NCBI RefSeq assembly: GCF_963921235.1
Contig: NC_086107.1
Location: 105,030,001 to 105,094,000 of the forward strand
DNA from: Mobula hypostoma
Taxonomy: Eukaryota
Length of the DNA: 64,000 bases
Reading direction: 5' to 3'
Shown here: positions 1 to 64,000 of the stretch, in pieces
Layout of the letters: each line of letters starts with the position of its first letter
Position numbering within the stretch: position 1 is the first letter of the stretch
Notes under the pieces: model-generated
Told to the model about the DNA's origin: nothing
Seen by the model: only the letters and a program-made list of their open reading frames with translations
Databases searched by the model: none
Position numbers and translations under genes: made by a program

Positions 1-392
1 GAGCTCTGTCCACAACTCTCTGCAGTTCCCTGTGGTCACGTGCAGAGCCATTGCGACACCAAACCATAATGCATCCCGACAGGATGCTTTCTATGCTGCA
101 TTGATTTTAAAAAAAGTGGTAAGAGTTGACAGGAACAGGGTGAATTTCTTCAGCTTCCTGAGGAAGGTGGGATTTCTCGGCCAAAAGTTTGCCGTCCTGA
201 CACCATGTCATAAAATTCTCCATCACCTTCCCCTACTCTGACTCATCACTATTTGGGCATTACGGTGGTATCATCTGCAGACTTGTAGATGGAAGTCAGA
301 GCAGAATGTGGCCGCACAGTCGTGAGCGTCTAGGGAGCAGAGTTGGGGGCTGGGGACGCAGCCTTGTGGAGCACCAGTGCTTAGAATTGTCT
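1..392 (-). mobile_element. Degenerate Rex1/L2-like LINE RT fragment
   Basis: Minus strand reads TGAPQGCVPSP.L..L..HDC, as in the other Rex1-like copies in the window. Confidence 0.7.
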
Positions 393-501
393 GAATACTG
401 ACTGGGCAGAAATGATTTCTCACAAAGCTTTTAAAACCCTGGGTGTAAGGGTGGTGTCAGATAATCGTTCTGTATTGAACAGGGCATTGATAGATCTACA
501 G

Positions 502-581
502 CAGGAGGTCCCAATCTTTCTTCTGCCATGGACGAATTCCATTAAGCAAGGGACCCATGGACTCCAGGTTGGAAACCCCTG
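502..581. mobile_element. hAT (Charlie/MER5-like) MITE
   Basis: Imperfect TIRs CAGGAGGTCCCAA...TTGGAAACCCCTG; 8-bp TSD atctacag/gtctacaa resembling the NTCTAGAN target. Confidence 0.7.
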
Positions 582-1137
582 GTCTACAAAAGTCATGCTG
601 GGGTGTCAGATCGAATAAGAAGGCTCTTTTCCAATTACTAGTTCACATCGGGCTCACATTTGCAATGTGGGATTCAATAATTACACTGGAATTAGAGATC
701 GCTGCCATCGACCTCTGGTGCCAGAAGCAGCTCAGCGCAATCAATGGGGACTGTCCGTACTTCTCACTGTCAACATAATCAGAGATCCCTCCCACCCTGG
801 GGCACTCTCTCTTCCCTTCTCCCTCTGCACAGACAATATAAAAGCCTGATAGCCCATGGTTCCAGGCTCAAAGGCGGCTTCTATCCCGCTGTTGTAAGAC
901 TACTGAATGGAGCTCTGGTACAGTAAGATGGACTCGTGACCTCAGAATCTACCTTATCATGAGCTTGTGCCTTACTGCCTGTCAGCACTGCACTCTCTGT
1001 GTGACTGTCGCTCTGCTCTCTGCATTGTTGTTGTTTTCCCCTTGTACTGATGTGATGAAATTATCTCCCTGGATGGTATACAATACACTGTACCTCAGAA
1101 TATATGTGACAATAATAAGCCAATTACCTATTAAGGT

Positions 1138-1344
1138 TGCAAACACGAGGAATTCTGCAGATGCTGGAAATTCAAGCAACACACATCAAAGCTGCTGGTG
1201 AACACAGCAGGCCAGGCAGCATCTCTAGGAAGAGGTACAGTCGATGTTTCGGGCTGACTTTGGGTCTCAGCCCGAAACGTCGACTGTACCTTTTCCTAGA
1301 GATGCTGCCTGGCCTGCTGCGTTCACCAGCAACTTTGATGTGTG
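1138..1344. mobile_element. Penelope-derived palindromic insertion (inverted terminal fragments)
   Basis: Arms of about 90 bp in inverted orientation around ~1260; 14-bp TSD ttacctattaaggt at 1124-1137 and 1345-1358. Confidence 0.8.
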
Positions 1345-1375
1345 TTACCTATTAAGGTCACTGGGGCCACTGTAG

Positions 1376-1555
1376 GTGGCACTGCGGTGCAGCAGGTAGT
1401 ACTGCTGCCTTACAGCGCTGGTGACCCAGTCTTGACCTTGGCCTCTGGTGCTGTCTGCGTGGAGCTTGCACGTTCTCCCCGTGACCACGCGGGTGCTTCA
1501 CTTTCCATCCGTATCCAAAGATGAATGAGCAGGTTGGTAGGTTAAACCTGCTTAC
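1376..1555 (+). mobile_element. HE1/V-SINE-type element (further decayed copies near 8620-8790, 17900-18200, 25420-25630, 26795-26950, 32530-32760, 34170-34390, 58800-58925)
   Basis: tRNA-like head followed by the ggagcttgcacgttctccccgtg core typical of V-SINEs. Confidence 0.7.
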
Positions 1556-1557
1556 TC

Positions 1558-1965
1558 ACTTACTACCCGTTATGGCGCTGATGGGCAGCGATGAAGTTTC
1601 CTCCAGCTCTGGCGGTGTTCATCGTCTCAGGAGCTTTCTCTTGGCTTTCACTACTGTCGGTCATGAAAATCCCGGGTGGAGACTCAGGAATACTGTCACA
1701 CTCAGATGTAGGAGGATTCTTCATTGCTGTTTCCGTAACAGTTTTGTTTGACCAGTCAGGGTTGTTAGCCCTGAGCTGAACCCCCAAACCTGGAGGACCG
1801 GGGACCACTCTCAGTCTGGCCTCTACCCTTTGACCCGTTTGGCATGAATGACCCTACCAAAAGCCAAAGCACAAAGCCCCGACTCCAGCCAACATCGCTT
1901 TCCGGGTCACTGAAGCAGGCAAGCCTCCAAATCCCAACGACAAGTTTGTGGTCCTCTTGGCAAGG
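1558..1965 (-). mobile_element. Short non-autonomous RTE-derived element (second copy 57455-57855)
   Basis: The two copies align end to end; one end resembles the 3' end of the RTE fragment near 19815-19860. Confidence 0.6.
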
Positions 1966-2691
1966 TACGTTAAACAGTCCCTGTAAATTGCTCTTTGTTC
2001 AGCTGGTGATAGAAAGGAGCGCAGGGGGTGGGTAGCTAATGGGAGATGTTCACGGGAAATAAGAGACACGGAGAAATAAAAGACAACGAAGCTCAAACCC
2101 CGGGGCTGAATCGGATGTCTGGAAGTCGAGGCCCGATGGCCAGGGCACTGCATCTGCGAGCCGGCTGGGGGAGTTGAAAGCTCAGTGTCTGTGAGTCTGA
2201 GTCTGATTCCACTGGAGGCTGGAGGACTGCGGAGGGAGGAACAGAGGCTGATTCATTGTTGTTCAGCTGAAAATGGTGTACCTGCTATGTCAGTGCCGAA
2301 CAATGCGATGAGACTTGTGGGCTGCCCCCCGGTGTAACCTTTGGTAGTGTTGGTTCGTAATGCAAATGATGCGTTCCATTGTATGTTTCAATGTAAATGG
2401 ATCTGATTCTGATGTGGGAGGACAACATCGACTCAGTGGGCCAAACGGCCTCCTTCAAGGTTGTGAGCGGGCATGAGTTTTCAGCTGTCTCAGGTCCTTA
2501 GTTCTGGAAATTCCCTTCAATCCTCTCCCTTACTTTAGGAATTCTCCTTAAAAAAATGTCTTCGACCAGGCTTCTATATGTGCATACAGCTGAATGACAA
2601 TAAACTGATACTTTCTGACCTCTCCCCGCAGTCTCCATCTGCACAACATCCTGGGGATGTGCTGCTGTGCTTAAGAAGTGAGATGATTCCA

Positions 2692-3337
2692 AGCTGGCCT
2701 TCATAACAAAGGGAATTGAGTATAAGAGCAAAGAGGTCCTTCTGCAGCTGTACAGGGCCCTGGTGAGACCACACCTGGAGTACTGTGTGGTGTGCAGTTT
2801 TGATCTCCAAATTTGGGGAAGGACATTCTTGCTATCGAGAGAGTGCAGCGTAGGTTCACAAGGTTAATTCCCGGGATGGCGGGACTGTCATATGTCGAAA
2901 GATTGGAGCGACTGGGCTTGTATACTCTGGAATTTAGAAGGCTGAGAGGGGATCTTATTGAAACATATAAGATTATTAAGGGATTGGACACGCTGGAGGC
3001 AGGAAGCATGTTCCCGCTGATGGGTGAGTCCAGAACCAGAGGCCACAGTTTAAGAATTAGGGGTAGGCCATTTAGAACGGAGTTGAGGAAAAACTTTTTC
3101 ACCCAGAGAGTGGTGGATATATGGAATGCTCTGCCCCAGAAGGCCGTGGAGGCCAAGTCTCTGGATGCATTCAAAAAAGAGATGGATAGAGCTCTTAAAG
3201 ATAGCGGAATCAAAGGTTATGGGGATAAGGCAGGAAAAGGGTACTGATTGTGGATGATCAGCCATGATCACAGTGAATGGCGGTGCTGGCTCAAAGGGCC
3301 GAATGGCCTACTCCTGCACCTATTGTCTATTGTCTAC
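2692..3337 (+). mobile_element. CR1 LINE 3' fragment
   Basis: ORF2 C-terminus (ERVQRRFTRLIPG...RRLRGDLIETYKI...FFTQRVV) and (ctattgt)n tail. Confidence 0.93.
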
Positions 3338-3794
3338 TGATGTTGTAGGTGCATCACTGCCCTGGGTCAAGTTAATCCAAAGGGGCTCCTTCTACTGTCC
3401 AGGATCCAGGAGATGATGGGTGGGACCAGGCGGTAGCCTCTTCCCAAACTCACCACACTCACTGATGAAACACCCATCACCAAGAACACTCACCATCCCA
3501 GCCGAGTTCTCTTTCTTACTACTACCAACTGGCAGGAGGTACAGGAGCCTGCGGTCCCACACCAGCAGGTTCACGTACAGTTAACCATCAGGCTCCTGAA
3601 CCAGCGTGGGTAACTTCACTCACCCCAACTCTGAGCTGATTCCACAACCTGTGGACTCACTTTCAAGGACTCTACAACTCATGTTCGGTATTATTTATTT
3701 ATTTATTTGCACAATTTGTCTTTTTTTTTTCACATTAGTTGTTTATCAGTCTTTGTTTATGTGAAGGCTTTCATAAATTCTATTGTATCATTTT

Positions 3795-4423
3795 CCGGGA
3801 GGAAAAGATGGCCAGTACGACACAGCGTGCACAGCTCTCCGGTGAAATGATATCGTTTCTGTTAAATAGGGGCCGTGGACAATTCTGATTTGATGAAGAC
3901 AGATGTGAGAAGCAGAGGAACATCTGGAGAAATTTCTGAAATGCCTGGTTTTGCTGCCGTTGTTACTGGGCGATCGAGAATCTCCAGAGGGAAGGCCCCC
4001 AGATCCCTGGCTTTGCCTGCTGCTGGTGACCAAGGCTGGGGTCGAAGCGTTCAGATAGAGATGGTGCTCGGTACTCGGTGTCGGAGGGCTGATCAGAGCT
4101 CGAAGTTTTCGGACGACTCAGAGTCAGACTGTGGTCGGGCATGGCAGGGAGAGTTTTCTTCCTTCTCCCGTCTGCGTGAGATGTGGGACTTTCAGGAGAC
4201 TTTGAACTTTTTTACTGTGCCATGGCCTGTTCTTCATCAAGTTATGGTATTGTTGCACTGTTGTAACTATATGTTATAATTATGTGGTTTTGTCAGTTTT
4301 TCAGTCTTGGTCTGTCCTGTGTTTTTGTGATATCGCACCGGAGGAACATTGTATCATTTCTTAATGCATGCGTTACTAAATGACAATAAAAGAGGACTGC
4401 GTGTCCTCATAATCTAATCTAAT
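3795..4423 (+). mobile_element. Non-coding ~630-bp retroposon with 5' AAGATGGC and (CTAAT)n tail (related copy ~11046-11732, minus)
   Basis: Two copies align end to end; AATAAA followed by a simple-repeat tail; both interrupt older LINE fragments. Confidence 0.7.
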
Positions 4424-5214
4424 CCTGTGAATGCCCACAAGAAAATTAATCTCGGGGTAGCATTTGGCGACATACTTCGGAAAAAAAAAAATTGACTTTG
4501 TCTTTGGGTTATGAGTGTCTGACGTGACGATACCCTGTATGTACGAACGAGTGTTTGGGAGACCAATGGAGTGGATGCAGACATGTCCACGTGCCTTCTC
4601 TCCTCACCTTCTTCCCTTCCAAGCCACAACAGCCGGGGGCTGTGTGAAGCCCAGCAGAGCCGGGTGTGCTGAGCGGGCTCTCCCGCTCTCTCCCGGAGTC
4701 AGTGAGGCTGGCTGGCAACAGCGCTACCCACACCTGCTCGACACTGTCTCGGTGACCCTCTCCCACACCCTGGTTTCGTTCGTGTCCCCATTCACAAATC
4801 GTGCAAAGACATAAAAATGACCATAAATTACAAAAGAGAAAAATAGACTCCAAAACCATAAAATAGAACCAAAATACAGGAATAATGAGGTGGTACTGTA
4901 CTAATCAGAAATCTGAAAGACGGAAAGAAGCTGCTCTTAAAACATTGAGTGTGGGTCTTGGACCTCCTCCCTGATGTACAGTAGTAACGAGAAGAGGGTG
5001 GTGGAGGTCCTTCATGATGAATGTCGCCTTCCTGAGGCACCGTCTTCTGAAGATGTCCTCGAATGATGGGGAGGGTGTTCCCATGATGGAGACGGCTGAG
5101 TCTCCAATCCTCTGCAGCCTCTTGTGATCCCTGCGCATTAGATTCTTCATACAAAGATGGCTTGGCACCAGTCAGAATGCTCTCCAGCTTACATCTGTAT
5201 AGAGCACTTCAAGT

Positions 5215-6490
5215 TCTAAAGGGTTCTGTAGCGCTGACCACCTTCACCCTGTCCACCACACGAGGCAGGATCTCCAGGTGGCCACCCTTTCCCATAGCTG
5301 TCTGTCTATGGCCTCCTCTACTGCCGATGATGAGTTCAAAGTCAGGTTGAAGCAACAACACCTTTACTTTACTCTTTACTTTACTTTATACTTTATTGTC
5401 GCCAAACAATTGGTACTAGAACGTACAATCATCACAGCGATATTTGATTCTGTGCTTCTCACTCCCTGGATTACAAATATTAAATATTAAAAATAGTTAA
5501 AATTAGTAAATATTAAAAATTTAAATTATAAATCATAAATAGAAAATGGAAAAATGGAAAGTAAGGTAGTGCAAAAAAAACTGAGAGGCAGGTCCGGATA
5601 TTTGGAGGGTACGGCCCAGATCCGGGTCAGGATCTGTTCAGCAGTCTTACCACAGTTGGAAAGAAGCTGTTCCTAAATCTGGCCGTATGAGTCTTCAAGC
5701 TCCTGAGCCTTCTCCCGGAGGGAAGAGGGATGAAAAGTGTGTTGGCTGGGTGGGTCGTGTCCTTGATTATCCTGGCAGCACTGCTCCGACAGCGTGCGGT
5801 GTAAAGTGAGTCCAAGGATGGAAGATTGGTTTGTGTGATGTGCTGCGCCATGTTCACGATCTTCTGCAGCTTCTTTCTGTCTTGGACAGAACAACTTCCA
5901 TACCAGGTTGTGATGCACCCTAGTGGAATGCTTTCTACGGTGCATCTATAAAAATTAGTGAGGGTTTTAGGGGACAGGCCAAATTTCTTTAGTTTTCTCA
6001 GGAAGTAAAGGCGCTGGTGGGCCTTCTTGGCAGTGAAGAAGTATTCCATCTAGTAATCCATCTGGGGTAGCCTCCAACCTGATGACATAAACATTGATTT
6101 TGCTAACTTCTGAACTTACCCCACTCCCCCCTTTTTCTTTTCCATTCCCCATTCTGGTTACCCTCTCTTCTCTTCTCATCACCTCTCTCTGGCTGTCCTC
6201 CTTCCCTTTCTCCCACAGTCCGCTGTACTGTCCTATCAGATTCCTCCTTCCTCGGCCCTTCACCGCTTCCACCTATCACCTCCCAGCTTCTTACTTCATC
6301 TCCCCTCCCCCATCTTCCCACATCCCCATCACTTATCACTTGCCAGCTTGTGCTCCTTCCCTTCCCCTGGTCTCTCTCCCCCTTCTGTTCCAGTCCCGGT
6401 GATGGATCTGCACTGGAATCGTCGACTCTTTATTCATTTCCATAGCTGCTGCCTGACTTGCTGAGTTCCTCTGGCATTTTGTGTGTGTCG
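5215..6490 (+). mobile_element. Penelope-like element 3' relic, split by a Rex1-like LINE
   Basis: Decayed C-terminus (..GLLYC.DE..VRL.QQHL | ..LGSLQPDDINIDF), then a pyrimidine-rich UTR and the terminal repeat with a decayed hammerhead motif near 6390-6430. Confidence 0.7.
5362..6040 (-). mobile_element. Rex1/Babar-like LINE 3' fragment
   Basis: AHQRLYFLRKLKKF...FYRCTVES...LPSGRR...RFRNSFFP; (TTTAC)n tail at 5362-5395. Confidence 0.88.
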
Positions 6491-7483
6491 TTCAGGAAGG
6501 GGACCCCGGTGCCACTGGGACCGGGAGGCTGTCTGTAACCAGTCGTGACGTCACAGCGACCACGTGGAGTAGAAGCATTGACATTTGTTTATTGTGGGGT
6601 AGGCATACATACCCGGGGTAATGCAAAGAAAATTGAGTTTTATTTAACAGCAGCAACTCAGTACATCCCAAAATGAGGATAAACATATGCCAACAAAAAT
6701 GTAAATACATTAATATTAATTAACATGCACAAGGAAAGAGAACTCCAAAAGAAAGGGGATTTAGTACTTAAGTTGTCCCCCTGAGTCTGGAAACTCTAAT
6801 GAGGAGCTTTGTCAGTGTAAAAAGTAACTGCACTGTGAGAACATGCAGGAACAAGACCTCGTTTTTAGAGAGCACGAGAGGCCCGTCCACACAAAGAATT
6901 CCTCTATCTTTGGAGCGGAATAACTAGCTGACGCTTCGGGTCCAGACCCTTCAACTTTCTGGATACATATGTCAGGACTCAACGCTGTCTTGATGAAGGG
7001 TCTCGACCCGGAACTTCGACTTCTTATTCTCCTCCATAGATGCTGCCCGACCTGCTGAGTTCCTCTGCATTCGCGTGTGTTGCTCTGGATTTCCAGCATC
7101 TACAGAGTCTCTTGTGTTTCGGCGTTTCTCCAGATTTTTTCTCTTTCTTTCTTCCTCTCTGTCTCCCCGCTCCCTCTCTCACACACTCGCGGATTTTCAG
7201 ATACGATGCAATTAAGCAATATCCAGCAGAGGGGCTTTCCACAGCGATTTTTTTCCCCTGTGTCTTGTGACATGCTTTGTTTTTTGCAAAATATTTACTT
7301 TCTTCATAGTGGTCGTTAAGGCCTCTCTCTATAATGTATTAACAATATTGTCTGCTGTTTTGGGAAATGTGCCACGTGGCTCTCTGCGCCGCAGCTCTGG
7401 TTTTAGCCAGGAATTAGTGGGGAATGTCAGAGGAATTGAGACCTGGAAAGGGACGACCCGGGGCTTGCAGCCTGCGCTGCTCT

Positions 7484-7503
7484 CGCCTGCCATCTAGTGC
7501 TCA
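7484..7503 (-). promoter_or_regulatory. Candidate CTCF site
   Basis: Minus strand GCACTAGATGGCAG, one mismatch from the core CCASYAGRKGGCRS, in non-repeat sequence. Confidence 0.55.
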
Positions 7504-8792
7504 CACGTAGAAAAGTTTCTAAACCGTCGACCTTGCTTCAAATCGACCAGAACTTGATTCTCTGCAAAGTTCAGTTGGCCGAGGTCAATTTTCCCTGGAA
7601 AGACACTCGGTGAAATTATCATCGCCTGCTATAAGTTTTCTTTTAATGGTTACTTTGCAGAGAATCCTCATCTTCTTGAAATGAACAAAATCCTCTATAA
7701 ATCCCCCGGCCCCAACATTTACTTGAATAATCATTTTCCTCGGAGCATCTCGTTTCACCTCAGCAGTAGTCAATCAATGCCGGGTGTATGTGTGGGGGGG
7801 GGGCGCTGCTGGACAATTGCCCACCAGAGAATAATAAATCAAGGGGATAAATGGACTGCCCGATCAGAGCCTCGGTTCCTTTGACGTGTCACTTCCTCTC
7901 ACCCTCTGCGACTGTCTGCCTGCTCGCAACTGTATTGCAGTCGGCGTCTGGTTCCTTTTCCTGCCGCGCTGTCAAGTGTCTGTCTGTGCGTTTCTCCTTT
8001 ACCCCCGCGAAACAAGTCACGGGATTTAAAAATAACAAGTGTGCTTTAATTTTTAAAGAAGTGCAAAGGAATATTTATTACAGTAACACACATAAAAGTT
8101 GCTGGTGAACGCAGCAGAACACACATAAAAGTTTATTACAGTGACTGATCGCCCCTGAAACACTGTAGTAATATGAAAAAACAACAGCTGGGTTTTCGCC
8201 ATATACTTAAAGTTAGGCAAGCCAACCAATATTTATGTTCGCATTTCGAGTCCGTCTGTCTCTTTGGTACCAGACAGTCTCTCTAACGCTTTGATTTATT
8301 CCGTGTCTCCTCCCAGCGCGGTTTTTTTTGGGTGTGTTAACAGCTCTGATTTTGAAGTGGTAATAATAATTAGATCTTGCTATTTTGCTCACCCCGCAGA
8401 CTCGCTCTGCAGCTTGGCGCCAGATGTGCTGCCAGCGATCAGAATCCGAGTCAGGTTCATTGTCCCTAGCGTGTGTCGTGTAATGCGTTGTTCTACGGCA
8501 ACAGTACGGTGCACCAACTGCTATGCCACTCAGTACTGCCCCTTCAATGGGATAGCATGAACATGTTGGGCTGAAGGGTCTGCTTCTGCGCTGTACGGCT
8601 CTATGATTGTTCAGTGACATGGGTTCCCAGTTGGCGGGTTAATTGGTCATTGTAAATCGTCCCGTGGTCCGGCTAGGGTTAAGTCGGGGATTGCTGGGCA
8701 GCGCGGATCGAAGGGCCAGGAAAACGCCGATATCTCATGAAACGCTCTCTGGCACGGTAGCATAGTGGTTAGCAGAACGATTTACAGTACCT

Positions 8793-9182
8793 TAAACACA
8801 AAATACTCTGCAGATGCTGGGGTCAAAGCAACACTCACAACACGCTGGAGGAACTCAGCAGGACGGGCAGCATCCGTGGAAACGATCAGTCGACGTTTCG
8901 GGCCGGAACCCTTCGTCAGGACTTAGTCTGGTGGTGAGAGCCCGAATGCTTCGGTGCCTTTTTCCAGATGGCAGGAGGGAGAAGAGTTTATAAGAGAAGT
9001 GCGTGGGGTCCTTCATAATGCTGTTTGCTTTGCGGATGCAGCGTCTGGTGTAAATGTCCGTGATGGCGGGAAGAGAGACCCCGATGATCTTCTCAGCGAA
9101 GGGTTCCGGCCCGAAACGTCGATTAATCGTTTCCACGGATTCTGCCCGACCTGCTGAGTTCCTCCAGCGTGTTGTGAGTGCT
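8793..9182. mobile_element. Penelope-derived palindromic insertion enclosing a LINE fragment
   Basis: Inverted arms ~8830-8923 and ~9098-9180; central ~8924-9097 matches the Rex1-like family; 14-bp TSD gatttacagtacct at 8779-8792 and 9183-9196. Confidence 0.8.
8888..8923 (-). ncRNA. Minimal type-I hammerhead ribozyme motif (Penelope-associated)
   Basis: AGTC-CTGACGA-A-GGG-ttccgg-CCC-GAAA-CGTC-GACT: complete core, 4-bp helix I, 3-bp helix II, vestigial helix III. Confidence 0.65.
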
Positions 9183-10504
9183 GATTTACAGTACCTGTGC
9201 GGATCGAAAGGCCAGAAAATCTCAATAAATAAATATATCTATATATCTATATATATATATAAAAAAACAAATAACCTCATATAGCCTAAATTTTGATATC
9301 TTAATGCTCTTAATTCAAATGCATCCCAAGCGAGACTTCAGGAAAAGTTACAGAGAAGCAACAGTGCAGAAGGGAAAGGAGGAGGTGGGAGTCTCTCTGT
9401 GTGGAGACTGACAATCCACACAGCTTCTTCAAAAGAGCGCATTACAGTAGAAGCATAATTCCTACAATCAGCAACTTTGGAAGAAAGCAAAATATTTCCT
9501 CATCCATCTCTTTGCATTCCATCAAAAAACTAATTTCAAGGTTTTTACTTGGAGCCCTCTCCACGACACTGGAACACTCTTACATGGCAAGAATTCAGAG
9601 GTATATGGGGTTTGCACAGCGATGGTCCTGTTGCAGGTCGATGGGAGTAGGCAGTTTAAATGGTTTTGGCACGGACTAGATGGGCCAAAGGGCCTGTTTC
9701 TGTGCTGACCTAAATCAACTCAAACAGTTTGAGTAACTGTTCCAAAGAGTATTAAACCACACCAGACATACTAATATCATTTGCTGAAACAAAAAGTAAT
9801 TACTAACTGCAACCAGATCAAGTTAAGAAACTTCTGGAGACAGAACCTTGGCCTCATTTTCAAGGCTGAAAGTTTGGAAAGCAACTTTGAATTCTTTTCA
9901 CACTTGTCATTCTAAAACTTATGTCAACAGTTTTGCTCGCTCTTCCTCAGGTTATGTGAGGACACCTGAATTGAGAGATGAACCAAACATTATTTGTCTG
10001 AAATGGAAGACAATTTGTGGGGAGATGTCACTAAAAAGCATCAGGGAAATATCTGAGCCTGACGTAAGGATTAGGAGCAGGAATGTGGCTTTGATATTCA
10101 TGAAGATGTGGCTGAACATGCCCCACCATTGAGGAATTCTTCATGAGGTGGTTCCTCAAGAAGGCATCATCTATCATTGAGGACCTTCACCACCCGACAC
10201 ATGCCCTCTCCTCTTTGCTACCATCAGGGAGGAGGTACAGGAGCCTGAAGACCCACACTCAATGTTTTAGGAACAGATTCTTCCTGTCTGGCTCAGCCAT
10301 AATATTTTTGAACGGTCCATGAACCCATGAACATCATCCCATTAGTAGTCTTTGTTGATCTGCCTCTCTACCAGAGGACTTTAGGCTCAGACCAAGGGAA
10401 TAATTGTCAACTACAGTTTACTTAAGATTACATACTGTTTATTAGCAAGCTTGCATCACTCAGTTGATCTGCAGAGTCCCGCTCATAGAGCCTGGATATC
10501 TATA

Positions 10505-11850
10505 AGTCAAGTCCAGTCAAGTCACTTTTTATTGTCATTTCAACCATAACTGCTGGTACAGAACATAGTAAAAATGAGACAACGTTTTTCAGGACCATGG
10601 TGCTACATGAAACAGTACAAAAACTACACTGAACTACATAAAAAAAACACAAAAACTACACTAGACTACAGACCTATCCAGGACTGTATAAAGTGCACAA
10701 AACAGTGCAGGCATTACAATAAATAATAAACAAGACAATAGGCACAGTAGAGGGCAGTAGATTGGTGTCAAGCCAGGCTCTGGGTATTGAGGAGTCTGAT
10801 GGCTTGGGGGAAGAAACTGTTACATAGTCTGGTCGTGAGAGCCCGAGTGCTTTGGTGCCTTTTTCCAGATGGCAGGAGGGAGAAGAGTTTATATGAGGGG
10901 TGTGTGGGGTCCTTCATAATGCTTTTTGCTTTGCGGATGCAGCGTGTGGTGTAAATGTCGTGATGACGAAAGAGAGACCCCAGTGATCTTCTCAGCTGAC
11001 CTCACTATCCGCTGCAGGGTCTTGCGATCCGAAATGGTGCAATTTAGGTTAAGATTTAGATTATGAGAACACTCAGTTCTCTTTTATTGTCATTTAGAAA
11101 TGCATACATGCATTAAGAAATGATGCAATGTTTCTCCGGAGTGATATCACAGAAAACAAGACTGACCAAAGACTAACACTGACTGAACCACATAAATATA
11201 ACATATAGTTACAGCAGTGCAAAGCAATACCATAATTTGATAAAGAACAGACCAAAGGCACAGTAAAAAAAAGTCTCAAAGTCCCAAGTCGATCGACTCC
11301 TGAGTCCCCGATAGCAGTGGCAAAAGGGAGAAACTCCCTGCCATAAACCTCCAGGCACCGTCAACTTGCTGATACCTTGGAAGCAGCCAACACTGAGTCC
11401 GTCCATCCGAAAACTTCGAGCTTCCGAGCAGCCTCTCCGATACAGCCTCCTGAGTGCCATCCTCTGCCGAGTGCCTTCGACCTCTCCCCGGCCGCTGAAA
11501 CACACAAAGCCAAGGATTTCGGGGACTTTAGCTCCGGAGATTCCGGTTACCACACAGTAGCAGTTGTAGCAAAGTAGGCATTTCAGAAGTTTTCCAGATG
11601 TTCCGCTGTGCTCTCATGTCTGTCTCCATCAAATCAGGATTGTGCACGGTCCCCTACTTGACAGATAACAGATATTCATCACTGAAGTGGCTGCGTGCAC
11701 TGTCGTCATGCTGCCATCTTCTCACCCCTCCCGAACCAGGCCATGATGCAGCTGCTCAGGATGCTCTCAATACAACCTCTGTAGAGGGACCAGGTGAGAT
11801 TCTCTGCCAGGTGAACACCAAGAAATTTGGTGCTCTTAATGATCTCTATA
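10505..11850 (-). mobile_element. Rex1-like LINE 3' fragment with nested insertion (sister copy 42783-43545)
   Basis: (TCAAG)n tail; close match to 42783-43545; interrupted at ~11046-11732. Confidence 0.85.
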
Positions 11851-12799
11851 CAACTGAGCCCCAAGCACTGTCCGGGGCTGCTCGTCAAACATTTGTTATC
11901 ACTCTGATCATTGCCAGACATCCTTGATTAGTGGTTACACAAAGCAGCTGTCTCATGCAACAAAGCACTCCTTTGTTCCTTGTGTCGGTGTCTCGAGCAA
12001 CCCTATGGTTAGCAGTTAGTAAGGCTTGATTAGTTATCTTGCATGCAACGTTATTCACATAGTGTGACTAGTCAAGCTGCAAACAAGTCAGCCAGGTTTT
12101 AACCCTTTTTATTCTATATATAATTCCTCGTTTGCACTAATTTATTTATTTTTGTTACCATAAGACATAGGAGCAGAATTAGGCCATTCAGCCCATCGAG
12201 TCTGCTCCACCATTCCATCATGGTTGATCCTGGATCCCACTCAACCCCACACTCCTGCCTTCTTCCCGTATCCTTTTTAGAAACATAGAAAACCTACAGC
12301 ACAATACAGGCCCTTCAGCCCACAGTGCTGTACTGAACATGTACTTACTTAGAACTTACCTAAGGTTACCCTCTAGTCCTTTTTACTTACAGTATTTTTA
12401 ATGTATTGTGTAATTACAACTGATTTCATGATGTTTGTTCGTAATGATTCTGATTCTAGATTTGCAGCTTTCTGCAGATTTCCATATTGCTAGGCAGTGT
12501 TAGAAACCAGGAAACATTGAGCCCCAGGCTAGGGTGTACTGCACTGTTAAATTGGTAAAGATAGTGTAGTGTTATAGGTTTGTAGTTGAGAATCAGCTTG
12601 AATAGAATTGGATTAAGCTTAAAGTCAAAGCACATCTATTCTCAAAGTATGCATACATTATACAACCTTGAGATTTCTCTCCTTACAGGCAGCCACTAAA
12701 CAAAGAAAACAAAAAAAAACAGAAAAAAAGACCAACACCCAATGTGCAGAGAGAAAAAAAAAACAAATTGTGCCAACGGTAAAAGTAAGCAAATAGCAT

Positions 12800-15700
12800 T
12801 GTTGCAGATAAATCTCAGGAGCAGCAGACAGAATAGATTAGGCCAACTCAGAGAGTTGTTTCAGACTAAAGGATTTTATTTACAAGGTATCATGGAGAGC
12901 CCAAGCACCTAAAAGCGGGATCTTGGAACTCTGCTTAATAATAGAGTACACTCTTATTTATACCCCAAACGTTCGTGACAAGAAGCACTCAAAGCTGTAA
13001 GGCGGAACCTACAGAATAGCTAAGCGGCACAATATGTCCTTGAGAGGTTATACATTTTCTTAAGTGTTAGTTCTCAGGACAGTCTATCAGGCTTCCCCAA
13101 ACACAGATATGTGATAATTCTTAGAACAAGGAAGCACAGACTTCTTTATTTCTCCCCATCCCGTCTACAGAGCACATTTCAGTCACACAGTGTATATTAG
13201 CCGTAGATAAGTGGTTACAGACTTTGAATTCACATACTAGAGAAAGGTTATTAACCCCTTAACATAGAAACATAGAAACATAGAAAATAGGTGCAGGAGT
13301 AGGCCATTCAGCCCTTCGAGCCTGCACCGCCATTCAGTATGATCATGGCTGATTATCCAACTCAGAACCCTACCAGCCTTCCCTCCATACCCCCTGATCC
13401 CTTTAGCCACAAGGGCCATATCTAACTCCCTCTTAAATATAGCCAATGAACTGGCCTCGACTGTTTCCTGTGGCAGGGAATTCCACAGATTCACCACTCC
13501 CTGTGTGAAGAAGTTTTCCCTAATCTTGGTCCTAAAAGACTTCCCCTTTATCCTCAAACTGTGACCCCTCGTTCTGGACTTCCTCAACATTGGGAACAAT
13601 CTTCCTGCATCTAGCCTGTCCAATCCCTTTAGGATTTTATACATTTCAATAAGATCCCCCCTCAATCTTCTAAATTCCAACGAGTACAAGCCTAGTTCAT
13701 CCAGTCTTTCTTCATATGGAAGTCCTGCCATCCCAGGAATCAATCCGGTGAACCTTCTTTGTAGTCTCTCTATGGCAAGGATGTCTTTCCTCAGATTAGG
13801 GGACCAAAACTTCACACAATACTCCAGGTGTGGTCTCACCAAGGCCTTGTACAAATGCAGTAGTACCTCCCTGCTCCTGTACTCGAATCCTCTCGCTATG
13901 AATGCCAGCATACCATTCGCCTTTTTCACCGCCTGCTGTACCTGCATGCCCACTTTCAATGACTGATGTATAATGACACCCAGGTCTCGTTGCACCTCCC
14001 CTTTTCCTAATTGGCCACCATTCAGATAATAATCTGTTTTCCTGTTTTTGCCACCAAAGTGGATAACCTCACATTTATCCACATTAAATTGCATCTGCCA
14101 TGAATTTGTCCCTTCACCCAACCTATCCAAGTCACCCTGCATCCTCTTAGCATCCTCCTCACAACTAACACTGCCGCCCAGCTTCGTGTCATCTGCAAAC
14201 TTGGAGATGCTGCATTTAATTCCCTCATCTAAGTCATTAATATATATTGTAAACAACTGGGGTCCCAGCACTGAGCCTTTCGGTACCCCACTAGTCACTG
14301 CCTGCCATTCTGAAAAGGTCCCGTTTATTCCCACTCTTTGCTTCCTGTCTGCTAACCAATTCTCCACCCACACCAATACCTTACCCCCAATACCGTGTGC
14401 TTTAAGTTTGCACACTAATCTCCTGTGTGGGACCTTCTCAAAAGCCTTTTGAAAATCCAAATATACCACATCCACTGGTTCTCCCCTATCCACTCTACTA
14501 GTTACATCCTCAAAAAATTCTATGAGATTCGTCAGACATGATTTTCCTTTCACAAATCCATGCTGACTTTGTCCGATGATTTCACCGCTTTCCAAATGTG
14601 CTGTTATCATATCTTTGATAACTGACTCTAGCAGTTTCCCCACCACCGATGTTAGGCTAACCGGTCTATAATTCCCCGGTTTCTCTCTCCCTCCTTTTTT
14701 AAAAAGTAGGGTTATATTAGCCACCCTCCAATCCTCAGGAACTAGTCCAGAATCTAAAGAGTTTTGAAAAATTATCACTAATGCATCCACTATTTCTTGG
14801 GCTACTTCCTTAAGCACTCTGGGATGCAGACCATCTGGCCCTGGGGATTTATCTGCCTTCAATCCCTTCAATTTACCTAACACCACTTCCCTACTAACTT
14901 GTATTTCGCTCAGTTCCTCCATCTCACTGGACCCTCTGTCCCCTACTATTTCTGGAAGATTATTTATGTCCTCCTTAGTGAAGACAGAACCAAAGTAGTT
15001 ATTCAATTGGTCTGCCATGTCCTTGCTCCCCATAATCAATTCACCTGTTTCTGTCTGCAGGGGACCTACATTTGTCTTTACCAGTCTTTTCCTTTTTACA
15101 TATCTATAAAAGCTTTTACAGTCCGTTTTTATGTTCCCTGCCAGTTTTCTCTCATAATCTTTTTTCCCCTTCCTAATTAAGCCCTTTGTCCTCCTCTGCT
15201 GGACTCTGAATTTCTCCCAGTCCTCAGGTGAGCCACTTTTTCTGGCTAATTTGTATGCTTCTTCTTTGGAATTAATACTATCCCTAATTTCTCTTGTCAG
15301 CCACGGGTGCACTATCTTCCCTGATTTATTCTTTTGCCAAACTGGGATGAACAATTGTTGTAGTTCATCCATGCGATCTTTAAATGCTTGCCATTGCATA
15401 TCCACCGTCAACCCTTTAAGTGTCATTTGCCAGTCTATCTTAGCTAATTCACGTCTCATACTTTCAAAGTTACTCTTCTTTAAGTTCAGAACCTTTGTTT
15501 CTGAATTAACTATGTCATTCTCCATCTTAATGAAGAATTTCACCATATTATGGTCACTCTTACCCAAGGGGCCTCTCACAACAAGCTTGCTAATTAACCC
15601 TTCCTCATTGCTCAATACCCAGACTAGAATAGCCTGCTCTCTAGTTGGTTCTTCGACATGTTGGTTCAAAAAACCATCCCGCATACGTTCCAAGAAATCC

Positions 15701-15874
15701 TCTTCCTCAGCACCCTTACCAATTTGGTTCACCCAATCTATATGTAGATTGAAGTCACCCATTATAACTGCTGTTCCTTTATTGCACGCATTTCTAATTT
15801 CCTGTTTAATACCATCCCCAACCTCACTACTACTGTTAACGTTTGTCACAATGTCTTACTATTTTTCTTCCACA
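12800..15874 (-). mobile_element. Solo LTR (~0.5 kb: 12800-~13260 plus ~15840-15874) split by a CR1
   Basis: TG...CA ends; 5-bp TSD AGCAT (12795-12799, 15875-15879); minus-strand TATAAATA (12955-12962) followed by AATAAA (12875-12880). Confidence 0.75.
13261..15840 (-). mobile_element. Young 5'-truncated CR1 LINE with uninterrupted ORF2 (C-terminal part of APE endonuclease + RT)
   Basis: 870-codon open frame with GDFN, SDH, YRPVSL, LDFQKAF, GVPKGSVLGP, KFADD; (ctatgttt)n tail. Confidence 0.96.
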
Positions 15875-18800
15875 AGCATTTAGAATGAAAGTGAGTCCTT
15901 AGACATGAAGCCCGGAGCAGGCCACAGCCTATGCCTCAGTTCAGTGCAGAGCCAAGTAAACATCGCAGATCTGCGAGCAGAACCGACCTGATCCTTGGCT
16001 CTGGTCCTGACACCCTGCTTTTTCAATCCATTTGGCCTGGAGTTCAGATTAAGGCCAAGGTTAGGTTTAAGGCTGGGTTTTGAATTTGAGCTCTGATATA
16101 AGTATAGGATTATGATTAGATTTAGGTTAGGTTTATGGATCGGGTAAGGTCTCCCATGGTCCACTCTCCTCTCCTATTAGATTTCTTCTTCAGCCCTTTA
16201 CATCTTCCACCTATCACCTCCCAGCTTCTCACTTCATTCCCCCACACACCTGGCTTCACCTATCACCTGCCGGCTTGTACTCCTTCCCCTCCTCCCCCGC
16301 CGACCTTCTTATTCTGGCTTCTTCCTTGCCAGTCCTGAAGAAGGGTCCATAGATGCTGCCTGACCTGCTGAGCTCCTCCAGCATTTTGTGTGTGTGTTGC
16401 TCTGGATTTCCAGCATCTGCAGAATCTCTTGTGTTGATGGTTAGGTCCCATGCGAAGAAGGACTGATCATTCCTTGCACTTTCCAACAACGTAGAGGCTC
16501 AGATCATCTCAGAACATAGAACGTTAGAACACAGTACAGACCTCTTGGCCCACAACATCATGCCGAACTATAAGATCAATCTAACCCTTTCCTCCTACAC
16601 AACTCTCCACTTTTCTATCATCTATATGCCGATCTAAGAATTTCTTAAATGCCCCTAATGTATCTGCCTCTATCTCCACCCCTGGCAGGGTGTTCCATGC
16701 ACCTCCACCACTCTCCGTGCAAAGAACTTACCTCTGATATACCCCCTACACTTTCCTCCAATCATCTTAAAATTAAGCCCTCTGGGAAAAAGCCCACTCT
16801 ATATATACCTCTTTAATCATGTGCACCGCTATCAAGTCTAGAGCGTCTGCTTTCAATAAAGGCTGAGCTATTTGTGGCAGACCCTGTGAGCAGTTCCTCA
16901 TGGTTGTAGCCACATAAAAGAAACGTCAGACATCATAAGTGTGGGGGTTGGAGCAGGAGGGGAAGAGACACAAGCTGAGAAAACTGGATGAGCCAGTAAA
17001 CCAGTTCAATTGAAAAATTTGACAAGAACATAATCATCCACGTCATACGACATGGCACACAATGAACAAACATTATATATTCCTAAAACATTGAGTGTCT
17101 GCCTTCAGGCTCCTGGACCTCTTTCCTGATGGTAGCAATGAGAAGAGGGCATGTCCTGGGTGACAGAAGTCCTTAATGATGGGTGCCAGCTGTTTGAGTC
17201 TTTGCCTTTTGAAGATGTCCGCGATGCTGGGGAGGCTGGTGCCCATGATGGAACTGGCTGAGTTTGCAACCCTCTGCAGCCTTCTCTGATCCTGCGCAGT
17301 GGCCCCTCCAAACTAGGTGGGGAGGCAACCAGTTAGCAAATTCTCCACGGTACACCTGCAGAAATTCGCCAGAGTCGGTCACCTACCAATGAATGAGATG
17401 AAGCCAGAACATGAAATGAAGAATCCTTGAAAGTGAGTCCATAGGTTGTGGGAACAGTTCAGTAATAGGGCAAGTGAAATTGAGTGAAGTTAGCCCCACT
17501 GGTTCATGAGCTCAATGGTTGATGGGTAATAACTGTTTCTGAACATGGTGGTGTAGGTCCTGAGGATCCTGTACCTTCTTCCTGATGGCAGCAGTGAGAA
17601 GAGAGCATGGTCTGTGCGGTGCGGGTCCTTAATGATGCACGCTACTTTCCTGCGACAGTGCTCCCTGTAGATTGCTCAGCGGTGGGGAAAGGCTTTATCC
17701 ATGATGGACTGGGTCTCCTGTTTGTAGTCCCATCTGCCCATGTTTGGCCCATTGCCCGCTAACCTTACCTATCTACGTACATATCTAGGTGGCTTTTAAT
17801 AGTTGCAGTGCGGCCGGCTCGACCACTTTTCTCAGCAGCTCATTCCAAATACGAGCCACACATTGCATGAAGAAGCACTTTTATTTTTATCCAAGCGAGA
17901 GCGGGAACTTTTAGATCTGCTGTCCCACGGTTCCAGAGACCCTGGTTTAATCCTGATCTCTGGTCCTGTCTGCGTAGAGTTTGTATGTTCTCCTCGGGAG
18001 CTCTGGTTTCCTCCCAAATTCCAATGTCATGCAGGCTGGTAGATGAATTGACCGCTGTAAGTTAGCCCTAGCGGGCAGATAAGTGGTAGAGTGTGCGAGG
18101 ACTTGATGGGAACGTGAGGAGCATTGGTTGTAGGTGAAATTAATGAGGAGATGGGATTGCTCTGTGAGCCAACATAAATGTATTGGACCTATACGGTACG
18201 AAAGGACAGAAACAGACATGTCGGAGGGGGAATCCTTGGCCACAATGCAGAAAGAGGAATCAATGTAGCCGCTGAACCCAAATGAAGAACAAAAGCAACT
18301 CACTCCTGCCGAGGCTCAGTGTTGCAGTGAGATCTCATGCTTTCCTGGACTATCAAAACAGGAAATCCAAAGATCAGATATGCTCAAGCAATTCCCAATT
18401 TAGAAATAGTCTTTTCCTTAGAAAGAACAACAATCAAAACTAAAATGATCTGAATTCACTGACAGACCTATGAATAAGACCATGCAATTTACTTGGCTTC
18501 TTGCGGTTGGGTCAGAGAGACATGTAGGAAAGAGACAAGCCCCTTACCCCATCGTGCCTCAAGCCAAACACTGTGTAGAGTGTACCATGCATTTTGCCAA
18601 TCCAGCAATGGAAACTGATCCTTAAGGAAGTCATTGTAACATGTACCTCGACCAGGGTCACGTGAAGTCATGGGAGCAGGTGGTGGATGGTTGTATGAGC
18701 AGCTGGTACCCATCACAAGTCCTGGTATGCGACCACCGACGCCAGGCAGACAAACACCGTGTGGAGTGTACCATCAATAATCAATAATCTGTGAAGAGTA

Positions 18801-19002
18801 TTGATAATGGCTGGGGTCACCCATCTTGTAAAGGCACTGCCCAGAAGAGGGCAATGGTAAACCACTTCTGTAGAAAAATTTTCCGAGGACATGGAAAGAC
18901 CATTATCACCCACATCATATGAATGACATGGCAAGTAATGATGATGGTGACTGAGATACAGTGAAAAGCTTGTCTTGGAAACTGTTTAATTAGTTACTGC
19001 TT

Positions 19003-19812
19003 AGTCATAGTCATAGTCATAGTCATACTTTATTGATCCTGGGGGAAATTGGTTTTCATTACAGTTGCACCATAAATAATGCATAGTAATAGAACAATAA
19101 ATAGTTAAATAGTAATATGTAAATTATGCCAGTAAATTATGAAATAAGTTCAGGACCAGCCTATTGGCTCAGGGTGTCTGACCCTCCAAGGGAGGAGTTG
19201 TAAAGTTTGATGGCCACAGGCAGGAATGACTTCCTATGATGCTCTGTGCTGCATCTCGGTGGAATGAGTCTCTGGCTGAATGTACTCCTGTGCCCAACCA
19301 GTACATTATGTAGTGGATGGGAGACATTGACCAAGATGGCATGCAACTTGGACAGCATCCTCTTTTCAGACACCACCGTCAGAGAGTCCAGTTCCATCCC
19401 CACAACATCACTGGCCTTACGAATGAGTTTGTTGATTCTGTTGGTGTCTGCTACCCTCAGCCTGCTGCCCCAGCACACAACAGCAAACATGATAGCACTG
19501 GCCACCACAGACTCGTAGAACATCCTCAGCATCGTCCGGCAGATGTTAAAGGACCTCAGTCTCCTCAGGAAATAGAGACGGCTCTGACCCTTCTTGTAGA
19601 CAGCCTCAGTGTCCTTTGACCAGTCCAGTTTATTGTCAATTCCTATCCCCAGGTATTTGTAATCCTCCACCATGTCCACACTGACCCCCTGGATGGAAAC
19701 AGGGGTCACCGGTACCTTAGCTCTCCTCACGTCTACCACCAGCTCCTTAGTCTTTTTCACATTAAGCTGCAGTTAATTCTGCTCACACCATGTGACAAAG
19801 TTTCCTACCGTA
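19003..19812 (-). mobile_element. Rex1-like LINE 3' fragment
   Basis: 199-aa ORF KKTKELVVD...YKYLG...QSRLYFLRRLRSF; (TAGTCA)n tail. Confidence 0.9.
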
Positions 19813-20450
19813 TTGCACTGGCGGTACTTAGGGAAGCAATGAAGGTCCTCCATCTCTGTCTGTCCTTGGCCATCTTCTCTATTGAACCACAGGTGTGGTT
19901 CAGAGTCCTCATTTCAGCCTCTAAGGTACGGTGCCAAGATGTCTTTGGTTTCCCATGTTCCTTCCCCCCTTCAGGGGTCTAATGAAGTGTTGTCTTCATG
20001 ATTGAGTTGGCCTCTCTTCTCATTGTGTGCCCAATCCATCTCCAGCGTTTCCTCATGATGACTGTGGCCATGTCCTCTTGGTGACACTGAAGGAGGAGGG
20101 CACGGTTGGAGATCCTTCTTGGCCAGGAAATGCAGGCAGAGGATCTTCCTGAGGCTCATGGTGTGGAATGACGACAGCTGGGCAAGGTCGTTCTCTGTCA
20201 TGCGCCAGCATTTTGACCTGTACAAGAGTGTGGACAGAACACAGCTCGGGTACAGCTTCACCTTGGTGTGGACCTGCACTTGATCCCCATGGGTTGCTCA
20301 TTGATCTGAAGATGTTTCCAGCCTTGCTGAGTCTGCACTGGATTTCATCCTTGGTCCCACCACCCTGCCGAAAGATGCTGCCCAGGTAGGTGAATCGGCA
20401 GGTGCTGGGTAAGTCGATGCTATTTGCCTTGACAGGAGGAGGATTGCTTA
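19813..20450 (-). mobile_element. RTE-clade LINE 3' fragment, frameshifted
   Basis: TKVKLY.SCVLSTLLY...W...LSSFHTMSLRKIL, typical of the RTE/BovB-like C-terminus. Confidence 0.8.
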
Positions 20451-20861
20451 CTGTTTATACAAAATCAAATCATTACAGGTGCATTGAGGTAGAACAAAGT
20501 AAAACAATAACAATACAGATTAAAGTGTAACAGCTACAGAGGAAGTGCAGTGCAGGTACACAATAAGGTTCAAGACCATGACAAGGTAGATCATGAGATC
20601 AAGAGTCCATCTTATCTACTAGGGGACCATTTAGTTGTCGTAGAAACTGTCCTTGAACCTGGTGGTAGATCACTACCAAATAAAAAGTTTGAGATATGAA
20701 ATAAAATTTAGCTCACAAAATTTATGTGGAAGATCAGTCAACAAACATAAAATGTATGCAGAGATCTGAACAACCATTCAACCATCACATGCTGCCAGTT
20801 CACAGCAGAGGCCACTGAGGGAATTTGCTTTGGTAACTGATGGCAGTCTGCTGATAGTTAT

Positions 20862-23678
20862 ACAGCTATACAGATTGCCAGGTATGATGTTGTGGCCATC
20901 ACTGAATTGTGGCTGAAAGATGGTTGTAGTTGGGAGCTGAATCTCCAAGGTCACACATTGTACCAGAGGGATAGGAAGGTAGGCAGAGGGGGGAGGCGTG
21001 GCTTTACTGGTAAAGAATGGCATCGAATCAGTAGAAAGATGTGACATTGGATCAGAAGACGTTGAATCCTTGTGGGTTGAGTTAAGAAACTGCAAGGGTA
21101 AAAGGACCCTGAAGGCAGTTATATACAGGCCTCCCAACAGTGGCTGGGATGTGGACCACAGATTACAACAGGAAATAGAAAAGGCGTGTCAAAAGGGCAA
21201 TGTTATGATAGTCATATGGGAGATTTTAACATGCAGATCAATTGGGAAAATCAAGTTGATAATTGATCTCAAGAGAGTGAGTTATTGAATGCCTAAGAGA
21301 TAGATTTTTAGAGCAGTTTGTCATTGAGCCTACTAGGGGATCAGCTATACTGTACTGGGTGTAATGTAATAAACTGGAGGCAATTAGGGAGCTTAAGGTA
21401 AAAGAACCCTTTGGAACCAGTGATCACAATATGATGAGTTTAACTTGAAATTTGATAGGGAGAAGGTAAAGTCTGACGTAGCAGTATTTCAGTGGAGTAA
21501 GGGAAATCACAGTGGTATGAGAGAGGCGTTGGCCAAAGTAAATTGGAAGGAGATGCTGGTAGGGATGTCAGCAGAGCAGCAATGGTGTGAATTTCTGGGA
21601 AAAATGAGGAAGGTGCAGGACATGTGTGTTCCAAAAGTGAAGAAATACTCAAATGGTAAAATAGTACAACTATGGCTGACAGGGGAAGTCAAAGCTAATG
21701 TAAAAGCAAAAGAGAGGGCATACAACAAAGCAAAAATTAGTGGGAAGATAGAGAAGTTTTTAAAAACCGACAGAGAGCAACTAAAAGAATCATTAGAAGG
21801 GAAAAGATGAAATATGAAAGCAAGCTGGTAAATAATATCAAAGTGGATAGTAAAAGCTTTTTCAACTATGTAAAAAATAAAAGAGAAATGAGAGTGGATA
21901 CAGGACCGCTAGAAAATAAGGCGGGAGAAATAATAACGGGGGACATGGAGATGGCAGATTAACTAAATGAATATTTTGCTTCGGCCTTCACTGTGAAAGA
22001 CACTAGCAGTGTGCCAGATGTTGTAGTGTGTGAAGGAAGAGAAGTGGGTGTAGTTACTATTAGAAGGGAGAAGGTGCTCAAAAAGCTGAAAGATCTAAGG
22101 GTACATAAGTCGCCCGGATCAGATGAACTGCACCCTAGGGTTCTGAAACAGGTAGCATTAGCCATTGTGGCAGCATTAGAAATGATATTTCAAAAATCAT
22201 TGAACTCTGGCATGGTGCCAGAGGACTGGAAAATTGCAAATGTCACTCCACTCTTTAAGAAAGGAGGAAGGTAGCAGAAAAGAAATTATAGACCAGTTAG
22301 CCTGACCTCAGTAGTTAGAGTCAATTGCTAAGGATGAGGTGATGGAGTACTTGGTGACACAGGACAAGATAGGACAAAGTCAGCATGGTTTCCTTAAGGG
22401 AAAATCCTGTCTGATGAACCTGTTGAAATTATTTGAGGAGATTACAAGCAGGATAGATAAAGGGGATGCAGTGGGTGTCGAATATTTGGACTTTCAGAAG
22501 GCCTTTGACAAGGTGCCACACTTGAGACTGCTTACCAAGTTGAGAGCCTGTGGTATTACAGGAAAGTTTCTAGCATGGTTAGAGCATTGGCTGATTGGAA
22601 GAAGGCAGCAAGTGAGAATCAAAGGATCTTTGTCTGGTTGGTTGGTTGCCAGTGACTAGTGGTGTTCCATAGGGGTCGATTTTGGGACCACTTTTTTTAT
22701 GCTGTATGTAAATAATTTAGATGATGAATTATATGGCTTTGTAGCCAAGTTTGCAGATTATACGAAGATTGGTGGAGGGGCAGATACTGTTGAGGAAACG
22801 GGTAGGATGCAGAAGGACTTAAACAGATTAGGAGAATGGACAAGAAAGTGGCAAATGAAATATAATGTTGGAAAATGCATGGTCAGGCACTTTGGGAGTA
22901 TTAATAAATTAGCAGACTATTTTCTAAACTGGGAGAAAACCCAAAAATCTGAGATGCAAAGGGACTTGGGAATCCTTGTGCAGAACACCCTGAAGGTTAA
23001 CTTGCAGGTTGAGTTGGTGGTGAGGAAGGCAAATGCAGTGTTAGCGTTCATTTCAAGAGGTCTTGAATACAGGAGCAGGGATGTGACACTGAGGTTGTAT
23101 AAGACACTGGTGAGGCCTCACCTTGACTATTGTGAACAGTTTTGGGCTCCTCATCTTAGAAGAGATGTGCTGGCATTGGAGAGGGTCCAGGGGAGGTTCA
23201 CAAGGATGATTCCAGGAATGAAAGGGTTATCATATGAGGAACGTTTGATGGCTCTGGGTCTGTACTCACTGGAATTTAGAAGGATGAAGGGGGGATCTCA
23301 TTGAAACCTTTCAAATGTTGAAAGGCTTATAAAGAGGAGATGTAGAAAGGATGTTTCCCATGGTGGGAGAGTCTAGGACAAGAGGGCACAGCCTCAGGAT
23401 AGAGGGGCGTCCATTCAAACAGAGATGCAGGGAAATTTTTTTAGCCAGAGGGTGGTGAATTTGTGAAATTTGTTGCCACGTGCAACTGTGGAGGGCAGGT
23501 CGTTGGGTGTATTTAAGGCAGAGATTGATAGGTTCTTGATTGGACATGGCATCAAAGGTTACGGGGAGAAGGCTGGGAAATAGGGTTGAGGAGGAGAAAA
23601 AAAAAGGATCAGCCATGATTGAATAGCGGAGCAGACTCGATGGGCCAAATGCCCTAATTCTGCTCCTAAGTCTTATGG
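20862..23678 (+). mobile_element. CR1 LINE ORF2, decayed
   Basis: Fragmented EN and RT ORFs (YRPPN, SQHGF, LDFQKAFDKV, KFADY) and 3' UTR. Confidence 0.93.
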
Positions 23679-24169
23679 TCTTATACCGTACCTCATGCAA
23701 CAATGTAAACGTCTCAATAATTAATAGCCCCTTATCTTCTCCCTCCAATACAAACATAATTCCCTTTCCTATAGACGCACGAGCTGGGGGCATTACTGTT
23801 AAAAAAAAACTTTCCTCCGGGACACATCTCCACATTTCGGATGGGATTCCTTTGCCAAGGGTTCTCGTTACAGAAAGTTGAGAACGCGGCCTGTTTGGTA
23901 GGGCCGCAAACCCTCTGTACCCCGGGGGTTCACTACCCACTTATCCCACCCAGTTCCATTACTCAGGGATCAAATTCTCCGAGTCCGGCCCGAAACGTCG
24001 ACTGTTCACTCTTTTGCATAGACGCTGCCCGGCCTGCTGAGTTCCTCCGGCATTTTGTGTGCATTACTTTAATTTTCAGCTTCTGCAGATCTTTCTTGCC
24101 CTCTTGTTAATTCTCCGGGCTCAGTGCAGCCCTTGCTAAGACCCCCAAGTTACATTCGGTCCAGCAGCC

Positions 24170-24398
24170 CGAAGGGGAACTGACCCGCCTCCTGTTAGCG
24201 GAAGGACCGAGGCAACAGCTATTTATAGATACTGTGGCGGTTTCTCTGAAATCACTGGGAATTCCGAGATGCAGGTCACGCACTGTGATCTATGTCCTGT
24301 CCTGCTCACAGTGCTGCGCTCAGTCCCCTTTGGGCAACGTCCTCCTGGCAGGCTGAAGAGCCGAGAGTGATCGGAGATCGGCAGGGAATCGCCGCAAA
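24170..24398 (+). promoter_or_regulatory. Putative promoter/5'UTR of the Ig receptor gene
   Basis: CTATTTATAG (MEF2 consensus, TATA-like) 24219-24228; GGGAATTCC (NF-kB-like) 24257-24265; CGGAAG ETS core near 24199; unique CpG-containing sequence just upstream of the ATG. Confidence 0.5.
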
Positions 24399-24426
24399 AT
24401 GTTGCTCCTGGCTGTTTTATTAATTG
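24399..24426 (+). CDS. LRC-like Ig receptor, exon 1 (signal peptide part 1, MLLLAVLLI)
   Basis: gcaaaATG (A at -3), nine mostly hydrophobic codons, phase-1 consensus donor G|GTGAGT at 24427; CpG-rich upstream region. Confidence 0.85.
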
Positions 24427-25831
24427 GTGAGTATGTACACCTCCATCGATAACCTCGTCAAAGGCAAGTTCTCCCAGTGGCGAAGGGCACTCCTGTTAAA
24501 CCACTCTGAACGGATGACAATTCCCGAGACGCCAATAGTAAAAGTCGGGACAGGGAGTCGTCGCTTACTCTCTCTCGGCTCTACTGATGCCTGAGAGGTA
24601 TTTTATGGTCAAAGCACCCACGGGCCTCTCTCCGCAGTGTCACAGTTCTATAAGTGCCCTGGGACTGTTTAAAATGTATATGGTTTTCGCTGTCACTGAC
24701 ATTAGGTTAGTGTGGCTGATGTGTCCTATGCCCGTAATTCACTGATGGTGGAAATGAGTGTTACTCGTTTTGAGGAAGCGCTAGTGGGGGGGGGGGCAGT
24801 CATTAATCCCCATACGTCTGAGCGCAACAACACCAGCGTAGGGAACGAACGGGAACCCTTTTTACAGAAGCCCAGAAAGCGATTTTGTCCGCAAGTCGGA
24901 AAGCGCGCAAAATCACTCGATATAGTAACCACACCTCGACGGTGTTGCAACGAATGGCGCATGGGATTGATAAGAAAGCGCAATTAAGGACGTGCACTAA
25001 ACGCTGAGAGAGGAATTTAGCAGTAAACACGGGAAAATTTGCAGACGCTGGAAATCCAAAGCAACACACACAAAATGCTGGAGGAACTCAGCGGGTCGGG
25101 CAGCGCCTATGGAAAAGGGTAAACTTTGGGCGTCTCGATGAGGGATCCCGGCCCGAAACTTTTCCATAGATGCTGCCTGGCTTGATGCGTTTCTCCAGCA
25201 GTTTGTGGAAGTTAGTGGTGTTGTTCCCAGGGACGAGCGTGGATACATATACCGGGATGTCTGAATTTAATAACGTTCTAGTTCTTATGTCAGGGTGTCT
25301 GTAAATCGAGTGTTTGTAACCCGGGGATGGCCAGTACTTATAACGATGCAGAGAAGGGGACCCGTCGGGTTTATGAAGGCTTTCCACAGTTTACCCACGA
25401 GCCTCAACCACTCGCTGATTTTCCTGTAAGTTAATCTCTCTCGCACGTCTATCAGATCACTCTAAATCGTTCCACACACAAATGCACTAGGTGCAGGCAA
25501 ACCAGCACGGTTCAGGGGTGGGAAGAAACTGGAGCTCTCCGAGGGAAGACCAAACAGGTCACGGGGAGAACGTGTCAACTTCACACGCGCAGCACCCTAG
25601 GGTCCGGATGGAACCCGGGAGGCAGCGGTTCTGCTGTGTGCCTGTTATTGCCCATCTGGATGGGTTCACCCAGCCCCAGTTCCATCCTCATGAAGTGGTA
25701 GCAGGAAATGGATACTCTTCCCACTCCACCCTGATGTCGCTCAGGGATATTTTATTGTTCCACCCACCCCCATTCTCATCCACATGTTTCTCATTGGGAG
25801 TGCAACTTGAAAATACCTGCTCCAATACCTC

Positions 25832-26652
25832 TGTCATAAGGGGGGCGTTGGGAAGGGACCCAAGTGCAGGACACAGACACTGAAGTACTAGGAACAGGTC
25901 AAGGTTTATCAAGAAAGCAAGGGGAGTCAGGAAGAAACGAAGCTGGACATGGACGCGGGCCCTGGACGAGACAAGGACAGGACACTGGGCCTGGGCTAGG
26001 ACTAAGACTAGGAAAGCAGGAACTGGACAAGGAACTTGGAGCTAGGAGCCTGGGCTAGGACTCTGAGCCAGAGCCTGGACAGGGACTGGAAACCTGGGTC
26101 TTGACTCGGGCTCGGACCCTGGATCTAGGCGGGGACAAGACATGGCTACAGGACTGGACGTGGAACTCCCGCACATGGACAGGACGAGAACACAAAGCCT
26201 TGACTTGGACAGGTCGAGGTTCTTGGACTAGGCTTAGACAAGACGAGGTTCTTGGACATGGCCTGGACTAGATAAGGTACTTGGACATGGCCTGGACTGG
26301 ACGAGAGACTCCTGGACTGGACGAGGGAACTCCAGCACAGGACGTGGCTCTTGGACTAGGTTTGATTAGGCTCTTGGGTACGGAGCCGGGACCCTCCTTG
26401 GAGCGCAGGGCCGGGATGACTGCCGAGGTGACCGCCGTGGAAACTGTCAGGGATTCAGATGGGGAGGGGAAGGGAACAGTCCAGCCGGGGAATCCTTGGT
26501 TTGCAGAGATATTTATGTGCTAGCCCAAAACAAGAATCAGGTGCCTCAATTAAGGCACCCAATGGAACAAGGGAAAACAGGAAAACCCGGAATAAGGATC
26601 GATGAACCGGACCGTGAACTAGAACGTGGATTTCACGGACTGGACCATGACA
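25832..26652 (-). mobile_element. Solo LTR, Gypsy-like (copy A)
   Basis: TGTCAT...ATGACA termini; 5-bp TSD ACCTC (25827-25831, 26653-26657); internal short tandem repeats. Confidence 0.85.
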
Positions 26653-27430
26653 ACCTCCTAATATTCCTGGGAGTCACCCTATGCCAAGGATGTTCTTGTG
26701 AAGTTTTAGGAAGTTCTGCTGTTTTAATGCACATCCAGATAGTTGTTTTGAGTGCAATTAGCACTAAGTGCGGCTGTCCACACACTAATACGCGGCACAG
26801 TAGCGGTTATCCGCAACGCCTTACAACACCGGCAGTGAGACCGGTGGCTCAATTCCCGCCGGAGTTTACGCGTTCTTCCCGTCACCCGGTGGGTGCTCCA
26901 GTTTCCTCTTACATTCCAAAAGACGCATGGTTTAGGGTTGTAAGTTGTGGGCCTGCGGATGGGATCTGCAGTGAGGTCCAGGGGCCAGGAAGGCGATACT
27001 GCAAGGCTCCGTGGAGAGCGCGGGACATGACAGGGCACAGAAGACGTCGTGGTCATTCACTGTAACCAAGGAAGACTCCAGTTTGTGATGCTTGTTTGTA
27101 CCACTGGACACGGACTTCGGAGTTCGAGAGAGTGGAACCGCCCGCTCTTTAAAAACTCTCCCGCATAGGTTTCCCGTCATTGTCGGACAAGACGGACAAC
27201 CACCATTTTTAACTCGCTGGCGCGAAGCTTGGCGACACCACGGGCTGCCGCCGACATAATCCTCGGACTGTGTTGGTCGTTGATGCAAACGATGCATTTC
27301 GGTGTACTTGTGACAAATAAAGCTAATATTGATTTCATGTACTCATAACCCTGACAACATCTACATGAAATCTCTCTGCGTTGATACTTTTTTTTGTGAC
27401 TGAACTGTTCAGGTTTTTTTTTCATTACAG

Positions 27431-27466
27431 CCCGCGCGTCTGGATTCCGGGATGCCGGAAACAAAG
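27431..27466 (+). CDS. LRC-like Ig receptor, exon 2 (36-nt leader mini-exon, ARASGFRDAGNK)
   Basis: Acceptor tttttttttcattacag, donor AAG|GTCAGT, exactly 36 nt, phase 1-1, open in the frame joining exon 1 to the Ig exon. Confidence 0.8.
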
Positions 27467-27940
27467 GTCAGTGCCTGGATCTAAAAGGGTGAAGGAAGTA
27501 CAGTATCTGATAACTTTCTCTAACTCTAAAGTTACTGTTTCAGTTTGGGGCGCAGAACATCAGACTATGAGAGTCACGGTACAACTCTTAAAAACTTTGG
27601 TTAGGCCACAGTAGGAATATTGTGTTCGGTTCTGATGGGCAAAAGGTAGGATAATGTACTGCAGAGGGTGCCGGGGATACTTACTAGGATGTTGGCTGGG
27701 GTGGGATGTTTCAGGAGAGATTGGATTGTTTTCCTTAGAGCAGATGAGGCAGAGGGGGAAACTGATAACATGTTTCAGGAACATAGATGGGGTAGATAGT
27801 GAGAACTTCTCCTCGCGATGGAGGTACAGTATCTAGAACCAGAGTTTAAGCAGAGGAGTAAGAAAGGAAGAGCGGATCTAATGAAAATCTTACAATTCAC
27901 TTAAAATGATTTAATTATCCTTCTGTGTTTTTTTTTGAAG

Positions 27941-28228
27941 AAGCTCCTAAGCCCTCATTGCATGTGATTCAGTCATCATCTGGTTCAGCACTCGGAGACT
28001 CTGTTATATTCACATGCGTAGCTCCTGGACGGGCCCCACCCACACACTTCATGCTCTACAAAGAAGGCTCGGATCTGCGATTCATAAACGAAGTGGGAAA
28101 CAGTTCTAATGTGGCCTTTGAGATCCAAATTGTAACCGTCTATGATTCAGGCCTTTACTCCTGCCGGTATCAGATCTCCAAGTCTGTGGTGTCAAGCCAC
28201 AGTGATTATGTGCATCTGACCGTGACAG
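27941..28228 (+). CDS. LRC-like Ig receptor, exon 3 (C2-type Ig domain, 96 aa)
   Basis: EAPKPSL...GDSVIFTC...FMLYKEG...AFEI...DSGLYSCRY...SSHSDYVHLTVT; two Cys 49 residues apart; poly-T acceptor ending gaag; donor CAG|GTGAGT; phase 1-1. Confidence 0.92.
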
Positions 28229-28499
28229 GTGAGTCCTTCTCCTCAGGGACTGCTCTGACCAAGCTTAATGTAATCTCTGGGGGAACAATCTCATTCTTCA
28301 ACTGGATATATTACAGACATCTGGAAACAGCATTCAACAATTTCAGACCTATTATTGCTGCTCCAAACTGCAGATGGGTTGGAAGTAATTTATATTTATT
28401 ACTTGTTCGGTCATTTCATAGTGTAATACAGCAGGAAAACAGGCCCTTCAGCCCAACTAGTTCAATGCAAGTTTAATTGTCATTCAACCATACATGAAT

Positions 28500-31400
28500 A
28501 CAGGGATATTGGAAACTTGGTTCGGAAAAAGAGAGAGATCTACAATAAGTATAGGCAGCTTGGAGTAAATGAGGTGCTCAAGGAATATAAAGAATGTAAA
28601 AAGAATCTTAAGAAAGAAATTAGAAAAGCTAAAAGAAGGTATGATTTTGCTTTGGCAAGTAAGGTGAAAATAAATCCAAAGGGTTTCTACAGTTATATTA
28701 ATTGTCATGGTCCGGTCCGTGAAGTCTATTCCGGTTCACGGACCAGTCCATTGACCCTTGCTCCAGGTTTTCCTGTCTACCCTGTTTCTGTTCTTGCTGA
28801 GCTCTAACTGAGTCAGCTGATGCTCATTGGGGCTGGCTGCTTAAATGCCTTCAGAGAGCAGGGCGTAGCTGCTGGATTGTTCTTGTCCTTACTGCTTGTA
28901 TCCCTTCCTCTGCCTTCTGTTTCCTCGCCTGAAGCCTTGCCTTCTGTTGCCGGTAACTCTCGCCTCGCCTGAAGTTCTCATTTCGCCTTACATTGCCTGA
29001 AGCATTGCCTGGTCTTGCTGGTAACTCTCGCCTTGTCTCGCCTTCAGTCTTGTCCTGGAGCCACCCTGTACCTAGCTCCATTCCTGTCCCTTGCCTCCAT
29101 CGGGTAAGTTAGGCCGTATTGCCGTTACCTACAGTTGGTTCTGTCCCTTCCTGTCCCTTGCCTCCGTCGGGTAAGCCAGGCCATCCTGCCGTTACCTGCG
29201 GTTGGTTCTGTCCCTTCCTGGCCCTTGCCTCTGTCGGATGAAGAACCGCGCCCAGCCCAGGAGAACCGCGCCCTGCCCAGGGGAACCGTGCCCTGCCCAG
29301 CAGGAGCCTCCAGCCTCCTGCCTCCTGCCAAGCCTCACCTCAAGACTCTAGCCTCTAGCCTCAAGCCTGAAGACTCCAGCCTCCTGCCAAGCCTCGCCTC
29401 AAGCCTGAAGACTCCAGCCTCCTGCCTCCTGCCAAGCCTCGCCTCTAGTCTCTAGCCTCAAGCCTGAAGACTCCAGCCTCCTGCCTCCTGCCAAGCCTCG
29501 CCTCTAGTCTCTCACCTCAAGTCTCCAAGACTCCAGCCTCGTCCTACCTGCCAGCCAAGCCTCGTCCTTGCCTAGTTCTGGGGTCTGAGCCAGAGGCAAG
29601 ACCCAGGTACTGGGTCTTTGTCCAGTCTTTGGCTCGGAGTCCAAGCCCGGGCTCCTAGCTCTCTTGTCCGGTCCTGTTCCGGGTTCCCACTTTTCGTGTC
29701 CATGTCCTTGCCCTCACCCTGTATCCTAGTCCTGTCCCTAGTACTTCAGTGTCTGTGTCTTGCACTTGGAGCCATTCCCAGCCACCTCCTTATGACATTA
29801 ATAGCAAAAGGATAGTGAGGGATAAAATTGGTCCCTTAGAGAATCAGCGTGGACGGCTATATGCGGAGCCAAAAGAGATGGGGGAGATTTTGAACAATTT
29901 ATTTTCTTCAGTATTCACTAAGGAGAAGGATATTGAATTGTGTAAGGTAAAGGAAACAAGAAGGGTAGTTATGGAAAGTATGGCAATTAAAGAAGAGGAA
30001 GTACTGGCACTTTTAAGGAATATAAAAGTGGATAAGAGTCTCTGGGTCCTGACAGGATATTCCCTAGGAAGTCAGTGTGGAAATAGCAGGGGCTCTGACA
30101 GAAATATTTCAAATGTCATTAGAAACGGGGATGGCGCCAGAGGATTGGCGTATTGCTCATGTGGTTCCATTGTTTAAAAAGGGTTCTAAGAGTAAACCTA
30201 GCAATTATCGGCCTGTGAGTTTGATGTCAGTGATGGGTAAATTGATGGAAAGTATTCTTAGAGATGGTATATATAATTATCTGGATAGACAAGGTCTGAT
30301 TAGGAACAGTCAACATGGAGTTTTGCATGGAACGTCATGTTTGACAAATCTTATTGAATTTTTTGAAGAGGTTACCAGGAAAGTTGATGAGGGTAAAGCA
30401 GTGGATATTGTCTATATGGACTTCAGGAAGGTCTTTGACAAGGTTCCACAGGGAAGGTTAGTTAGGAAGGTTCAATCGTTAGGTATTAATATTGAAGTAG
30501 TAAAATAGATTCAGCAATGGCTGGATGGGAGACACCAGAGAGTAGTGGTGGATAACTGTTTGTCAGATTGGAGGCCGGTGACTAGTGGTGTGCCTCAGGG
30601 ATCTGTACTGGGTCCAATGTTGTTTGTCATATATATTAATGATCTGGATGATGGGGTGGTAAATTGAATTAGTAAGTATGCAGATGATACTAAGATAGGT
30701 GGAGTTGTGGATAAGAGTGGGCTGAAAGATGGCAGATGGAGTTTAATGCTGATAAATGTGAGGTGCTACATTTTGGTAGGACTAATCAAAATAGGACATA
30801 CATGGTAAATGGTAGGGCATTGAAGAATGCAGTAGAACAGAGGGATCTAGGAATAATGGTGCATAGTTCCCTGAAGGTGGAATCTCATGTGGATGGGCTG
30901 GTGAAGAAAGCTTTTGGTATGCTGGCCTTTATAAATCAGAGCAGTGAGTATAGGAGTTGGGATGTTATGGAGAGGTTGTATAAGACATTGGTAAGGCCAA
31001 ATTTGGAGTATTGTGTACAGTTCTGGTCACCGAATTATAGGAAAGATGTCAATAAAATTGAGAGATTATAGAGAAGATTTACTAGAATGTTACCTGGGTT
31101 TCATCTCCCAAGTTACAGAGAAAGGTTGAACAAGTTAGGTCTTTATTCTTTGGAGTGTAGAAGGTTGAGGGGGGACTTGGAAGAGGTATTTAACATTATG
31201 AGGGGGATAGATAGAGTTGATGTGGATAGGCCTTTTCCATTGAGAGTAGGGGAGATTCAAACAAGAGGACATGAGTTGAGAGTTAAAGGGCAAAAGTTTA
31301 GGGGTAACATGAGGGGGAACTTCTTTACTCAGAGAGTGGTGGCTGTGTGGAACGAGCCTCCAGCAGAAGTGGTTGGGGCAGGTTTGATGTTGTCGTTTAA

Positions 31401-31552
31401 AGTTAAATTGGATAGATATATGGACAGGAAAGGAATGGAGGGTTATGGGCTGAGTGCGGGTCGGTGGTACTAGGTGAGAGTAAGAGTTCAGCATGGACTA
31501 GAAGGGCCGAGATGGCCTGTTTCCATGCTGTAATTGTTAAATGGTTATATGG
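28500..31552 (+). mobile_element. CR1 LINE ORF2, decayed, in intron 3 of the Ig receptor gene
   Basis: Several RT-fragment ORFs (NYRPVSL, DFRKVFDKV, KYADD, RRLRGDL). Confidence 0.92.
28703..29797 (+). mobile_element. Solo LTR, same family (copy B), inserted in a CR1
   Basis: TGTCAT...ATGACA termini; 5-bp TSD TTAAT (28698-28702, 29798-29802); host CR1 frame resumes (FYSYIN|SKRIVRDK); tandem units ~29340-29560. Confidence 0.88.
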
Positions 31553-32811
31553 AATACAGCTAAATGAGACAGCATTATTCCTGGGTCAAGGTGCAAAACG
31601 CAATACCAACAGTCACACACAGCACAAAGAATGCACAAATAGTATCACAATCAAAACTCGTGCCATCAATCCACAGTCAACCAGAATAGAGCCCGTCTCC
31701 CTCCGAGTGAACATTGGGGGGCAGCACTGACCCCAGACTGGACGCTACACCACACTGCCCCCACCGCCACCCCGTGATGTGCATTGGCTTTGACACCCCG
31801 CAGCCCCAGGCGACACCACAGCCTGAGGCCCAGTCCTGTACATACAAGACAACAAGCACATATAGAATATCAGTAACATACAACAACACAGAATATACCT
31901 GTGTGTAGTCCAGCCGCCCACAGCCATGACATCCACAACATATTCCCGCTAGTCTCATGTTTAGCCCATAGCCCTCCTAGCACCTATCCAAATGCCTCTT
32001 AAATGTTTCAATTGACCACTTCCTCTGGCAGCTCATTCCAGGTATTCACCACCCTCTGTGTAAAGAAGTTGCCTCTTAGGTCTCTTAAATCTCTCCCCTC
32101 TTGGATCTGTGCCCTCTAGTTTTGGGCTCCCCAAACTTGGGGGAAAAGACTATGACTGTCTACCTTATCCATATCCTTCATAAGCTTCCATAAGTTGTTC
32201 TACCTCATTCTCCTGTCCTCCAGGGAATGAAGATCCAGCGAGGAAAAACCCTCCTTATAACCCAAATCCTGAAGTTCAGGTTGCATCCTCACAAATCTCT
32301 TCTGCACCCTCTACAGCTTGGCAATGTCTTTCACAATAGCAGGGTGATGGAAATTGTCAAAGTGTGGCCTGACCCACAACTATTTTAACTGCAACATAAT
32401 GTCCCTAATCCCCAACTTGATAATATAACTATCATTACCAGTTGAAGTCTCTTGTACTGATTGCAATGGACACTTTCCCATTGGTTCTGTGTTTATTGAG
32501 ATACAGCATGGAATGGGCCCTTCCAACCCTTCGAGCCGTGTCACCCCAGCAACCACCAGTTTAACCCTAGCCTAATCACAGGCCAGTTTACAACGGCCAA
32601 TTAACTTACCAACTGGATTGTCTTTGGACAGCAACCTCTGATTTAAGCCCAGACCCCCTACATCTTTGGCCCATGGGACCCGGGAGAAACCCACACTGTC
32701 ATGGGGAGAATGTACAAACTCCTTACAGATGGCTGCAGCAATTGTACCCAGGTTTCTGGTACCGTAAAACATTGAACTAACCTTGTTGCCCCAATATTCT
32801 CTCCTCAATCG

Positions 32812-33118
32812 TATAGGCATCCGTTAGTCTCATGAGACCATGGATTTGCGCCTTGGAAGGTTTCCAGGCCACAGGCCTGGGCAAGGTTGTATGGAAGACT
32901 GGCAGTTGCCCATGCTGCAAGTCTCCCCTCTCCATGCCACTGATGTTGTCCAAGGGAAGGGCATTAGGGCCGATACAGCTTGGCACCGGTGTCGTCGCAG
33001 AGCAATGTGTGGTTAAGTACCTTGCTCAAGGACACAACATGCTGCCTCAGCTGAGGCTCGAACTCACGACCTTCAGATCACTGGACTGATGCCTTAACCA
33101 CTTGGCCACGCGCCAACA
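32812..33118 (-). mobile_element. tRNA-derived SINE (inverted sister copy 35181-35490, +)
   Basis: A-box TGGCCAAGTGG and B-box GTTCGAGC; the two copies align over ~300 bp. Confidence 0.8.
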
Positions 33119-33768
33119 CACCCTCAATCATAATGAAGAAAAATTAAATTGCTTGTTGGCAATGATTCTTACAGATTTACACTCACCTCTGCTGTCATTG
33201 TTGGCTCTTGCCATTCACACCTCCTCTGGAGCTGGCCTCTGTTTCCTTACATGTCCTTTGCACCATCTTCTCTAATGTAATTTCATCACTCCTCCCTTCC
33301 ACCCTAACAATGACCTTCCCATCGAAAAAACTTTTCTCCTCCTTGTCACCTATCAACCTTCCCTGTCTCAATACTTGTCATGCCTCTAATTATAGTATAT
33401 CTCTGATATATTTGTGTTCTGGATAATAGTCACTAACCTGGTCATATATTTGTGTTCTGAATATAGGTCATTAACCTGGAATAATAACCCCATTTCTCTC
33501 ACTCTATAGACGCTACCCGACCTACTGAGTGTTTCCAACAGTTTCTGTTTTATTTCAGTTTTCCAGCACCCTCCCAGTATCTTGCTGGCCTGCGGAGTTC
33601 ATTTTTGCCCCTGTATGCTGGATTGGGAATGATAGAATGCTTGTAAACTGAAATCTGTTTGCTGTAATTTCTGAAATAATGGATTCTATATCATGGAATT
33701 GGCCGCAACTCACTGCAAACTCAGCAGAGGCTGTATGAGATGAAAGGCTGGCTTGAGCAGGTAACTCA

Positions 33769-33965
33769 GGCTACGTCCACACTAGACCGGATAAATCCAT
33801 AACCAAAGTTTTTTCTCTTCGTTTTGACCCTCCGTCCACACTGAAATGGCGTTTTCCTCCCCCGAAAATGGAGCTTTTCTAAAACACTCTCCAGAGTGTT
33901 TAAATCTGAAAACGCTGGTTGGGCATTATAGTGTGTATGGGGTAACCGGAGGTTTTAAAAAACCT
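33769..33965. mobile_element. Possible Harbinger-type DNA transposon end
   Basis: Begins GGCTACGTCCACACTA, resembling fish Harbinger TIRs; the second end is not seen. Confidence 0.4.
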
Positions 33966-36900
33966 GTCGTCCCTTTCATTGGTGAAGAGACTATGGCTGT
34001 AGGAAATGTTTCCAGGATGACCCCTCTGTGGGAGTGGGGAAGATGTTGGTGAGGCCACCCGGGGGTCTGTGCGTCCGTATGTGTAGCTATTGTAGTGGCT
34101 GTGAGGCTGGTATTGTGGCGGAAACGTACTGGGGGGGAGCCATCATATTCAGTATATATTCATATGCAGTACCCACGATCTGGGTTCAATTCCCACCACT
34201 GCCTGTAAGAAGTTTGTACGTTCTTTCACGTGGATTTCCTCCAGGTGCTCCAGTTTCCTCCCACAGTCCAAAGACCTACCAATTGGTAGGTTAGTTGGTC
34301 ATTGTAAATTGTTCCGTGATTAGGCGAGGATTAAATCGGGGGATTGCTGGGCAGTGCGGCTGGAAAGGCCAGAAGGGCCTGTTCCGTTTCCCCATAAATA
34401 AATAAACAAACAAACAAAAACAAACGGAAAAGGATGGAATTAATCTCTGATCTAACTCACTTGGGAGAGCCTGATTGGATCATAAAAGCAATACAGGGTC
34501 CAGCAGTGAAATGCAACAATTCACATCAGTCAGGGGGAGAAAGAATCCCATTCTTGTTTTAACACCTCCATGTGTGTTAGCTTTCAGAGATTCTAGAGAG
34601 CATTAAATATGCCGGTAGAAAAGTTAACTGGCTGCATCTGATTCCACAGCTCAGCTGTGTGATCAATTAGAACTAACAGGCTTCTTTGAGAACAGCATGC
34701 ACTTCCATTGTGTCTTTCACCAGCTCAGGATGTTCCATAGAGTTAGACACCCCGTGAAACACTTCTGTCACTGCAGTACTGTAATCGTTTCCAGACCATG
34801 ACCTGGATTGTTTAAAGCTGCCAACCCTATAATCGTGGCTCGATTGAAAGCAGAGACACGAGACTCTGCAGCTGCTGGAATCAAGAGTAAATCAAAAAGT
34901 GGAGAGAGTGAGAGAGAACTGGAGAGAGTGAGTAATTTCAAGTTCCTGGATGTTAATATCTCTGATGATCTATCCTGGTCCCAATATATCGATGCAGCTA
35001 TAAAGAAGACAAGACAGTGGCTGTATTTCATTAACCACATAACCACATAACAGTTACAGCACGGAAACAGGCCATCTTGGCCCTTCTAGTTCGTGCCGAA
35101 CTCTTACTCTCACCTAGTCCCACTGACTTGCACTCAGCCCATAACCCTCCATTCCTTTCCTGTCCACATATCTATCTACATGTGGGCACGTGGCCAAGTG
35201 GTTAAGGCATTGGACTAGTGACCTGAAGGTCGTGAGTTCGAGCTCCAGCCGAGGGAACGTGTTGTGTCCTTGAGCAAGGCACTTAATCACACATTGCTCA
35301 GTGACGACACTGGTGCCAAGCTGTATGGGTCCTAATGCCCTTCCCTTGGACAACATTGGTATCGTGGAGAGGGGAGACTTGCAGCATGGGCAACTGCCGG
35401 TCTTCCATACAACCTTGCCCAGGCCTGTGCCCTGGAGAGTGAAGACTTTCCAGGTGCAGATCTATGGTCTCACAAGACTAACGGATGCCTTTATTTTGAA
35501 CTATCCAATTTAACTTTAAACGACAACATCGAACCTGCCTCAACCACTTCTGCTGGAAGCTCATTCCACACAGCTACCACTCTCTGAGTAAAGAAGTTCC
35601 CCCTCGTTTTACCCCTAAACTTTTGCCCTTTAACTCTCAACTCACGTCCTCTTGTTTGAATCTCCCCCACTCTCAATGGAAAAAGCCTATCCACGTCAAC
35701 TCTATCTATCCCCCTCATAATTTTAAATACCTCTATCAAGTCCTCCCTCAACCTTCTATGCTCCAAAGAATAAAGACCCAAATGCTGCCCGACCGGTTCC
35801 TCCAGCAATGTGGCATTTTTCGAATCAGAATCAGGTTTAATATCACTGGCAATTAAGAGCTTGAGGAGTCTTGGTATATCACCAAAGACACTCGCAAGTT
35901 TCTACAGATGTGTTATGGAGAGCATTCTAATTGGCTGCATCACTCTCTGGTTTGGGGAGTAGTAGGCTGCAGAGTTATAAAATCAGTCAGCTCCATTATG
36001 GACACTAGCCTCCGTAGTATCCAGGACATCTTCAAGGAGCAGTTCCTCTTCCATCATTAAGGACCTTCATCACCTAGAACATGCACTCTTCTCTTTGCTA
36101 CCATCAGGAAGGAGGTACAGACGCCTGAGAGCTCACACTCAACGACTCAGAAACAACTTCTTCCCCTCTGCCATCCGATTTCCGAATGGACATTCAACCC
36201 ATGATCACCTACTTTTTTAAAATTTCTATTTTTGCACTACTTATTTAATTATTTAATATACATATACTTTCTGCAATTCACAGTATGAAATAATCTATTA
36301 CTGGGTATTGCATTGTACTGCTGCCGCAAAGTCAACCGATTTCACAGCACATGCCAGTGATATTAAATCTGATTCTGATTCTGAAAGATGCCACGTTGCT
36401 GGAGGAACTTAAGGGGTCAGGCAGCATCTGCAGGGGGAAATAGGTAGTTAATGTTTCCCTTCATCTGGACTGAGAGGTAGGGGGAGAAAACCAGCAAAGA
36501 GGTGAGGGTTTGAGGTGGAGGAGGGGCTGGTAAGTGATAGGTGCATCCAGGTGAGGAGGGGTAAAGGCAGCTGGAGGAAGGGAGAGTGAAACTAGCATCA
36601 GTGGCCGGAAGGTGATGGGTGGAGGCAACCAAAGGGCTGCAAATGATGGAATTGGGCAGCAAAGGAAGGTGGAGCATGGAACCAAATAAGAGAGGTGGGA
36701 ACAGTAGGAGAAGGGGTTCCAGTGGGATTCAGTCGATGATGGGCAGACGGAGTGGGTAGAGAAGGGGAATGAGATGGTGCTGGGTGACTGGGAGTGGGTG
36801 TCGGAAGAACTGGGTGGATCGGGTGGGGAGAATATAGACATAGGGGAATCAGCTGGCCTGAAACTGGACATTTGAAAGCATTTTCACCTCTGAGCTACTT

Positions 36901-37571
36901 GAGTCTACCTGCACTATAGGGCTGGCCTAACATCTCACAAGAATGCCGAGGGAACTCTGCATTACCGGAGGTGTTATCATGTAGGAAATGCTGAGAGAAG
37001 TCCAGGAAATCTTTACTGCTGGTCAAAGTTGGCCTGGAAGATCACACAGAAGTGGGGTCACAAATGTGTTGGCGCCAATTTCTGGGGAATCAAGATGAGA
37101 CATTAACCCCTAGAAAAGCAGGATGTGCTACAAATACCCAGCAGGTCAGGCAGCATCTTCAGAGAAAGAGAAAAATATATTGTTTAAGCTTGGTGAATTT
37201 TCATCAGAACTGGAAAATTTTATAATGTAGATATTGGTCTGGGTGAAAGATAATGCTTTGGGGAGAACAGATTGGAGTTACAATTAAATATCAGAAGGTC
37301 ACAAATTTTCTCTGTAGTCTTTGGGATTTTCCAGTTTTTATTCTTGGGCATAACAACAATGATTACTCAATAATTAGTTTTTTTTGTAGAGCTCTTGACG
37401 TTTGATAAGGATCAGAGACTAAGAAAAATAATTGCCTCTTTTTTTTCTTGAAATTGCAAGAAATTTGCCTTGCAAATCTGAATAAAGATTAAATTATTAA
37501 CAGTGAATATTTTCTGTGGATGTTGCTTTTTTGTTCTGAAAGTTAATTATGTCCTTATTTCTCTCCATTAG

Positions 37572-37720
37572 AAATGCTCTGGCCAATAGCAGTGAGCGTT
37601 CGACTGATGATTGTGTTTATCCTACACATAGTTGTCCTCATTACCTGGATATTATATCCTGACTATGGGGAAGATTCAAAGAAATACAAGGCAGAGATGG
37701 CAGTACAAGAAAATGTATAA
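37572..37720 (+). CDS. LRC-like Ig receptor, exon 4 (TM with Arg, short cytoplasmic tail, stop)
   Basis: Acceptor ttatttctctccattag; phase-1 frame reads EMLWPIAVSVRLMIVFILHIVVLITWILYPDYGEDSKKYKAEMAVQENV*; the four exons total 501 nt = 166 aa + stop. Confidence 0.8.
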
Positions 37721-38514
37721 TGTTCACAGATAATTTTAAAATGAATGAATGAATTATTAAATCCCTTAGTATGCTTTTCCAGTCTCTAGCTCTTCGGGCC
37801 AGAGTGCATTGAGCTCCAAGGTTTTTACAGCACTTGAACTGGTTAATTGTTGCTTAACGAGAGTCGTTAGTCATTTAGAGTTTCTTGTGTTTTTCTCGAG
37901 CGACTCGTTCTTTGTAATGCGGTCTCTTGGTGCTTTTCATTTAAACTGCTGGGTTTATTTGGCTTGGGGATTCCGTGTTACTTGTGTTATGTAAGCAGAC
38001 GCCCAATTAGTGCTAATCGCAGGGTCCTAGTTTTGAGAATGTTGCTTCTCACGGTGTTGCTTGGCCGAGCCATCGAGGTTCTGTTGGAATTATTATTGAA
38101 TAAAATCTGGTTGCCCTCTCTACATCAGAATCTGTCGTTTGTTCACACTTGGGTTCTGATACTGCCAGAGCACATCGTGATACACATGGCAACTAAGCAC
38201 AAATTGTTCAAAGACATTGCAATGCTTGTTCATGGGAACATCTTTAATTTTAATTAGAGGGTTGGCTGGTGCTATGTGAACAAGCCCCAATACTAGACAC
38301 TTGCCAGTAGCCTCTCCAATACAACTGCTTCTTCGGCCTAATAGGACCAAGAAATTGTCATTACTCAACTGTCATGTTATAGACACCATTAAAATTAAAT
38401 TATGTTAATTTATATCTGTGAAAACTTAAGACAAGTACAGTATACTCAGTTATCATTGCCTATTATAGAGCCATAGAAAAGTACAGCACAGAAACAGGCC
38501 CTTTGGCCCATCTA

Positions 38515-40632
38515 AGGGGAGTAAGGGGTGACCGTAGATGACAAGGGAAGTCAAGAACAGTATAAAAATAAAAGAGAGGAAGTATAACATAGCAACGATG
38601 AGCAGGAAGCCAGAGGATTGGGAGACTTTTAAGGAGCAACAGAAGATAACTAAAAAGACAATACGGGGGGAAAAGATGAGGTACAAAGGTAAGCTAGCCA
38701 AGAATATAAAGGAGGACAGTGAAAGCTTCTTTAGGCATGTGAAAAGGAAAAAATTAGTTAAGACCACAGTAGGGCCCTTAAAGACAGAAACGGTTGAAAT
38801 TATTATGGGGAACAAGGAAATGGCAGACGAGCTGAACAGGTACTTTGGAATTGTCTTCACTAGGGAAGACACAAACAATCTCCTAGATGTAATAGTGTCC
38901 AGAGGACCTAGGGTAACGGAGGAACTGAAGGAAATTCGCATTAGGCAGAAAATGGTGTTGGGTAAACTGATGCGACTGAAGGCTGATAAGTCCTCAGGAC
39001 CTGATGGTCTGCATCCCAGGGTACTTAAGGAGGTGGCTCTAGAAATCGTGGACGCATTGGTAATCATTTTCCAATGTTCTATAGATTCAGGATCAGTTCC
39101 TGCGGATTGGAGGGTAGCTAATGTTATCCCACTTTTTAAGAAAGGAGGGAGAGAGAAAACAGGCAATTATAGACCAGTTAGTCTGACATCAGTGGTGGGG
39201 AAGTTGCTGGAGTCAATTATAAAAGATGTAATAGCGGCATATTTGGATAGCAGTAGCAGGATAGGTCCGAGTCAGCATGGATTTACAAAGGGGAAATCAT
39301 GCTTGACTAATCTTCTGGAATTTTTTGAGGATGTAACTATGAAAATGGACATGGGAAAGCCAGTGGATGTAGTGTACCTGGACTTTCAGAAAGCCTTTGA
39401 TAAGGTCCCACGTAGGAGGTTAGTGGGCAAAATGGCACATGGTATTGGGGATGAGGTACTGACATGGATAGAAAATTGGTTGGCAGACAGGAAACAAAGA
39501 GTAGGGATTAACGGGACCTTTTCAGAATGTCAGGCAGTGACCAGTGGGGTGCCACAAGGCTCGGTGCTGGGATCGCAGCTATTTACAATATACATTAATG
39601 ATTTAGATGAAGGGATTAAAAATAACATTAGCAAATTTGCAGATGACACAAAGCTGGGTGGCAGTGTGAAATGTGAGGAGGATGTTATGAGAATGCAGGG
39701 TGACTTGGGACAGGTGGGGTGAGCGGGCAGATGCATGGCAGATACAGTTTAATGTGGATAAATGTGAGGTTATCCACTTTGGTGGCAAGAACGGGAAAGC
39801 AGATTACTATCTGAATGGTGTCAAGTTAGGAAAAGGGGAAGTACAATGAGATCTGGGTGTCCTTGTTCATCAGTCACTGAAAGTAAGCATGCAGGTACAG
39901 CCGGCAGTGAAGAAAGCTAATGGCATGTTGGCCTTCATAATAAGGGGAGTTGAGTATAGGAGCAAAGAGGTCCTTCTGCAGTTGTACAAGGCTCTGGTGA
40001 GACCCCACCTGGAGTATTGTGTGCAGTTTTGGTCTCCAAATTTGAGGAAGGACATTCTTGCTATGGACGGAGTACAGCGCAGGTTCACTGGTTTAATTCC
40101 AGGGATGGCGAGAATGTCATATGTTGAAAGATTGGAGCGATTGGGCTTGTATACACTGGAATTTAGAAGGATGAGAGGGGATCTGATTGAAACATATAAG
40201 ATTATTAAGGGATTGGACACACTAGAGGCAGGAAACATGTTCCGGATGTTGGGTGGGGGGGGGGGGTCCAGAACTAGAGGCCACAGTTTAAGAATAAGGG
40301 GTAGACCATTTAGAATGGAGTTGAGGAAAAACTTTTTCACACAGAGGGTTGTGGATCTGTGGAATGCTTTGCCTCAGAAGGCAGTGGAGGCCAATTCTCT
40401 GGATTCTTTCAAGAAAGAGTTAGATAGAGCTCTTAAAGAAAACCAATTTCCCCCGGGATCAATAAAGTATGACTATGACTATGACTAAAGATAGCGGAGT
40501 GAAGGGATATGGGAAGAAGGCAGGAACAGGGTACTGATTGTGGATGATCAGCCATGATCACAGTGAATGGCAGGGCTGGCTCAATGGGCCGAATGGCCTG
40601 TTCCTGCATCTATTGTCTATTGTCTATTATCT
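38515..40632 (+). mobile_element. CR1 LINE 3' part (RT)
   Basis: 394-aa and 199-aa ORF pieces with RT motifs; ctattgt tail. Confidence 0.94.
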
Positions 40633-43600
40633 ACTACATGCAAACCTTCTAAGCTGCCAACTCCCATCAACCTGCACTGGGGCCATAGCTCCCCATACCC
40701 GTACCATCTATGTACCTATCCAAACTTCTCTTAAATGTTGAAATCGAGCTTGCATGCACCACTGGTGCTGGTAGATTGTTGCACACTCTCACGACCCTAT
40801 AAGTAAAGAAGTTTCCCCTCATGTTCCCCTTAAATGTTTCGCCTTTCACTCTTACTCTTGGTGTGTGCGTGTGTGTGTGTGTGAGAGAGATTTTCTTTGG
40901 GGTTTTTCTTCTGTTTTCCAGATGTCTGTGAAGAGTAAGAATTTCAGGTTGTATACATTCCCTGGTACTAAATGGATCCATTGAACTATTGAACATCGCT
41001 GGGACATTCTCTATTGACTGGAATCTCAATTGGGCTATTGTGTACAGGAGCAGTTTAGGGGTTGGGTGTCTGAGTGACGCTCCTTCTGACCGAAAGTGTT
41101 TTTAGTGTCAACGTGGAGAACACTCTCCATCTGCCTGGATAAGTGCAGCTCCAAAAATACACGAGAAGTGCTACATCATCCAAAGTAATCCATTTGATAG
41201 GTACCCCGTGCGTCACCTGAAACATTCACTCGCTCCAACAACAGGTTACAAATTACACTGTGGTTGACTGCCTGAGCTACTCGGACGACATTTCCTAAAT
41301 CTACGACGCCTAGCACCAAGAAAAGCAAAGGCGGCGGGTGCGTGGAGCCACCATGTCACCACCAGTTTCAGGTTCCGTTCCAAGCTGCGCGCCATCCTTC
41401 TTTAGAATATGTTACCGGTTCATTTTTGTCGCTGGGTTTAAATCCTCAAACTAATTCCCCAACTGAAGTGGGGGCATTTTCTCAAGTAGCCCTGCACATT
41501 AATATTGCAATACTCACAATGAGCTAGAGGAGCCCAGCAGGTCCGGATCCATCTTGTAAAGCTAGTCAGCTCCATCATGGGCACTGCACTACCCTCTGTA
41601 GTACCCGAGACGTCTTCAAAGAGCGGTGCCCGAGAGAGGTGGCATCCATCATTAAGGACCCCCACCACCCAGGACATGCCCTCTTTTCATTGTTACCATT
41701 GGGAGGGAGGTACAGAAGCCTGAAGGCATACGCTCAGCGATTCAGGAACAGCTCCTTTCCCCCGCCATCTGATTCACTACCTCACTACTTTTTATTTCCG
41801 TTGTATTTTGGACTACTTATTTTAACTTAATTATTTAATAGACATATACATATATACATACGTACTGTAATTCAGTTTTTTTTCCTCTATATTTATTTAT
41901 CATGTATTTCAATGTATTGCTGTCATAAAGTTAACAAATTTTGTGACATATGCTGGTGATATTAAACCCACGTCTGATTTATGGATGGGAATAGACAGTC
42001 GATGGTTAGGTCCAAGACCCTTCGTCCGAACTCATGAACCGTCTCGGCCCGAAATGTCGACTGTTTCTTTCCATCCATAGATGCTGCCTGACCCGCTGAG
42101 CTCCTCCAGCACATTGTGTGTATTGCTCTAGATTTCTGGTATCTGCAGCACCTCTTGTGTCTTTTATATATATTATTTGATTAAGCATTCTTGTTTGTTT
42201 AAATAATTAATTATGGTCTTATGTAAAAATGTGAATTCCATATGTCATCATGATACTACATGATACGTGCTCGCCTCGCTAAAAGTAAGCACCAAGTTAG
42301 ACCTCCACTCCCGGACTCGCGTGTCTTCCTTTGAATTAGTTTAACATTCTGAAGTTACAAAGCATAACATGCATGTCTGCACATGGATGTGGCTGTGGTG
42401 TTAAAATTTGTGTGCAAGTAAGGCATGAGCAGGCATCTGCATGCAGATGTCCATGTATATGTGTCTTGTGACAGTACAACAGAATCTGGTTTCCTATTGC
42501 CTCAGGGCTCCTTGCTAGGTTTGCAATCGGTGGTGTGCAATGGCCAGCTCACACTTAAGTGATCATTAAATGTATTAGACATTTGCTAGCTTTTGCTTAC
42601 AATACTATAACTGTCCATTTTGGGGGCATGTTGCTCCTGATCACCTTTGTTTAACCTGATATCTGTGTAAGCAAGTAGCCAGTTGATTTTGACCATTTTG
42701 ATTTTCCTTAAGGGAGAATCTTGCCTGATGAATCTGTTGGAATTCTTTGAGAAAATAATAGGTAGGATAGACAAAGGAGAATCAAGTCAAGTCAAGTCAC
42801 TTTTTATTGTCACTTCGACCATAACTGCTGGTACAGTACACAGTAAAAACGAGACAATGTTTTCCAGGACCATGGTGCTACATGAACAATACAAAAACTA
42901 CACTGAACTACGTAAAACAACACAAAACTACACTAGACTACAGACCTACCCAGGACTGCATAAAGTCGACAAAACAGTGCAGGCATTACAATAAATAATA
43001 AACAAGACAATAGGCACAGTAGAGGGCAGTAGGTTGGTGTCAGTCCAGGCTCTGGGTATTGAGGAGTCTGATGGCTTGGGGGATGAAACTGTTACATAGT
43101 CTGGTCGTGAGAGCCCGAATGCTTCGGTGCCTTTTGCCAGATGGCAGGAGGGAGAAGAGTTTGTATGAGGGGTGTGTGGGGTCCTTCATAATGCTGTTTG
43201 CTTTACAGATGCAGCGTGTGGTGTAAATGTCTGTAATGGCAGGAAGAGAGACCCCGATGATCTTCTCAGCTGACCTCACTATCCGCTGCAGGGTCTTGGG
43301 ATCCGAGATGGTGCAATTTCTGAACCAGGCAGTGATGCAGCTGCTCAGGATGCTCTCAATACAACCTCTGTAGAATGTGGTGAGGAGGGGGGGTGGGAGA
43401 TGGATTTTTCTCAGCCTTCGCAGGAAGTAGAGACACTGCTGGGCTTTCTTTGCTATGGAGCTGGTGTTGAGGGACCGATGAGATTCTCCGTCAGGTGAAC
43501 ACCAAGAAATTTGGTGCTCTTAACAATCTCTACGGAGGAGTCGTCAGTGATTTTTTTTGTGTGACTATTTTTTTTTGCTCACTGTTTTGAATGTGCTGTG

Positions 43601-44265
43601 TATGTTTCGCGCCTTGGCCACAGAGGAACATTGTTTTATTTGGCTGCACAGTATTGATGCGTGGTTGAAAGATAATTAAACTTGAATTTGATTGAATTTG
43701 TTTACTGGGATTTTCAGAAGCTTTGACAAGGTGTCACACATGAGTCTGTCAAGCAAGATAAGAGCCCGTGGTATTGCAGGAAAATACAAGCATGGATAGA
43801 AGATTGGCTGACTGGTGGGAGGTAAAGTGTGGGAATAAAAGGGGCCATGTCTGGCTGGCTGCCAGTAACTAGCGGTGTTCCACAGGGTTCGGTTTTGGGA
43901 CTGCATCTTATTACGTTATATATCAAAGATTTGGACGACGGAATTGGTGGCTTTGTAGCCAAGACTGCAAATGATATGAAGATTGGTGGTTGGGAAGGTA
44001 GTATTGAGGAAGCAGGGAGTTTGCGGAAAAACTTAGGCAGGTTAGGTCATTGCTTACAGCTCAACATTCAGTATGATCATCTCCTCAAAACTAATCAATA
44101 AGCATTACCTTGACATTCCTACCTCCTTATGCAACTGAATCCTCGAATTCCTCACTTGCAGACCCCGGTCAGTTCAAACTGACACCAACATCTCCTCCAT
44201 GGTCTCCATCAGCACAGGTGCACCACAAGGCTGTGTGCTTAGCCCCCTGCTCTACTTGCTTTATA

Positions 44266-44905
44266 GAAACATAGAAAACCTACAGCACAATACAGGCCTT
44301 TCAGCCTACAAGGCTGTGCCGAGCATGTCCCTACCTTAGAACTATCTAGGCTTTACCCCTAGCCCTCTATTTTTCTAAGCTCCATGTAGCCATCCAGGAG
44401 TCTCTTAAAAGACCCTGTCGTTTCTGCCTTCACCGCCGCTGCCGGCAGCCCATTCCACACACTCACCACTCTTTGCGTAAAACACTTACCCCTGACATCT
44501 CCTCTGTACCTGCTTCCAAGCACCTTAAAACTATACCCTCTTGTGCTAGCCAGTTCAGCCCTGAGGAAAAGCCTCTGACTATCCACACGATCAATGCCTC
44601 TCATTATCTTGTACACCTCTGTCAAGTCACCTCTCATCCTCCGTCACTCCAAGGAGAAAAGGCTGAGTTCACCCAACCTATTCTCATAAGGCATGCTCCC
44701 CAGTCCAGGCAACATCCTTGTAAATCTCCTCTGCAACCTTTCTATGGTTTCCACGTCCTTCCTATAATGGGGCGGCCAGAATTGAGCACAGTACTTCGAG
44801 TGGGGTCTGACCAGGGTCCTATATAGCTGCAACACTACCTCTTGGCTCTTAAACTCAGTTCCACGATTGATGAAGGCCAATGCACTGTATGCCTTCTTAA
44901 CCACA
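44266..44905 (-). mobile_element. CR1 3' fragment nested in a + strand Rex1-like LINE (~44160-45640)
   Basis: Host frame TGAPQGCVLSPLLYLLY stops at ~44265 and resumes TYDC at ~44908. Confidence 0.85.
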
Positions 44906-45689
44906 CACTTATGACTGTGAGGCTAGGTACAGTTCCAATGCAATATTTAAGTTTGCCAACAGCGCCTCCGTCGTTGGCCAAATTCAAAGGTGGTGACAAA
45001 TCAGCATATAGGAGGGAGACTGAAAACCCGCTGAGTGGCGCCACAATAACAACCTCTCACTCACTGTCAGAAAGACCAAAGAGGTGATTATTGACTTCAG
45101 GAGGAGGAAATCGGAGGTCCATGAGCCAGTCCTCATCAGGAGGTCAGAGGCGGAGAGGGTCAGAAACTTTAAATTATTTTGCGTTATCACCCTAGTGGAT
45201 CTGTCCTGGGTTCAGGACGTAGGTGCCATTGTGAAGAAGGCACAGCAGCACCTCTACTTTTTTAGAAGTTTACGAAGATTTAGCATGTCATCTAAAACTT
45301 TGACAGACTTCTGTAGACATGTGGTGGAGAGTATATTGACTGTTTGCATCACGGCCTGGTATGGAAACAGCAATGCCCTTGAATAGAAAAGCCCACAAAA
45401 TGCAGTGCATATGACCCAGTCCATCGCGGGTAAAGCTCTCCCACCACTGAGCACATCTACACAGGAAAGCAGCATCCATCATCGAGGACCCACACCATCC
45501 AAGTCGCACTCTCTTCTCACTGCTGCCTGAAGAAGGTATAGGGACACCAGGACCTGCACCACCAGGTTCTGGAACAGTTATTACCCCTCAGTCATCGGGC
45601 TCCTGAACCAGAGGGGACAACTTCACTCATCATCACTTGCCCCATCAGGTAGTTTCCTTTTTCAGAGCCATCTGTGTCCAGCACCAAGC

Positions 45690-46823
45690 ATTAAACCTGT
45701 TCATCGTTCTCAGTACAAAGCTCTTGAAATAGTTGAGGATTGAGAGGATGGAACTTGGATCTTATTTAGTGCTGAGATAACTTAATGCAGCTAATCATTT
45801 AGGTTTTTTTGCGACACAACACTGAATGGTAGATATGTTAGGTACAGCTTTTTTCAAGAAGGTATAACCCCGCGTTGGCTTCCTGTCATTGATGTTTCCC
45901 ATCTGTTGTACTATCAAGAATGTTGGTGAGTGCAATGTCCTTCTCTTTGAAAAATGGCTCAACAAACCAAAATATTGACTCACCCTTTTGTATCTGTTTC
46001 TAGTGCCCTTGCAACTAATAACTTTTGAACCATACTTTCACCTTTTATGAAGGAAATATAACCAAGAAGCAAAGATTTGTTGTCTGGTAAAGTTGATTCA
46101 TCCAACTGCAGATCGAATTTTGTATTCCCACAACAGACACATTACTGTTGGTTGTTTAGTGCTGGCATAAATCCATTTTTCATATACCCACACTATACTG
46201 TCGACACTTCTTTTTCATCTCTGCTTCTGCCATTTTCATTATGGATTAATGGCCATCGTCAATTGCTAAAAGTCCAACCTCAAGGACTGCGATCAATAAA
46301 GGGGAAAGTTATGGCTTAAGCAAAACCTGACTCTGCCTGAAGGTATATAACGTGGGGCAGCAATATCTCGGTTGGACCTTGGGATAGAGAAATGATGTCA
46401 AGACCATTCAAAAGGGCAGGTACTGAACTTTACCCCATTGAATGACATATCCTAATACACAGGAATTGCATCACTGAGTGATTAGAGTAGGGGGATTGTA
46501 CAAACTAACTCTGTACTACTGTGGTGAAAAGCAATAATGAAAAGGTTGGGGCTGGAAATAACCCGATGTCTTCAGTCCAGATATGGCAAATACTGAAGCG
46601 TCATATTGCTTTTCAATATCTATAATATGCTTTGAGTAAAGTCTAAGGGAATGGTGGGTTAACAGGAGATGAGATGATCATTGTAATCAATTATGAGGCA
46701 TTGAGGATCAAATGCTTATAAGTAATTAATTTCTGTAATCCCTCAGTTGCCCCCCTTTATCTTTATCCTTGGAACTGTCTACTGCCTACTGGAGGTTGAC
46801 ATCGTCTACTTTGGGAACCACTG
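45690..46823 (-). mobile_element. Decayed, internally deleted hAT (Buster/Charlie, ZBED5/ZBED8-like) transposon
   Basis: Minus strand MAEAEMKKKCRQYSV...LQLDESTLPDNKSLLLGY...LETDTKG...FLKKAVPNI with stops and frameshifts; 5' TIR CAGTGGTTCCCAA at 46811-46823. Confidence 0.85.
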
Positions 46824-49269
46824 ATTCCGAGCCTTTGCCAGCCTCAGATCTATGGATAGAACACCTCAGAAAACTAGGCCAATTATGCAGCTGAGAGGTT
46901 TTGGACTGAAGCCTATTTGGAAATAGATCCAGGTTTGTGGCTGGGTTCAGGGTGACAGAGTGCAGTGGGGAACAGGGCCAGATGTGTGTCTGAAAGCCAA
47001 GGACTGGAGTGTGCCTGAGATTTGAGAAATGGTGACCAAAGCATGGTCAGGAAATTGGGTAGGTGCGCTCAGAGAGACTGAAGGGAGCCGGTCTGTAAGA
47101 GGAGGTCACAGAGCTGAAGGGACTAGCAAAATGTTAGTGAACCAGTTCTGAGACGGGCTATCTGAGGTGTGTCAAGGGCAGGATGAAGAGGTGGACTGGA
47201 TGTGAGGGAGACACCTTTGCCCAAGACAACTTGTACGTGGATGTAAATAGAGATGGTTCAAGTGCACACTGACAGTAATGCACCACTTCAGGGAGCCACA
47301 TGAGCGGCAACAGTCCTATTGGTTTTAAGGAACGTAATAAAAAACTTCTTCATGCGTTGACCATGAATCTAAGAATGAAAAGGTATTGTGCAGTTTATTC
47401 CTGTAAATGTTTTCTATTATGAATCTGAGGCCCACTGTTGGTCAGGTTTGACCATGGATGTCGTGTTCCAGCTGTCCATGCGACTCTCGAGCCAGGGCAG
47501 TACGATATGAAGAGTAAGCTGTTGCCCACGCGGCAGGCCAATGAATCTAAAGCAATGGCAGAGTCCAACACAGTCTGGCACCAGCAGCATCGCCCGAATT
47601 GCCAGCCAGCGTTGAATTCAATGTGGGATTACCTTAGGGACACCAGCTCTAGATTTTTTCCCCTCAGGGTTTACTCCTGAAATCTTCTGCATGAGTGAGA
47701 TAGCTGCGAGGCAGTGGAGGTTTGAGATCAGAGTTTTCCTTCTCCTAGATGAGTTGACAAGCCCCATCTACCCAAAGCAACTGGTGTTGAGGCGCCAGTA
47801 ACCCATCTTTGCCCCTTCTCCTGTCAGTAGAAAGGGTTCGGCCAGGCTTAGTAGCGAAGCCACACACGAAGGCCAGGAGCTGGACTTGGTTGTCAGAGGC
47901 TATTGGAGACGCACGCCATTGGGAGCCTATCCCCACTACCTCCCCCGGCTATGACAACATTGAGGAACCTAAATATTACGAATAAAATTTATTTTTATAT
48001 AAAAATATGTATATTGATTGACACCATGTGCACTAATGTGCTATCAAATCTATCTGTTGCATACTTTCTATCTCAATATGTATTTTATTCAAAGTTTATT
48101 TGTACAGAACACAGAAGATGGAAGTTAACACTTTCACCCAAAACTATGTTATTCCCATTCCTTAATGTTAGCATGGCACCATTTACATGAAATGCATGAG
48201 CAAACAGTTGATTGGGTTTTAGCATATTACAAGTGCTTCATGTGTAAAGGTGGGAGAGCCCTAAACTGCAAAACTTCCCACAAAACCCTTACAGTTGCTG
48301 CATCCAGCCTCAGAATACAGTCCTGCACCCTAGAGCAGACCAGTTTGTAGCACTTGGTTGTGGATAACACCTTGTTCTGGAAAAAAAAATGTTGGCAAAT
48401 CCCAGCAATATTTTTATGTTATCACATATGACCTTGAGATCAATTTTCTTGCAGGCATTCAGAGAAAAAAGCAATAGAATTTATGAAAAAACCATAGATA
48501 AAAGAATGACAAACAACCAATCTGCAAAAGAAGACAAACAGTGGAAATAAAAAAAATATTGAAAACAGGAGCTGTAAAGTGTCTTTGAAAGTAGGTCATA
48601 GAATCAGTTCAGAGTAGTGGTGAATAAATTTATCCACTCTGGTTCAGGACCCTGATTATTGTAGGATAATAACTGTTCCTAAACCTGATGACGTAGGACC
48701 TGAGACTTTTGTACCCCCTGCTCGATGGTAATAGTGAGTAGAGGGCATGACCTTGGATGTTGGGACTTTGATAATGGATGCTTGTTTTTCCTTGTGGTAG
48801 TGTTTCATATAAATGTTTTCAATGGCAGCATGGATAGAAAGAAAACTTAGCATTTCTGCTCAAATGCCCTTCAATAGTGTTAGAGACATTAGGACTTGCT
48901 CTGGAAGACCTGAACTTCGGGCAGATTAGAGGGGGCTTTGAGACATTGGTCGGCTGGCAACAATTCATACTTATTTCACTGTGTGTTTGTCCTTGAGAGC
49001 AGTCGATTGTGTAGTTGATCTGGATGAATAGCCCTGCATTTCCTGCTGTTAAAGGCACAAGATGTGAAAGTTTCACTTGACCACCGCCGCAGTGAGGGCT
49101 GTTGTCCACACACCTTGCGGGAATGATCAGACGGACACCGGCCAAGCAAGTTCATGGTGCTTGCTCTTAAGTTCTTTACAGTCGTCTTGGGAAACAATTT
49201 AACAGGAGCCATCACTGCTAATCTCCTTTTCCCCCAGGGCTGCAGCATACTCTCACCTTGAAACTTTCA

Positions 49270-49600
49270 GGGACCACCGCGCGTCAGAAATGAAGCTCAT
49301 TCGGAAGCGGAAATAGCGGCGAGTCGGGTGAAAGGTCGTTGCTAGGATGAAGATGGCGGACAGGCGCTGCGCCTGAATTTGCGGGACGTTCTTGAGTCGC
49401 GTTCATTTTTATTTCGGCGGCGGAGGAGGGGGAGAAGAGCGTCGCAGAGATGGGTCGGAGGTCGACCAGTTCCACCAAGAGTGGGAAGTTCATGAACCCC
49501 ACCGACCAGGCCCGTAAGTTCGGGAAGAGGGACGGGAGAACCGAGGCTATGGCTGGGGTTCGGGGTTGGGGCCTGGGCTGGCGTATCGCGGATAAAATAT
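49270..49600. promoter_or_regulatory. CpG-island promoter of WBP11
   Basis: Local CpG enrichment; tandem ETS/GABP site CGGAAGCGGAAA 49302-49313; YY1 motif AAGATGGCGG 49350-49359. Confidence 0.8.
49450..49513 (+). CDS. WBP11: WW domain-binding protein 11, coding exon 1
   Basis: MGRRSTSSTKSGKFMNPTDQA(R), the conserved WBP11 N-terminus; donor C|GTAAGT. Confidence 0.97.
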
Positions 49601-49989
49601 CGATGTTCTAAACTCACCTGCAATTAAACCAGTTTTCATTCTATACAGAAGATCTCCAGCATTAAACTGGAACAATATATATTGCACCCAGCCTCTCTAA
49701 TTTTGCTGATCCGTTGTCCAGTGGGGAGCCTACTACTCGTAGGTTCACGCAGAGACTTGAACACATTATCCAGGCTGAGACTTGTTATTGATGAAAGGGG
49801 AGCGCCTGGCTCTAATAGGGATTGCGCCGAGGAGGTGCTGCGTCGTTGTAGGTATTGGCTGTTTGGATAGGACTTTGAATGCAAAGCATCTTCCCAATTT
49901 TCCATAAGTTCAACAATATTCTGCTATCAGATGCAAATTTCTTTGCCATTTCAACATTTTGAGGGGATTGTTCCCTTTGCAACCCCTTT

Positions 49990-50930
49990 AAGGCTAAGCA
50001 CTGCTCCAATGCTGTATTTTAAGTTTGCTGATGACCCCTCTGTCGTTGTCTGAACCAAAGCTGGTGACCAATCAGCATATAGGAGAGAGTTTGAAAATCT
50101 GGCTGAGTGGTGCCACAACAACAACCTCCCACTCAATGTTAGCAGGAGCAAGGTGTTGATTATTGACTACAGGAGGAGGAAACTGGAGCTCCATAAGCCA
50201 GTCCTCATCGGGGATTCAGGGGTAGAGAGCATCAGCAACTTTTAAATTCCTCAGCATTATCATTTCAGATGATCTGTCCTGGGCCCACCATGTAAGAGCC
50301 GTAACAAAGAAAGCACAGCAGTGCCTCTACTTTCTTAGAAATTTGTGAAGGTTTTGCATGTCATCGAAAACTTTGACAAACTTCTATAAATGTACAGTGG
50401 AGAGTATACTGATGGTTTGGATTACGGCCTGATATGGAAACACCAATGTCCCTGTATGGAAAAGCCGACATAAAGTAGTGGATCCAGCCTAGTCCATCAC
50501 GGGTAAAGCCTCCCCATCACTGAGCATATCCATGAAGAGTGGTGACACGGGAAGGCAGCATGCATCATCAAATGCTGCACTATCCAGGCCATGCTCTCTT
50601 CTTGCTGCTGCCGTCAAGAGGGAGATACAGGAGCCACAGGTCCCACACCACCAGGTTCAGGAACAGTTATCCTCAACCTCAACCATCAGGTCCTTGAACC
50701 AGAGGGGATAATTTCACACAACGTCACTCACCCCAACACTGGACTTCCCATAACATATGGACTCATTTTCATAGGCTCTTCATCTCACGTTCTTGATATC
50801 TATTGTTCGTTTATTATTTTTTTCCATTGGTATAGCTTGTTGTCTTTTGCTCATTGGTCATTTGGCTATCTTGTGTGAGGTTTTTCATTGATTCTGTGGT
50901 GTTTTTTGGTATTTACTGTGAAGGCCTGAG
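49990..50930 (+). mobile_element. Decayed Rex1-like LINE in WBP11 intron 1 (similar relics 17085-17380, 35850-36380, 41540-41980, 62480-62930)
   Basis: KFADD...AYRREFENLAEWCHNNNL.LNVS..K; same family as 44908-45640. Confidence 0.85.
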
Positions 50931-53661
50931 CTGTCTTTCTAGTGAAACAGTGACTTACTTACAACAAAAATGATGTACTGCATCCAGTTCATGATGTGGT
51001 CTTCTGTATACAGTTAAAAAAAGAAAATGTGGATTGGGTAATTGACCAGTGGACCACTTGCATTCAGTCTGCAAGGGTATCCACGAGCTCCGTCTTGGGG
51101 TTGGAGTACCGTCTGTGTGGGTGTGCGTGTGTTTGCACGTGGGTGCGTGGGAGAGAGGAACAGAACTTGTTTTGCTGTCATTCTGTTGCTGTTGTCTTGT
51201 TATTATTGTTGCTTGTGTTGTTCTGTGAACATTGTGGACCGGCTATGTTGGTGCTGGAATGTGTGGCAACACTTGTGGGCTGTCCCCAGCACATCGTTAG
51301 GTTGTGGTGTAAATGTGATAAATTAATGAATCTTAATCTCTTGCCTGCTACTTTAATTCTCCATCCCGCTCTCACTCTGCGCTCTCTGTCTGAGGCCTCT
51401 TGCCATGTTACAATGAGGCTGAAGGCTTGAAGAAGAATACCTCATCTTCCACAAAGGCAACTTGGTGCTTTTTGGTTTTAATATTGGGTTCTATAACTAT
51501 ATGTAACTGTTTCTTTCTGTCTTTTCTGCTGGTAATTGTGTTTTTTTCGCTCTCTATTCATTTAATCTGGCCTGCTGCATTTTCCCTGCTGTTAGCAATA
51601 GGTAACCCATACAAAAAAACATATTTGATTTTAACCACTTACTCTGCCATATTAGCTCATTTGATCTCACCTTATCAAAGATATTCCCTTTGTTCCACCT
51701 GAAAACTAACTAGTTTCTCTCCTTAGTTCTGTTAAAGGGTCTTGGCCTTGAAACATTAACCATTTCAGCTTACACAGATGCTGCCTGTCCAGTTGATTCT
51801 TTACCAGTATTTTCTGTTTTTATGCCAAATTGCCAGCATCTGCAGCACTGGCTGAGGAAGTATAGGTAATTAAACCCAGTGGCCTGATCATTATTAATTC
51901 CTCAATCAACATCACTAAAATAAATCGAGGAAAATTACTGCAGGTACTAGAAATTAAAAACAAAACCAGAAGTACTAGAGTTACTGGGAGGTGATACGCT
52001 ATTAAGTTCATGGTGTCAAACAGCATAGAAACAGTCCCTTTGGCCCAACTGGTCCTTATCGAGCCAGACGCCACCTAAGCTAATCCCATTGGCCCACATC
52101 CTTCTAAACCTTTTCAATCCTTTAAATTGTGTTATTGTACCCACCACTACTCTGGTTGTTCCATGTCCAGATCGTCCTCTGGGTGAAAAAGTTGCCCCTC
52201 GTGTCCCTCACCTGAAGCCTATGCCCTCAAATTCTTGGTTCCTCAATTCTGGAGAGGGGTGAAGACTGTGAATTCACTACCATCATAATTTTCCCTATCC
52301 ATTGAGGAAACCAAATACAAATTTGCAGAACTCCTGTCCCTTTGATTCTCCATTGTACTCCTACTCTGTTGCTTTGTTTTGGGCTGCTATACTGTTCCAG
52401 CAACAAAGTTCGGAACCAACATTTTAATGAAAGATGGCAGGCTTGCGATTGTAGTCGGATACTTTTCATTAGAAAACATTTTCAAATAAATGTCATTGAC
52501 TTAGAACATCAACTCCATTTCTACCTGACTTCCAGTGTATTTACAGATGGATACCTGTCATTTTCTGTTTTCATTTCTCTGATGATTTGTTCATTGTCAC
52601 CCTTATGGTTTTGGTTGTTCATTCTGCAGAAACTGCTATGATTCATACTTTATTATCAGTCCGTTAAACTTTCCCAGGATTGGAGAATCAAGTGGAAGGC
52701 ACAGATTTAAGGTTAGAGGGGAAAGAATTGATGGGCTGATCTTGCCAATTAATGCGTCGAGGAAGATTGAAAGTCAGGTGTTCACTGCAGGTTACCAACC
52801 TCTCGTTTGTTGCTGCCGGAGGAAGATATCTACTTGTGATGGTCTCTCCCTCTAGCGCACCGCTTCCAAAGGAATCCCTGCGTTCGAGTGGTTTCTCCCT
52901 CTCCCTTGATGCTGTTGGAGGATGGTGACAGAGTTCTGGGTCTTGGGCAGGTTTAATCAATGTGGTTTGTGGATTAGATTCTAATTCACATTATGCTGTC
53001 TTTCTGGTCGCTCCTTTTTTTTTTACTATTTTGGGTAATTTTGAATCTGTGCTGCCTGCAGACAACAAACATTGAGCTGAACTGAATAAGTCTGCATTCT
53101 TTTGTTTTCTTTCTGTGTTTTTTGCTCTTTTTTTTTGCATGTGGGGTGGGGGTAGGGTGGAGTTTGATGTTCCATGGTTGTCTTTGTTTTGTGACTGTCT
53201 GGGAAAGGCGAATCTCAGGGTTGTATACTGCATACGAACTTTGAATCTTTGGAACTTAAGGCAACTTGCTTTTTACTCAAAAACTGACATCTATGTGGAA
53301 TGAGGTTCCAGAGGAAATGGCTGAGGCAGGTACAACAACAACTTTTAAAATATACTTGGACAGGTACATGGATTTGAAAGATTTAGAAAGTTATGGGCAA
53401 ATAGAACTGGCTTGGATGGGGCATCTTGGTTGGCATGAAAGTTGTGCCTATGGGTCTGTTTCCCTGCTGTTTATTCTGACTCTCTAAGACAGCAAAAGCT
53501 ATATACTTTGAAAAGTTGTTGATTTTAAAGTATGTTAGATTAAAGTCTTGAGGTTGTGAAAGACTCGAATTTGTTATGGAAAATGTATGTGGAAGATTTT
53601 CCTTTTCCTTTCATCTTTTCTCCTGTTCCAATCTAATTCACAATTTTTCTTCATTAAACAG

Positions 53662-53693
53662 GAAAAGAAGCCAGGAAACGAGAATTGAAAAAG
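53662..53693 (+). CDS. WBP11: WBP11 coding exon 2
   Basis: (R)KEARKRELKK; ag/gtaagt boundaries; 32 nt. Confidence 0.95.
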
Positions 53694-54425
53694 GTAAGTC
53701 AGCTATCTTTATTGTTTATGTGGCACAGCAGGGCTTAAGAATTAATAAACCTTTGTTTGGTTTACCTGTGTCATAGAAGATAAAGGAACTATTACATTAA
53801 ATACCAAACTGCATAAGACCATGGACTAATCAGCTAACCAGGCCTTGCTGTAATATTGCCTCCAGCTTAATTTTCTTGCCTTGTTGCCGTATTTTTTCAA
53901 CCTCTTTTCAATTCATTCAAATTTTAAATATTCAAATGAATTCTGCGTAATTGCAGACTAAATATAAAGAAGTATTGTCTGGCTTTCTAAATCTATTGCA
54001 GTCTCAACCTTTTCTTCATATGCTGTTCCGCTGATCATTTGATGGGTTTATGACCAACTTGTGAATATGAACCATTCCCAGCAGAACAACCTAAGGTTAA
54101 TCCTTGGTTCTGCTGCTTTTGCTGATTTGAGCTGGATAGCAGTTACAGTCTGCAGTTAAGTTCAATGTTCCTGGTTTTGAAAGTGGATGGAGAGAAAGCA
54201 TTTTGTCCCAATTTTCTCTTTGTAACTATCGATCTTAAAGAGAAGAATGTTCAAAGAAGCAGCACCTATTGTAGCATGGAAAGAATAGAGAGCAAAAACA
54301 TTACAAATTGCGGTGAGAGGGATTGAGACTAGTAACATTTTTAAAAAAAACAAAAAAAACACCCAGCTATCCTTCTTCCCCCAACCCCCAGCTTTTTTTT
54401 TCTGGCGTCTTCTACCTTTCTTTGA

Positions 54426-54461
54426 AGTCCTGAAGAAGGGTCCTGGCCTGAAACGTTGACT
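54426..54461 (+). ncRNA. Minimal hammerhead ribozyme motif in a Penelope terminal relic, WBP11 intron 2
   Basis: AGTC-CTGAAGA-AGG-gtcctgg-CCT-GAAA-CGTT-GACT; palindromic AACGTT in place of helix III. Confidence 0.55.
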
Positions 54462-54681
54462 GTTTGTTCATTTCCATGGATGCTGCCTGACCTGCTGAGT
54501 TCTTCCAGCTTTTTGTGGACTAGTTGTCATGATCTGAGCTGCATGGTTACCTGAGTTCACATTGTGTTAATCCAGTTGCATTTCTAGCAGTGTTCTTTAA
54601 CTAATAATCTGTAGATTATTCTGGTTTTAAATTTAAGTTGGAATAAATTTCTGAGTGATTTGTGCTCTCTGTGCCTAACAG

Positions 54682-54775
54682 AACAAGAAGCAACGAATGA
54701 TGGTGCGGGCAGCTGTGCTCAAAATGAAGGACCCCAAACAAATAATCAAAGACATGGAGAAACTGGATGAAATGG
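54682..54775 (+). CDS. WBP11: WBP11 coding exon 3
   Basis: NKKQRMMVRAAVLKMKDPKQIIKDMEKLDEM; cag/gtaaag; 94 nt. Confidence 0.96.
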
Positions 54776-55449
54776 GTAAAGAACAATTAGAATGTTCCAG
54801 GAAAGAACTACAAGATGACCTTATTTAAGAATACATTAAAGATATTGGGCTAGCCACTGTGTTTGTGTTAAGAAAAAGTATTTTCATTATATTTGAGTTA
54901 TATTGCTGTCCACTTTCATGTTTGGAATGAAATTGACAAGTGGTTGGTTATCTTGGCATAAACTCCAATGTTCCAATCTCTACAGTGACCATTATGCCAG
55001 TTAATTCCTATTTTATTTTGTGCATGCACCACTATTTATTAATTTTAGATCACCCAGTGTTGTTAACATTTACCCTACTGCTGCCACAAAAAAAACCAAC
55101 AAATTTCATGACATATGTGAGTGAAGATGAACCTAATTCTAATATGGATCTCTATTGTGGACGAGAATGGGAAGGGGGCAGGGAAAGGGCAATCAGTTCA
55201 GAAAAGGGAAGGGAGTGGGAAGCACTAGAGAGACATCGTGTAATCATCAATAAACCTATAGTTTGGAATCAAATGACCTTGCCTGGTGACTCGGGGCTGG
55301 ATGTGTCAGCATCTGTGTCACCCCCTTCCCCTGGCATTCCTCTGCCACCTGTCTCACAGCCCTCGGGTGGTGCTCCACCCTCGTCTTTCCCAACATCCTT
55401 TGCTCCCGCCAGATTTACAAACTTGCTGTCTGCACCACATTGACAAATA

Positions 55450-55507
55450 CAATACTGTGCAAAGGTCTTAACTATATATGTTTGCCTAAGACTTTTGCAC
55501 AGTACTA
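55450..55507. mobile_element. Tiny Tc1/mariner-type MITE (hairpin)
   Basis: CAATACTGTGCAAAGGTCTTA...TAAGACTTTTGCACAGTACTA inverted ends flanked by TA. Confidence 0.55.
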
Positions 55508-55998
55508 TATTCAGAATGAATAGCAGAAACTACGAGCTTGGGATACTACAAAGTGTTTCAGAAAGTGTCTAACCTACCTGCTCATTGAAAGCCACTACCC
55601 TGTGGGGGGTGGGGATTGGCCTATGCAAGGAAAGTTGTAGCTCCTCCCAGTACTTGCCATTTCACTGTGCCAGTAGAGTTTAAATCTAGCGCGTGGTAAC
55701 CACGTGACCTCTTTTTCACTCTCTGGGTCGCTGTAGACCAGGTAGTTGAGGATACATGTAGGGTTTACTGAATGTCTTGATTTGAAAATAAATAGTTAAC
55801 TTGCTGTACTTAGCCATATTGAGTCTCTTCTGTCCCCACTCACCTGATTTCACACAGCACATTGTGTTGGGGTTTGGCATATTTTCAAGTGTTTGCACCA
55901 GGTTTTTGATGATACTTAATGTGCAACTTCAGTGTTTAATACATCAAAGTGCACAATGCTGGATTGAGATCACTGACTTTTTCACGAATGTTCTGCAG

Positions 55999-56195
55999 AG
56001 TTCAATCCTGTTCAACAGCCCCAGCTTAATGAGAAGGTATTGAAAGATAAGCGGAAGAAACTCCGAGAGACATTTGAGCGAATCCTGCGTCTGTATGAGA
56101 AGGAAAATACTGATTTTTATAAGGAGCTGCGGAAACTTGAGACCGAATATGAACAGAAGCGATCCCAACTTTGCCAGTTCTTTGATGCTGTGAAG
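55999..56195 (+). CDS. WBP11: WBP11 coding exon 4
   Basis: EFNPVQQPQLNEKVLKDKRKKLRETFERILRLYEKEN...FFDAVK; cag/gtgagg; 197 nt. Confidence 0.96.
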
Positions 56196-58360
56196 GTGAG
56201 GGATGAGGAGAAGTTGTTTCCGTGTTAAGGAAATTTTGTTAACTAGAATTATCTTGTACTTGCTTCCATTGAAGGCTTTTGATTATAAAATGGTGTGGTT
56301 TTAGAGTGAATGGATATTTTGCTTTACGTACCTTGTTATTCCCATGTTTAATTTCCTTTATTGGAAATGCACCCTGCTCTGTTCATTTCTGCTTTGGCCT
56401 GTATCTCCCAATTGTGCATATGGAATACAGTAGTAAATGAAATGTGTATTTTGTTCAACTTTTACCTAGTTATTAGTGAGTTTGGAGATATTAGGGAATA
56501 TTTTGTGAGCTGTTTCCTTATCTCTGTGAACATCACTTGCCAAAGTCTTGAGCTTTCGAAGAATATTGTCACTTTGGTTCAGCGCTACCTCACTCGTAGC
56601 GTTGAGGCACGTTGCTCAGGCAGGGTATGAAGCGATTTGATCAGCATTGAACTGTGCCGAACCTGACCTGCCAATTTTAATGTGTAACTCAGGAGCTAAC
56701 TTGTCGGTTTTAAGGAAATCATGCTCTGATTAGTTCATTTGTGTACAATTTTGATGACTGTTATTTTTCATTCTTTATAAACTCAATACTTTATGTCTAA
56801 TTATTCTCTGATTTAAATACATACAAAGCAACTCTGTTCACATCATCTGAGCAGGGTATCTAACTGTGGATATCATTAATTCCACACTAGTAAATCTCTG
56901 GCAAATTATTTGTGCTGTCAGCTATTCTTCTGTTGGCTTCACAATTTTGTAGTTTCAGGGTAAACCAGTAAGTGCTTGAAGACCAGTCTCTCCGGGGTAT
57001 ATGGTGCTATACCGTCTTCACTTCTTTTGCTTCACACCCAATACTAATGGATAAAATGTAAATTACGAAACAGATGCTTTCCGAAAACAAGTGTCCCATG
57101 GGTAACTTCGACCTAAATCAGGAAGCGGCGTTTTCATGCTGCTCATTACTCTGCTGACCTTTTTGAAGGTGCTGTTTGCCCACCTTTTATGAAAGAAGGC
57201 TGATGCCTCAAAATGGAGATGAGGATTCCAACTTCGTCAATAGAACGACACTAGCCCACGGTGAGACTCTCAGTTGCAATTATTGTCAGATACTACTTTT
57301 GAAGAGACTTTCACTTAGAACAGAGTTGCAGGTGGTGTTTTACACATGGAGCTGTACTGAGATCAACAGGACAAGTGTACCTGCTTTCTGCAGTCTGGCT
57401 ATCGTCAAGGAGGTTCAAGATCAAGGGAGCACTGAGAGCAGACTCTGAGCCCAGTACTTACTGCCCATTACGGGGCTGGCATTTAGGGCAGCAGTGAAGG
57501 TCATCTCTAGCAGTGTTCAGAGTTTCCTTCATGTCAGTAGCTTCCTCTCTGCTTTCACTACTGTCGGTCATGCAAGTCCCGGGTAGAGACTCAGGAATAC
57601 CGTCTCACTCAGAGGTAGAAGGATTCTTCATTGGTGTTTTGGTAACAATTTTGTTTTACCAGTCAGGGTTGTTTGCTCTGAGCTGAACCCCTGAACCTGC
57701 AGGACCGGTGGACCCCTCTACCGTTTGCCATTTTTGGCGTTGGTGACCCGACCAAGAGCCAAAGCATAAAGCCCTGACTCCAGCCAACATCGCTCTCCGG
57801 GTCATTGAAGCATGCAAGCCTCCAACCCGACACAAGGTTGTGGTTCTCTTGGAGGTCTGAGCCCAGTAGAAATGACAGATAGGAACAGTTATTAATGAGA
57901 AAAGCGTGGCTAATGATTTCAACTAATGTTATTAAAATAACTAGTTTGTCTTTTCTAAGAATTGAGGAGTCTGTGCATTTAAAATAAGTACCTTGTACTG
58001 AAACAGTCCCTGAAGATACCATTGCTCTCCTTCGGTTTCATTAGAACATTTAAATATCAAGCCAGTTTTCTGGTCCACTGTTTTACACCCCCCACCACCA
58101 CCCTGATGTAAGTGGTAATTATTCAGGAACCATTCAAACTGATCTCTGCTGTTGGACGCTTGTAATTCCAGTGCAGTTCTTTGTAGATTTCTGCCGACTT
58201 CACCTTTGAGAAGCATCCAAAGCGAAGAACATGAATGATTGGAATAATATACATCAAAGATCATTGTTGTTGGTGCCACAAGGTTGTGATTTTACTTTTT
58301 AAAAAATTCTGTGGAGGAGCATTAGTTACAGCGTGGCTTTTTTGCTTGTTTTCTGAACAG

Positions 58361-58494
58361 AATGCCCAGCACGTGGAGGTGGAGAGTATTCCACTACCAG
58401 ATATGCCTCATGCACCGTCAAACATTATGATTCAGGACATACCCCTCCCGGGAGCTCAACCACCCTCAATATTGAAGAAAACATCAGCTTATGG
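58361..58494 (+). CDS. WBP11: WBP11 coding exon 5
   Basis: NAQHVEVESIPLPDMPHAPSNIMIQDIPLPGAQPPSILKKTSAYG; cag/gtgagc; 134 nt. Confidence 0.96.
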
Positions 58495-59543
58495 GTGAGC
58501 AGTAATTAAATTGTACAAGCAGCTCCTTTGGCAAGAAATTGAGCGGAGAATATTTAAAATTACAAGTATTATGTTTAAGATATGAAACTCTTTGTCTATT
58601 CGTATCTAGATCTTAAATATATTAAAGAAAAATTTATGGGCACATAACATTTCTTGCTACTTACACCAGGAAAATCCTAATTAGAGTGGGTTTGTTAATT
58701 AGGACTATTTTTCTGGTTAAGTGTGAGAAGTGGAGTGATGTGAACAGTCAGCTTATTGCTTATTGAAGCTGCCTGGTACAGATGTAGTATACGGGGTGGG
58801 GGGCAGTAGAGGTGCTGTAAGATTGGGGTTCGATACCTACTGCTGTCTCTAAGGAGTTTGTATGTTCTTCCTATGATTGCTTGGGTTTCCACTGGGTGTT
58901 CTGGTTTCCTCCCACTGTTAGGGTTAATGACTTGTGGGCATACTGTGATGCTGCCGGAAGTGTGGCAACACAGGCTGCCCAACACAATCCTCACTGATTG
59001 ATTTGTTGCAAATGATGCATTTCGCTGTGACAAATGAAGTTAGTCTTTAGATGAAAATGACTACTTTAATGGTTTATACCATCCTTTGATGACGGAGAGC
59101 AATGTCAGGTGACAGATGTATGGTGGCATGAATCTTTTGACGTGGATTTTAAGACTTTAGTATACGGTGTCTTTTCCACACTTGATTGTGCAATGAAATA
59201 TAGTGGAAATGTTTATGATAAGTAGTGATATTACACAGGTAAAATATCTTTTGGTTAAGATAAAGTTGGATGTAATTCAGCCCTCATATTAAAGGCATTG
59301 CATTTGTCTATCAGTTCATTTTGGGACAAACTTCTAGTAAGTGCGTGGCCAGAGTCTTTAATATTAATATCAATGTAGAAGTGAGGTAAATAAATCGAAT
59401 GTTTTATCATAACATGGTACTGACTCTCCATGGTATGTTAGACTGAGTACCTGAGATTACAGACATGCATGAATTTTAATTTTTAATTTGGTCTTTATAG
59501 GAGGGGAAAAAGTCATCATAAATTAACTATTTTTGTTCTTCAG

Positions 59544-59743
59544 GCCACCCTCCAAACCTGTTACACTTATACCACTTCCTTCTTACGGGGTTCCACGGTT
59601 GCCGCCTGGTAAGAAGCCACCCGGTCCTCCGCCAGGTCCTCCACCACCACAGGTGTTAGCACTTTATGCCCGAAGGATGGGCCCTCCTCCAGGTTTACCT
59701 CTGAAGGGAAAGGATGACGATAATGTCTACGATCCTGAAACTG
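59544..59743 (+). CDS. WBP11: WBP11 coding exon 6 (Pro-rich)
   Basis: PPSKPVTLIPLPSYGVPRLPPGKKPPGPPPGPPPPQV...YDPET; cag/gtaaga; 200 nt. Confidence 0.95.
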
Positions 59744-59897
59744 GTAAGACATCATGTTTTAGAGAGGCTGCTGAGCTCCCTGCTTTGATACTGAATGACT
59801 GTGCTGGGATAGTGTGAGAGTGTAATTTTGGGAATGTTAATTCTGTAGTGCCTGTGGTTACTGTGTATATGATTCCAACCTGACCTTTGCCTTTTAG

Positions 59898-60098
59898 CAA
59901 TTCAGGATATGCAGGAGGATGAGGAGGAGGAAGACAGTGGGGATGATGATTACAACGATGGCATGGAGCAGGATCAAGATGGAGATCGAGATGATCAAGA
60001 TGAAGACAGTGATGATTCAAAGGATAAAGACAGTGATGACGATGATGATTTTCGGCACCGGGATGAAGATGATGACAGGTTGGACGATGATAAGCCAG
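59898..60098 (+). CDS. WBP11: WBP11 coding exon 7 (acidic)
   Basis: AIQDMQEDEEEEDSGDDD...RLDDDKP; tag/gtattt; 201 nt, phase 1-1. Confidence 0.9.
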
Positions 60099-60211
60099 GT
60101 ATTTTCATGAGAGTGGGGATTGGTGGCACTTCCTCATGGCTTGACTGCTGTGTCCTTCATTTTATGTCGCTTTTTATAAGAACATTGAAATATTTCAATG
60201 TTTCTCCTCAG

Positions 60212-60313
60212 GACGTACTGTGCGGTTTGCAGATGTGCAGGACAAACACAAGAAGAAAAAGAAAAACATGAAGGAGCTGACTCCTCTGCAGGCCATGATG
60301 CTTCGAATGGCAG
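60212..60313 (+). CDS. WBP11: WBP11 coding exon 8 (RVxF-type PP1-docking motif)
   Basis: GRTVRFADVQDKHKKKKKNMKELTPLQAMMLRMA; cag/gtgagt; 102 nt. Confidence 0.95.
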
Positions 60314-60423
60314 GTGAGTGATAATACCCTTCATTGAGAGACCAGTGATCTGTCAGAGGGAATGAAATGATGGCATTGATGCATTTTAAGAGATAGTATA
60401 CAGATAACTTGTACAAGCAGTCA

Positions 60424-61117
60424 ACATAGAACAGTACAGCACAGTACAGGCCCTTCGGCCCACAATGTTGTGCTGACCCTCAAACCCTGCCTCCCATATA
60501 AGCCCCCACCTTAAATTCCTCCATATACCTGTCTAGTAGTCTCTTAAACTTCACTAGTGTATCTGCTTCCACCACTGACTCAGGCAGTGCATTCCACGCA
60601 CCAACCACTCTCTGAGTAAAAAACCTTCCTCTAATATCCCCCTTGAACTTCCCACCCCTTACCTTAAAGCCACGTCCTCTTGTTTTGAGCAGTGGTGCCC
60701 TGGGGAAGAGGCGCTGGTTATCCACTCTATCTATTCCTCTTATTATCTTGTACACCTCTATCATGTCTCCTCTCATCCTCCTCCTCTCCAAAGAGTAAAG
60801 CCCTAGCTCCCTTAATCTCTTATCATAATGCATACTTTCTAAACCAGGCAGCATCCTGGTAAATCTCCTCTGTACCCTTTCCAATGCTTCCACATCCTTC
60901 CTATAGTGAGGTGACCAGAACTGGACACAGTACTCCAAGTGTGGCCTAACCAGAGTTTTATAGAGCTGCATCGTTACGTCGTGACTCTTAAACTCTATCC
61001 CTGGACTTATGAAAGCTGACACCCCATAAGCTTTCTTAACTACCCTATCCACCTGTGAGGCAACTTTCAGGGATCTGTGGAGATGTACCCTGAGATCCCT
61101 CTGCTCCTCCACACTAG
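60424..61117 (-). mobile_element. CR1 LINE 3' fragment in WBP11 intron 8
   Basis: Open C-terminal ORF2 frame (LYKTLVRPHLEYCVQFWSP...RRMRGDMIEVYKI). Confidence 0.93.
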
Positions 61118-63293
61118 GTAACTTCTTAAGTAACTTTCCTATTGTTTCCTTACCTGCAAGTCCAGAAAAGTCCCAAGCATTGATCTGCAGAAAATGCTGA
61201 GTTGGCTGATCATGGACAGAACATTTGTAAAAAGTCAACAGATAATACTAATGGGGGAAACAATACTACAGCTCTACAGATTGGAAACATTTAACATCAG
61301 GAATCGAAGTAAACAAACAAAGGCATATTCCATTAGGTCTGTGAACCAGTTATTGGACACGTCTAAAGAGTGGGATGTAGTGTAAGAAATTAACGTGTAA
61401 TTTTTGTCAGTCGGAGACGTTGGGATCTAAAAGATCTTATTAAAGTGGTGGTTGCTAAATCCTTTCATCATCATCATTATCTGCCGTGTTGTATGATGTA
61501 GGCGATCGTGATTGTTCTAGGCAAAATTTTCTACAGAGGTGGTTTACAATTGCCTTCTTCTGGACAGTGCCTTTAGAAGATGGTGGCCCCAGCCATTATC
61601 AATACTGTTCAGAGATTGTCTGCCTGGTGTCAGTGGTCACATAACCAGGACTTGTGGTATGCACCAGCTGCTCATACAACCATCCACCACCTGTTCCATG
61701 GCTTCATGTAACTATGATCGCGTGGCTAAGCAGGTGCTACACTTTGCCCAAGGGTGACCTGCAAGCTAGCAGAGGGAAGGAATGCTTACACCTCTTTTGG
61801 TAGCAACATATCTTCACCCCGCCACCCTTTAAGTAAATGATTTAAGTCATTATAAAAGGGTATTGCGCAAGAACCTGAACTTGCTGAATTGGGAAAAATA
61901 AGCAGGAATTGGCCATAGAGCCACCATTTGGTGTGAGAGCTGGCCAGACCAATTACTCTTTCAAAGAGACAGCACCGAACTGATGTTCTAATTATTCTCT
62001 TTTGTATTATCTTTTTTCATGAGGTAATTCTGTGATATTGAAATGTATAATTTATTAGCCCTCACGTTGGTCTTGGTATTATCTCAGGGAAAATTCAACT
62101 GCTGAGCAATAACTAGAGATACCTTTACATACATTAGTTCAGGTTTGCCTCACCATGTGAAATAACTACCTGTCAACGATCACATGAAGAATGGCCGGCT
62201 GTGGCAGATGACAAAGGATTTGCCTTTGTAATTGAACTGGAATGATAATTGATGCAGTGGAAGATAATTAATTTGTATTGTTGGGGGTGGGGATGGTGAA
62301 GTGTAAAGGAAGTCCTGAAAGATCAAATAGACATGAGTTAGAAAGCACTTCTGTGAAGTAGAAGTGGGCCCTGAAATTCCATAGAGGTCCTCTTATTTAA
62401 ATATATACACCTTACACGTTTTCTCTTGAGTTCTTGTCTTCTGCTGATGTTGCAATTGGAGACTGATAGAGATCTTGTAGAATTTCGGAATCTAGTTTAA
62501 TATCACCAGTGTATGTCGTGAAATTTGGTGGCTTTGCAGCAGCAGCACAATGCAGTACATAATAAGAAGAAAAATCTTCGTGGGTTCAATGTCCATTCAG
62601 AAATCGGATGGCACAGGGGAAGAAGCTGTTCCTGAATCACTGAGTGTGTGTCCTCAGGCTCCTGTACCTCCTCCCTGATGGTAGCAATGAGAACAAGGCA
62701 TGACCTGGGTGATGGGGTCCTTAATGGTGGACACTGCCTTTTTGAGGCATCGCTCCTTGAAGATGTCCTGGATACCACAGAGGCCAGTGCCCATGATGGA
62801 GCTGACTGAGTTCACAACTTTCTGCAGCTTCTTTCGATCCTGTGCAGTAGCTCCCCGCCCCGCCCCCCCCCCCCCCAACCATACCAGACGGTGTTAGAAT
62901 GCTCTCCATGGTATATCTATAGAAATTCAGGGCCACATATTTTCAAAATTTACCCAGGGTAGTGTACCATAGTACTCGGCTTTGTTGTGTATCTAATCAT
63001 GTAAACTCTCACAAAGAATTGTTGCATGAGATTAGGATTCATTGAATTGGGATAATATGTAACCACGGGTTGGGTGTTGATTGATGGAGCAACAGGGTGT
63101 CACTGATTGAGTTACTTCAGGATCATTTCTTGCCCTCAGCTGTTTTCATGAAGATGACACAAAATATGGAAACAAATGTATTTCCTATCAGTAGTTTGGA
63201 AATTAATCTAAAAGGATGCAGTGAAAGGTAGAATGTGTCGTGTCTAAGAAAATTGTAATTAGAAATTAAAATGCAGTATCTGCTTTCTAACAG

Positions 63294-63575
63294 GACAAGA
63301 TTTCCCAGAGGAGGAGGAGGAGGAGGAAGAGGAGCCCACTCCTGAGGCAGCTGCTGAAGAAGAGAAGATGGATACGGAGGAACAGAATCGGGAAAAGCGA
63401 CAGCTGGAGGAAAGCCAGCCAGAGGGGCCACAGGTACCGCCGCCAACCCAGATGCCTCCCAGAGCACCAATGCAAGCTCCACCGATGCCTGGGCCTCCTC
63501 CGCTTGGACCTCCACCTGCACCCCCACTAAGACCCCCAGGGCCACCATCTGGTCTACCACCAGGACCACCCCCAG
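63294..63575 (+). CDS. WBP11: WBP11 coding exon 9 (acidic + Pro-rich); gene continues beyond window
   Basis: GQDFPEEEE...PMPGPPPLGPPPAPPLRPPGPPSGLPPGPPP; cag/gtaaga; 282 nt; no stop reached. Confidence 0.94.
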
Positions 63576-64000
63576 GTAAGAAACAAGATTGAAGTATTGA
63601 AATGGCTCCCAATGATGTGACTGTTTATGATGGAAGCTGAACATTTGAAATAAGCATCATGCTGTGTCCTTGCACTATCTACCGTACCAGTAGATGTTTG
63701 AAGTTGCTCTGTCTAACTCGAGTGGATCTGAGCTAATACAGTTGAAGCACGGTGGAGAACTGGAAGGTAAAATGAAACATGGATTCCTCTTGACACATCA
63801 AATTCAAACTTACCCACAAGCAGTTTACTCTGTGATAACTAGCAATGCAGTTAGAGTAATAATGCTTCTTTTAATGAACAGTTATGGATAGCTGCTTCTC
63901 AAATCTTGTCATCGGTGTAAGTCTGGCGAAGAGTGGTGAAAATCTTTGCCTTGTGTGTTTATAGATTTCTAAGCCTTGAACAGCTAAAGAGCAGTGATGT

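Follow-up and report, generated by a model that had tools for sequence, protein, structure and literature searches.

A transcribed single-Ig receptor gene of the ray Mobula hypostoma and its family in cartilaginous fish

Structure of the locus and of the encoded protein

The window analysed here, a 64-kb stretch of Mobula hypostoma DNA, contains a gene of four coding exons for a small membrane protein with one Ig domain, together with a cassette exon in intron 1 and a candidate alternative last exon in intron 3.

24399..24426, + strand: exon 1, coding part; start codon ATG followed by 9 leader codons and base 1 of codon 10, with a GTGAGT donor
25294..25425, + strand: cassette exon within intron 1; 132 nt, AG acceptor, GTAAGT donor
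27431..27466, + strand: exon 2; 36-nt mini-exon for the C-terminal half of the signal peptide, flanked by phase 1 introns
27941..28228, + strand: exon 3; single C2-type Ig domain, residues 22-117
34724..34740, + strand: candidate alternative last exon within intron 3, found by pattern scan; AQDVP and a stop
37572..37720, + strand: exon 4, coding part; membrane helix at about residues 121-145 (with R128 and H136), 20-residue tail, TAA stop
37721..38116, + strand: 3'UTR; AATAAA at 38099-38104, contig end at 38116

The four exons have AG acceptors and GT donors, and their phase 1 joins give 501 nt, encoding 166 residues and a stop. On re-reading, this model agrees with that of an earlier note made from the sequence, which had described four GT-AG exons with phase 1 introns throughout and an uninterrupted 166-residue type I protein consisting of a leader, one C2 Ig domain, a transmembrane segment and a tail of about 20 residues. 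The region of exon 2 is also matched (27421-27465) in a tblastn search with the Mobula birostris protein. The Ig domain of exon 3 scores above chance against Pfam Ig_2 (E 4.8e-12) and Ig_3 (3e-9), and the motifs that had been singled out in it are present: PKPSL at residue 24, FMLYKEG at 58, DSGLYSCRY at 90 and SSHSDYVHLTV at 106. The domain carries Cys47 and Cys96 and a single N-glycosylation site, N75. The helix at residues 121-145 is that of the AlphaFold model of the M. birostris orthologue; R128 lies within it, in a membrane segment reading W-P-I-A-V-S-V-R-L with Val at position -3 from the Arg. The 20-residue tail has no YxxL/I motif, and hence neither ITIM nor ITAM.

Three variant forms are suggested by the locus. 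In the frame of exon 1, the cassette exon runs into a stop after 3 codons, so transcripts that include it would be non-productive or regulatory. The AQDVP peptide is the C-terminus of M. birostris isoform X3 (P0152), and use of 34724..34740 as last exon would yield a 122-residue secreted, Ig-only form. Isoform X2 of M. birostris is one residue shorter at the joint of exons 2 and 3, and a tandem AAG/AAG acceptor at exon 3 could produce the same 165-residue form here.

Transcript evidence

Eleven sequencing runs were listed, all of putative RNA or undefined type, and contig bridging was the only evidence taken from them. Four were used (X1-X4), three from M. hypostoma and one from a relative species. 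Contigs of all four runs, and thus of both species, join exon 3 to exon 4 across the 9.3-kb intron; AG stands on either side of this joint, which makes the 28226/37570 of the contigs equivalent to 28228/37572. The junction 28228/37572, one of three that the earlier note had put forward for checking, is therefore borne out by spliced contigs from putative RNA. For the second, 27466/27941, the support is partial and indirect: contigs of X2, X3 and X4 extend 3 nt (aag) 5' of exon 3, matching the end of exon 2, and those of X2 and X3 start 36 nt ahead of exon 3, exactly as far as exon 2 is long. No piece spanning the third, 24426/27431, occurs among the contig pieces listed, and exon 1 is based on its donor site, on depth in bin 24134-24700 in three of the four runs (X2, X3 and X4; zero in X1) and on 22 leader residues identical to the M. 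birostris model (P0151).

Exon 3 is covered by contigs with no differing letter in X1-X3. At the 3' end, a contig of X3 covers 37570-38116 and one of X2 covers 37919-38116, ending 12 nt past the AATAAA. In X2 and X3, 192-nt contigs cover 25293-25425 with flanks of 29 and 30 unmatched letters, which we interpret as a k=31 assembly bubble around the cassette exon (30+132+30); a fraction of the transcripts includes this stop-bearing exon. A retrocopy was considered as the origin of the spliced contigs and dropped, since the sole genomic copy of the Ig exon has introns.

An artefactual model or a dead gene, with exons of unrelated transcripts joined by eye, could be argued for from the missing exon 1/exon 2 joint among the listed contig pieces, the stop-bearing cassette exon and the putative nature of the RNA. 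Against this stand the bridging of exons 3 and 4 in every run and in two species, a frame that stays open across four exons, and an architecture of 166 residues that is conserved in three other batoids. We regard this reading as close to refuted, and the locus as confirmed to be a real gene, transcribed in runs of putative RNA.

A receptor family in rays, skates, sharks and chimaeras

Word-index protein searches for relatives returned 2, 1 and 21 proteins. M. birostris has near-identical RefSeq models of 166, 165 and 122 residues, and one-Ig orthologues occur in Hemitrygon akajei (166 residues) and Rhinoraja longicauda (169 residues), while the sawshark Pristiophorus japonicus and the elephant shark Callorhinchus milii have two-Ig relatives with a matching transmembrane motif. 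Rays, a skate, a sawshark and the elephant shark thus supply the nearest proteins, which confirms the source, taken earlier for a probable cartilaginous fish, as one and provides the orthologues that the earlier note had proposed to look for. It had also asked whether automated annotation already existed; predictions do exist in sister species, under the names 'uncharacterized protein', 'IGSF1-like', 'Fc receptor-like 1' and 'Fc receptor-like 2'. Because these predictions are public, the novelty lies in recognising and characterising the family, not in discovering the sequence.

The membrane segment is the hallmark of the family. Its motif, W-P-x-A-V-G-x-(R/K)-L-x-V-x-x-x-L-H, was found in 8 of 153 proteins compared, all eight of them family members, and the charged position is Arg or Lys in seven of these, from chimaera to rays. 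Gln replaces the Arg in H. akajei, so the membrane charge is not kept universally. Identity to the skate sequences is 72% in the membrane segment and 57-59% in the Ig domain, and the tail is 95% conserved across three ray species. On one contig of Callorhinchus, Lys-bearing forms occur together with a form whose membrane segment is uncharged and whose tail is longer, which is a paired-receptor pattern.

This ray genome has a single locus for the family. A second member within the window was considered and dropped after tblastn of the window, and neither the 64-kb window nor the 200 kb downstream yielded a further Ig exon. The M. hypostoma gene is the ray and skate one-domain member of a receptor family shared by rays, skates, sharks and chimaeras.

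Sequence and fold of the Ig domain

In a phmmer search of the PDB, the best single-domain match was CHIR-AB1 (38.1 bits), in an alignment spanning residues 2-95. With the family profile, CHIR-AB1 scored 39.7 bits, LAIR1 34.9, OSCAR D1 40.4 and PirB D1 25.6, compared with 20.7 for FcγRIIb D1 and 11.5-21 for the FcγRIIb and FcγRIII domains. FCRL5 was the top whole-chain match, but this total is high because nine domains are summed; its best single domain reached 18.4-24.5 bits, and single FcR and FCRL domains overall (11.5-24.5 bits) score lower than LRC domains. The best-scoring domain outside the family was frog PECAM1 D5 (44.3 and 54.0 bits, 29-35% identity), comparable to or higher than the LRC scores. 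The two halves of the domain differ in what they resemble: a motif C-x-A-P-G-x-x-P-P-x-x-F in the N-terminal half is common to the alignments with FCRL5 D7 and PECAM1 D5, and PKPSL at the domain start and the C-x-Y and S-D-x-V-x-L-x-V of the C-terminal half are as in LRC receptors. The Pfam model Ig_C17orf99, which gives 68.7 bits on PECAM1 D5, had no match to the window domain.

The predicted fold was that of the M. birostris orthologue, modelled from an 8-sequence alignment with a mean pLDDT of 75 (about 85 in the Ig part). It superposes on LRC structures of the CHIR-AB1 group with an rmsd of 1.4-2.1 Å over 88-94 residues (Z 12.8-14.7). All 14 rows that Foldseek listed for ranks 1-17 were LRC-family chains. 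Among the 50 VIA-align rows listed (Z 12.6-14.7 over 86-97 residues), 48 were LRC-family chains, which occupied all of ranks 1-45 (Z 14.7-12.8); FcγRIII first appeared at ranks 46-47 (Z 12.7). The gap in Z between LRC and FcγR is small, about 1-2 units. The structure prediction that had been proposed as a check thus places LRC domains first by fold, in a set of compared structures that lacked a solved PECAM1 D5, for which reason the ranking is no test of the PECAM1 alternative. AlphaFold may also be biased towards the well-represented LRC structures. We conclude that the Ig domain belongs to the LRC/FcR-FCRL/PECAM-1 leukocyte receptor superfamily and that, in its predicted fold, it looks most like LRC domains.

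Leader exons

The coding leader exons measure 28 and 36 nt. A 36-nt second leader exon is typical of LRC genes; a literature search for a 36-bp LRC leader exon found no supporting passage. The leader of the ray gene departs from the 30/21-bp rule for FcR genes, which is described, in the part of the source that deals with it, for FCRL1-6, FcγRI and FCRLB of mammals and for some of the Xenopus genes (PMC2413239).

Phylogenetic analysis

A careful tree of 85 rows, in which the domain placed was the membrane-proximal one of the family and the PECAM1 rows were from frog, set the family beside PECAM1 D3, D5 and D6, domains D4-6 of a Mustelus 'FCRL3' (a six-domain, ITIM-bearing protein) and frog FcR-like domains. 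The support of 88/73 lies under the star level of the tool, and the grouping collapsed to a polytomy on addition of OSCAR, A1BG and FcγR rows. In a later tree, an amniote LRC clade (98/93) left the family outside, in an unresolved assemblage of 47 rows (77/54). An AU test of the family and the amniote LRC as one clade gave p 0.40 (ΔlnL 4.0), and this grouping is thus not rejected.

Genomic neighbourhood

The gene sits between HEBP1 and WBP11 and, within the 64-kb window and the 200 kb downstream, is not part of an Ig gene cluster. The identity of WBP11 is confirmed through a PDB match; a protein atlas search with the WBP11 exon gave no usable match, and the sole match to Pfam Wbp11 in the genome search was a stop-ridden copy on contig C59. 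CNOT3, recognised by Pfam Not3, starts about 184 kb downstream on the same contig and is counted among LRC genes (PMC10206138). Contig C80 carries PRPF31 and a TMC gene at 34.6 Mb and a tRNA_int_endo gene at 19.05 Mb, and the other Ig matches in the genome are weak and confined to this contig. The Ribosomal_S4 (RPS9) profile gave no match in its search, which carries no weight as an absence.

Pfam scans of 150 of the 154 unique ORFs of at least 88 residues in the 200 kb downstream found only CCDC113/96, transposon domains and Not3, and those of 102 ORFs in the 50 kb upstream plus 12 window ORFs found SOUL, SCAN/zf-CCHC and RNase_H; such ORF-based scans of the flanks miss short exons. Seven window ORFs gave no Pfam match.

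Membrane anchor and proposed signalling

A basic residue in the predicted helix and a short tail free of ITIM and ITAM are features of activating receptors, and the ray protein has them. The basic residue and the short tail, along with the C2 Ig domain and type I topology, are shared with CHIR-AB1 and further LRC receptors of one or two domains (LAIR1, OSCAR, LILRA, NKp46, GPVI and FcαRI). Relevant passages of two sources describe this combination for activating LRC and FcR receptors that pair with FcRγ or DAP12 (PMC6557307, PMC2413239). Unlike the LRC and XFL receptors that associate with FcRγ, the ray protein has neither an NxxR-type membrane segment nor the DYT motif that precedes it. NxxR is described, in the section of the 2019 study concerned with it, as the most conserved LRC element and the mark of FcRγ-associating members; the same section has activating KIRs without it (PMC6557307), so NxxR does not define the LRC family as a whole.

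Two TCR_zetazeta membrane exons, each with an Asp, were detected in the genome on contigs C18 and C52 (59.5 and 56.6 bits), and from these profile matches we conclude that this genome encodes an FcRγ-like adaptor exon. In the mechanism we propose, the ectodomain would bind some ligand, the buried Arg would pair with the Asp of a disulfide-linked ITAM adaptor, for example the FcRγ-like chain encoded elsewhere in the genome, and this pairing would give an activating signal as in LILRA, OSCAR and CHIR-A receptors; a decoy role is possible for the secreted, Ig-only splice form. Of the earlier description as an activating receptor, the Arg in the helix and the short tail without ITIM or ITAM stand, and the adaptor pairing itself is what we infer.

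Teleost LITRs and Xenopus XFL or LRC-like receptors are, according to the passages on them, paired activating and inhibitory families with domains between the FcR and LRC types (PMC2413239, PMC6557307). The charged and uncharged membrane forms of Callorhinchus recall this arrangement. LITR and XFL have an NxxR segment and large clusters, whereas the ray family is small, with a single locus here and a membrane motif of its own in which a His is conserved eight positions below the Arg.

Origin and function of the family

The reading we prefer, at a probability of roughly 0.6, is that of a functional, transcribed small type I receptor of a chondrichthyan family within this superfamily, whose Arg would pair with an ITAM adaptor; descent from LRC, from FcR/PECAM or from an older branch cannot be told from present data. 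The earlier label 'LRC-type' is accordingly kept in part. It would hold in full if the gene shared an ancestor with tetrapod LILR, KIR, OSCAR and CHIR, the LRC then dating to the jawed-vertebrate ancestor. The fold ranks, the CHIR-AB1 scores, the excess of OSCAR D1 over FcγRIIb D1, the C-terminal motifs, the linkage to CNOT3, the 36-nt second exon (so unlike the 30/21 pattern of FcR genes) and the AU test all point this way. They are opposed by the amniote LRC clade that excludes the family, its place by PECAM1 and FcR-like domains in the 85-row tree, the higher frog PECAM1 D5 scores, the missing NxxR, the direct neighbours HEBP1 and WBP11, the presence of PRPF31, TMC and tRNA_int_endo genes with the weak Ig matches on contig C80, and the narrow Z gap to FcγR; we hold this reading as a tentative one, at somewhat less than even odds. 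The converse, that the gene is a small FcR-like receptor of the FcR/FCRL/PECAM-1 lineage and no LRC relative, draws on the same 85-row cluster, the PECAM1 D5 scores and identity, the whole-chain rank of FCRL5, the N-terminal motif shared with FCRL5 D7 and PECAM1 D5, and the NCBI naming of two relatives as Fc receptor-like 1 and 2. We consider it unlikely, given the sub-star support and its loss in the larger tree, the low scores of single FCRL5 and FcγR domains, a leader of 28 + 36 nt, and a domain that is matched by Ig_C19orf38 but not by Ig_C17orf99. The ray protein also has one domain, and FcR, FCRL and PECAM-1 have 2-9.

A further possibility concerns function: the polar residues of the membrane segment could serve oligomerisation, retention or shedding, and the protein could be an adhesion or decoy molecule or a receptor subunit that signals through no adaptor. 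The Gln of H. akajei, the departure from the FcRγ-binding NxxR type and the secreted isoform modelled in M. birostris, whose exon is conserved in the window, are compatible with this, and the conserved tail could have a role of its own. The basic residue in seven of eight motif-bearing sequences, the tail without ITIM or ITAM, the Callorhinchus pattern typical of activating and inhibitory pairs and the Asp-bearing adaptor exons nevertheless make it rather improbable. Returning to the preferred reading of an adaptor-coupled receptor, one extension may be worth stating as a long shot: the family would be a chondrichthyan survivor of the stock ancestral to both LRC and FcR/PECAM, marked by the link of a 12p-type block (HEBP1, WBP11) to CNOT3, coupled to an FcRγ-like chain and with a conserved ligand, possibly shark immunoglobulin. 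This ligand is proposed by likeness, as CHIR-AB1, the best sequence match, binds IgY. Were it true, cartilaginous fish would gain an Fc-receptor system that the literature, in the passages cited below, says they lack.

In its account of shark genomes, a 2014 survey reports no LRC-type, FcR/FCRL or FcRγ homologues and places their origin in bony fish (PMC4016189); the 2019 LRC study, where it treats the origin of the family, traces it only to amphibians and leaves fish open (PMC6557307). Our search, which covered literature outside subscription journals, found no published description of this family or of LRC- or FcR-like genes in cartilaginous fish. The present locus alters this picture. Small, charge-anchored Ig receptors of the superfamily occur in rays, skates, sharks and chimaeras, and rays express them, as judged from putative RNA. 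Together with the FcRγ-like membrane exon predicted in the same genome and the charged and uncharged forms of the elephant shark, they would date the combination of paired receptors with an ITAM adaptor to the ancestor of jawed vertebrates, whatever branch the domain falls on. A single-copy, one-domain receptor is also a simple subject for ligand hunting in elasmobranch immunology.

Comparison with HIDE1

HIDE1 (C19orf38) is also a one-Ig type I protein. The Pfam model Ig_C19orf38 (PF17737) matches the window domain at 25.8 bits against a cut-off of 23.2, a weak match at the level of the Pfam model. Ray and skate orthologues gave 21.7 bits, 22.3 bits and, in two cases, no match, and the two-Ig relatives gave 31.7-52.3 bits. 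Because frog A1BG-like, marsupial LILR-like and shark multi-domain receptors are matched by it equally well or better, the model does not single out HIDE1. Proteins named 'HIDE1-like' or 'IGSF1-like' occur in sturgeon and coelacanth; that of sturgeon lacks a charge in its membrane segment and has an 82-residue tail, whereas the ray protein has a charged segment and a tail of 20 residues.

Gene model and transcripts

The gene structure proposed in the earlier note, with its exons, GT-AG sites, phase 1 introns and 166-residue open frame, is present in full in the window sequence (G+C 44.8%, CpG observed/expected 0.40).

Exons and candidate exons of the receptor gene (window positions)
24399-24426, + strand: exon 1, begins with ATG and stops before GTGAGT
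25294-25425, + strand: candidate cassette exon, 132 nt, AG and GTAAGT borders, in contigs of two runs
27431-27466, + strand: exon 2, 36 nt, pyrimidine-rich tract and AG before, GT after
27941-28228, + strand: exon 3, 288 nt, pyrimidine-rich tract and AG before, GT after
34724-34740, + strand: candidate alternative last exon, 17 nt, good acceptor, encodes AQDVP and a stop
37572-37720, + strand: coding part of exon 4, pyrimidine-rich tract and AG before, TAA stop

Spliced in silico, the four exons give 501 nt, that is 166 codons and TAA, with all introns in phase 1. Each of the Ig motifs quoted in the earlier note occurs in the joined product (PKPSL at residue 24, FMLYKEG at 58, DSGLYSCRY at 90 and SSHSDYVHLTV at 106), together with the Ig cysteines C47 and C96, a single N-x-S site at N75, and Arg128 inside a hydrophobic stretch that is followed by a 20-residue tail. 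On its own, the Ig exon is recognised by the Pfam models Ig_2 (E 4.8e-12), Ig_3 (3e-9) and, narrowly over the cut-off of 23.2, Ig_C19orf38 (25.8 bits).

The Ig exon is contained in 11 public sequencing runs, whose type is not on record as RNA, and four of these were compared over positions 23000-40000: X1, X2 and X3 from one organism and X4 from a relative. In all four a contig passes without a gap from exon 3 to position 37570; as 28227-28228 and 37570-37571 both read AG, this joint is equivalent to the predicted junction 28228/37572, one of those the earlier note had marked for checking. Exon 3 is free of other letters in the joint contigs X1 record 1, X2 record 9 and X3 record 17; X4 record 22, which comes from the second organism, has 8 and 11. 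A retrocopy is ruled out as the origin of the joined exons, since the 3.48 Gb genome (in which the window is C45:105030001-105094000) has the Ig exon at 100% identity just once, in an intron-bearing copy; the four other matches are 30-36% identical and lie on a different contig. The joined form therefore derives from spliced RNA. X3 record 17 extends to 38116, 12 nt beyond an AATAAA at 38099-38104.

Further upstream, the contigs of X2, X3 and X4 begin to match the window at 27938 and include the three letters aag ahead of exon 3, exactly the overlap expected because exon 2 ends in AAAG and the intron reads gaag. The X2 and X3 contigs start 33 letters further up, giving 36 nt in total, the length of exon 2; overlap and extension are thus indirect signs that exon 2 is used. 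Exon 1, whose junction with exon 2 is a predicted one, is supported by depth in the bin 24134-24700 in X2, X3 and X4 (zero in X1) and by the orthologous models. Contigs of 192 nt in X2 and X3 match 25293-25425, with 29 and 30 unmatched flanking letters, from which we infer a cassette exon of 132 nt lying between exons 1 and 2 (30+132+30 in a 31-letter assembly graph). Such a bubble would also account for the main contigs starting at the first base of exon 2. In the exon 1 frame this segment reaches a stop after three codons, and it would break the reading frame if spliced there. The peptide AQDVP and stop encoded at 34724-34740 is the exact end of the 122-residue Mobula birostris isoform X3, so that a secreted form is possible in M. 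hypostoma too.

A chondrichthyan family and its existing annotation

Scanning of 1.84 billion representative proteins gave 749 matches at E <= 0.001, the second best being a 165-residue protein with 94% identity across the Ig exon. The earlier note had left it open whether automated annotation existed; models do exist in related species, under names that vary between LRC-type (LILR/KIR/OSCAR/CHIR-like) and FcR-type. One-Ig orthologues are the M. birostris 'uncharacterized protein' isoform X2 (165 residues; cluster mates isoform X1, 166 residues, and X3, which stops after the Ig domain), Hemitrygon akajei 'immunoglobulin superfamily member 1-like' (166 residues, 84% identity), Rhinoraja longicauda 'uncharacterized protein' (169 residues, 59%) and an unnamed 169-residue protein. 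Two-Ig relatives comprise Pristiophorus japonicus 'Fc receptor-like protein 1' (248 residues) and, in Callorhinchus milii, 'IGSF1-like' proteins of 254 and 315 residues, 'Fc receptor-like protein 2' and 'Ig-like domain-containing protein'; C. milii additionally has two short fragments, and the three NCBI models among its proteins share one 17.9-Mb contig. Compared with M. birostris isoform X1, the window product is identical in the leader (22/22) and membrane segment (29/29); identity is 94% across the Ig domain and 95% across the tail.

The literature searched, to which subscription journals did not belong, yielded no published description of this family. As the sequences are already in public annotation, what is new is a small, uncharacterised chondrichthyan family within a known receptor type, useful for dating the paired-receptor/ITAM-adaptor design.

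Membrane segment and candidate adaptors

All members with a membrane segment have in common the motif W-(P/S)-x-A-V-(G/S)-x-(R/K/Q)-L, with L-H seven residues on; it was found in 8 of 153 proteins compared, all eight being family members. The charged position is Arg in six (two Mobula isoforms, Rhinoraja, two unnamed proteins and Pristiophorus), Lys in Callorhinchus and Gln in Hemitrygon, so a basic residue is kept in 8/9 family sequences when the window's Arg is included. Against the skate sequences the membrane segment is 72% identical and the Ig domain 57-59%; membrane identities to sawshark and chimaera are 13/26 and 12/26. All other members carry Arg or Lys where the H. akajei protein (P0153) has Gln; the charge may truly have been lost there, or the Gln may reflect an allele or a matter of sequencing or annotation.

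The 315-residue Callorhinchus paralogue is almost unchanged in its two Ig domains, the second scoring 121.7 bits, but its membrane segment lacks a charge and its tail, with Y-A-I-I, is longer. Three Callorhinchus proteins (P0168, P0043 and P0169) lie on the one 17.9-Mb contig, two with a Lys-bearing membrane segment and one uncharged with the longer tail. Judged from sequence, the charged and uncharged forms show the pattern of paired activating and inhibitory receptors.

The receptor's anatomy and conserved charge are accompanied in the genome by two candidate adaptor exons.

Candidate adaptor exons
C18:39281968-39282051 (L026), - strand: TCR_zetazeta membrane exon, Pfam 59.5 bits, Asp in helix
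C52:1479181-1479267 (L027), - strand: TCR_zetazeta membrane exon, Pfam 56.6 bits, Asp in helix

We take the former to resemble mammalian CD3ζ and the latter FcRγ. The short, motif-free tail and the basic residue of the membrane helix favour adaptor-coupled activation, as in the activating LRC- and FcR-like receptors that couple in this way to FcRγ or DAP12 (PMC6557307, PMC2413239). By analogy with these, adaptor coupling is the most likely mode of action: the receptor would couple through its membrane Arg to an Asp-bearing ITAM adaptor, giving an activating signal. The adaptor pairing, the direction of signalling and any ligand of the product are putative.

Placement of the Ig domain

In phmmer searches of the PDB the best single-domain match was chicken CHIR-AB1 (38.1 bits, aligned residues 2-95); FCRL5 came first only by summing nine domains, the best of which scored 18.4 bits. 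A profile of six family domains (A2) gave 39.7 bits for CHIR-AB1, 34.9 for LAIR1, 25.6 for PirB D1 and 24.5 for FCRL5 D7. Against named proteins it scored 40.4 with Myotis OSCAR D1, 39.9 with marsupial LILR-like domains, about 39 with turtle LRC-like domains, at best 35.3 with primate IGSF1, 22-26 with frog FcR-like domains, and 20.7 and 11.5 with Pteropus FcγRIIb D1 and D2; but a sturgeon 'HIDE1-like' domain reached 46.6 bits, and frog PECAM1 domain 5 had scores of 44.3 and 54.0.

The fold of the Mobula orthologue was modelled with AlphaFold from 8 sequences, with a mean pLDDT of 75 (about 85 in the Ig part) and a helix at 121-145, and compared with known structures. In Foldseek all 14 rows listed for ranks 1-17 were LILRB4, LILRA5, LAIR1, CHIR-AB1, PirB, KIR2DL3, OSCAR or LILRB1, and the first non-LRC chain stood at rank 19. 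With VIA-align the first 45 ranks all went to LRC-family chains, with Z from 14.7 down to 12.8 and an rmsd of 1.4-2.1 Å across 88-94 residues. FcγRIII followed at ranks 46-47 with Z 12.7, a small gap, among structures that did not include PECAM1 D5.

For trees, 111 of 132 domain envelopes from 31 named proteins were kept (at least 65 profile positions and 71 residues). In a quick tree the membrane-proximal domain of the family grouped weakly (SH-aLRT 79) with PECAM1 D5/D6 and with domains 4-6 of an ITIM-bearing Mustelus protein that has six domains in all. Leaving out 26 near-duplicates (repeats of Dissostichus, Dermochelys, Chelonoidis, Pelodiscus, Mauremys, Engystomops, Ictalurus, Elgaria and Heptranchias proteins, the unnamed 169-residue protein and one Callorhinchus row) left 85 rows. 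In the resulting LG+C20 tree the six family rows grouped together (98/87), beside PECAM1 D3/D5/D6, Mustelus 'FCRL3' D4-6 and frog FcR-like domains (88/73); constraining the family and 35 amniote LRC rows to one clade cost 4.0 log-likelihood units (AU p 0.40), and this grouping is not rejected. A third set gained 18 domains, from sheep A1BG, bat OSCAR, bat FcγRIIb and FcγRIII, a catfish protein, a bowfin protein and two more Callorhinchus proteins, and lost the Heptranchias and Dissostichus rows and 15 others. In its tree of 80 rows an amniote LRC clade (98/93) excluded the family, which fell in an unresolved assemblage of 47 rows (77/54).

A 36-bp second leader exon is probably the LRC norm. 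The leader exons of 28 and 36 nt deviate from the 30/21-bp rule given for FcR-family genes in one account (PMC2413239). The NxxR/DYT membrane segment, described in another as the most conserved LRC element (PMC6557307), is absent from the window product; with the many NxxR-bearing proteins among the scan matches the family has only an (I/V)-R-(L/M) core in common. Membership of the LRC/FcR/PECAM superfamily is secure, and in its predicted fold the Ig domain is LRC-like. The 'LRC-type' label of the earlier note is only partly supported; the branch within the superfamily is undecided. A 2014 survey of shark genomes detected neither LRC-type nor FcR/FCRL nor FcRγ homologues (PMC4016189), and a 2019 LRC study leaves fish open (PMC6557307). 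A related chondrichthyan family does exist, but its presence does not prove an origin of LRC proper as early as the jawed-vertebrate ancestor, as had been suggested.

Genomic setting

On the + strand the order is HEBP1, the receptor gene, WBP11, a CCDC113/CCDC96-type exon and CNOT3.

Flanking genes
C45:104986772-104987026 (L028:6772-7026), + strand: HEBP1 last exon, Pfam SOUL 51.7 bits, PDB HEBP1 76.9 against HEBP2 26 bits
Window 55992-63592, + strand: WBP11 exons; ORF 55992-56228 matches PDB 7abf_X residues 63-130 (E 4.4e-32)
C45:105251830-105271547, + strand: CNOT3, Pfam Not3, five exon matches, including L021:7830-8120 and L023:7290-7574

The last exon of HEBP1 lies 67 kb upstream of the receptor ATG, WBP11 begins about 18 kb past the receptor poly(A) site, and CNOT3 is about 184 kb downstream. 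No second family Ig or membrane exon was found in the window or in the 200 kb downstream. By rough estimate, the probability of chance proximity (within 250 kb) to one of the four gene families tested is well under 1%. CNOT3 is counted as an LRC gene (PMC10206138). The genome has its Prp31_C gene (PRPF31) and a TMC gene, however, on another contig, 25 kb apart at C80:34.606-34.638 Mb, and a tRNA_int_endo gene at C80:19.05 Mb. PRPF31 and the TMC gene are presumably neighbours of CNOT3 in human. The sole other genomic Ig matches, at C80:17.89-18.31 Mb (L002-L005), resemble multi-domain shark receptors, with 30-36% identity to the window domain and 57-63% to large multi-domain proteins among the scan matches; they lie within about 0.75 Mb of the tRNA_int_endo gene and may be the ray's multigene LRC-like cluster. 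HEBP1 and WBP11 map to human 12p13-p12, so that the receptor locus does not correspond in any simple way to the human LRC; for that role the region on C80 is no weaker a candidate.

By eye, the proline-rich ORFs at 58235-58498, 59527-59817 and 63263-63592 resemble later WBP11 exons. An uninterrupted copy of the Wbp11 N-terminal domain at C59:33286711-33286935 (- strand) contains four in-frame TGA codons and is probably a processed WBP11 pseudogene. Long ORFs, the largest of 872 residues, have the appearance of LINE-type reverse transcriptase (13237-15855, 19161-19772 and 60480-61247 on the - strand, 38538-40488 on the + strand), and many shorter LINE-like fragments occur, some within receptor intron 3 (about 28.4-31.5 kb and 35.1-35.9 kb). 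The flanks carry remains of mobile elements with SCAN and zinc-knuckle (Gag-like), Sleeping Beauty-type HTH and DDE_3, CENP-B_N and RNase H domains.

Mobile-element remains
L028:2201-2887, - strand
L016:247-660 and 1226-1564, + strand
L016:7963-8283, - strand
L030:6045-6746, - strand

Follow-up and report, generated by a model that had tools for sequence, protein, structure and literature searches.

The receptor gene and its split leader

The window, by which we mean the whole stretch of 64,000 nt that was analysed, corresponds to C45:105.03–105.09 Mb in the 3.48-Gb genome of the ray Mobula hypostoma. It contains a gene with four exons on the forward strand, which codes for a type I receptor formed by a leader, one C2 Ig domain, a transmembrane (TM) segment and a short tail. 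The coding part of exon 1 (24399..24426, + strand) has 28 nt; it starts with ATG, codes for a hydrophobic leader core and ends in phase 1 with the donor GTGAGT. A scan of positions 1–27400 for first exons with an ATG start, phase 1 and a hydrophobic product gave four candidates, and only 24399–24426 fits. Transcript contigs extend upstream of this coding part to at least 24332. The second leader exon (27431..27466, + strand) has 36 nt and phase 1-1. It is followed by the exon of a single C2-type Ig domain (27941..28228, + strand, 288 nt), recognized by Pfam Ig_2 (5e-12) and by the transcript joints. The acceptor of the Ig exon is a tandem NAGNAG with an alternative start at 27944, and pairs of isoforms with 165 and 166 aa are present in two rays.

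The transmembrane segment and the tail are found in the last exon (37572..37720 up to the stop codon, + strand), which completes a frame of 166 aa. The segment has an Arg near its outer end and a His 8 residues later; the tail has about 20 residues, without tyrosine motifs. The whole protein is identical to XP_072129103.1 of Mobula birostris in 159 of its 166 residues. We infer the link between the Ig and TM exons from the X2 contig: its 546 letters past the Ig exon would end at 38117, 13 nt behind the sequence motif AATAAA (38099..38104, + strand), a polyadenylation signal. A putative short alternative terminal exon (34724..34740, + strand) agrees with the last part of M. birostris isoform X3 (XP_072129105.1); on the basis of this agreement it would yield a soluble form with one domain.

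The 36-nt exon of the receptor gene is genuine, and it is spliced. Upstream it is bordered by a T-rich acceptor tract ending in CAG, downstream by the donor GTCAGT. In a scan of both strands of the window, with approximate generic splice matrices, its score of 19.3 is the highest among 5126 stop-free AG-(12–60 nt)-GT candidates; the runner-up among those with 36 nt has 14.1. Transcript contigs of four runs were also aligned to 24250–28330. We presume that these runs are RNA, and take their spliced GT..AG joints as evidence. Exon 1 is joined to the mini-exon in three of the four runs (X1 and X2 from organism A, X4 from organism B), and the mini-exon to the Ig exon in all four (X1, X2, X4 and X8, organisms A, B and C). 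Among the 15 joints listed, out of 47, none skips from exon 1 to the Ig exon. The sequence-only reading had proposed a 28-nt exon and an exactly 36-nt phase 1-1 mini-exon with strong splice sites; both the scan and the joints confirm this arrangement, and exon 1 is not always spliced straight to the Ig exon. A processed gene copy is an unlikely source of the joints, because a genome search gave a single match with full identity.

The intron behind exon 1 has a cryptic cassette exon of 132 nt (25294..25425, + strand), whose GT..AG joints occur in two runs only, X1 and X2. It is a poison exon, with an in-frame stop three codons in. Contig depth, a poor measure of level, differs little between the two forms: it is 4.1 for inclusion vs 4.3 for skipping in X1 and 46.6 vs 64.8 in X2. 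Only contigs of organism A contain this exon; it is absent from the joints listed for organisms B and C. Possibly it is a recent exonisation which lowers expression, and together with the soluble isoform it may tune the output of the receptor. Elsewhere in the window a CR1 LINE (28540–31500) is interrupted by an LTR-like insertion (28700–29800), which contains short tandem repeats, and there is a diverged inverted copy at 25830–26650. The long open reading frames of the window are mostly fragments of CR1-type or other retroelements.

Orthologues and the transmembrane segment

The gene is already present in RefSeq, under automatic names only: XP_072129103.1-105.1 in Mobula birostris (uncharacterized) and XP_072889352.1-354.1 in Hemitrygon akajei (IGSF1-like). 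Our literature search found no published analysis of these accessions. The orthologues are 96% and about 84% identical to the window protein, while a third relative, the transcript protein P0153, has 58% identity. Both RefSeq models have the same 9 residues in exon 1 and the same 12 codons in the mini-exon. The orthologue of the sawshark Pristiophorus japonicus has the same leader of 9+12 residues, as judged from protein length only; 4 of the 12 residues of the second segment are identical in ray and sawshark (shuffle p 0.013). The expectation that the length of the 36-mer is conserved holds for the 12 codons of three rays and, at the protein level, for the sawshark, but not for P0153, which carries 15 residues at this position. 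Exon 1 would provide the hydrophobic core of the signal peptide and the mini-exon its cleavage region. Cleavage after residue 12 or 14 fits the -3/-1 rule in the window protein; P0153 fits the first only.

There are two Ig domains in the sawshark and in the chimaera Callorhinchus milii, and one in batoids, which may have lost one of two ancestral domains. The remaining domain would be seated directly on the membrane. When searched by word index, the Ig exon gave no relatives of greater length.

The TM segment is common to five family members, with an invariant Trp and an invariant His. A basic residue is present in four of the five, Arg in three of them and Lys in Callorhinchus; H. akajei has Gln. 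Recruitment of an ITAM adaptor by a TM Arg is established for LILRA, FCAR and OSCAR. By analogy with these receptors and with CHIR-A, the Arg of the ray protein, in the outer leaflet, would pair with an acidic TM residue of such an adaptor. The presence of Gln in Hemitrygon and the invariance of His suggest, from sequence comparison, that the His may outweigh the Arg as polar contact. A search for ITAM adaptors gave one weak ITAM match, which is uninformative; in the available sections of PMC4016189 no FcR-gamma is reported in sharks.

An NxxR motif with a TM Arg is given in the accessible part of PMC6557307 as characteristic of the activating type of LRC receptors. It is absent here: none of the five TM segments of the family has Asn at -3. 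The classical FcR activating motif (M/L)Fxx(D/N)TxL, as it appears in excerpts of PMC2413239, is not present in them either, and none of the 99 other TM segments with which they were compared is a diagnostic match. Two fish FcR-like proteins, P0066 and P0107, have a Trp/Arg/His segment loosely like that of the family, with a similarity not above that of other TM segments.

Genomic setting and phylogeny

The sole Not3 (CNOT3) gene found in the genome lies about 200 kb downstream of the receptor gene, at C45:105.26 Mb. According to the part of PMC6557307 available, CNOT3 is a member of the conserved group of genes which flank the LRC. Between both genes there are WBP11 and a coiled-coil gene. 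WBP11 (49450..64000, + strand) is recognized by Pfam Wbp11 (5e-6 on 54682–54774), a start codon and further exons; it begins 11 kb past the receptor polyadenylation site, on the same strand. The exons of the coiled-coil gene, at C45:105.11–105.14 Mb, are weakly CCDC96/CCDC113-like (Pfam E 0.026).

The LRC cluster is flanked by TTYH1/LENG8 and NDUFA3-PRPF31-CNOT3-LENG1-TMC4-MBOAT7-RPS9. We have looked for eight flank markers, with putative identities assigned by Pfam family and position. One of them is near the receptor gene, five are on C80, one is on C91 (NDUFA3) and one was not found. The Ribosomal_S4 profile has no match in the genome and is uninformative. In C80:34.57–34.64 Mb the MBOAT-TMC-Cir_N-PRPF31 matches appear in mammalian order, with no Not3 match in the slot which CNOT3 has in mammals. 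C80 also has, at 15.7–19.5 Mb, the four next-best Ig exons of the genome (30–36% identity) and every one of the 30 matches obtained with a shark IGSF1-like protein; they flank a Tweety gene (19.18 Mb). This cluster of LRC-like Ig exons is partly formed by SRCR+Ig mosaic genes. It is probably the true LRC region of the ray, and more important than the single receptor gene.

Trees were calculated with 141 domains (FastTree) and with 81 of them (IQ-TREE, LG+G4, 99 columns). In the 81-domain tree, whose reference rows are matches of the receptor query and many of them labelled by likeness, not by name, the six domains of the family group together (83/80). They lie outside a group of 45 rows with tetrapod LRC and C80-type domains (91/83). 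In another tree the family is weakly sister to the LRC + C80-type group. AU tests reject none of the four placements, with the LRC + C80 group (p 0.43), tetrapod LRC alone (0.30), FCRL (0.17) or PECAM-type domains (0.37). Placing the family with FCRL costs 16.7 units of log-likelihood; placing it with the LRC-type group costs 1.5.

The absence of Not3 from its slot in the C80 block, the position of the family outside the LRC + C80 group and its own type of TM segment would all agree with a gene that arose together with the LRC receptors in a whole-genome duplication, as their ohnologue; CNOT3 would have stayed in its segment, and the main cluster on C80. In this case the leader was already split before the duplication. 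We also count in its favour the place of WBP11 on human 12p, a region for which paralogy with 19q13 has often been proposed. However, the map is explained equally well if CNOT3 was translocated once, either alone or together with the receptor gene; the map comes from one genome and the tree gives no firm placement. We consider this origin unlikely.

Kinship of the receptor

The M. birostris orthologue was modelled with AlphaFold from an alignment of five sequences; the model has a mean pLDDT of 76.8 and a helix at 120–145. When it is compared with known structures by VIA-align, the 50 best rows are all LRC domains (Z 14.8–12.8, rmsd 1.5–2.4 Å). With Foldseek 35 of the 43 rows listed are LRC, and the first one that is not, an FcR, has rank 25. 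Such rankings are favoured by the richness of the PDB in LRC structures. As modelled, the Ig domain is of the LRC structural type. The best single-domain sequence match in the PDB is CHIR-AB1 (7.5e-9).

Other searches point elsewhere. By whole-protein E-value FCRL5 comes first in two PDB sequence searches. Among outsiders, the family profile finds PECAM1-like domains best, with 55.8 bits, while no named LRC domain of tetrapods goes beyond 37.5. The Atlas feature search has HIDE1 in first place, which it shares, at 0.96, with LILRA6 and KIR clusters. The receptor could thus be of FcR/FCRL, PECAM1 or HIDE1 type, or a separate Ig receptor, and match the LRC in its 36 nt by chance. The AU tests reject neither the FCRL nor the PECAM placement, the sawshark orthologue bears the RefSeq-type name 'Fc receptor-like protein 1', and the Arg/His segments of the two fish FcR-like proteins mentioned above are loosely similar. 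Many genes of the secreted pathway have leader micro-exons of phase 1-1. The exon length varies in Xenopus FcR-like genes, as reported in excerpts of PMC2413239. Against this stand the structural ranking, which is uniformly LRC in VIA-align, the higher cost of the FCRL placement and the absence of a 21-nt exon. The lead of FCRL5 is a sum of many weak domains, the best of which has 18.4 bits vs 38.5 for CHIR-AB1. We judge such an affinity quite improbable.

How much does the exon length tell? The second leader exon typically has 36 nt in KIR, LILR, FCAR and NCR1, and 33 nt in GP6 and OSCAR. Our literature search found no printed statement of the 36-nt rule for the first four. In turtle LRC proteins among our search matches the leaders would divide as 10+12 residues, judging from the proteins. 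A paralogue in the C80 LRC-like cluster, with a stop in the frame of its Ig exon, has a strong 33-nt mini-exon candidate. It comes from a micro-exon scan of three targeted 3-kb stretches which precede C80 Ig exons; the second stretch gave a candidate of 36 nt with a poor donor and the third nothing convincing. No usable leader was found in six C80 stretches of 10 kb, which covered internal exons of long genes.

On the FcR side, a second leader exon of 21 bp is described as a hallmark of FCR/FCRL genes in the sections available of PMC7940838 and PMC10003336. A 30/21 leader rule is obeyed by only 'a fraction' of the Xenopus FcR-like genes (PMC2413239, in part), and in CD5L, a scavenger receptor outside the LRC, the leader is also split, its second exon being given as 35 bp (PMC7940838, in part). 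Since about a dozen in-frame lengths are possible, our rough estimate of the likelihood ratio of the exon length for LRC kinship is near 5, a modest value which is supporting, not diagnostic. The contrast between 21 nt in FcR and 36 nt in LRC genes, on which the sequence-only reading relied, is sound in that the 21-bp hallmark is documented and the mini-exon differs from it, but it is blurred by the Xenopus exceptions, the 35 bp of CD5L, the 33-nt paralogue and the 15 residues of P0153. As to the homology with the LRC deduced from it, fold and CNOT3 support the kinship independently, while the exon length alone is a weak character. The mini-exon is in itself an ordinary feature, which counts as one character among several.

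It is still less probable that the mini-exon is the trimmed 3' end of a lost first Ig exon, so that its length would be silent on the family: the 15 residues of P0153 have their best ungapped match at the end of the first Ig domain of the sawshark (6/15, fixed-position shuffle p 0.005, chosen post hoc) and batoids have one Ig domain vs two in sawshark and chimaera, but the Mobula and Hemitrygon peptides fit the 12-residue leader of the sawshark (p 0.013 and 0.026) over the domain end (p 0.50 and 0.40), the three extra residues of P0153 may be read as a 9-nt upstream shift of the acceptor into the pyrimidine tract, and we found no trace of a first Ig exon in the window.

It appears reasonably probable to us that the gene represents a divergent, LRC-related lineage of receptors of cartilaginous fishes (rays, sawshark and chimaera), probably activating. 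We file it as an LRC-like variant, not as a member of the LRC, because the NxxR motif fails and neither location nor tree gives a firm placement.

The closest known systems are the activating LRC receptors (LILRA, FCAR/CD89, OSCAR, GP6, NCR1/NKp46 and TARM1) and chicken CHIR-A/CHIR-AB1. The C2 Ig domain of the ray superposes best on theirs. They also share the division of the leader over two exons, the second with the length typical of the LRC, a TM segment with a basic residue at its outer end, and a short tail. The ray receptor differs from them by the lack of NxxR, the conserved His and Trp of its TM segment and the variable basic residue; its gene has no stalk exon, is single and lies outside the main cluster, and identity is about 22–32%. 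The nearest Ig exons in the genome belong to chondrichthyan genes with the automatic names 'IGSF1-like', 'A1BG-like' and 'LILRA6-like' and to SRCR+Ig mosaic genes. Several of these genes appear to have leaders of similar length, judging from their proteins. In contrast with the ray receptor, they are multi-domain, lie clustered beside Tweety on another contig, have a different TM segment and are not joined with it in the tree. FCR/FCRL proteins, including Xenopus XFL and fish FcR-like proteins, also have a split signal peptide and C2 domains of weak sequence similarity. Some of their non-mammalian members have Arg in the TM segment (PMC2413239, sections available). The ray receptor is unlike them in its second exon, 36 nt instead of 21, in the rank of its FcR structural matches, below those of the LRC, and in the absence of a D1-D2 FcR module.

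The sections available of a 2014 survey (PMC4016189) give no direct C2-only LRC homologues in sharks and date the origin of the family to bony fishes. A 2019 study (PMC6557307) considers that even fish LRC counterparts are uncertain, and the words 'shark' and 'cartilaginous' do not occur in it. In the accessible part of a 2026 survey (PMC13262535) the KIR/LILR cluster is classed as mammal-specific. In our literature search, with a partial coverage of immunogenetics, we found no earlier report of chondrichthyan LRC genes. We tentatively suggest that LRC-type receptors with a split-leader plan may already have been present in the last ancestor shared by all jawed vertebrates. In that case cartilaginous fishes hold a large LRC-like cluster next to TTYH1 and a separate, conserved Arg/His receptor with one or two domains beside CNOT3/WBP11, possibly a genome-duplication sister of the LRC. 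If this is true, an expressed LRC-type receptor in rays, sawshark and chimaera, together with the LRC-like cluster next to TTYH1, would push the family back to the origin of jawed vertebrates, and the receptor would be a simple, single-copy candidate for probing the ancestral adaptor and ligand.

What the first reader, a model, noticed from the sequence alone, without database searches (positions are those of the whole stretch)
37572..37720. TM arginine (plus a mid-helix His) and signal-less tail predict ITAM-adaptor coupling
Seen: ...AVSV-R-LMIVFIL-H-IVVLITWILY-PDY, with Arg codon at 37601-37603, His at 37625-37627, and no ITIM or ITAM in the tail; TM and tail share one exon. Established: activating LRC receptors (GPVI, FCAR, NKp46, OSCAR, LILRA) use an Arg at the outer end of the TM to pair with FcR-gamma/CD3-zeta. 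Caveat: the Asn of the mammalian NxxR motif is absent. Inference: an activating receptor, which suggests an inhibitory paralogue may exist elsewhere; the terminal E-N-V could be a PDZ ligand.
Basis: partly seen in the sequence, partly recalled or inferred. Interest (0 to 1): 0.7.

Follow-up and report, generated by a model that had tools for sequence, protein, structure and literature searches.

The report
Ray immune receptor with histidine anchor
This exon ends a small immune-receptor gene of a ray whose membrane anchor carries a histidine kept from rays to chimaeras, so it probably switches cells on through a partner signalling chain, but by a different contact than the similar mammalian receptors.

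Summary
Observation confirmed. Arg codon 37601-37603 and His codon 37625-37627 lie in the last exon of a spliced 166-aa, stalk-less, single-Ig receptor of a devil-ray relative. Contigs from two studies join the Ig exon directly to this exon. The Ig fold is LRC-like. The tail has no ITAM or ITIM.

Relatives exist in rays, skates, a sawshark and the elephant shark. His is kept in 6 of 6 lineages, while the Arg site reads R in 4, K in 1 and Q in 1. Seven of eight invariant helix residues lie on one face with Arg and His (permutation p 0.002-0.004). The Arg sits at the NxxR register, but the helix shows no sequence similarity to NxxR helices, so it is a separate TM type. Elephant shark has an ITIM-bearing partner with a 94-98% identical ectodomain, which supports a paired activating role. 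No such partner was found in batoids. The PDZ idea is weak.

Best reading: an ITAM-adaptor-coupled activating receptor (about 75% in some form), most likely docking an FcR-gamma/CD3-zeta-type dimer through a His-containing face (45%). Binding is untested. The scan had no look-alike on other DNA.

The parts
24399..24426 (+). Coding part of exon 1 (28 nt): first half of the signal peptide
   Evidence: tblastn with the M. birostris orthologue; GT donor at 24427
27431..27466 (+). 36-nt mini-exon 2: second half of the signal peptide
   Evidence: In X1 and X2 the contig has 33 letters before 27938 plus 3 shared, which equals 36, but their placement was not shown
27941..28228 (+). Exon 3: the single C2-type, LRC-like Ig domain; alternative acceptor at 27944 (one codon shorter); one N-glycosylation sequon
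   Evidence: Pfam Ig_2 E 4.8e-12; best single-domain PDB hit CHIR-AB1; fold searches; only Ig exon in the window; 165/166-aa isoform pairs in Mobula and Hemitrygon
34724..34740 (+). Alternative 17-nt exon (five residues then stop) that would give a secreted 122-aa form
   Evidence: AG acceptor and frame; matches the C-terminus of M. birostris isoform X3, P0011; use in this species not shown
37572..37720 (+). Exon 4 coding part: TM helix and about 20-residue tail, spliced directly to the Ig exon (no stalk)
   Evidence: helix 121-145 in the AF2 model of the M. birostris orthologue
37601..37603 (+). Arg128 codon CGA (a CpG): outer TM basic site; R in 4, K in 1, Q in 1 of 6 lineages
37625..37627 (+). 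His136 codon: mid-membrane, 8 residues after the Arg, invariant; preceded by Phe at -3 in 5 of 6 lineages
37721..38116 (+). 3' UTR with AATAAA at 38099-38104
   Evidence: contigs in X1 and X2 stop at 38116 (contigs cannot prove an RNA end)

Best explanation
The gene encodes a type I, single-Ig, stalk-less receptor. It is the activating arm of an old chondrichthyan paired-receptor family of LRC-like build (shown: gene structure, splicing, fold, family, ITIM partner in a holocephalan). It has no signalling motif, so it most likely signals by binding an ITAM dimer of the FcR-gamma/CD3-zeta class inside the membrane (inferred). The contact is probably a whole helix face (W121, A124, V125, L129, L135, H136, W143 plus position 128), not one salt bridge. 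The outer basic residue would meet the adaptor's acidic pair as in FCAR. The invariant His would make a second polar contact mid-membrane, in the place that D/N holds in the (M/L)Fxx(D/N)TxL motif of classical FcRs (inferred from spacing only). The second contact would explain why Arg can drift to Lys or Gln. Ligand unknown. The nearest solved folds bind collagen, MHC I or Ig Fc.
For: - Splicing of Ig to TM exon in 3 of 4 runs.
- All 23 rows listed among Foldseek ranks 1-27 are LRC proteins, first FcgammaR at rank 28. VIA top Z 15.0, rmsd 1.5 A over 91 residues (PirB), FcgammaRIII Z 12.8.
- His invariant in 6 of 6 lineages, spanning a split of about 420 Myr (PMC3964593, passage).
- TM identity exceeds Ig identity in 14 of 15 lineage pairs, e.g. 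78 vs 57% for Mobula-skate.
- The conservation moment peaks at 100 degrees, direction about 20 degrees; Arg at 340 and His at 60 degrees flank it; permutation p 0.004 (6 sequences) and 0.002 (4 lineages).
- Basic residue is 31-33 residues after the F-strand Cys (32-33 in 5 of 13 NxxR-type receptors) and 18-20 before the inner charge (17-18 in 11 of 13).
- Callorhinchus K/H receptors share 94-98% ectodomain identity with uncharged-TM forms; P0175 has an ITIM and an ITSM-like motif.
- FcR-gamma partners carry the Arg in the N-terminal TM segment, and CD16 and 'FcRI' (as printed) bind it without a basic residue (PMC1440944, passages). FcR motif from PMC2413239 (passage).
Against: - No binding evidence.
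- Arg is replaced by Gln in Hemitrygon and by Lys in Callorhinchus; R-to-K cuts FCAR-FcR-gamma assembly to about 15% (PMC1440944).
- No similarity to NxxR helices: score -1 to -14, vs 6-42 leave-one-out and 7.9 +/- 6.3 for best-register controls.
- The FxxH likeness is two residues, lacks the Thr, and the Phe is Leu in Callorhinchus.
- One survey found no FcR-gamma in sharks (PMC4016189, passages), and I could not confirm any adaptor in rays.
- No batoid inhibitory partner appeared.
- The six sequences are related, so the permutation p is optimistic; a conserved face shows a helix partner, not which one.
Confidence: 0.45

Rival explanations
1. One reading: Arg128 alone docks FcR-gamma/CD3-zeta as in FCAR or GPVI. 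The His does something else (folding, retention, oligomer), and the Hemitrygon and Callorhinchus forms are weakened variants.
For: Arg in 4 of 6 lineages at the NxxR register. The window's codon is CGA, one CpG transition from CAA (Gln), so the Hemitrygon change may be a single recent hit (inference; no Hemitrygon DNA seen). Hemitrygon also has two other private TM changes. A single well-placed basic residue is enough for KIR-DAP12 assembly (PMC1440944).
Against: His and seven other columns are invariant while Arg is not. Lys in both Callorhinchus loci, which are the ones with a proven ITIM partner. No Asn at -3 and no acidic residue at +15 to +19.
Confidence: 0.17
2. The partner is another signalling module (DAP12/DAP10 or another acidic-TM chain), reached through the centrally placed His.
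For: DAP12 partners place their basic residue near the TM centre (PMC1440944), where the His lies (8 after the Arg, 10-12 before the inner charge).
Against: A KIR Lys-to-His change abolished DAP12 assembly (PMC1440944). The outer basic site matches the FcR-gamma register.
Confidence: 0.13
3. No ITAM adaptor. The conserved face drives homo-oligomers or pairing with a co-receptor, and the protein works as a decoy, adhesion or modulatory molecule, with a secreted splice form.
For: Arg is dispensable in one lineage. The batoid gene looks single-copy and conserved, with no partner found. A TM-less isoform is annotated. Polar residues can drive TM self-association (PMC1440944, passage).
Against: The charged-TM/short-tail versus uncharged-TM/ITIM-tail pair on a 94-98% identical ectodomain in Callorhinchus is the standard paired-receptor design. 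A basic residue is present in 5 of 6 lineages at the adaptor-binding register.
Confidence: 0.2

Closest known systems
Activating LRC receptors with NxxR-type TM (FCAR, GPVI, NKp46/NCR1, OSCAR, LILRA, TARM1)
   Same: LRC-like C2 Ig fold, split signal peptide, short motif-less tail, basic residue in the same register, TM and tail in one exon.
   Different: No Asn at -3, no DYT motif, no acidic residue at +15 to +19 (an Asp at +20 in batoids); hydrophobic W-P-x-A-V segment before the basic site; invariant His at +8 (0 of 13 NxxR-type helices); Arg not invariant; Ig domain falls outside the amniote LRC clade.
Chicken CHIR-AB1 and the CHIR family
   Same: Best single-domain PDB sequence match (E 1.2e-08) and Foldseek rank 4; one or two Ig domains; paired activating and inhibitory forms with a charged TM (PMC1458963, PMC4016189, passages).
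   Different: CHIRs form a cluster of over 100 loci. This gene is the only Ig exon in the window and sits beside WBP11. Ig Fc binding is untested here.
Classical activating FcRs (FcgammaRI, CD16, FcepsilonRI alpha)
   Same: Phe-x-x-polar spacing in the TM core (FxxH vs Fxx(D/N)); FCRL5 is the best whole-chain PDB sequence hit, a sum over several weak domains.
   Different: His instead of D/N, no following Thr; 36-nt rather than 21-nt second leader exon; Ig fold ranks LRC above FcR.
Database records of this family (unstudied gene models)
   Same: XP_072129103-5 (Mobula birostris), XP_072889352-4 (Hemitrygon akajei), XP_078286786 (Rhinoraja longicauda), a Pristiophorus japonicus UniRef entry, XP_042196745/746/840 (Callorhinchus milii).
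   Different: They are named only 'uncharacterized', 'IGSF1-like' or 'FCRL-like'. The TM motif and the pairing were not found described in my searches.

Membership tests
LRC-type Ig receptor superfamily | C2 Ig domain closer to LRC members than to other IgSF | tested here: met
   Foldseek ranks 1-27 all LRC. VIA ranks 1-47 are LRC or LRC-inserted antibodies, Z 15.0-12.9; FcgammaRIII Z 12.8. Model is of the 94%-identical M. birostris domain.
LRC-type Ig receptor superfamily | Phylogenetic nesting with amniote LRC domains | tested here: inconclusive
   95 domains, 101 columns: the family is its own clade (95/78) outside a 99/97 amniote clade, next to shark FCRL-like domains at 92/88 only; the root is arbitrary.
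LRC-type Ig receptor superfamily | Signal peptide split over two exons with a 36-nt second exon (36-nt rule recalled; FcR rule is 21 nt, PMC2413239) | tested here: met
   28 + 36 nt.
LRC-type Ig receptor superfamily | Linkage to LRC marker genes (TTYH1, LENG8, RPS9, TSEN34 and others) | not testable with these tools
   No genome held. Neighbour in the window is WBP11. Scan notes place FGF21-like 0.87 Mb upstream and PTPRH-like 6.8 Mb downstream (unchecked; both human 19q13 genes, recalled).
NxxR-type FcR-gamma-coupled TM | Arg in the N-terminal TM segment | tested here: met
   Arg128 in this species, same register; not kept in 2 of 6 lineages.
NxxR-type FcR-gamma-coupled TM | Asn at -3, DYT consensus, acidic residue at the C-terminal end, overall sequence similarity (PMC6557307) | tested here: not met
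   Val at -3 in 6 of 6; no acid at +15 to +19 in 6 of 6; profile score below unrelated TMs; family TM HMM finds no NxxR helix at E<1 among 176 proteins.
NxxR-type FcR-gamma-coupled TM | Physical association with FcR-gamma | not testable with these tools
Classical FcR TM type | (M/L)Fxx(D/N)TxL motif (PMC2413239) | tested here: not met
   FxxH only; no D/N, no Thr.
DAP12-coupled type I receptors | Lys near the TM centre (PMC1440944) | tested here: not met
   The central polar residue is His; the Callorhinchus Lys is at the outer site.
Paired receptors | Near-identical ectodomain with opposite TM/tail in the same species | tested here: inconclusive
   Met in Callorhinchus (94-98%, ITIM tail). 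No batoid partner or in the window; those searches are incomplete.
PDZ-binding C-terminus | Conserved class I/II/III motif at the last residues (classes recalled) | tested here: inconclusive
   Final Val in 4 of 4 batoid lineages, but position -2 is E, E, K, E; absent in sawshark and Callorhinchus models.

The most novel reading that the evidence does not exclude
Cartilaginous fishes keep a third membrane code for ITAM-adaptor coupling: a His-centred helix face that joins the outer basic residue of LRC receptors with the Fxx-polar core of classical Fc receptors. It has been conserved for about 420 Myr in an LRC-like paired-receptor family, and could be a relic of how the ancestral FcR-gamma/zeta dimer was engaged. 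At the far end (under 10%), the receptor is an activating immunoglobulin Fc receptor of sharks and rays, by analogy with CHIR-AB1.
Probability: 0.3. Interest if true: 0.72.

Novelty: new variant of a known kind. Interest (0 to 1): 0.47.

Why it matters
A 2014 survey reported no LRC-like C2-only receptors and no FcR-gamma in sharks (PMC4016189, passages). This family, with a charged-TM/ITIM pair in a holocephalan, points to LRC-like paired receptors being older than bony fish. It also offers a natural experiment in membrane assembly. In mammals His cannot replace the DAP12-binding Lys, and Arg-to-Lys cripples FcR-gamma binding, yet here His is fixed while Arg drifts to Lys and Gln. Four point mutants would show whether a new adaptor-docking rule exists. 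The general class (short-tailed, charged-TM Ig receptor) is ordinary, and the gene models are already in databases.

Tried and rejected
- Whole-genome search for paralogues, adaptors and LRC markers: no genome held. Scan notes held nothing on TYROBP, HCST, FCER1G, CD247 or the marker genes.
- A second Ig exon, second TM exon or ITIM-type tail in the window: none among 2132 six-frame peptides.
- TM segment against PDB: 0 hits at E<=10 for the window and the sawshark segment. ESM Atlas on the TM gave one unnamed cluster at 0.80, chance level.
- Homodimer prediction of residues 113-152: no answer, score 0.03, alignment not used; not counted either way.
- No listed run is on record as RNA. Depths were not used.
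- HIDE1 membership (Pfam PF17737 E 1.3e-05; Atlas top cluster 0.96, tied with LILR/KIR clusters): the sturgeon HIDE1-like domains do not group with the family.
- Reading the helix as a decayed NxxR helix: rejected.
- The first TM script had a bug and was redone.
- A likeness of the G-[FL]-R-L stretch to TCR alpha/delta helices is recalled only and could not be tested.
- Ten literature searches found no description of this family or TM motif. The library lacks most subscription papers, so absence from print is not shown.

Full report
Observation. The exon begins at 37572 after an AG acceptor, reads in phase 1 and stops at 37718-37720. The Arg codon CGA is at 37601-37603 and the His codon CAC at 37625-37627. 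The helix and the roughly 20-residue tail share the exon. The tail has no ITIM or ITAM (by eye; motif scan of seven family tails).

The gene. With the closest database protein as guide, the gene has four coding exons: 24399-24426 (28 nt), 27431-27466 (36 nt), 27941-28228 (one Ig domain) and 37572-37720. They give 166 aa, or 165 with a second acceptor three bases on. There is no stalk. In one search I laid 4 of the 11 runs listed. Single contigs join the Ig exon straight to the TM exon in X1, X2 and X4 (two studies, two coded organisms). The X2 contig has no mismatch and stops at 38116, 12 bases after AATAAA. For X8 the listed rows show only the Ig exon. The runs are only guessed to be RNA, but they skip a 9.3-kb GT-AG intron. 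A 17-nt alternative exon at 34724-34740 matches the end of a TM-less 122-aa isoform annotated in Mobula birostris; its use here is not shown. This is the only Ig exon in the window. WBP11 follows downstream (E 7.4e-24).

Relatives. Searches with source names gave orthologue-like proteins in M. birostris (94% in the Ig domain, 48 of 49 residues in the last exon), Hemitrygon akajei, Rhinoraja longicauda and an unnamed skate-like record. They also gave two-Ig forms in the sawshark Pristiophorus japonicus and in Callorhinchus milii. The window is therefore from a devil-ray relative. In a tree of 95 Ig domains from 27 chosen proteins (101 columns, few for so many rows), the batoid domains group at 100/96, with sawshark D2 at 96/81 and Callorhinchus D2 at 95/78. 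This follows the species tree and suggests batoids lost the first domain. The family lies outside a 99/97 clade of amniote LRC-type domains, and deeper placement is unresolved. Holocephalans and elasmobranchs split about 420 Myr ago (PMC3964593, passage).

Ectodomain. Pfam calls it Ig_2 (E 4.8e-12). The best single-domain PDB match is chicken CHIR-AB1, while FCRL5 scores best as a sum of weak domains. I modelled the M. birostris protein (mean pLDDT 74.4, helix 121-145). All 23 rows listed among Foldseek ranks 1-27 are LRC proteins, and the first Fc-gamma receptor is rank 28. VIA-align gives Z 15.0 (rmsd 1.5 A, 91 residues) for PirB and 12.8 for FcgammaRIII. The second leader exon is 36 nt; FcR-like genes use 21 nt (PMC2413239, passage), and the 36-nt LRC rule is recalled. 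So the build is LRC-like, but orthology to any mammalian LRC gene is not shown.

The helix: His is fixed, Arg is not. Over six lineage representatives the Arg column reads R, Q, R, R, R, K, while W121, A124, V125, L129, L135, H136, V138 and W143 are invariant. His is present in all 11 TM-bearing family records and in 3 of 62 control helices. TM identity exceeds Ig identity in 14 of 15 pairs; the exception is Mobula-Hemitrygon (74 vs 85%). Conservation is periodic at 100 degrees with direction about 20 degrees, and Arg (340) and His (60) flank it. Permutation p is 0.004 for six sequences and 0.002 for four lineages, optimistic because the sequences are related. This is the mark of a helix-helix interface. 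The tail is not conserved between batoids, sawshark and Callorhinchus (0-1 identities over 6-18 positions, ungapped).

Not an NxxR helix. Of 103 retrieved proteins with a TM, a script flagged 41 with a basic or Gln residue at the outer end. Eleven were this family, I picked 13 as NxxR-type, and I left out 17 as duplicates, other types or interfacial false positives. The family's basic site has the same register as the NxxR Arg: 31-33 residues after the F-strand Cys (32-33 in 5 of 13) and 18-20 before the inner charge (17-18 in 11 of 13). The sequence around it is unrelated: score -1 to -14 without the basic column, against 6-42 leave-one-out and 7.9 +/- 6.3 for 62 other helices at their best register. 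It lacks the Asn, the DYT consensus and the acidic residue at +15 to +19 that PMC6557307 lists (passages and Discussion read). Sharks do have the ordinary type in other receptors (Mustelus P0069, Heterodontus P0137), so this is a second charged-TM type in the same animals. Phe-x-x-His (Phe in 5 of 6) has the spacing of the classical FcR motif (M/L)Fxx(D/N)TxL (PMC2413239, passage), but this is only a two-residue likeness.

The predicted inhibitory partner. In Callorhinchus, P0053 and P0169 (Lys/His helix, short tail) share 94-98% ectodomain identity with P0170 and P0175. These have an uncharged helix, and P0175 has an ITIM and an ITSM-like motif. P0053, P0169 and P0170 each lie on a contig of the same length. 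This is the strongest support for an activating role. No batoid partner turned up, which are incomplete searches.

How it most likely works. Shown: a spliced, stalk-less LRC-like receptor with a conserved polar helix face, no tail motif, and an ITIM twin in one lineage. Inferred: ligand binding clusters the receptor with an ITAM dimer bound in the membrane, followed by Src and Syk signalling (established pathway; PMC10679719, passage). PMC1440944 (passages) narrows the partner. FcR-gamma partners use an N-terminal Arg, Arg-to-Lys cuts FCAR assembly to about 15%, Lys-to-His abolishes KIR-DAP12 assembly, and CD16 binds FcR-gamma with no basic residue. An Arg-only mechanism fits the Lys and Gln forms badly, and His as a DAP12 hook is unlikely. 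A composite face on an FcR-gamma/zeta-type dimer fits best (0.45). Rivals are Arg alone (0.17), another adaptor (0.13) and no adaptor (0.20). The Hemitrygon Gln may be one CpG transition in a lineage with relaxed constraint, which would rescue the Arg reading. I could not confirm the adaptors in rays. PMC4016189 (passages) reported no FcR-gamma in sharks; PMC4536121 (passages) proposes an ancestral FcR-gamma/zeta-like gene. The immune-gene supplement of PMC3964593 is a PDF too large to read here and may bear on this and on prior mention of the Callorhinchus genes; its readable tables had no hit for the adaptor names.

PDZ idea. The final Val is kept in 4 of 4 batoid lineages, position -2 reads E, E, K, E, and the motif is absent outside batoids. 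Weak.

Novelty. Short-tailed charged-TM Ig receptors are a known kind, and these gene models are in databases under automatic names. Ten searches of the held library (listings seen, seven papers read in passages) found no account of this family or of a His-centred TM. Verdict: a real feature, interpretation partly right, a new variant of a known kind, interest 0.47.

Noticed in passing
window 34724-34740 (+): 17-nt alternative exon giving a secreted 122-aa form, as annotated in M. birostris. No poly(A) signal within about 880 nt, so it may be a cassette exon spliced on to the TM exon.
   Followed up: partly
window 27938-27944 (+): Tandem acceptor giving 166- or 165-aa forms; the same isoform pair is annotated in Mobula and Hemitrygon.
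   Followed up: partly
window 37658-37690 (+): The inner juxtamembrane stretch is acidic (three D/E before the first Lys) in all batoid forms, against the positive-inside rule; NxxR helices also end in an acidic residue.
   Followed up: partly
window 58235-63600 (+): WBP11 exons downstream on the same strand (45 of 46 residues match the PDB chain in one exon); not a known LRC neighbour (recalled).
   Followed up: partly
window 15855-13240 (-): 872-residue uninterrupted reading frame that looks like a LINE reverse transcriptase (recognised by eye); many shorter copies lie in the introns.
   Followed up: no
window 29081-29553: Cluster of short tandem repeats (periods 20-104) in the intron after the Ig exon.
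   Followed up: no
P0069, P0135, P0160 (Mustelus), P0137 (Heterodontus), P0147 (Carcharodon): A separate shark family of multi-Ig receptors: Arg-type TMs ending in Glu, and an ITIM/ITSM form whose domains group with the Mustelus ones (99/85 and 98/95). Looks like a second paired LRC-like system in sharks.
   Followed up: partly
P0008 (Hemitrygon isoform X1): Alternative N-terminus with no obvious signal peptide.
   Followed up: no
P0124: An unnamed NxxR-like receptor in which His stands at the Arg position itself.
   Followed up: no
same assembly piece, 0.87 Mb upstream and 6.8 Mb downstream: Scan notes report FGF21-like and PTPRH-like genes, which would put this gene on a chromosome sharing genes with human 19q13, the LRC region (human positions recalled).
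   Followed up: no
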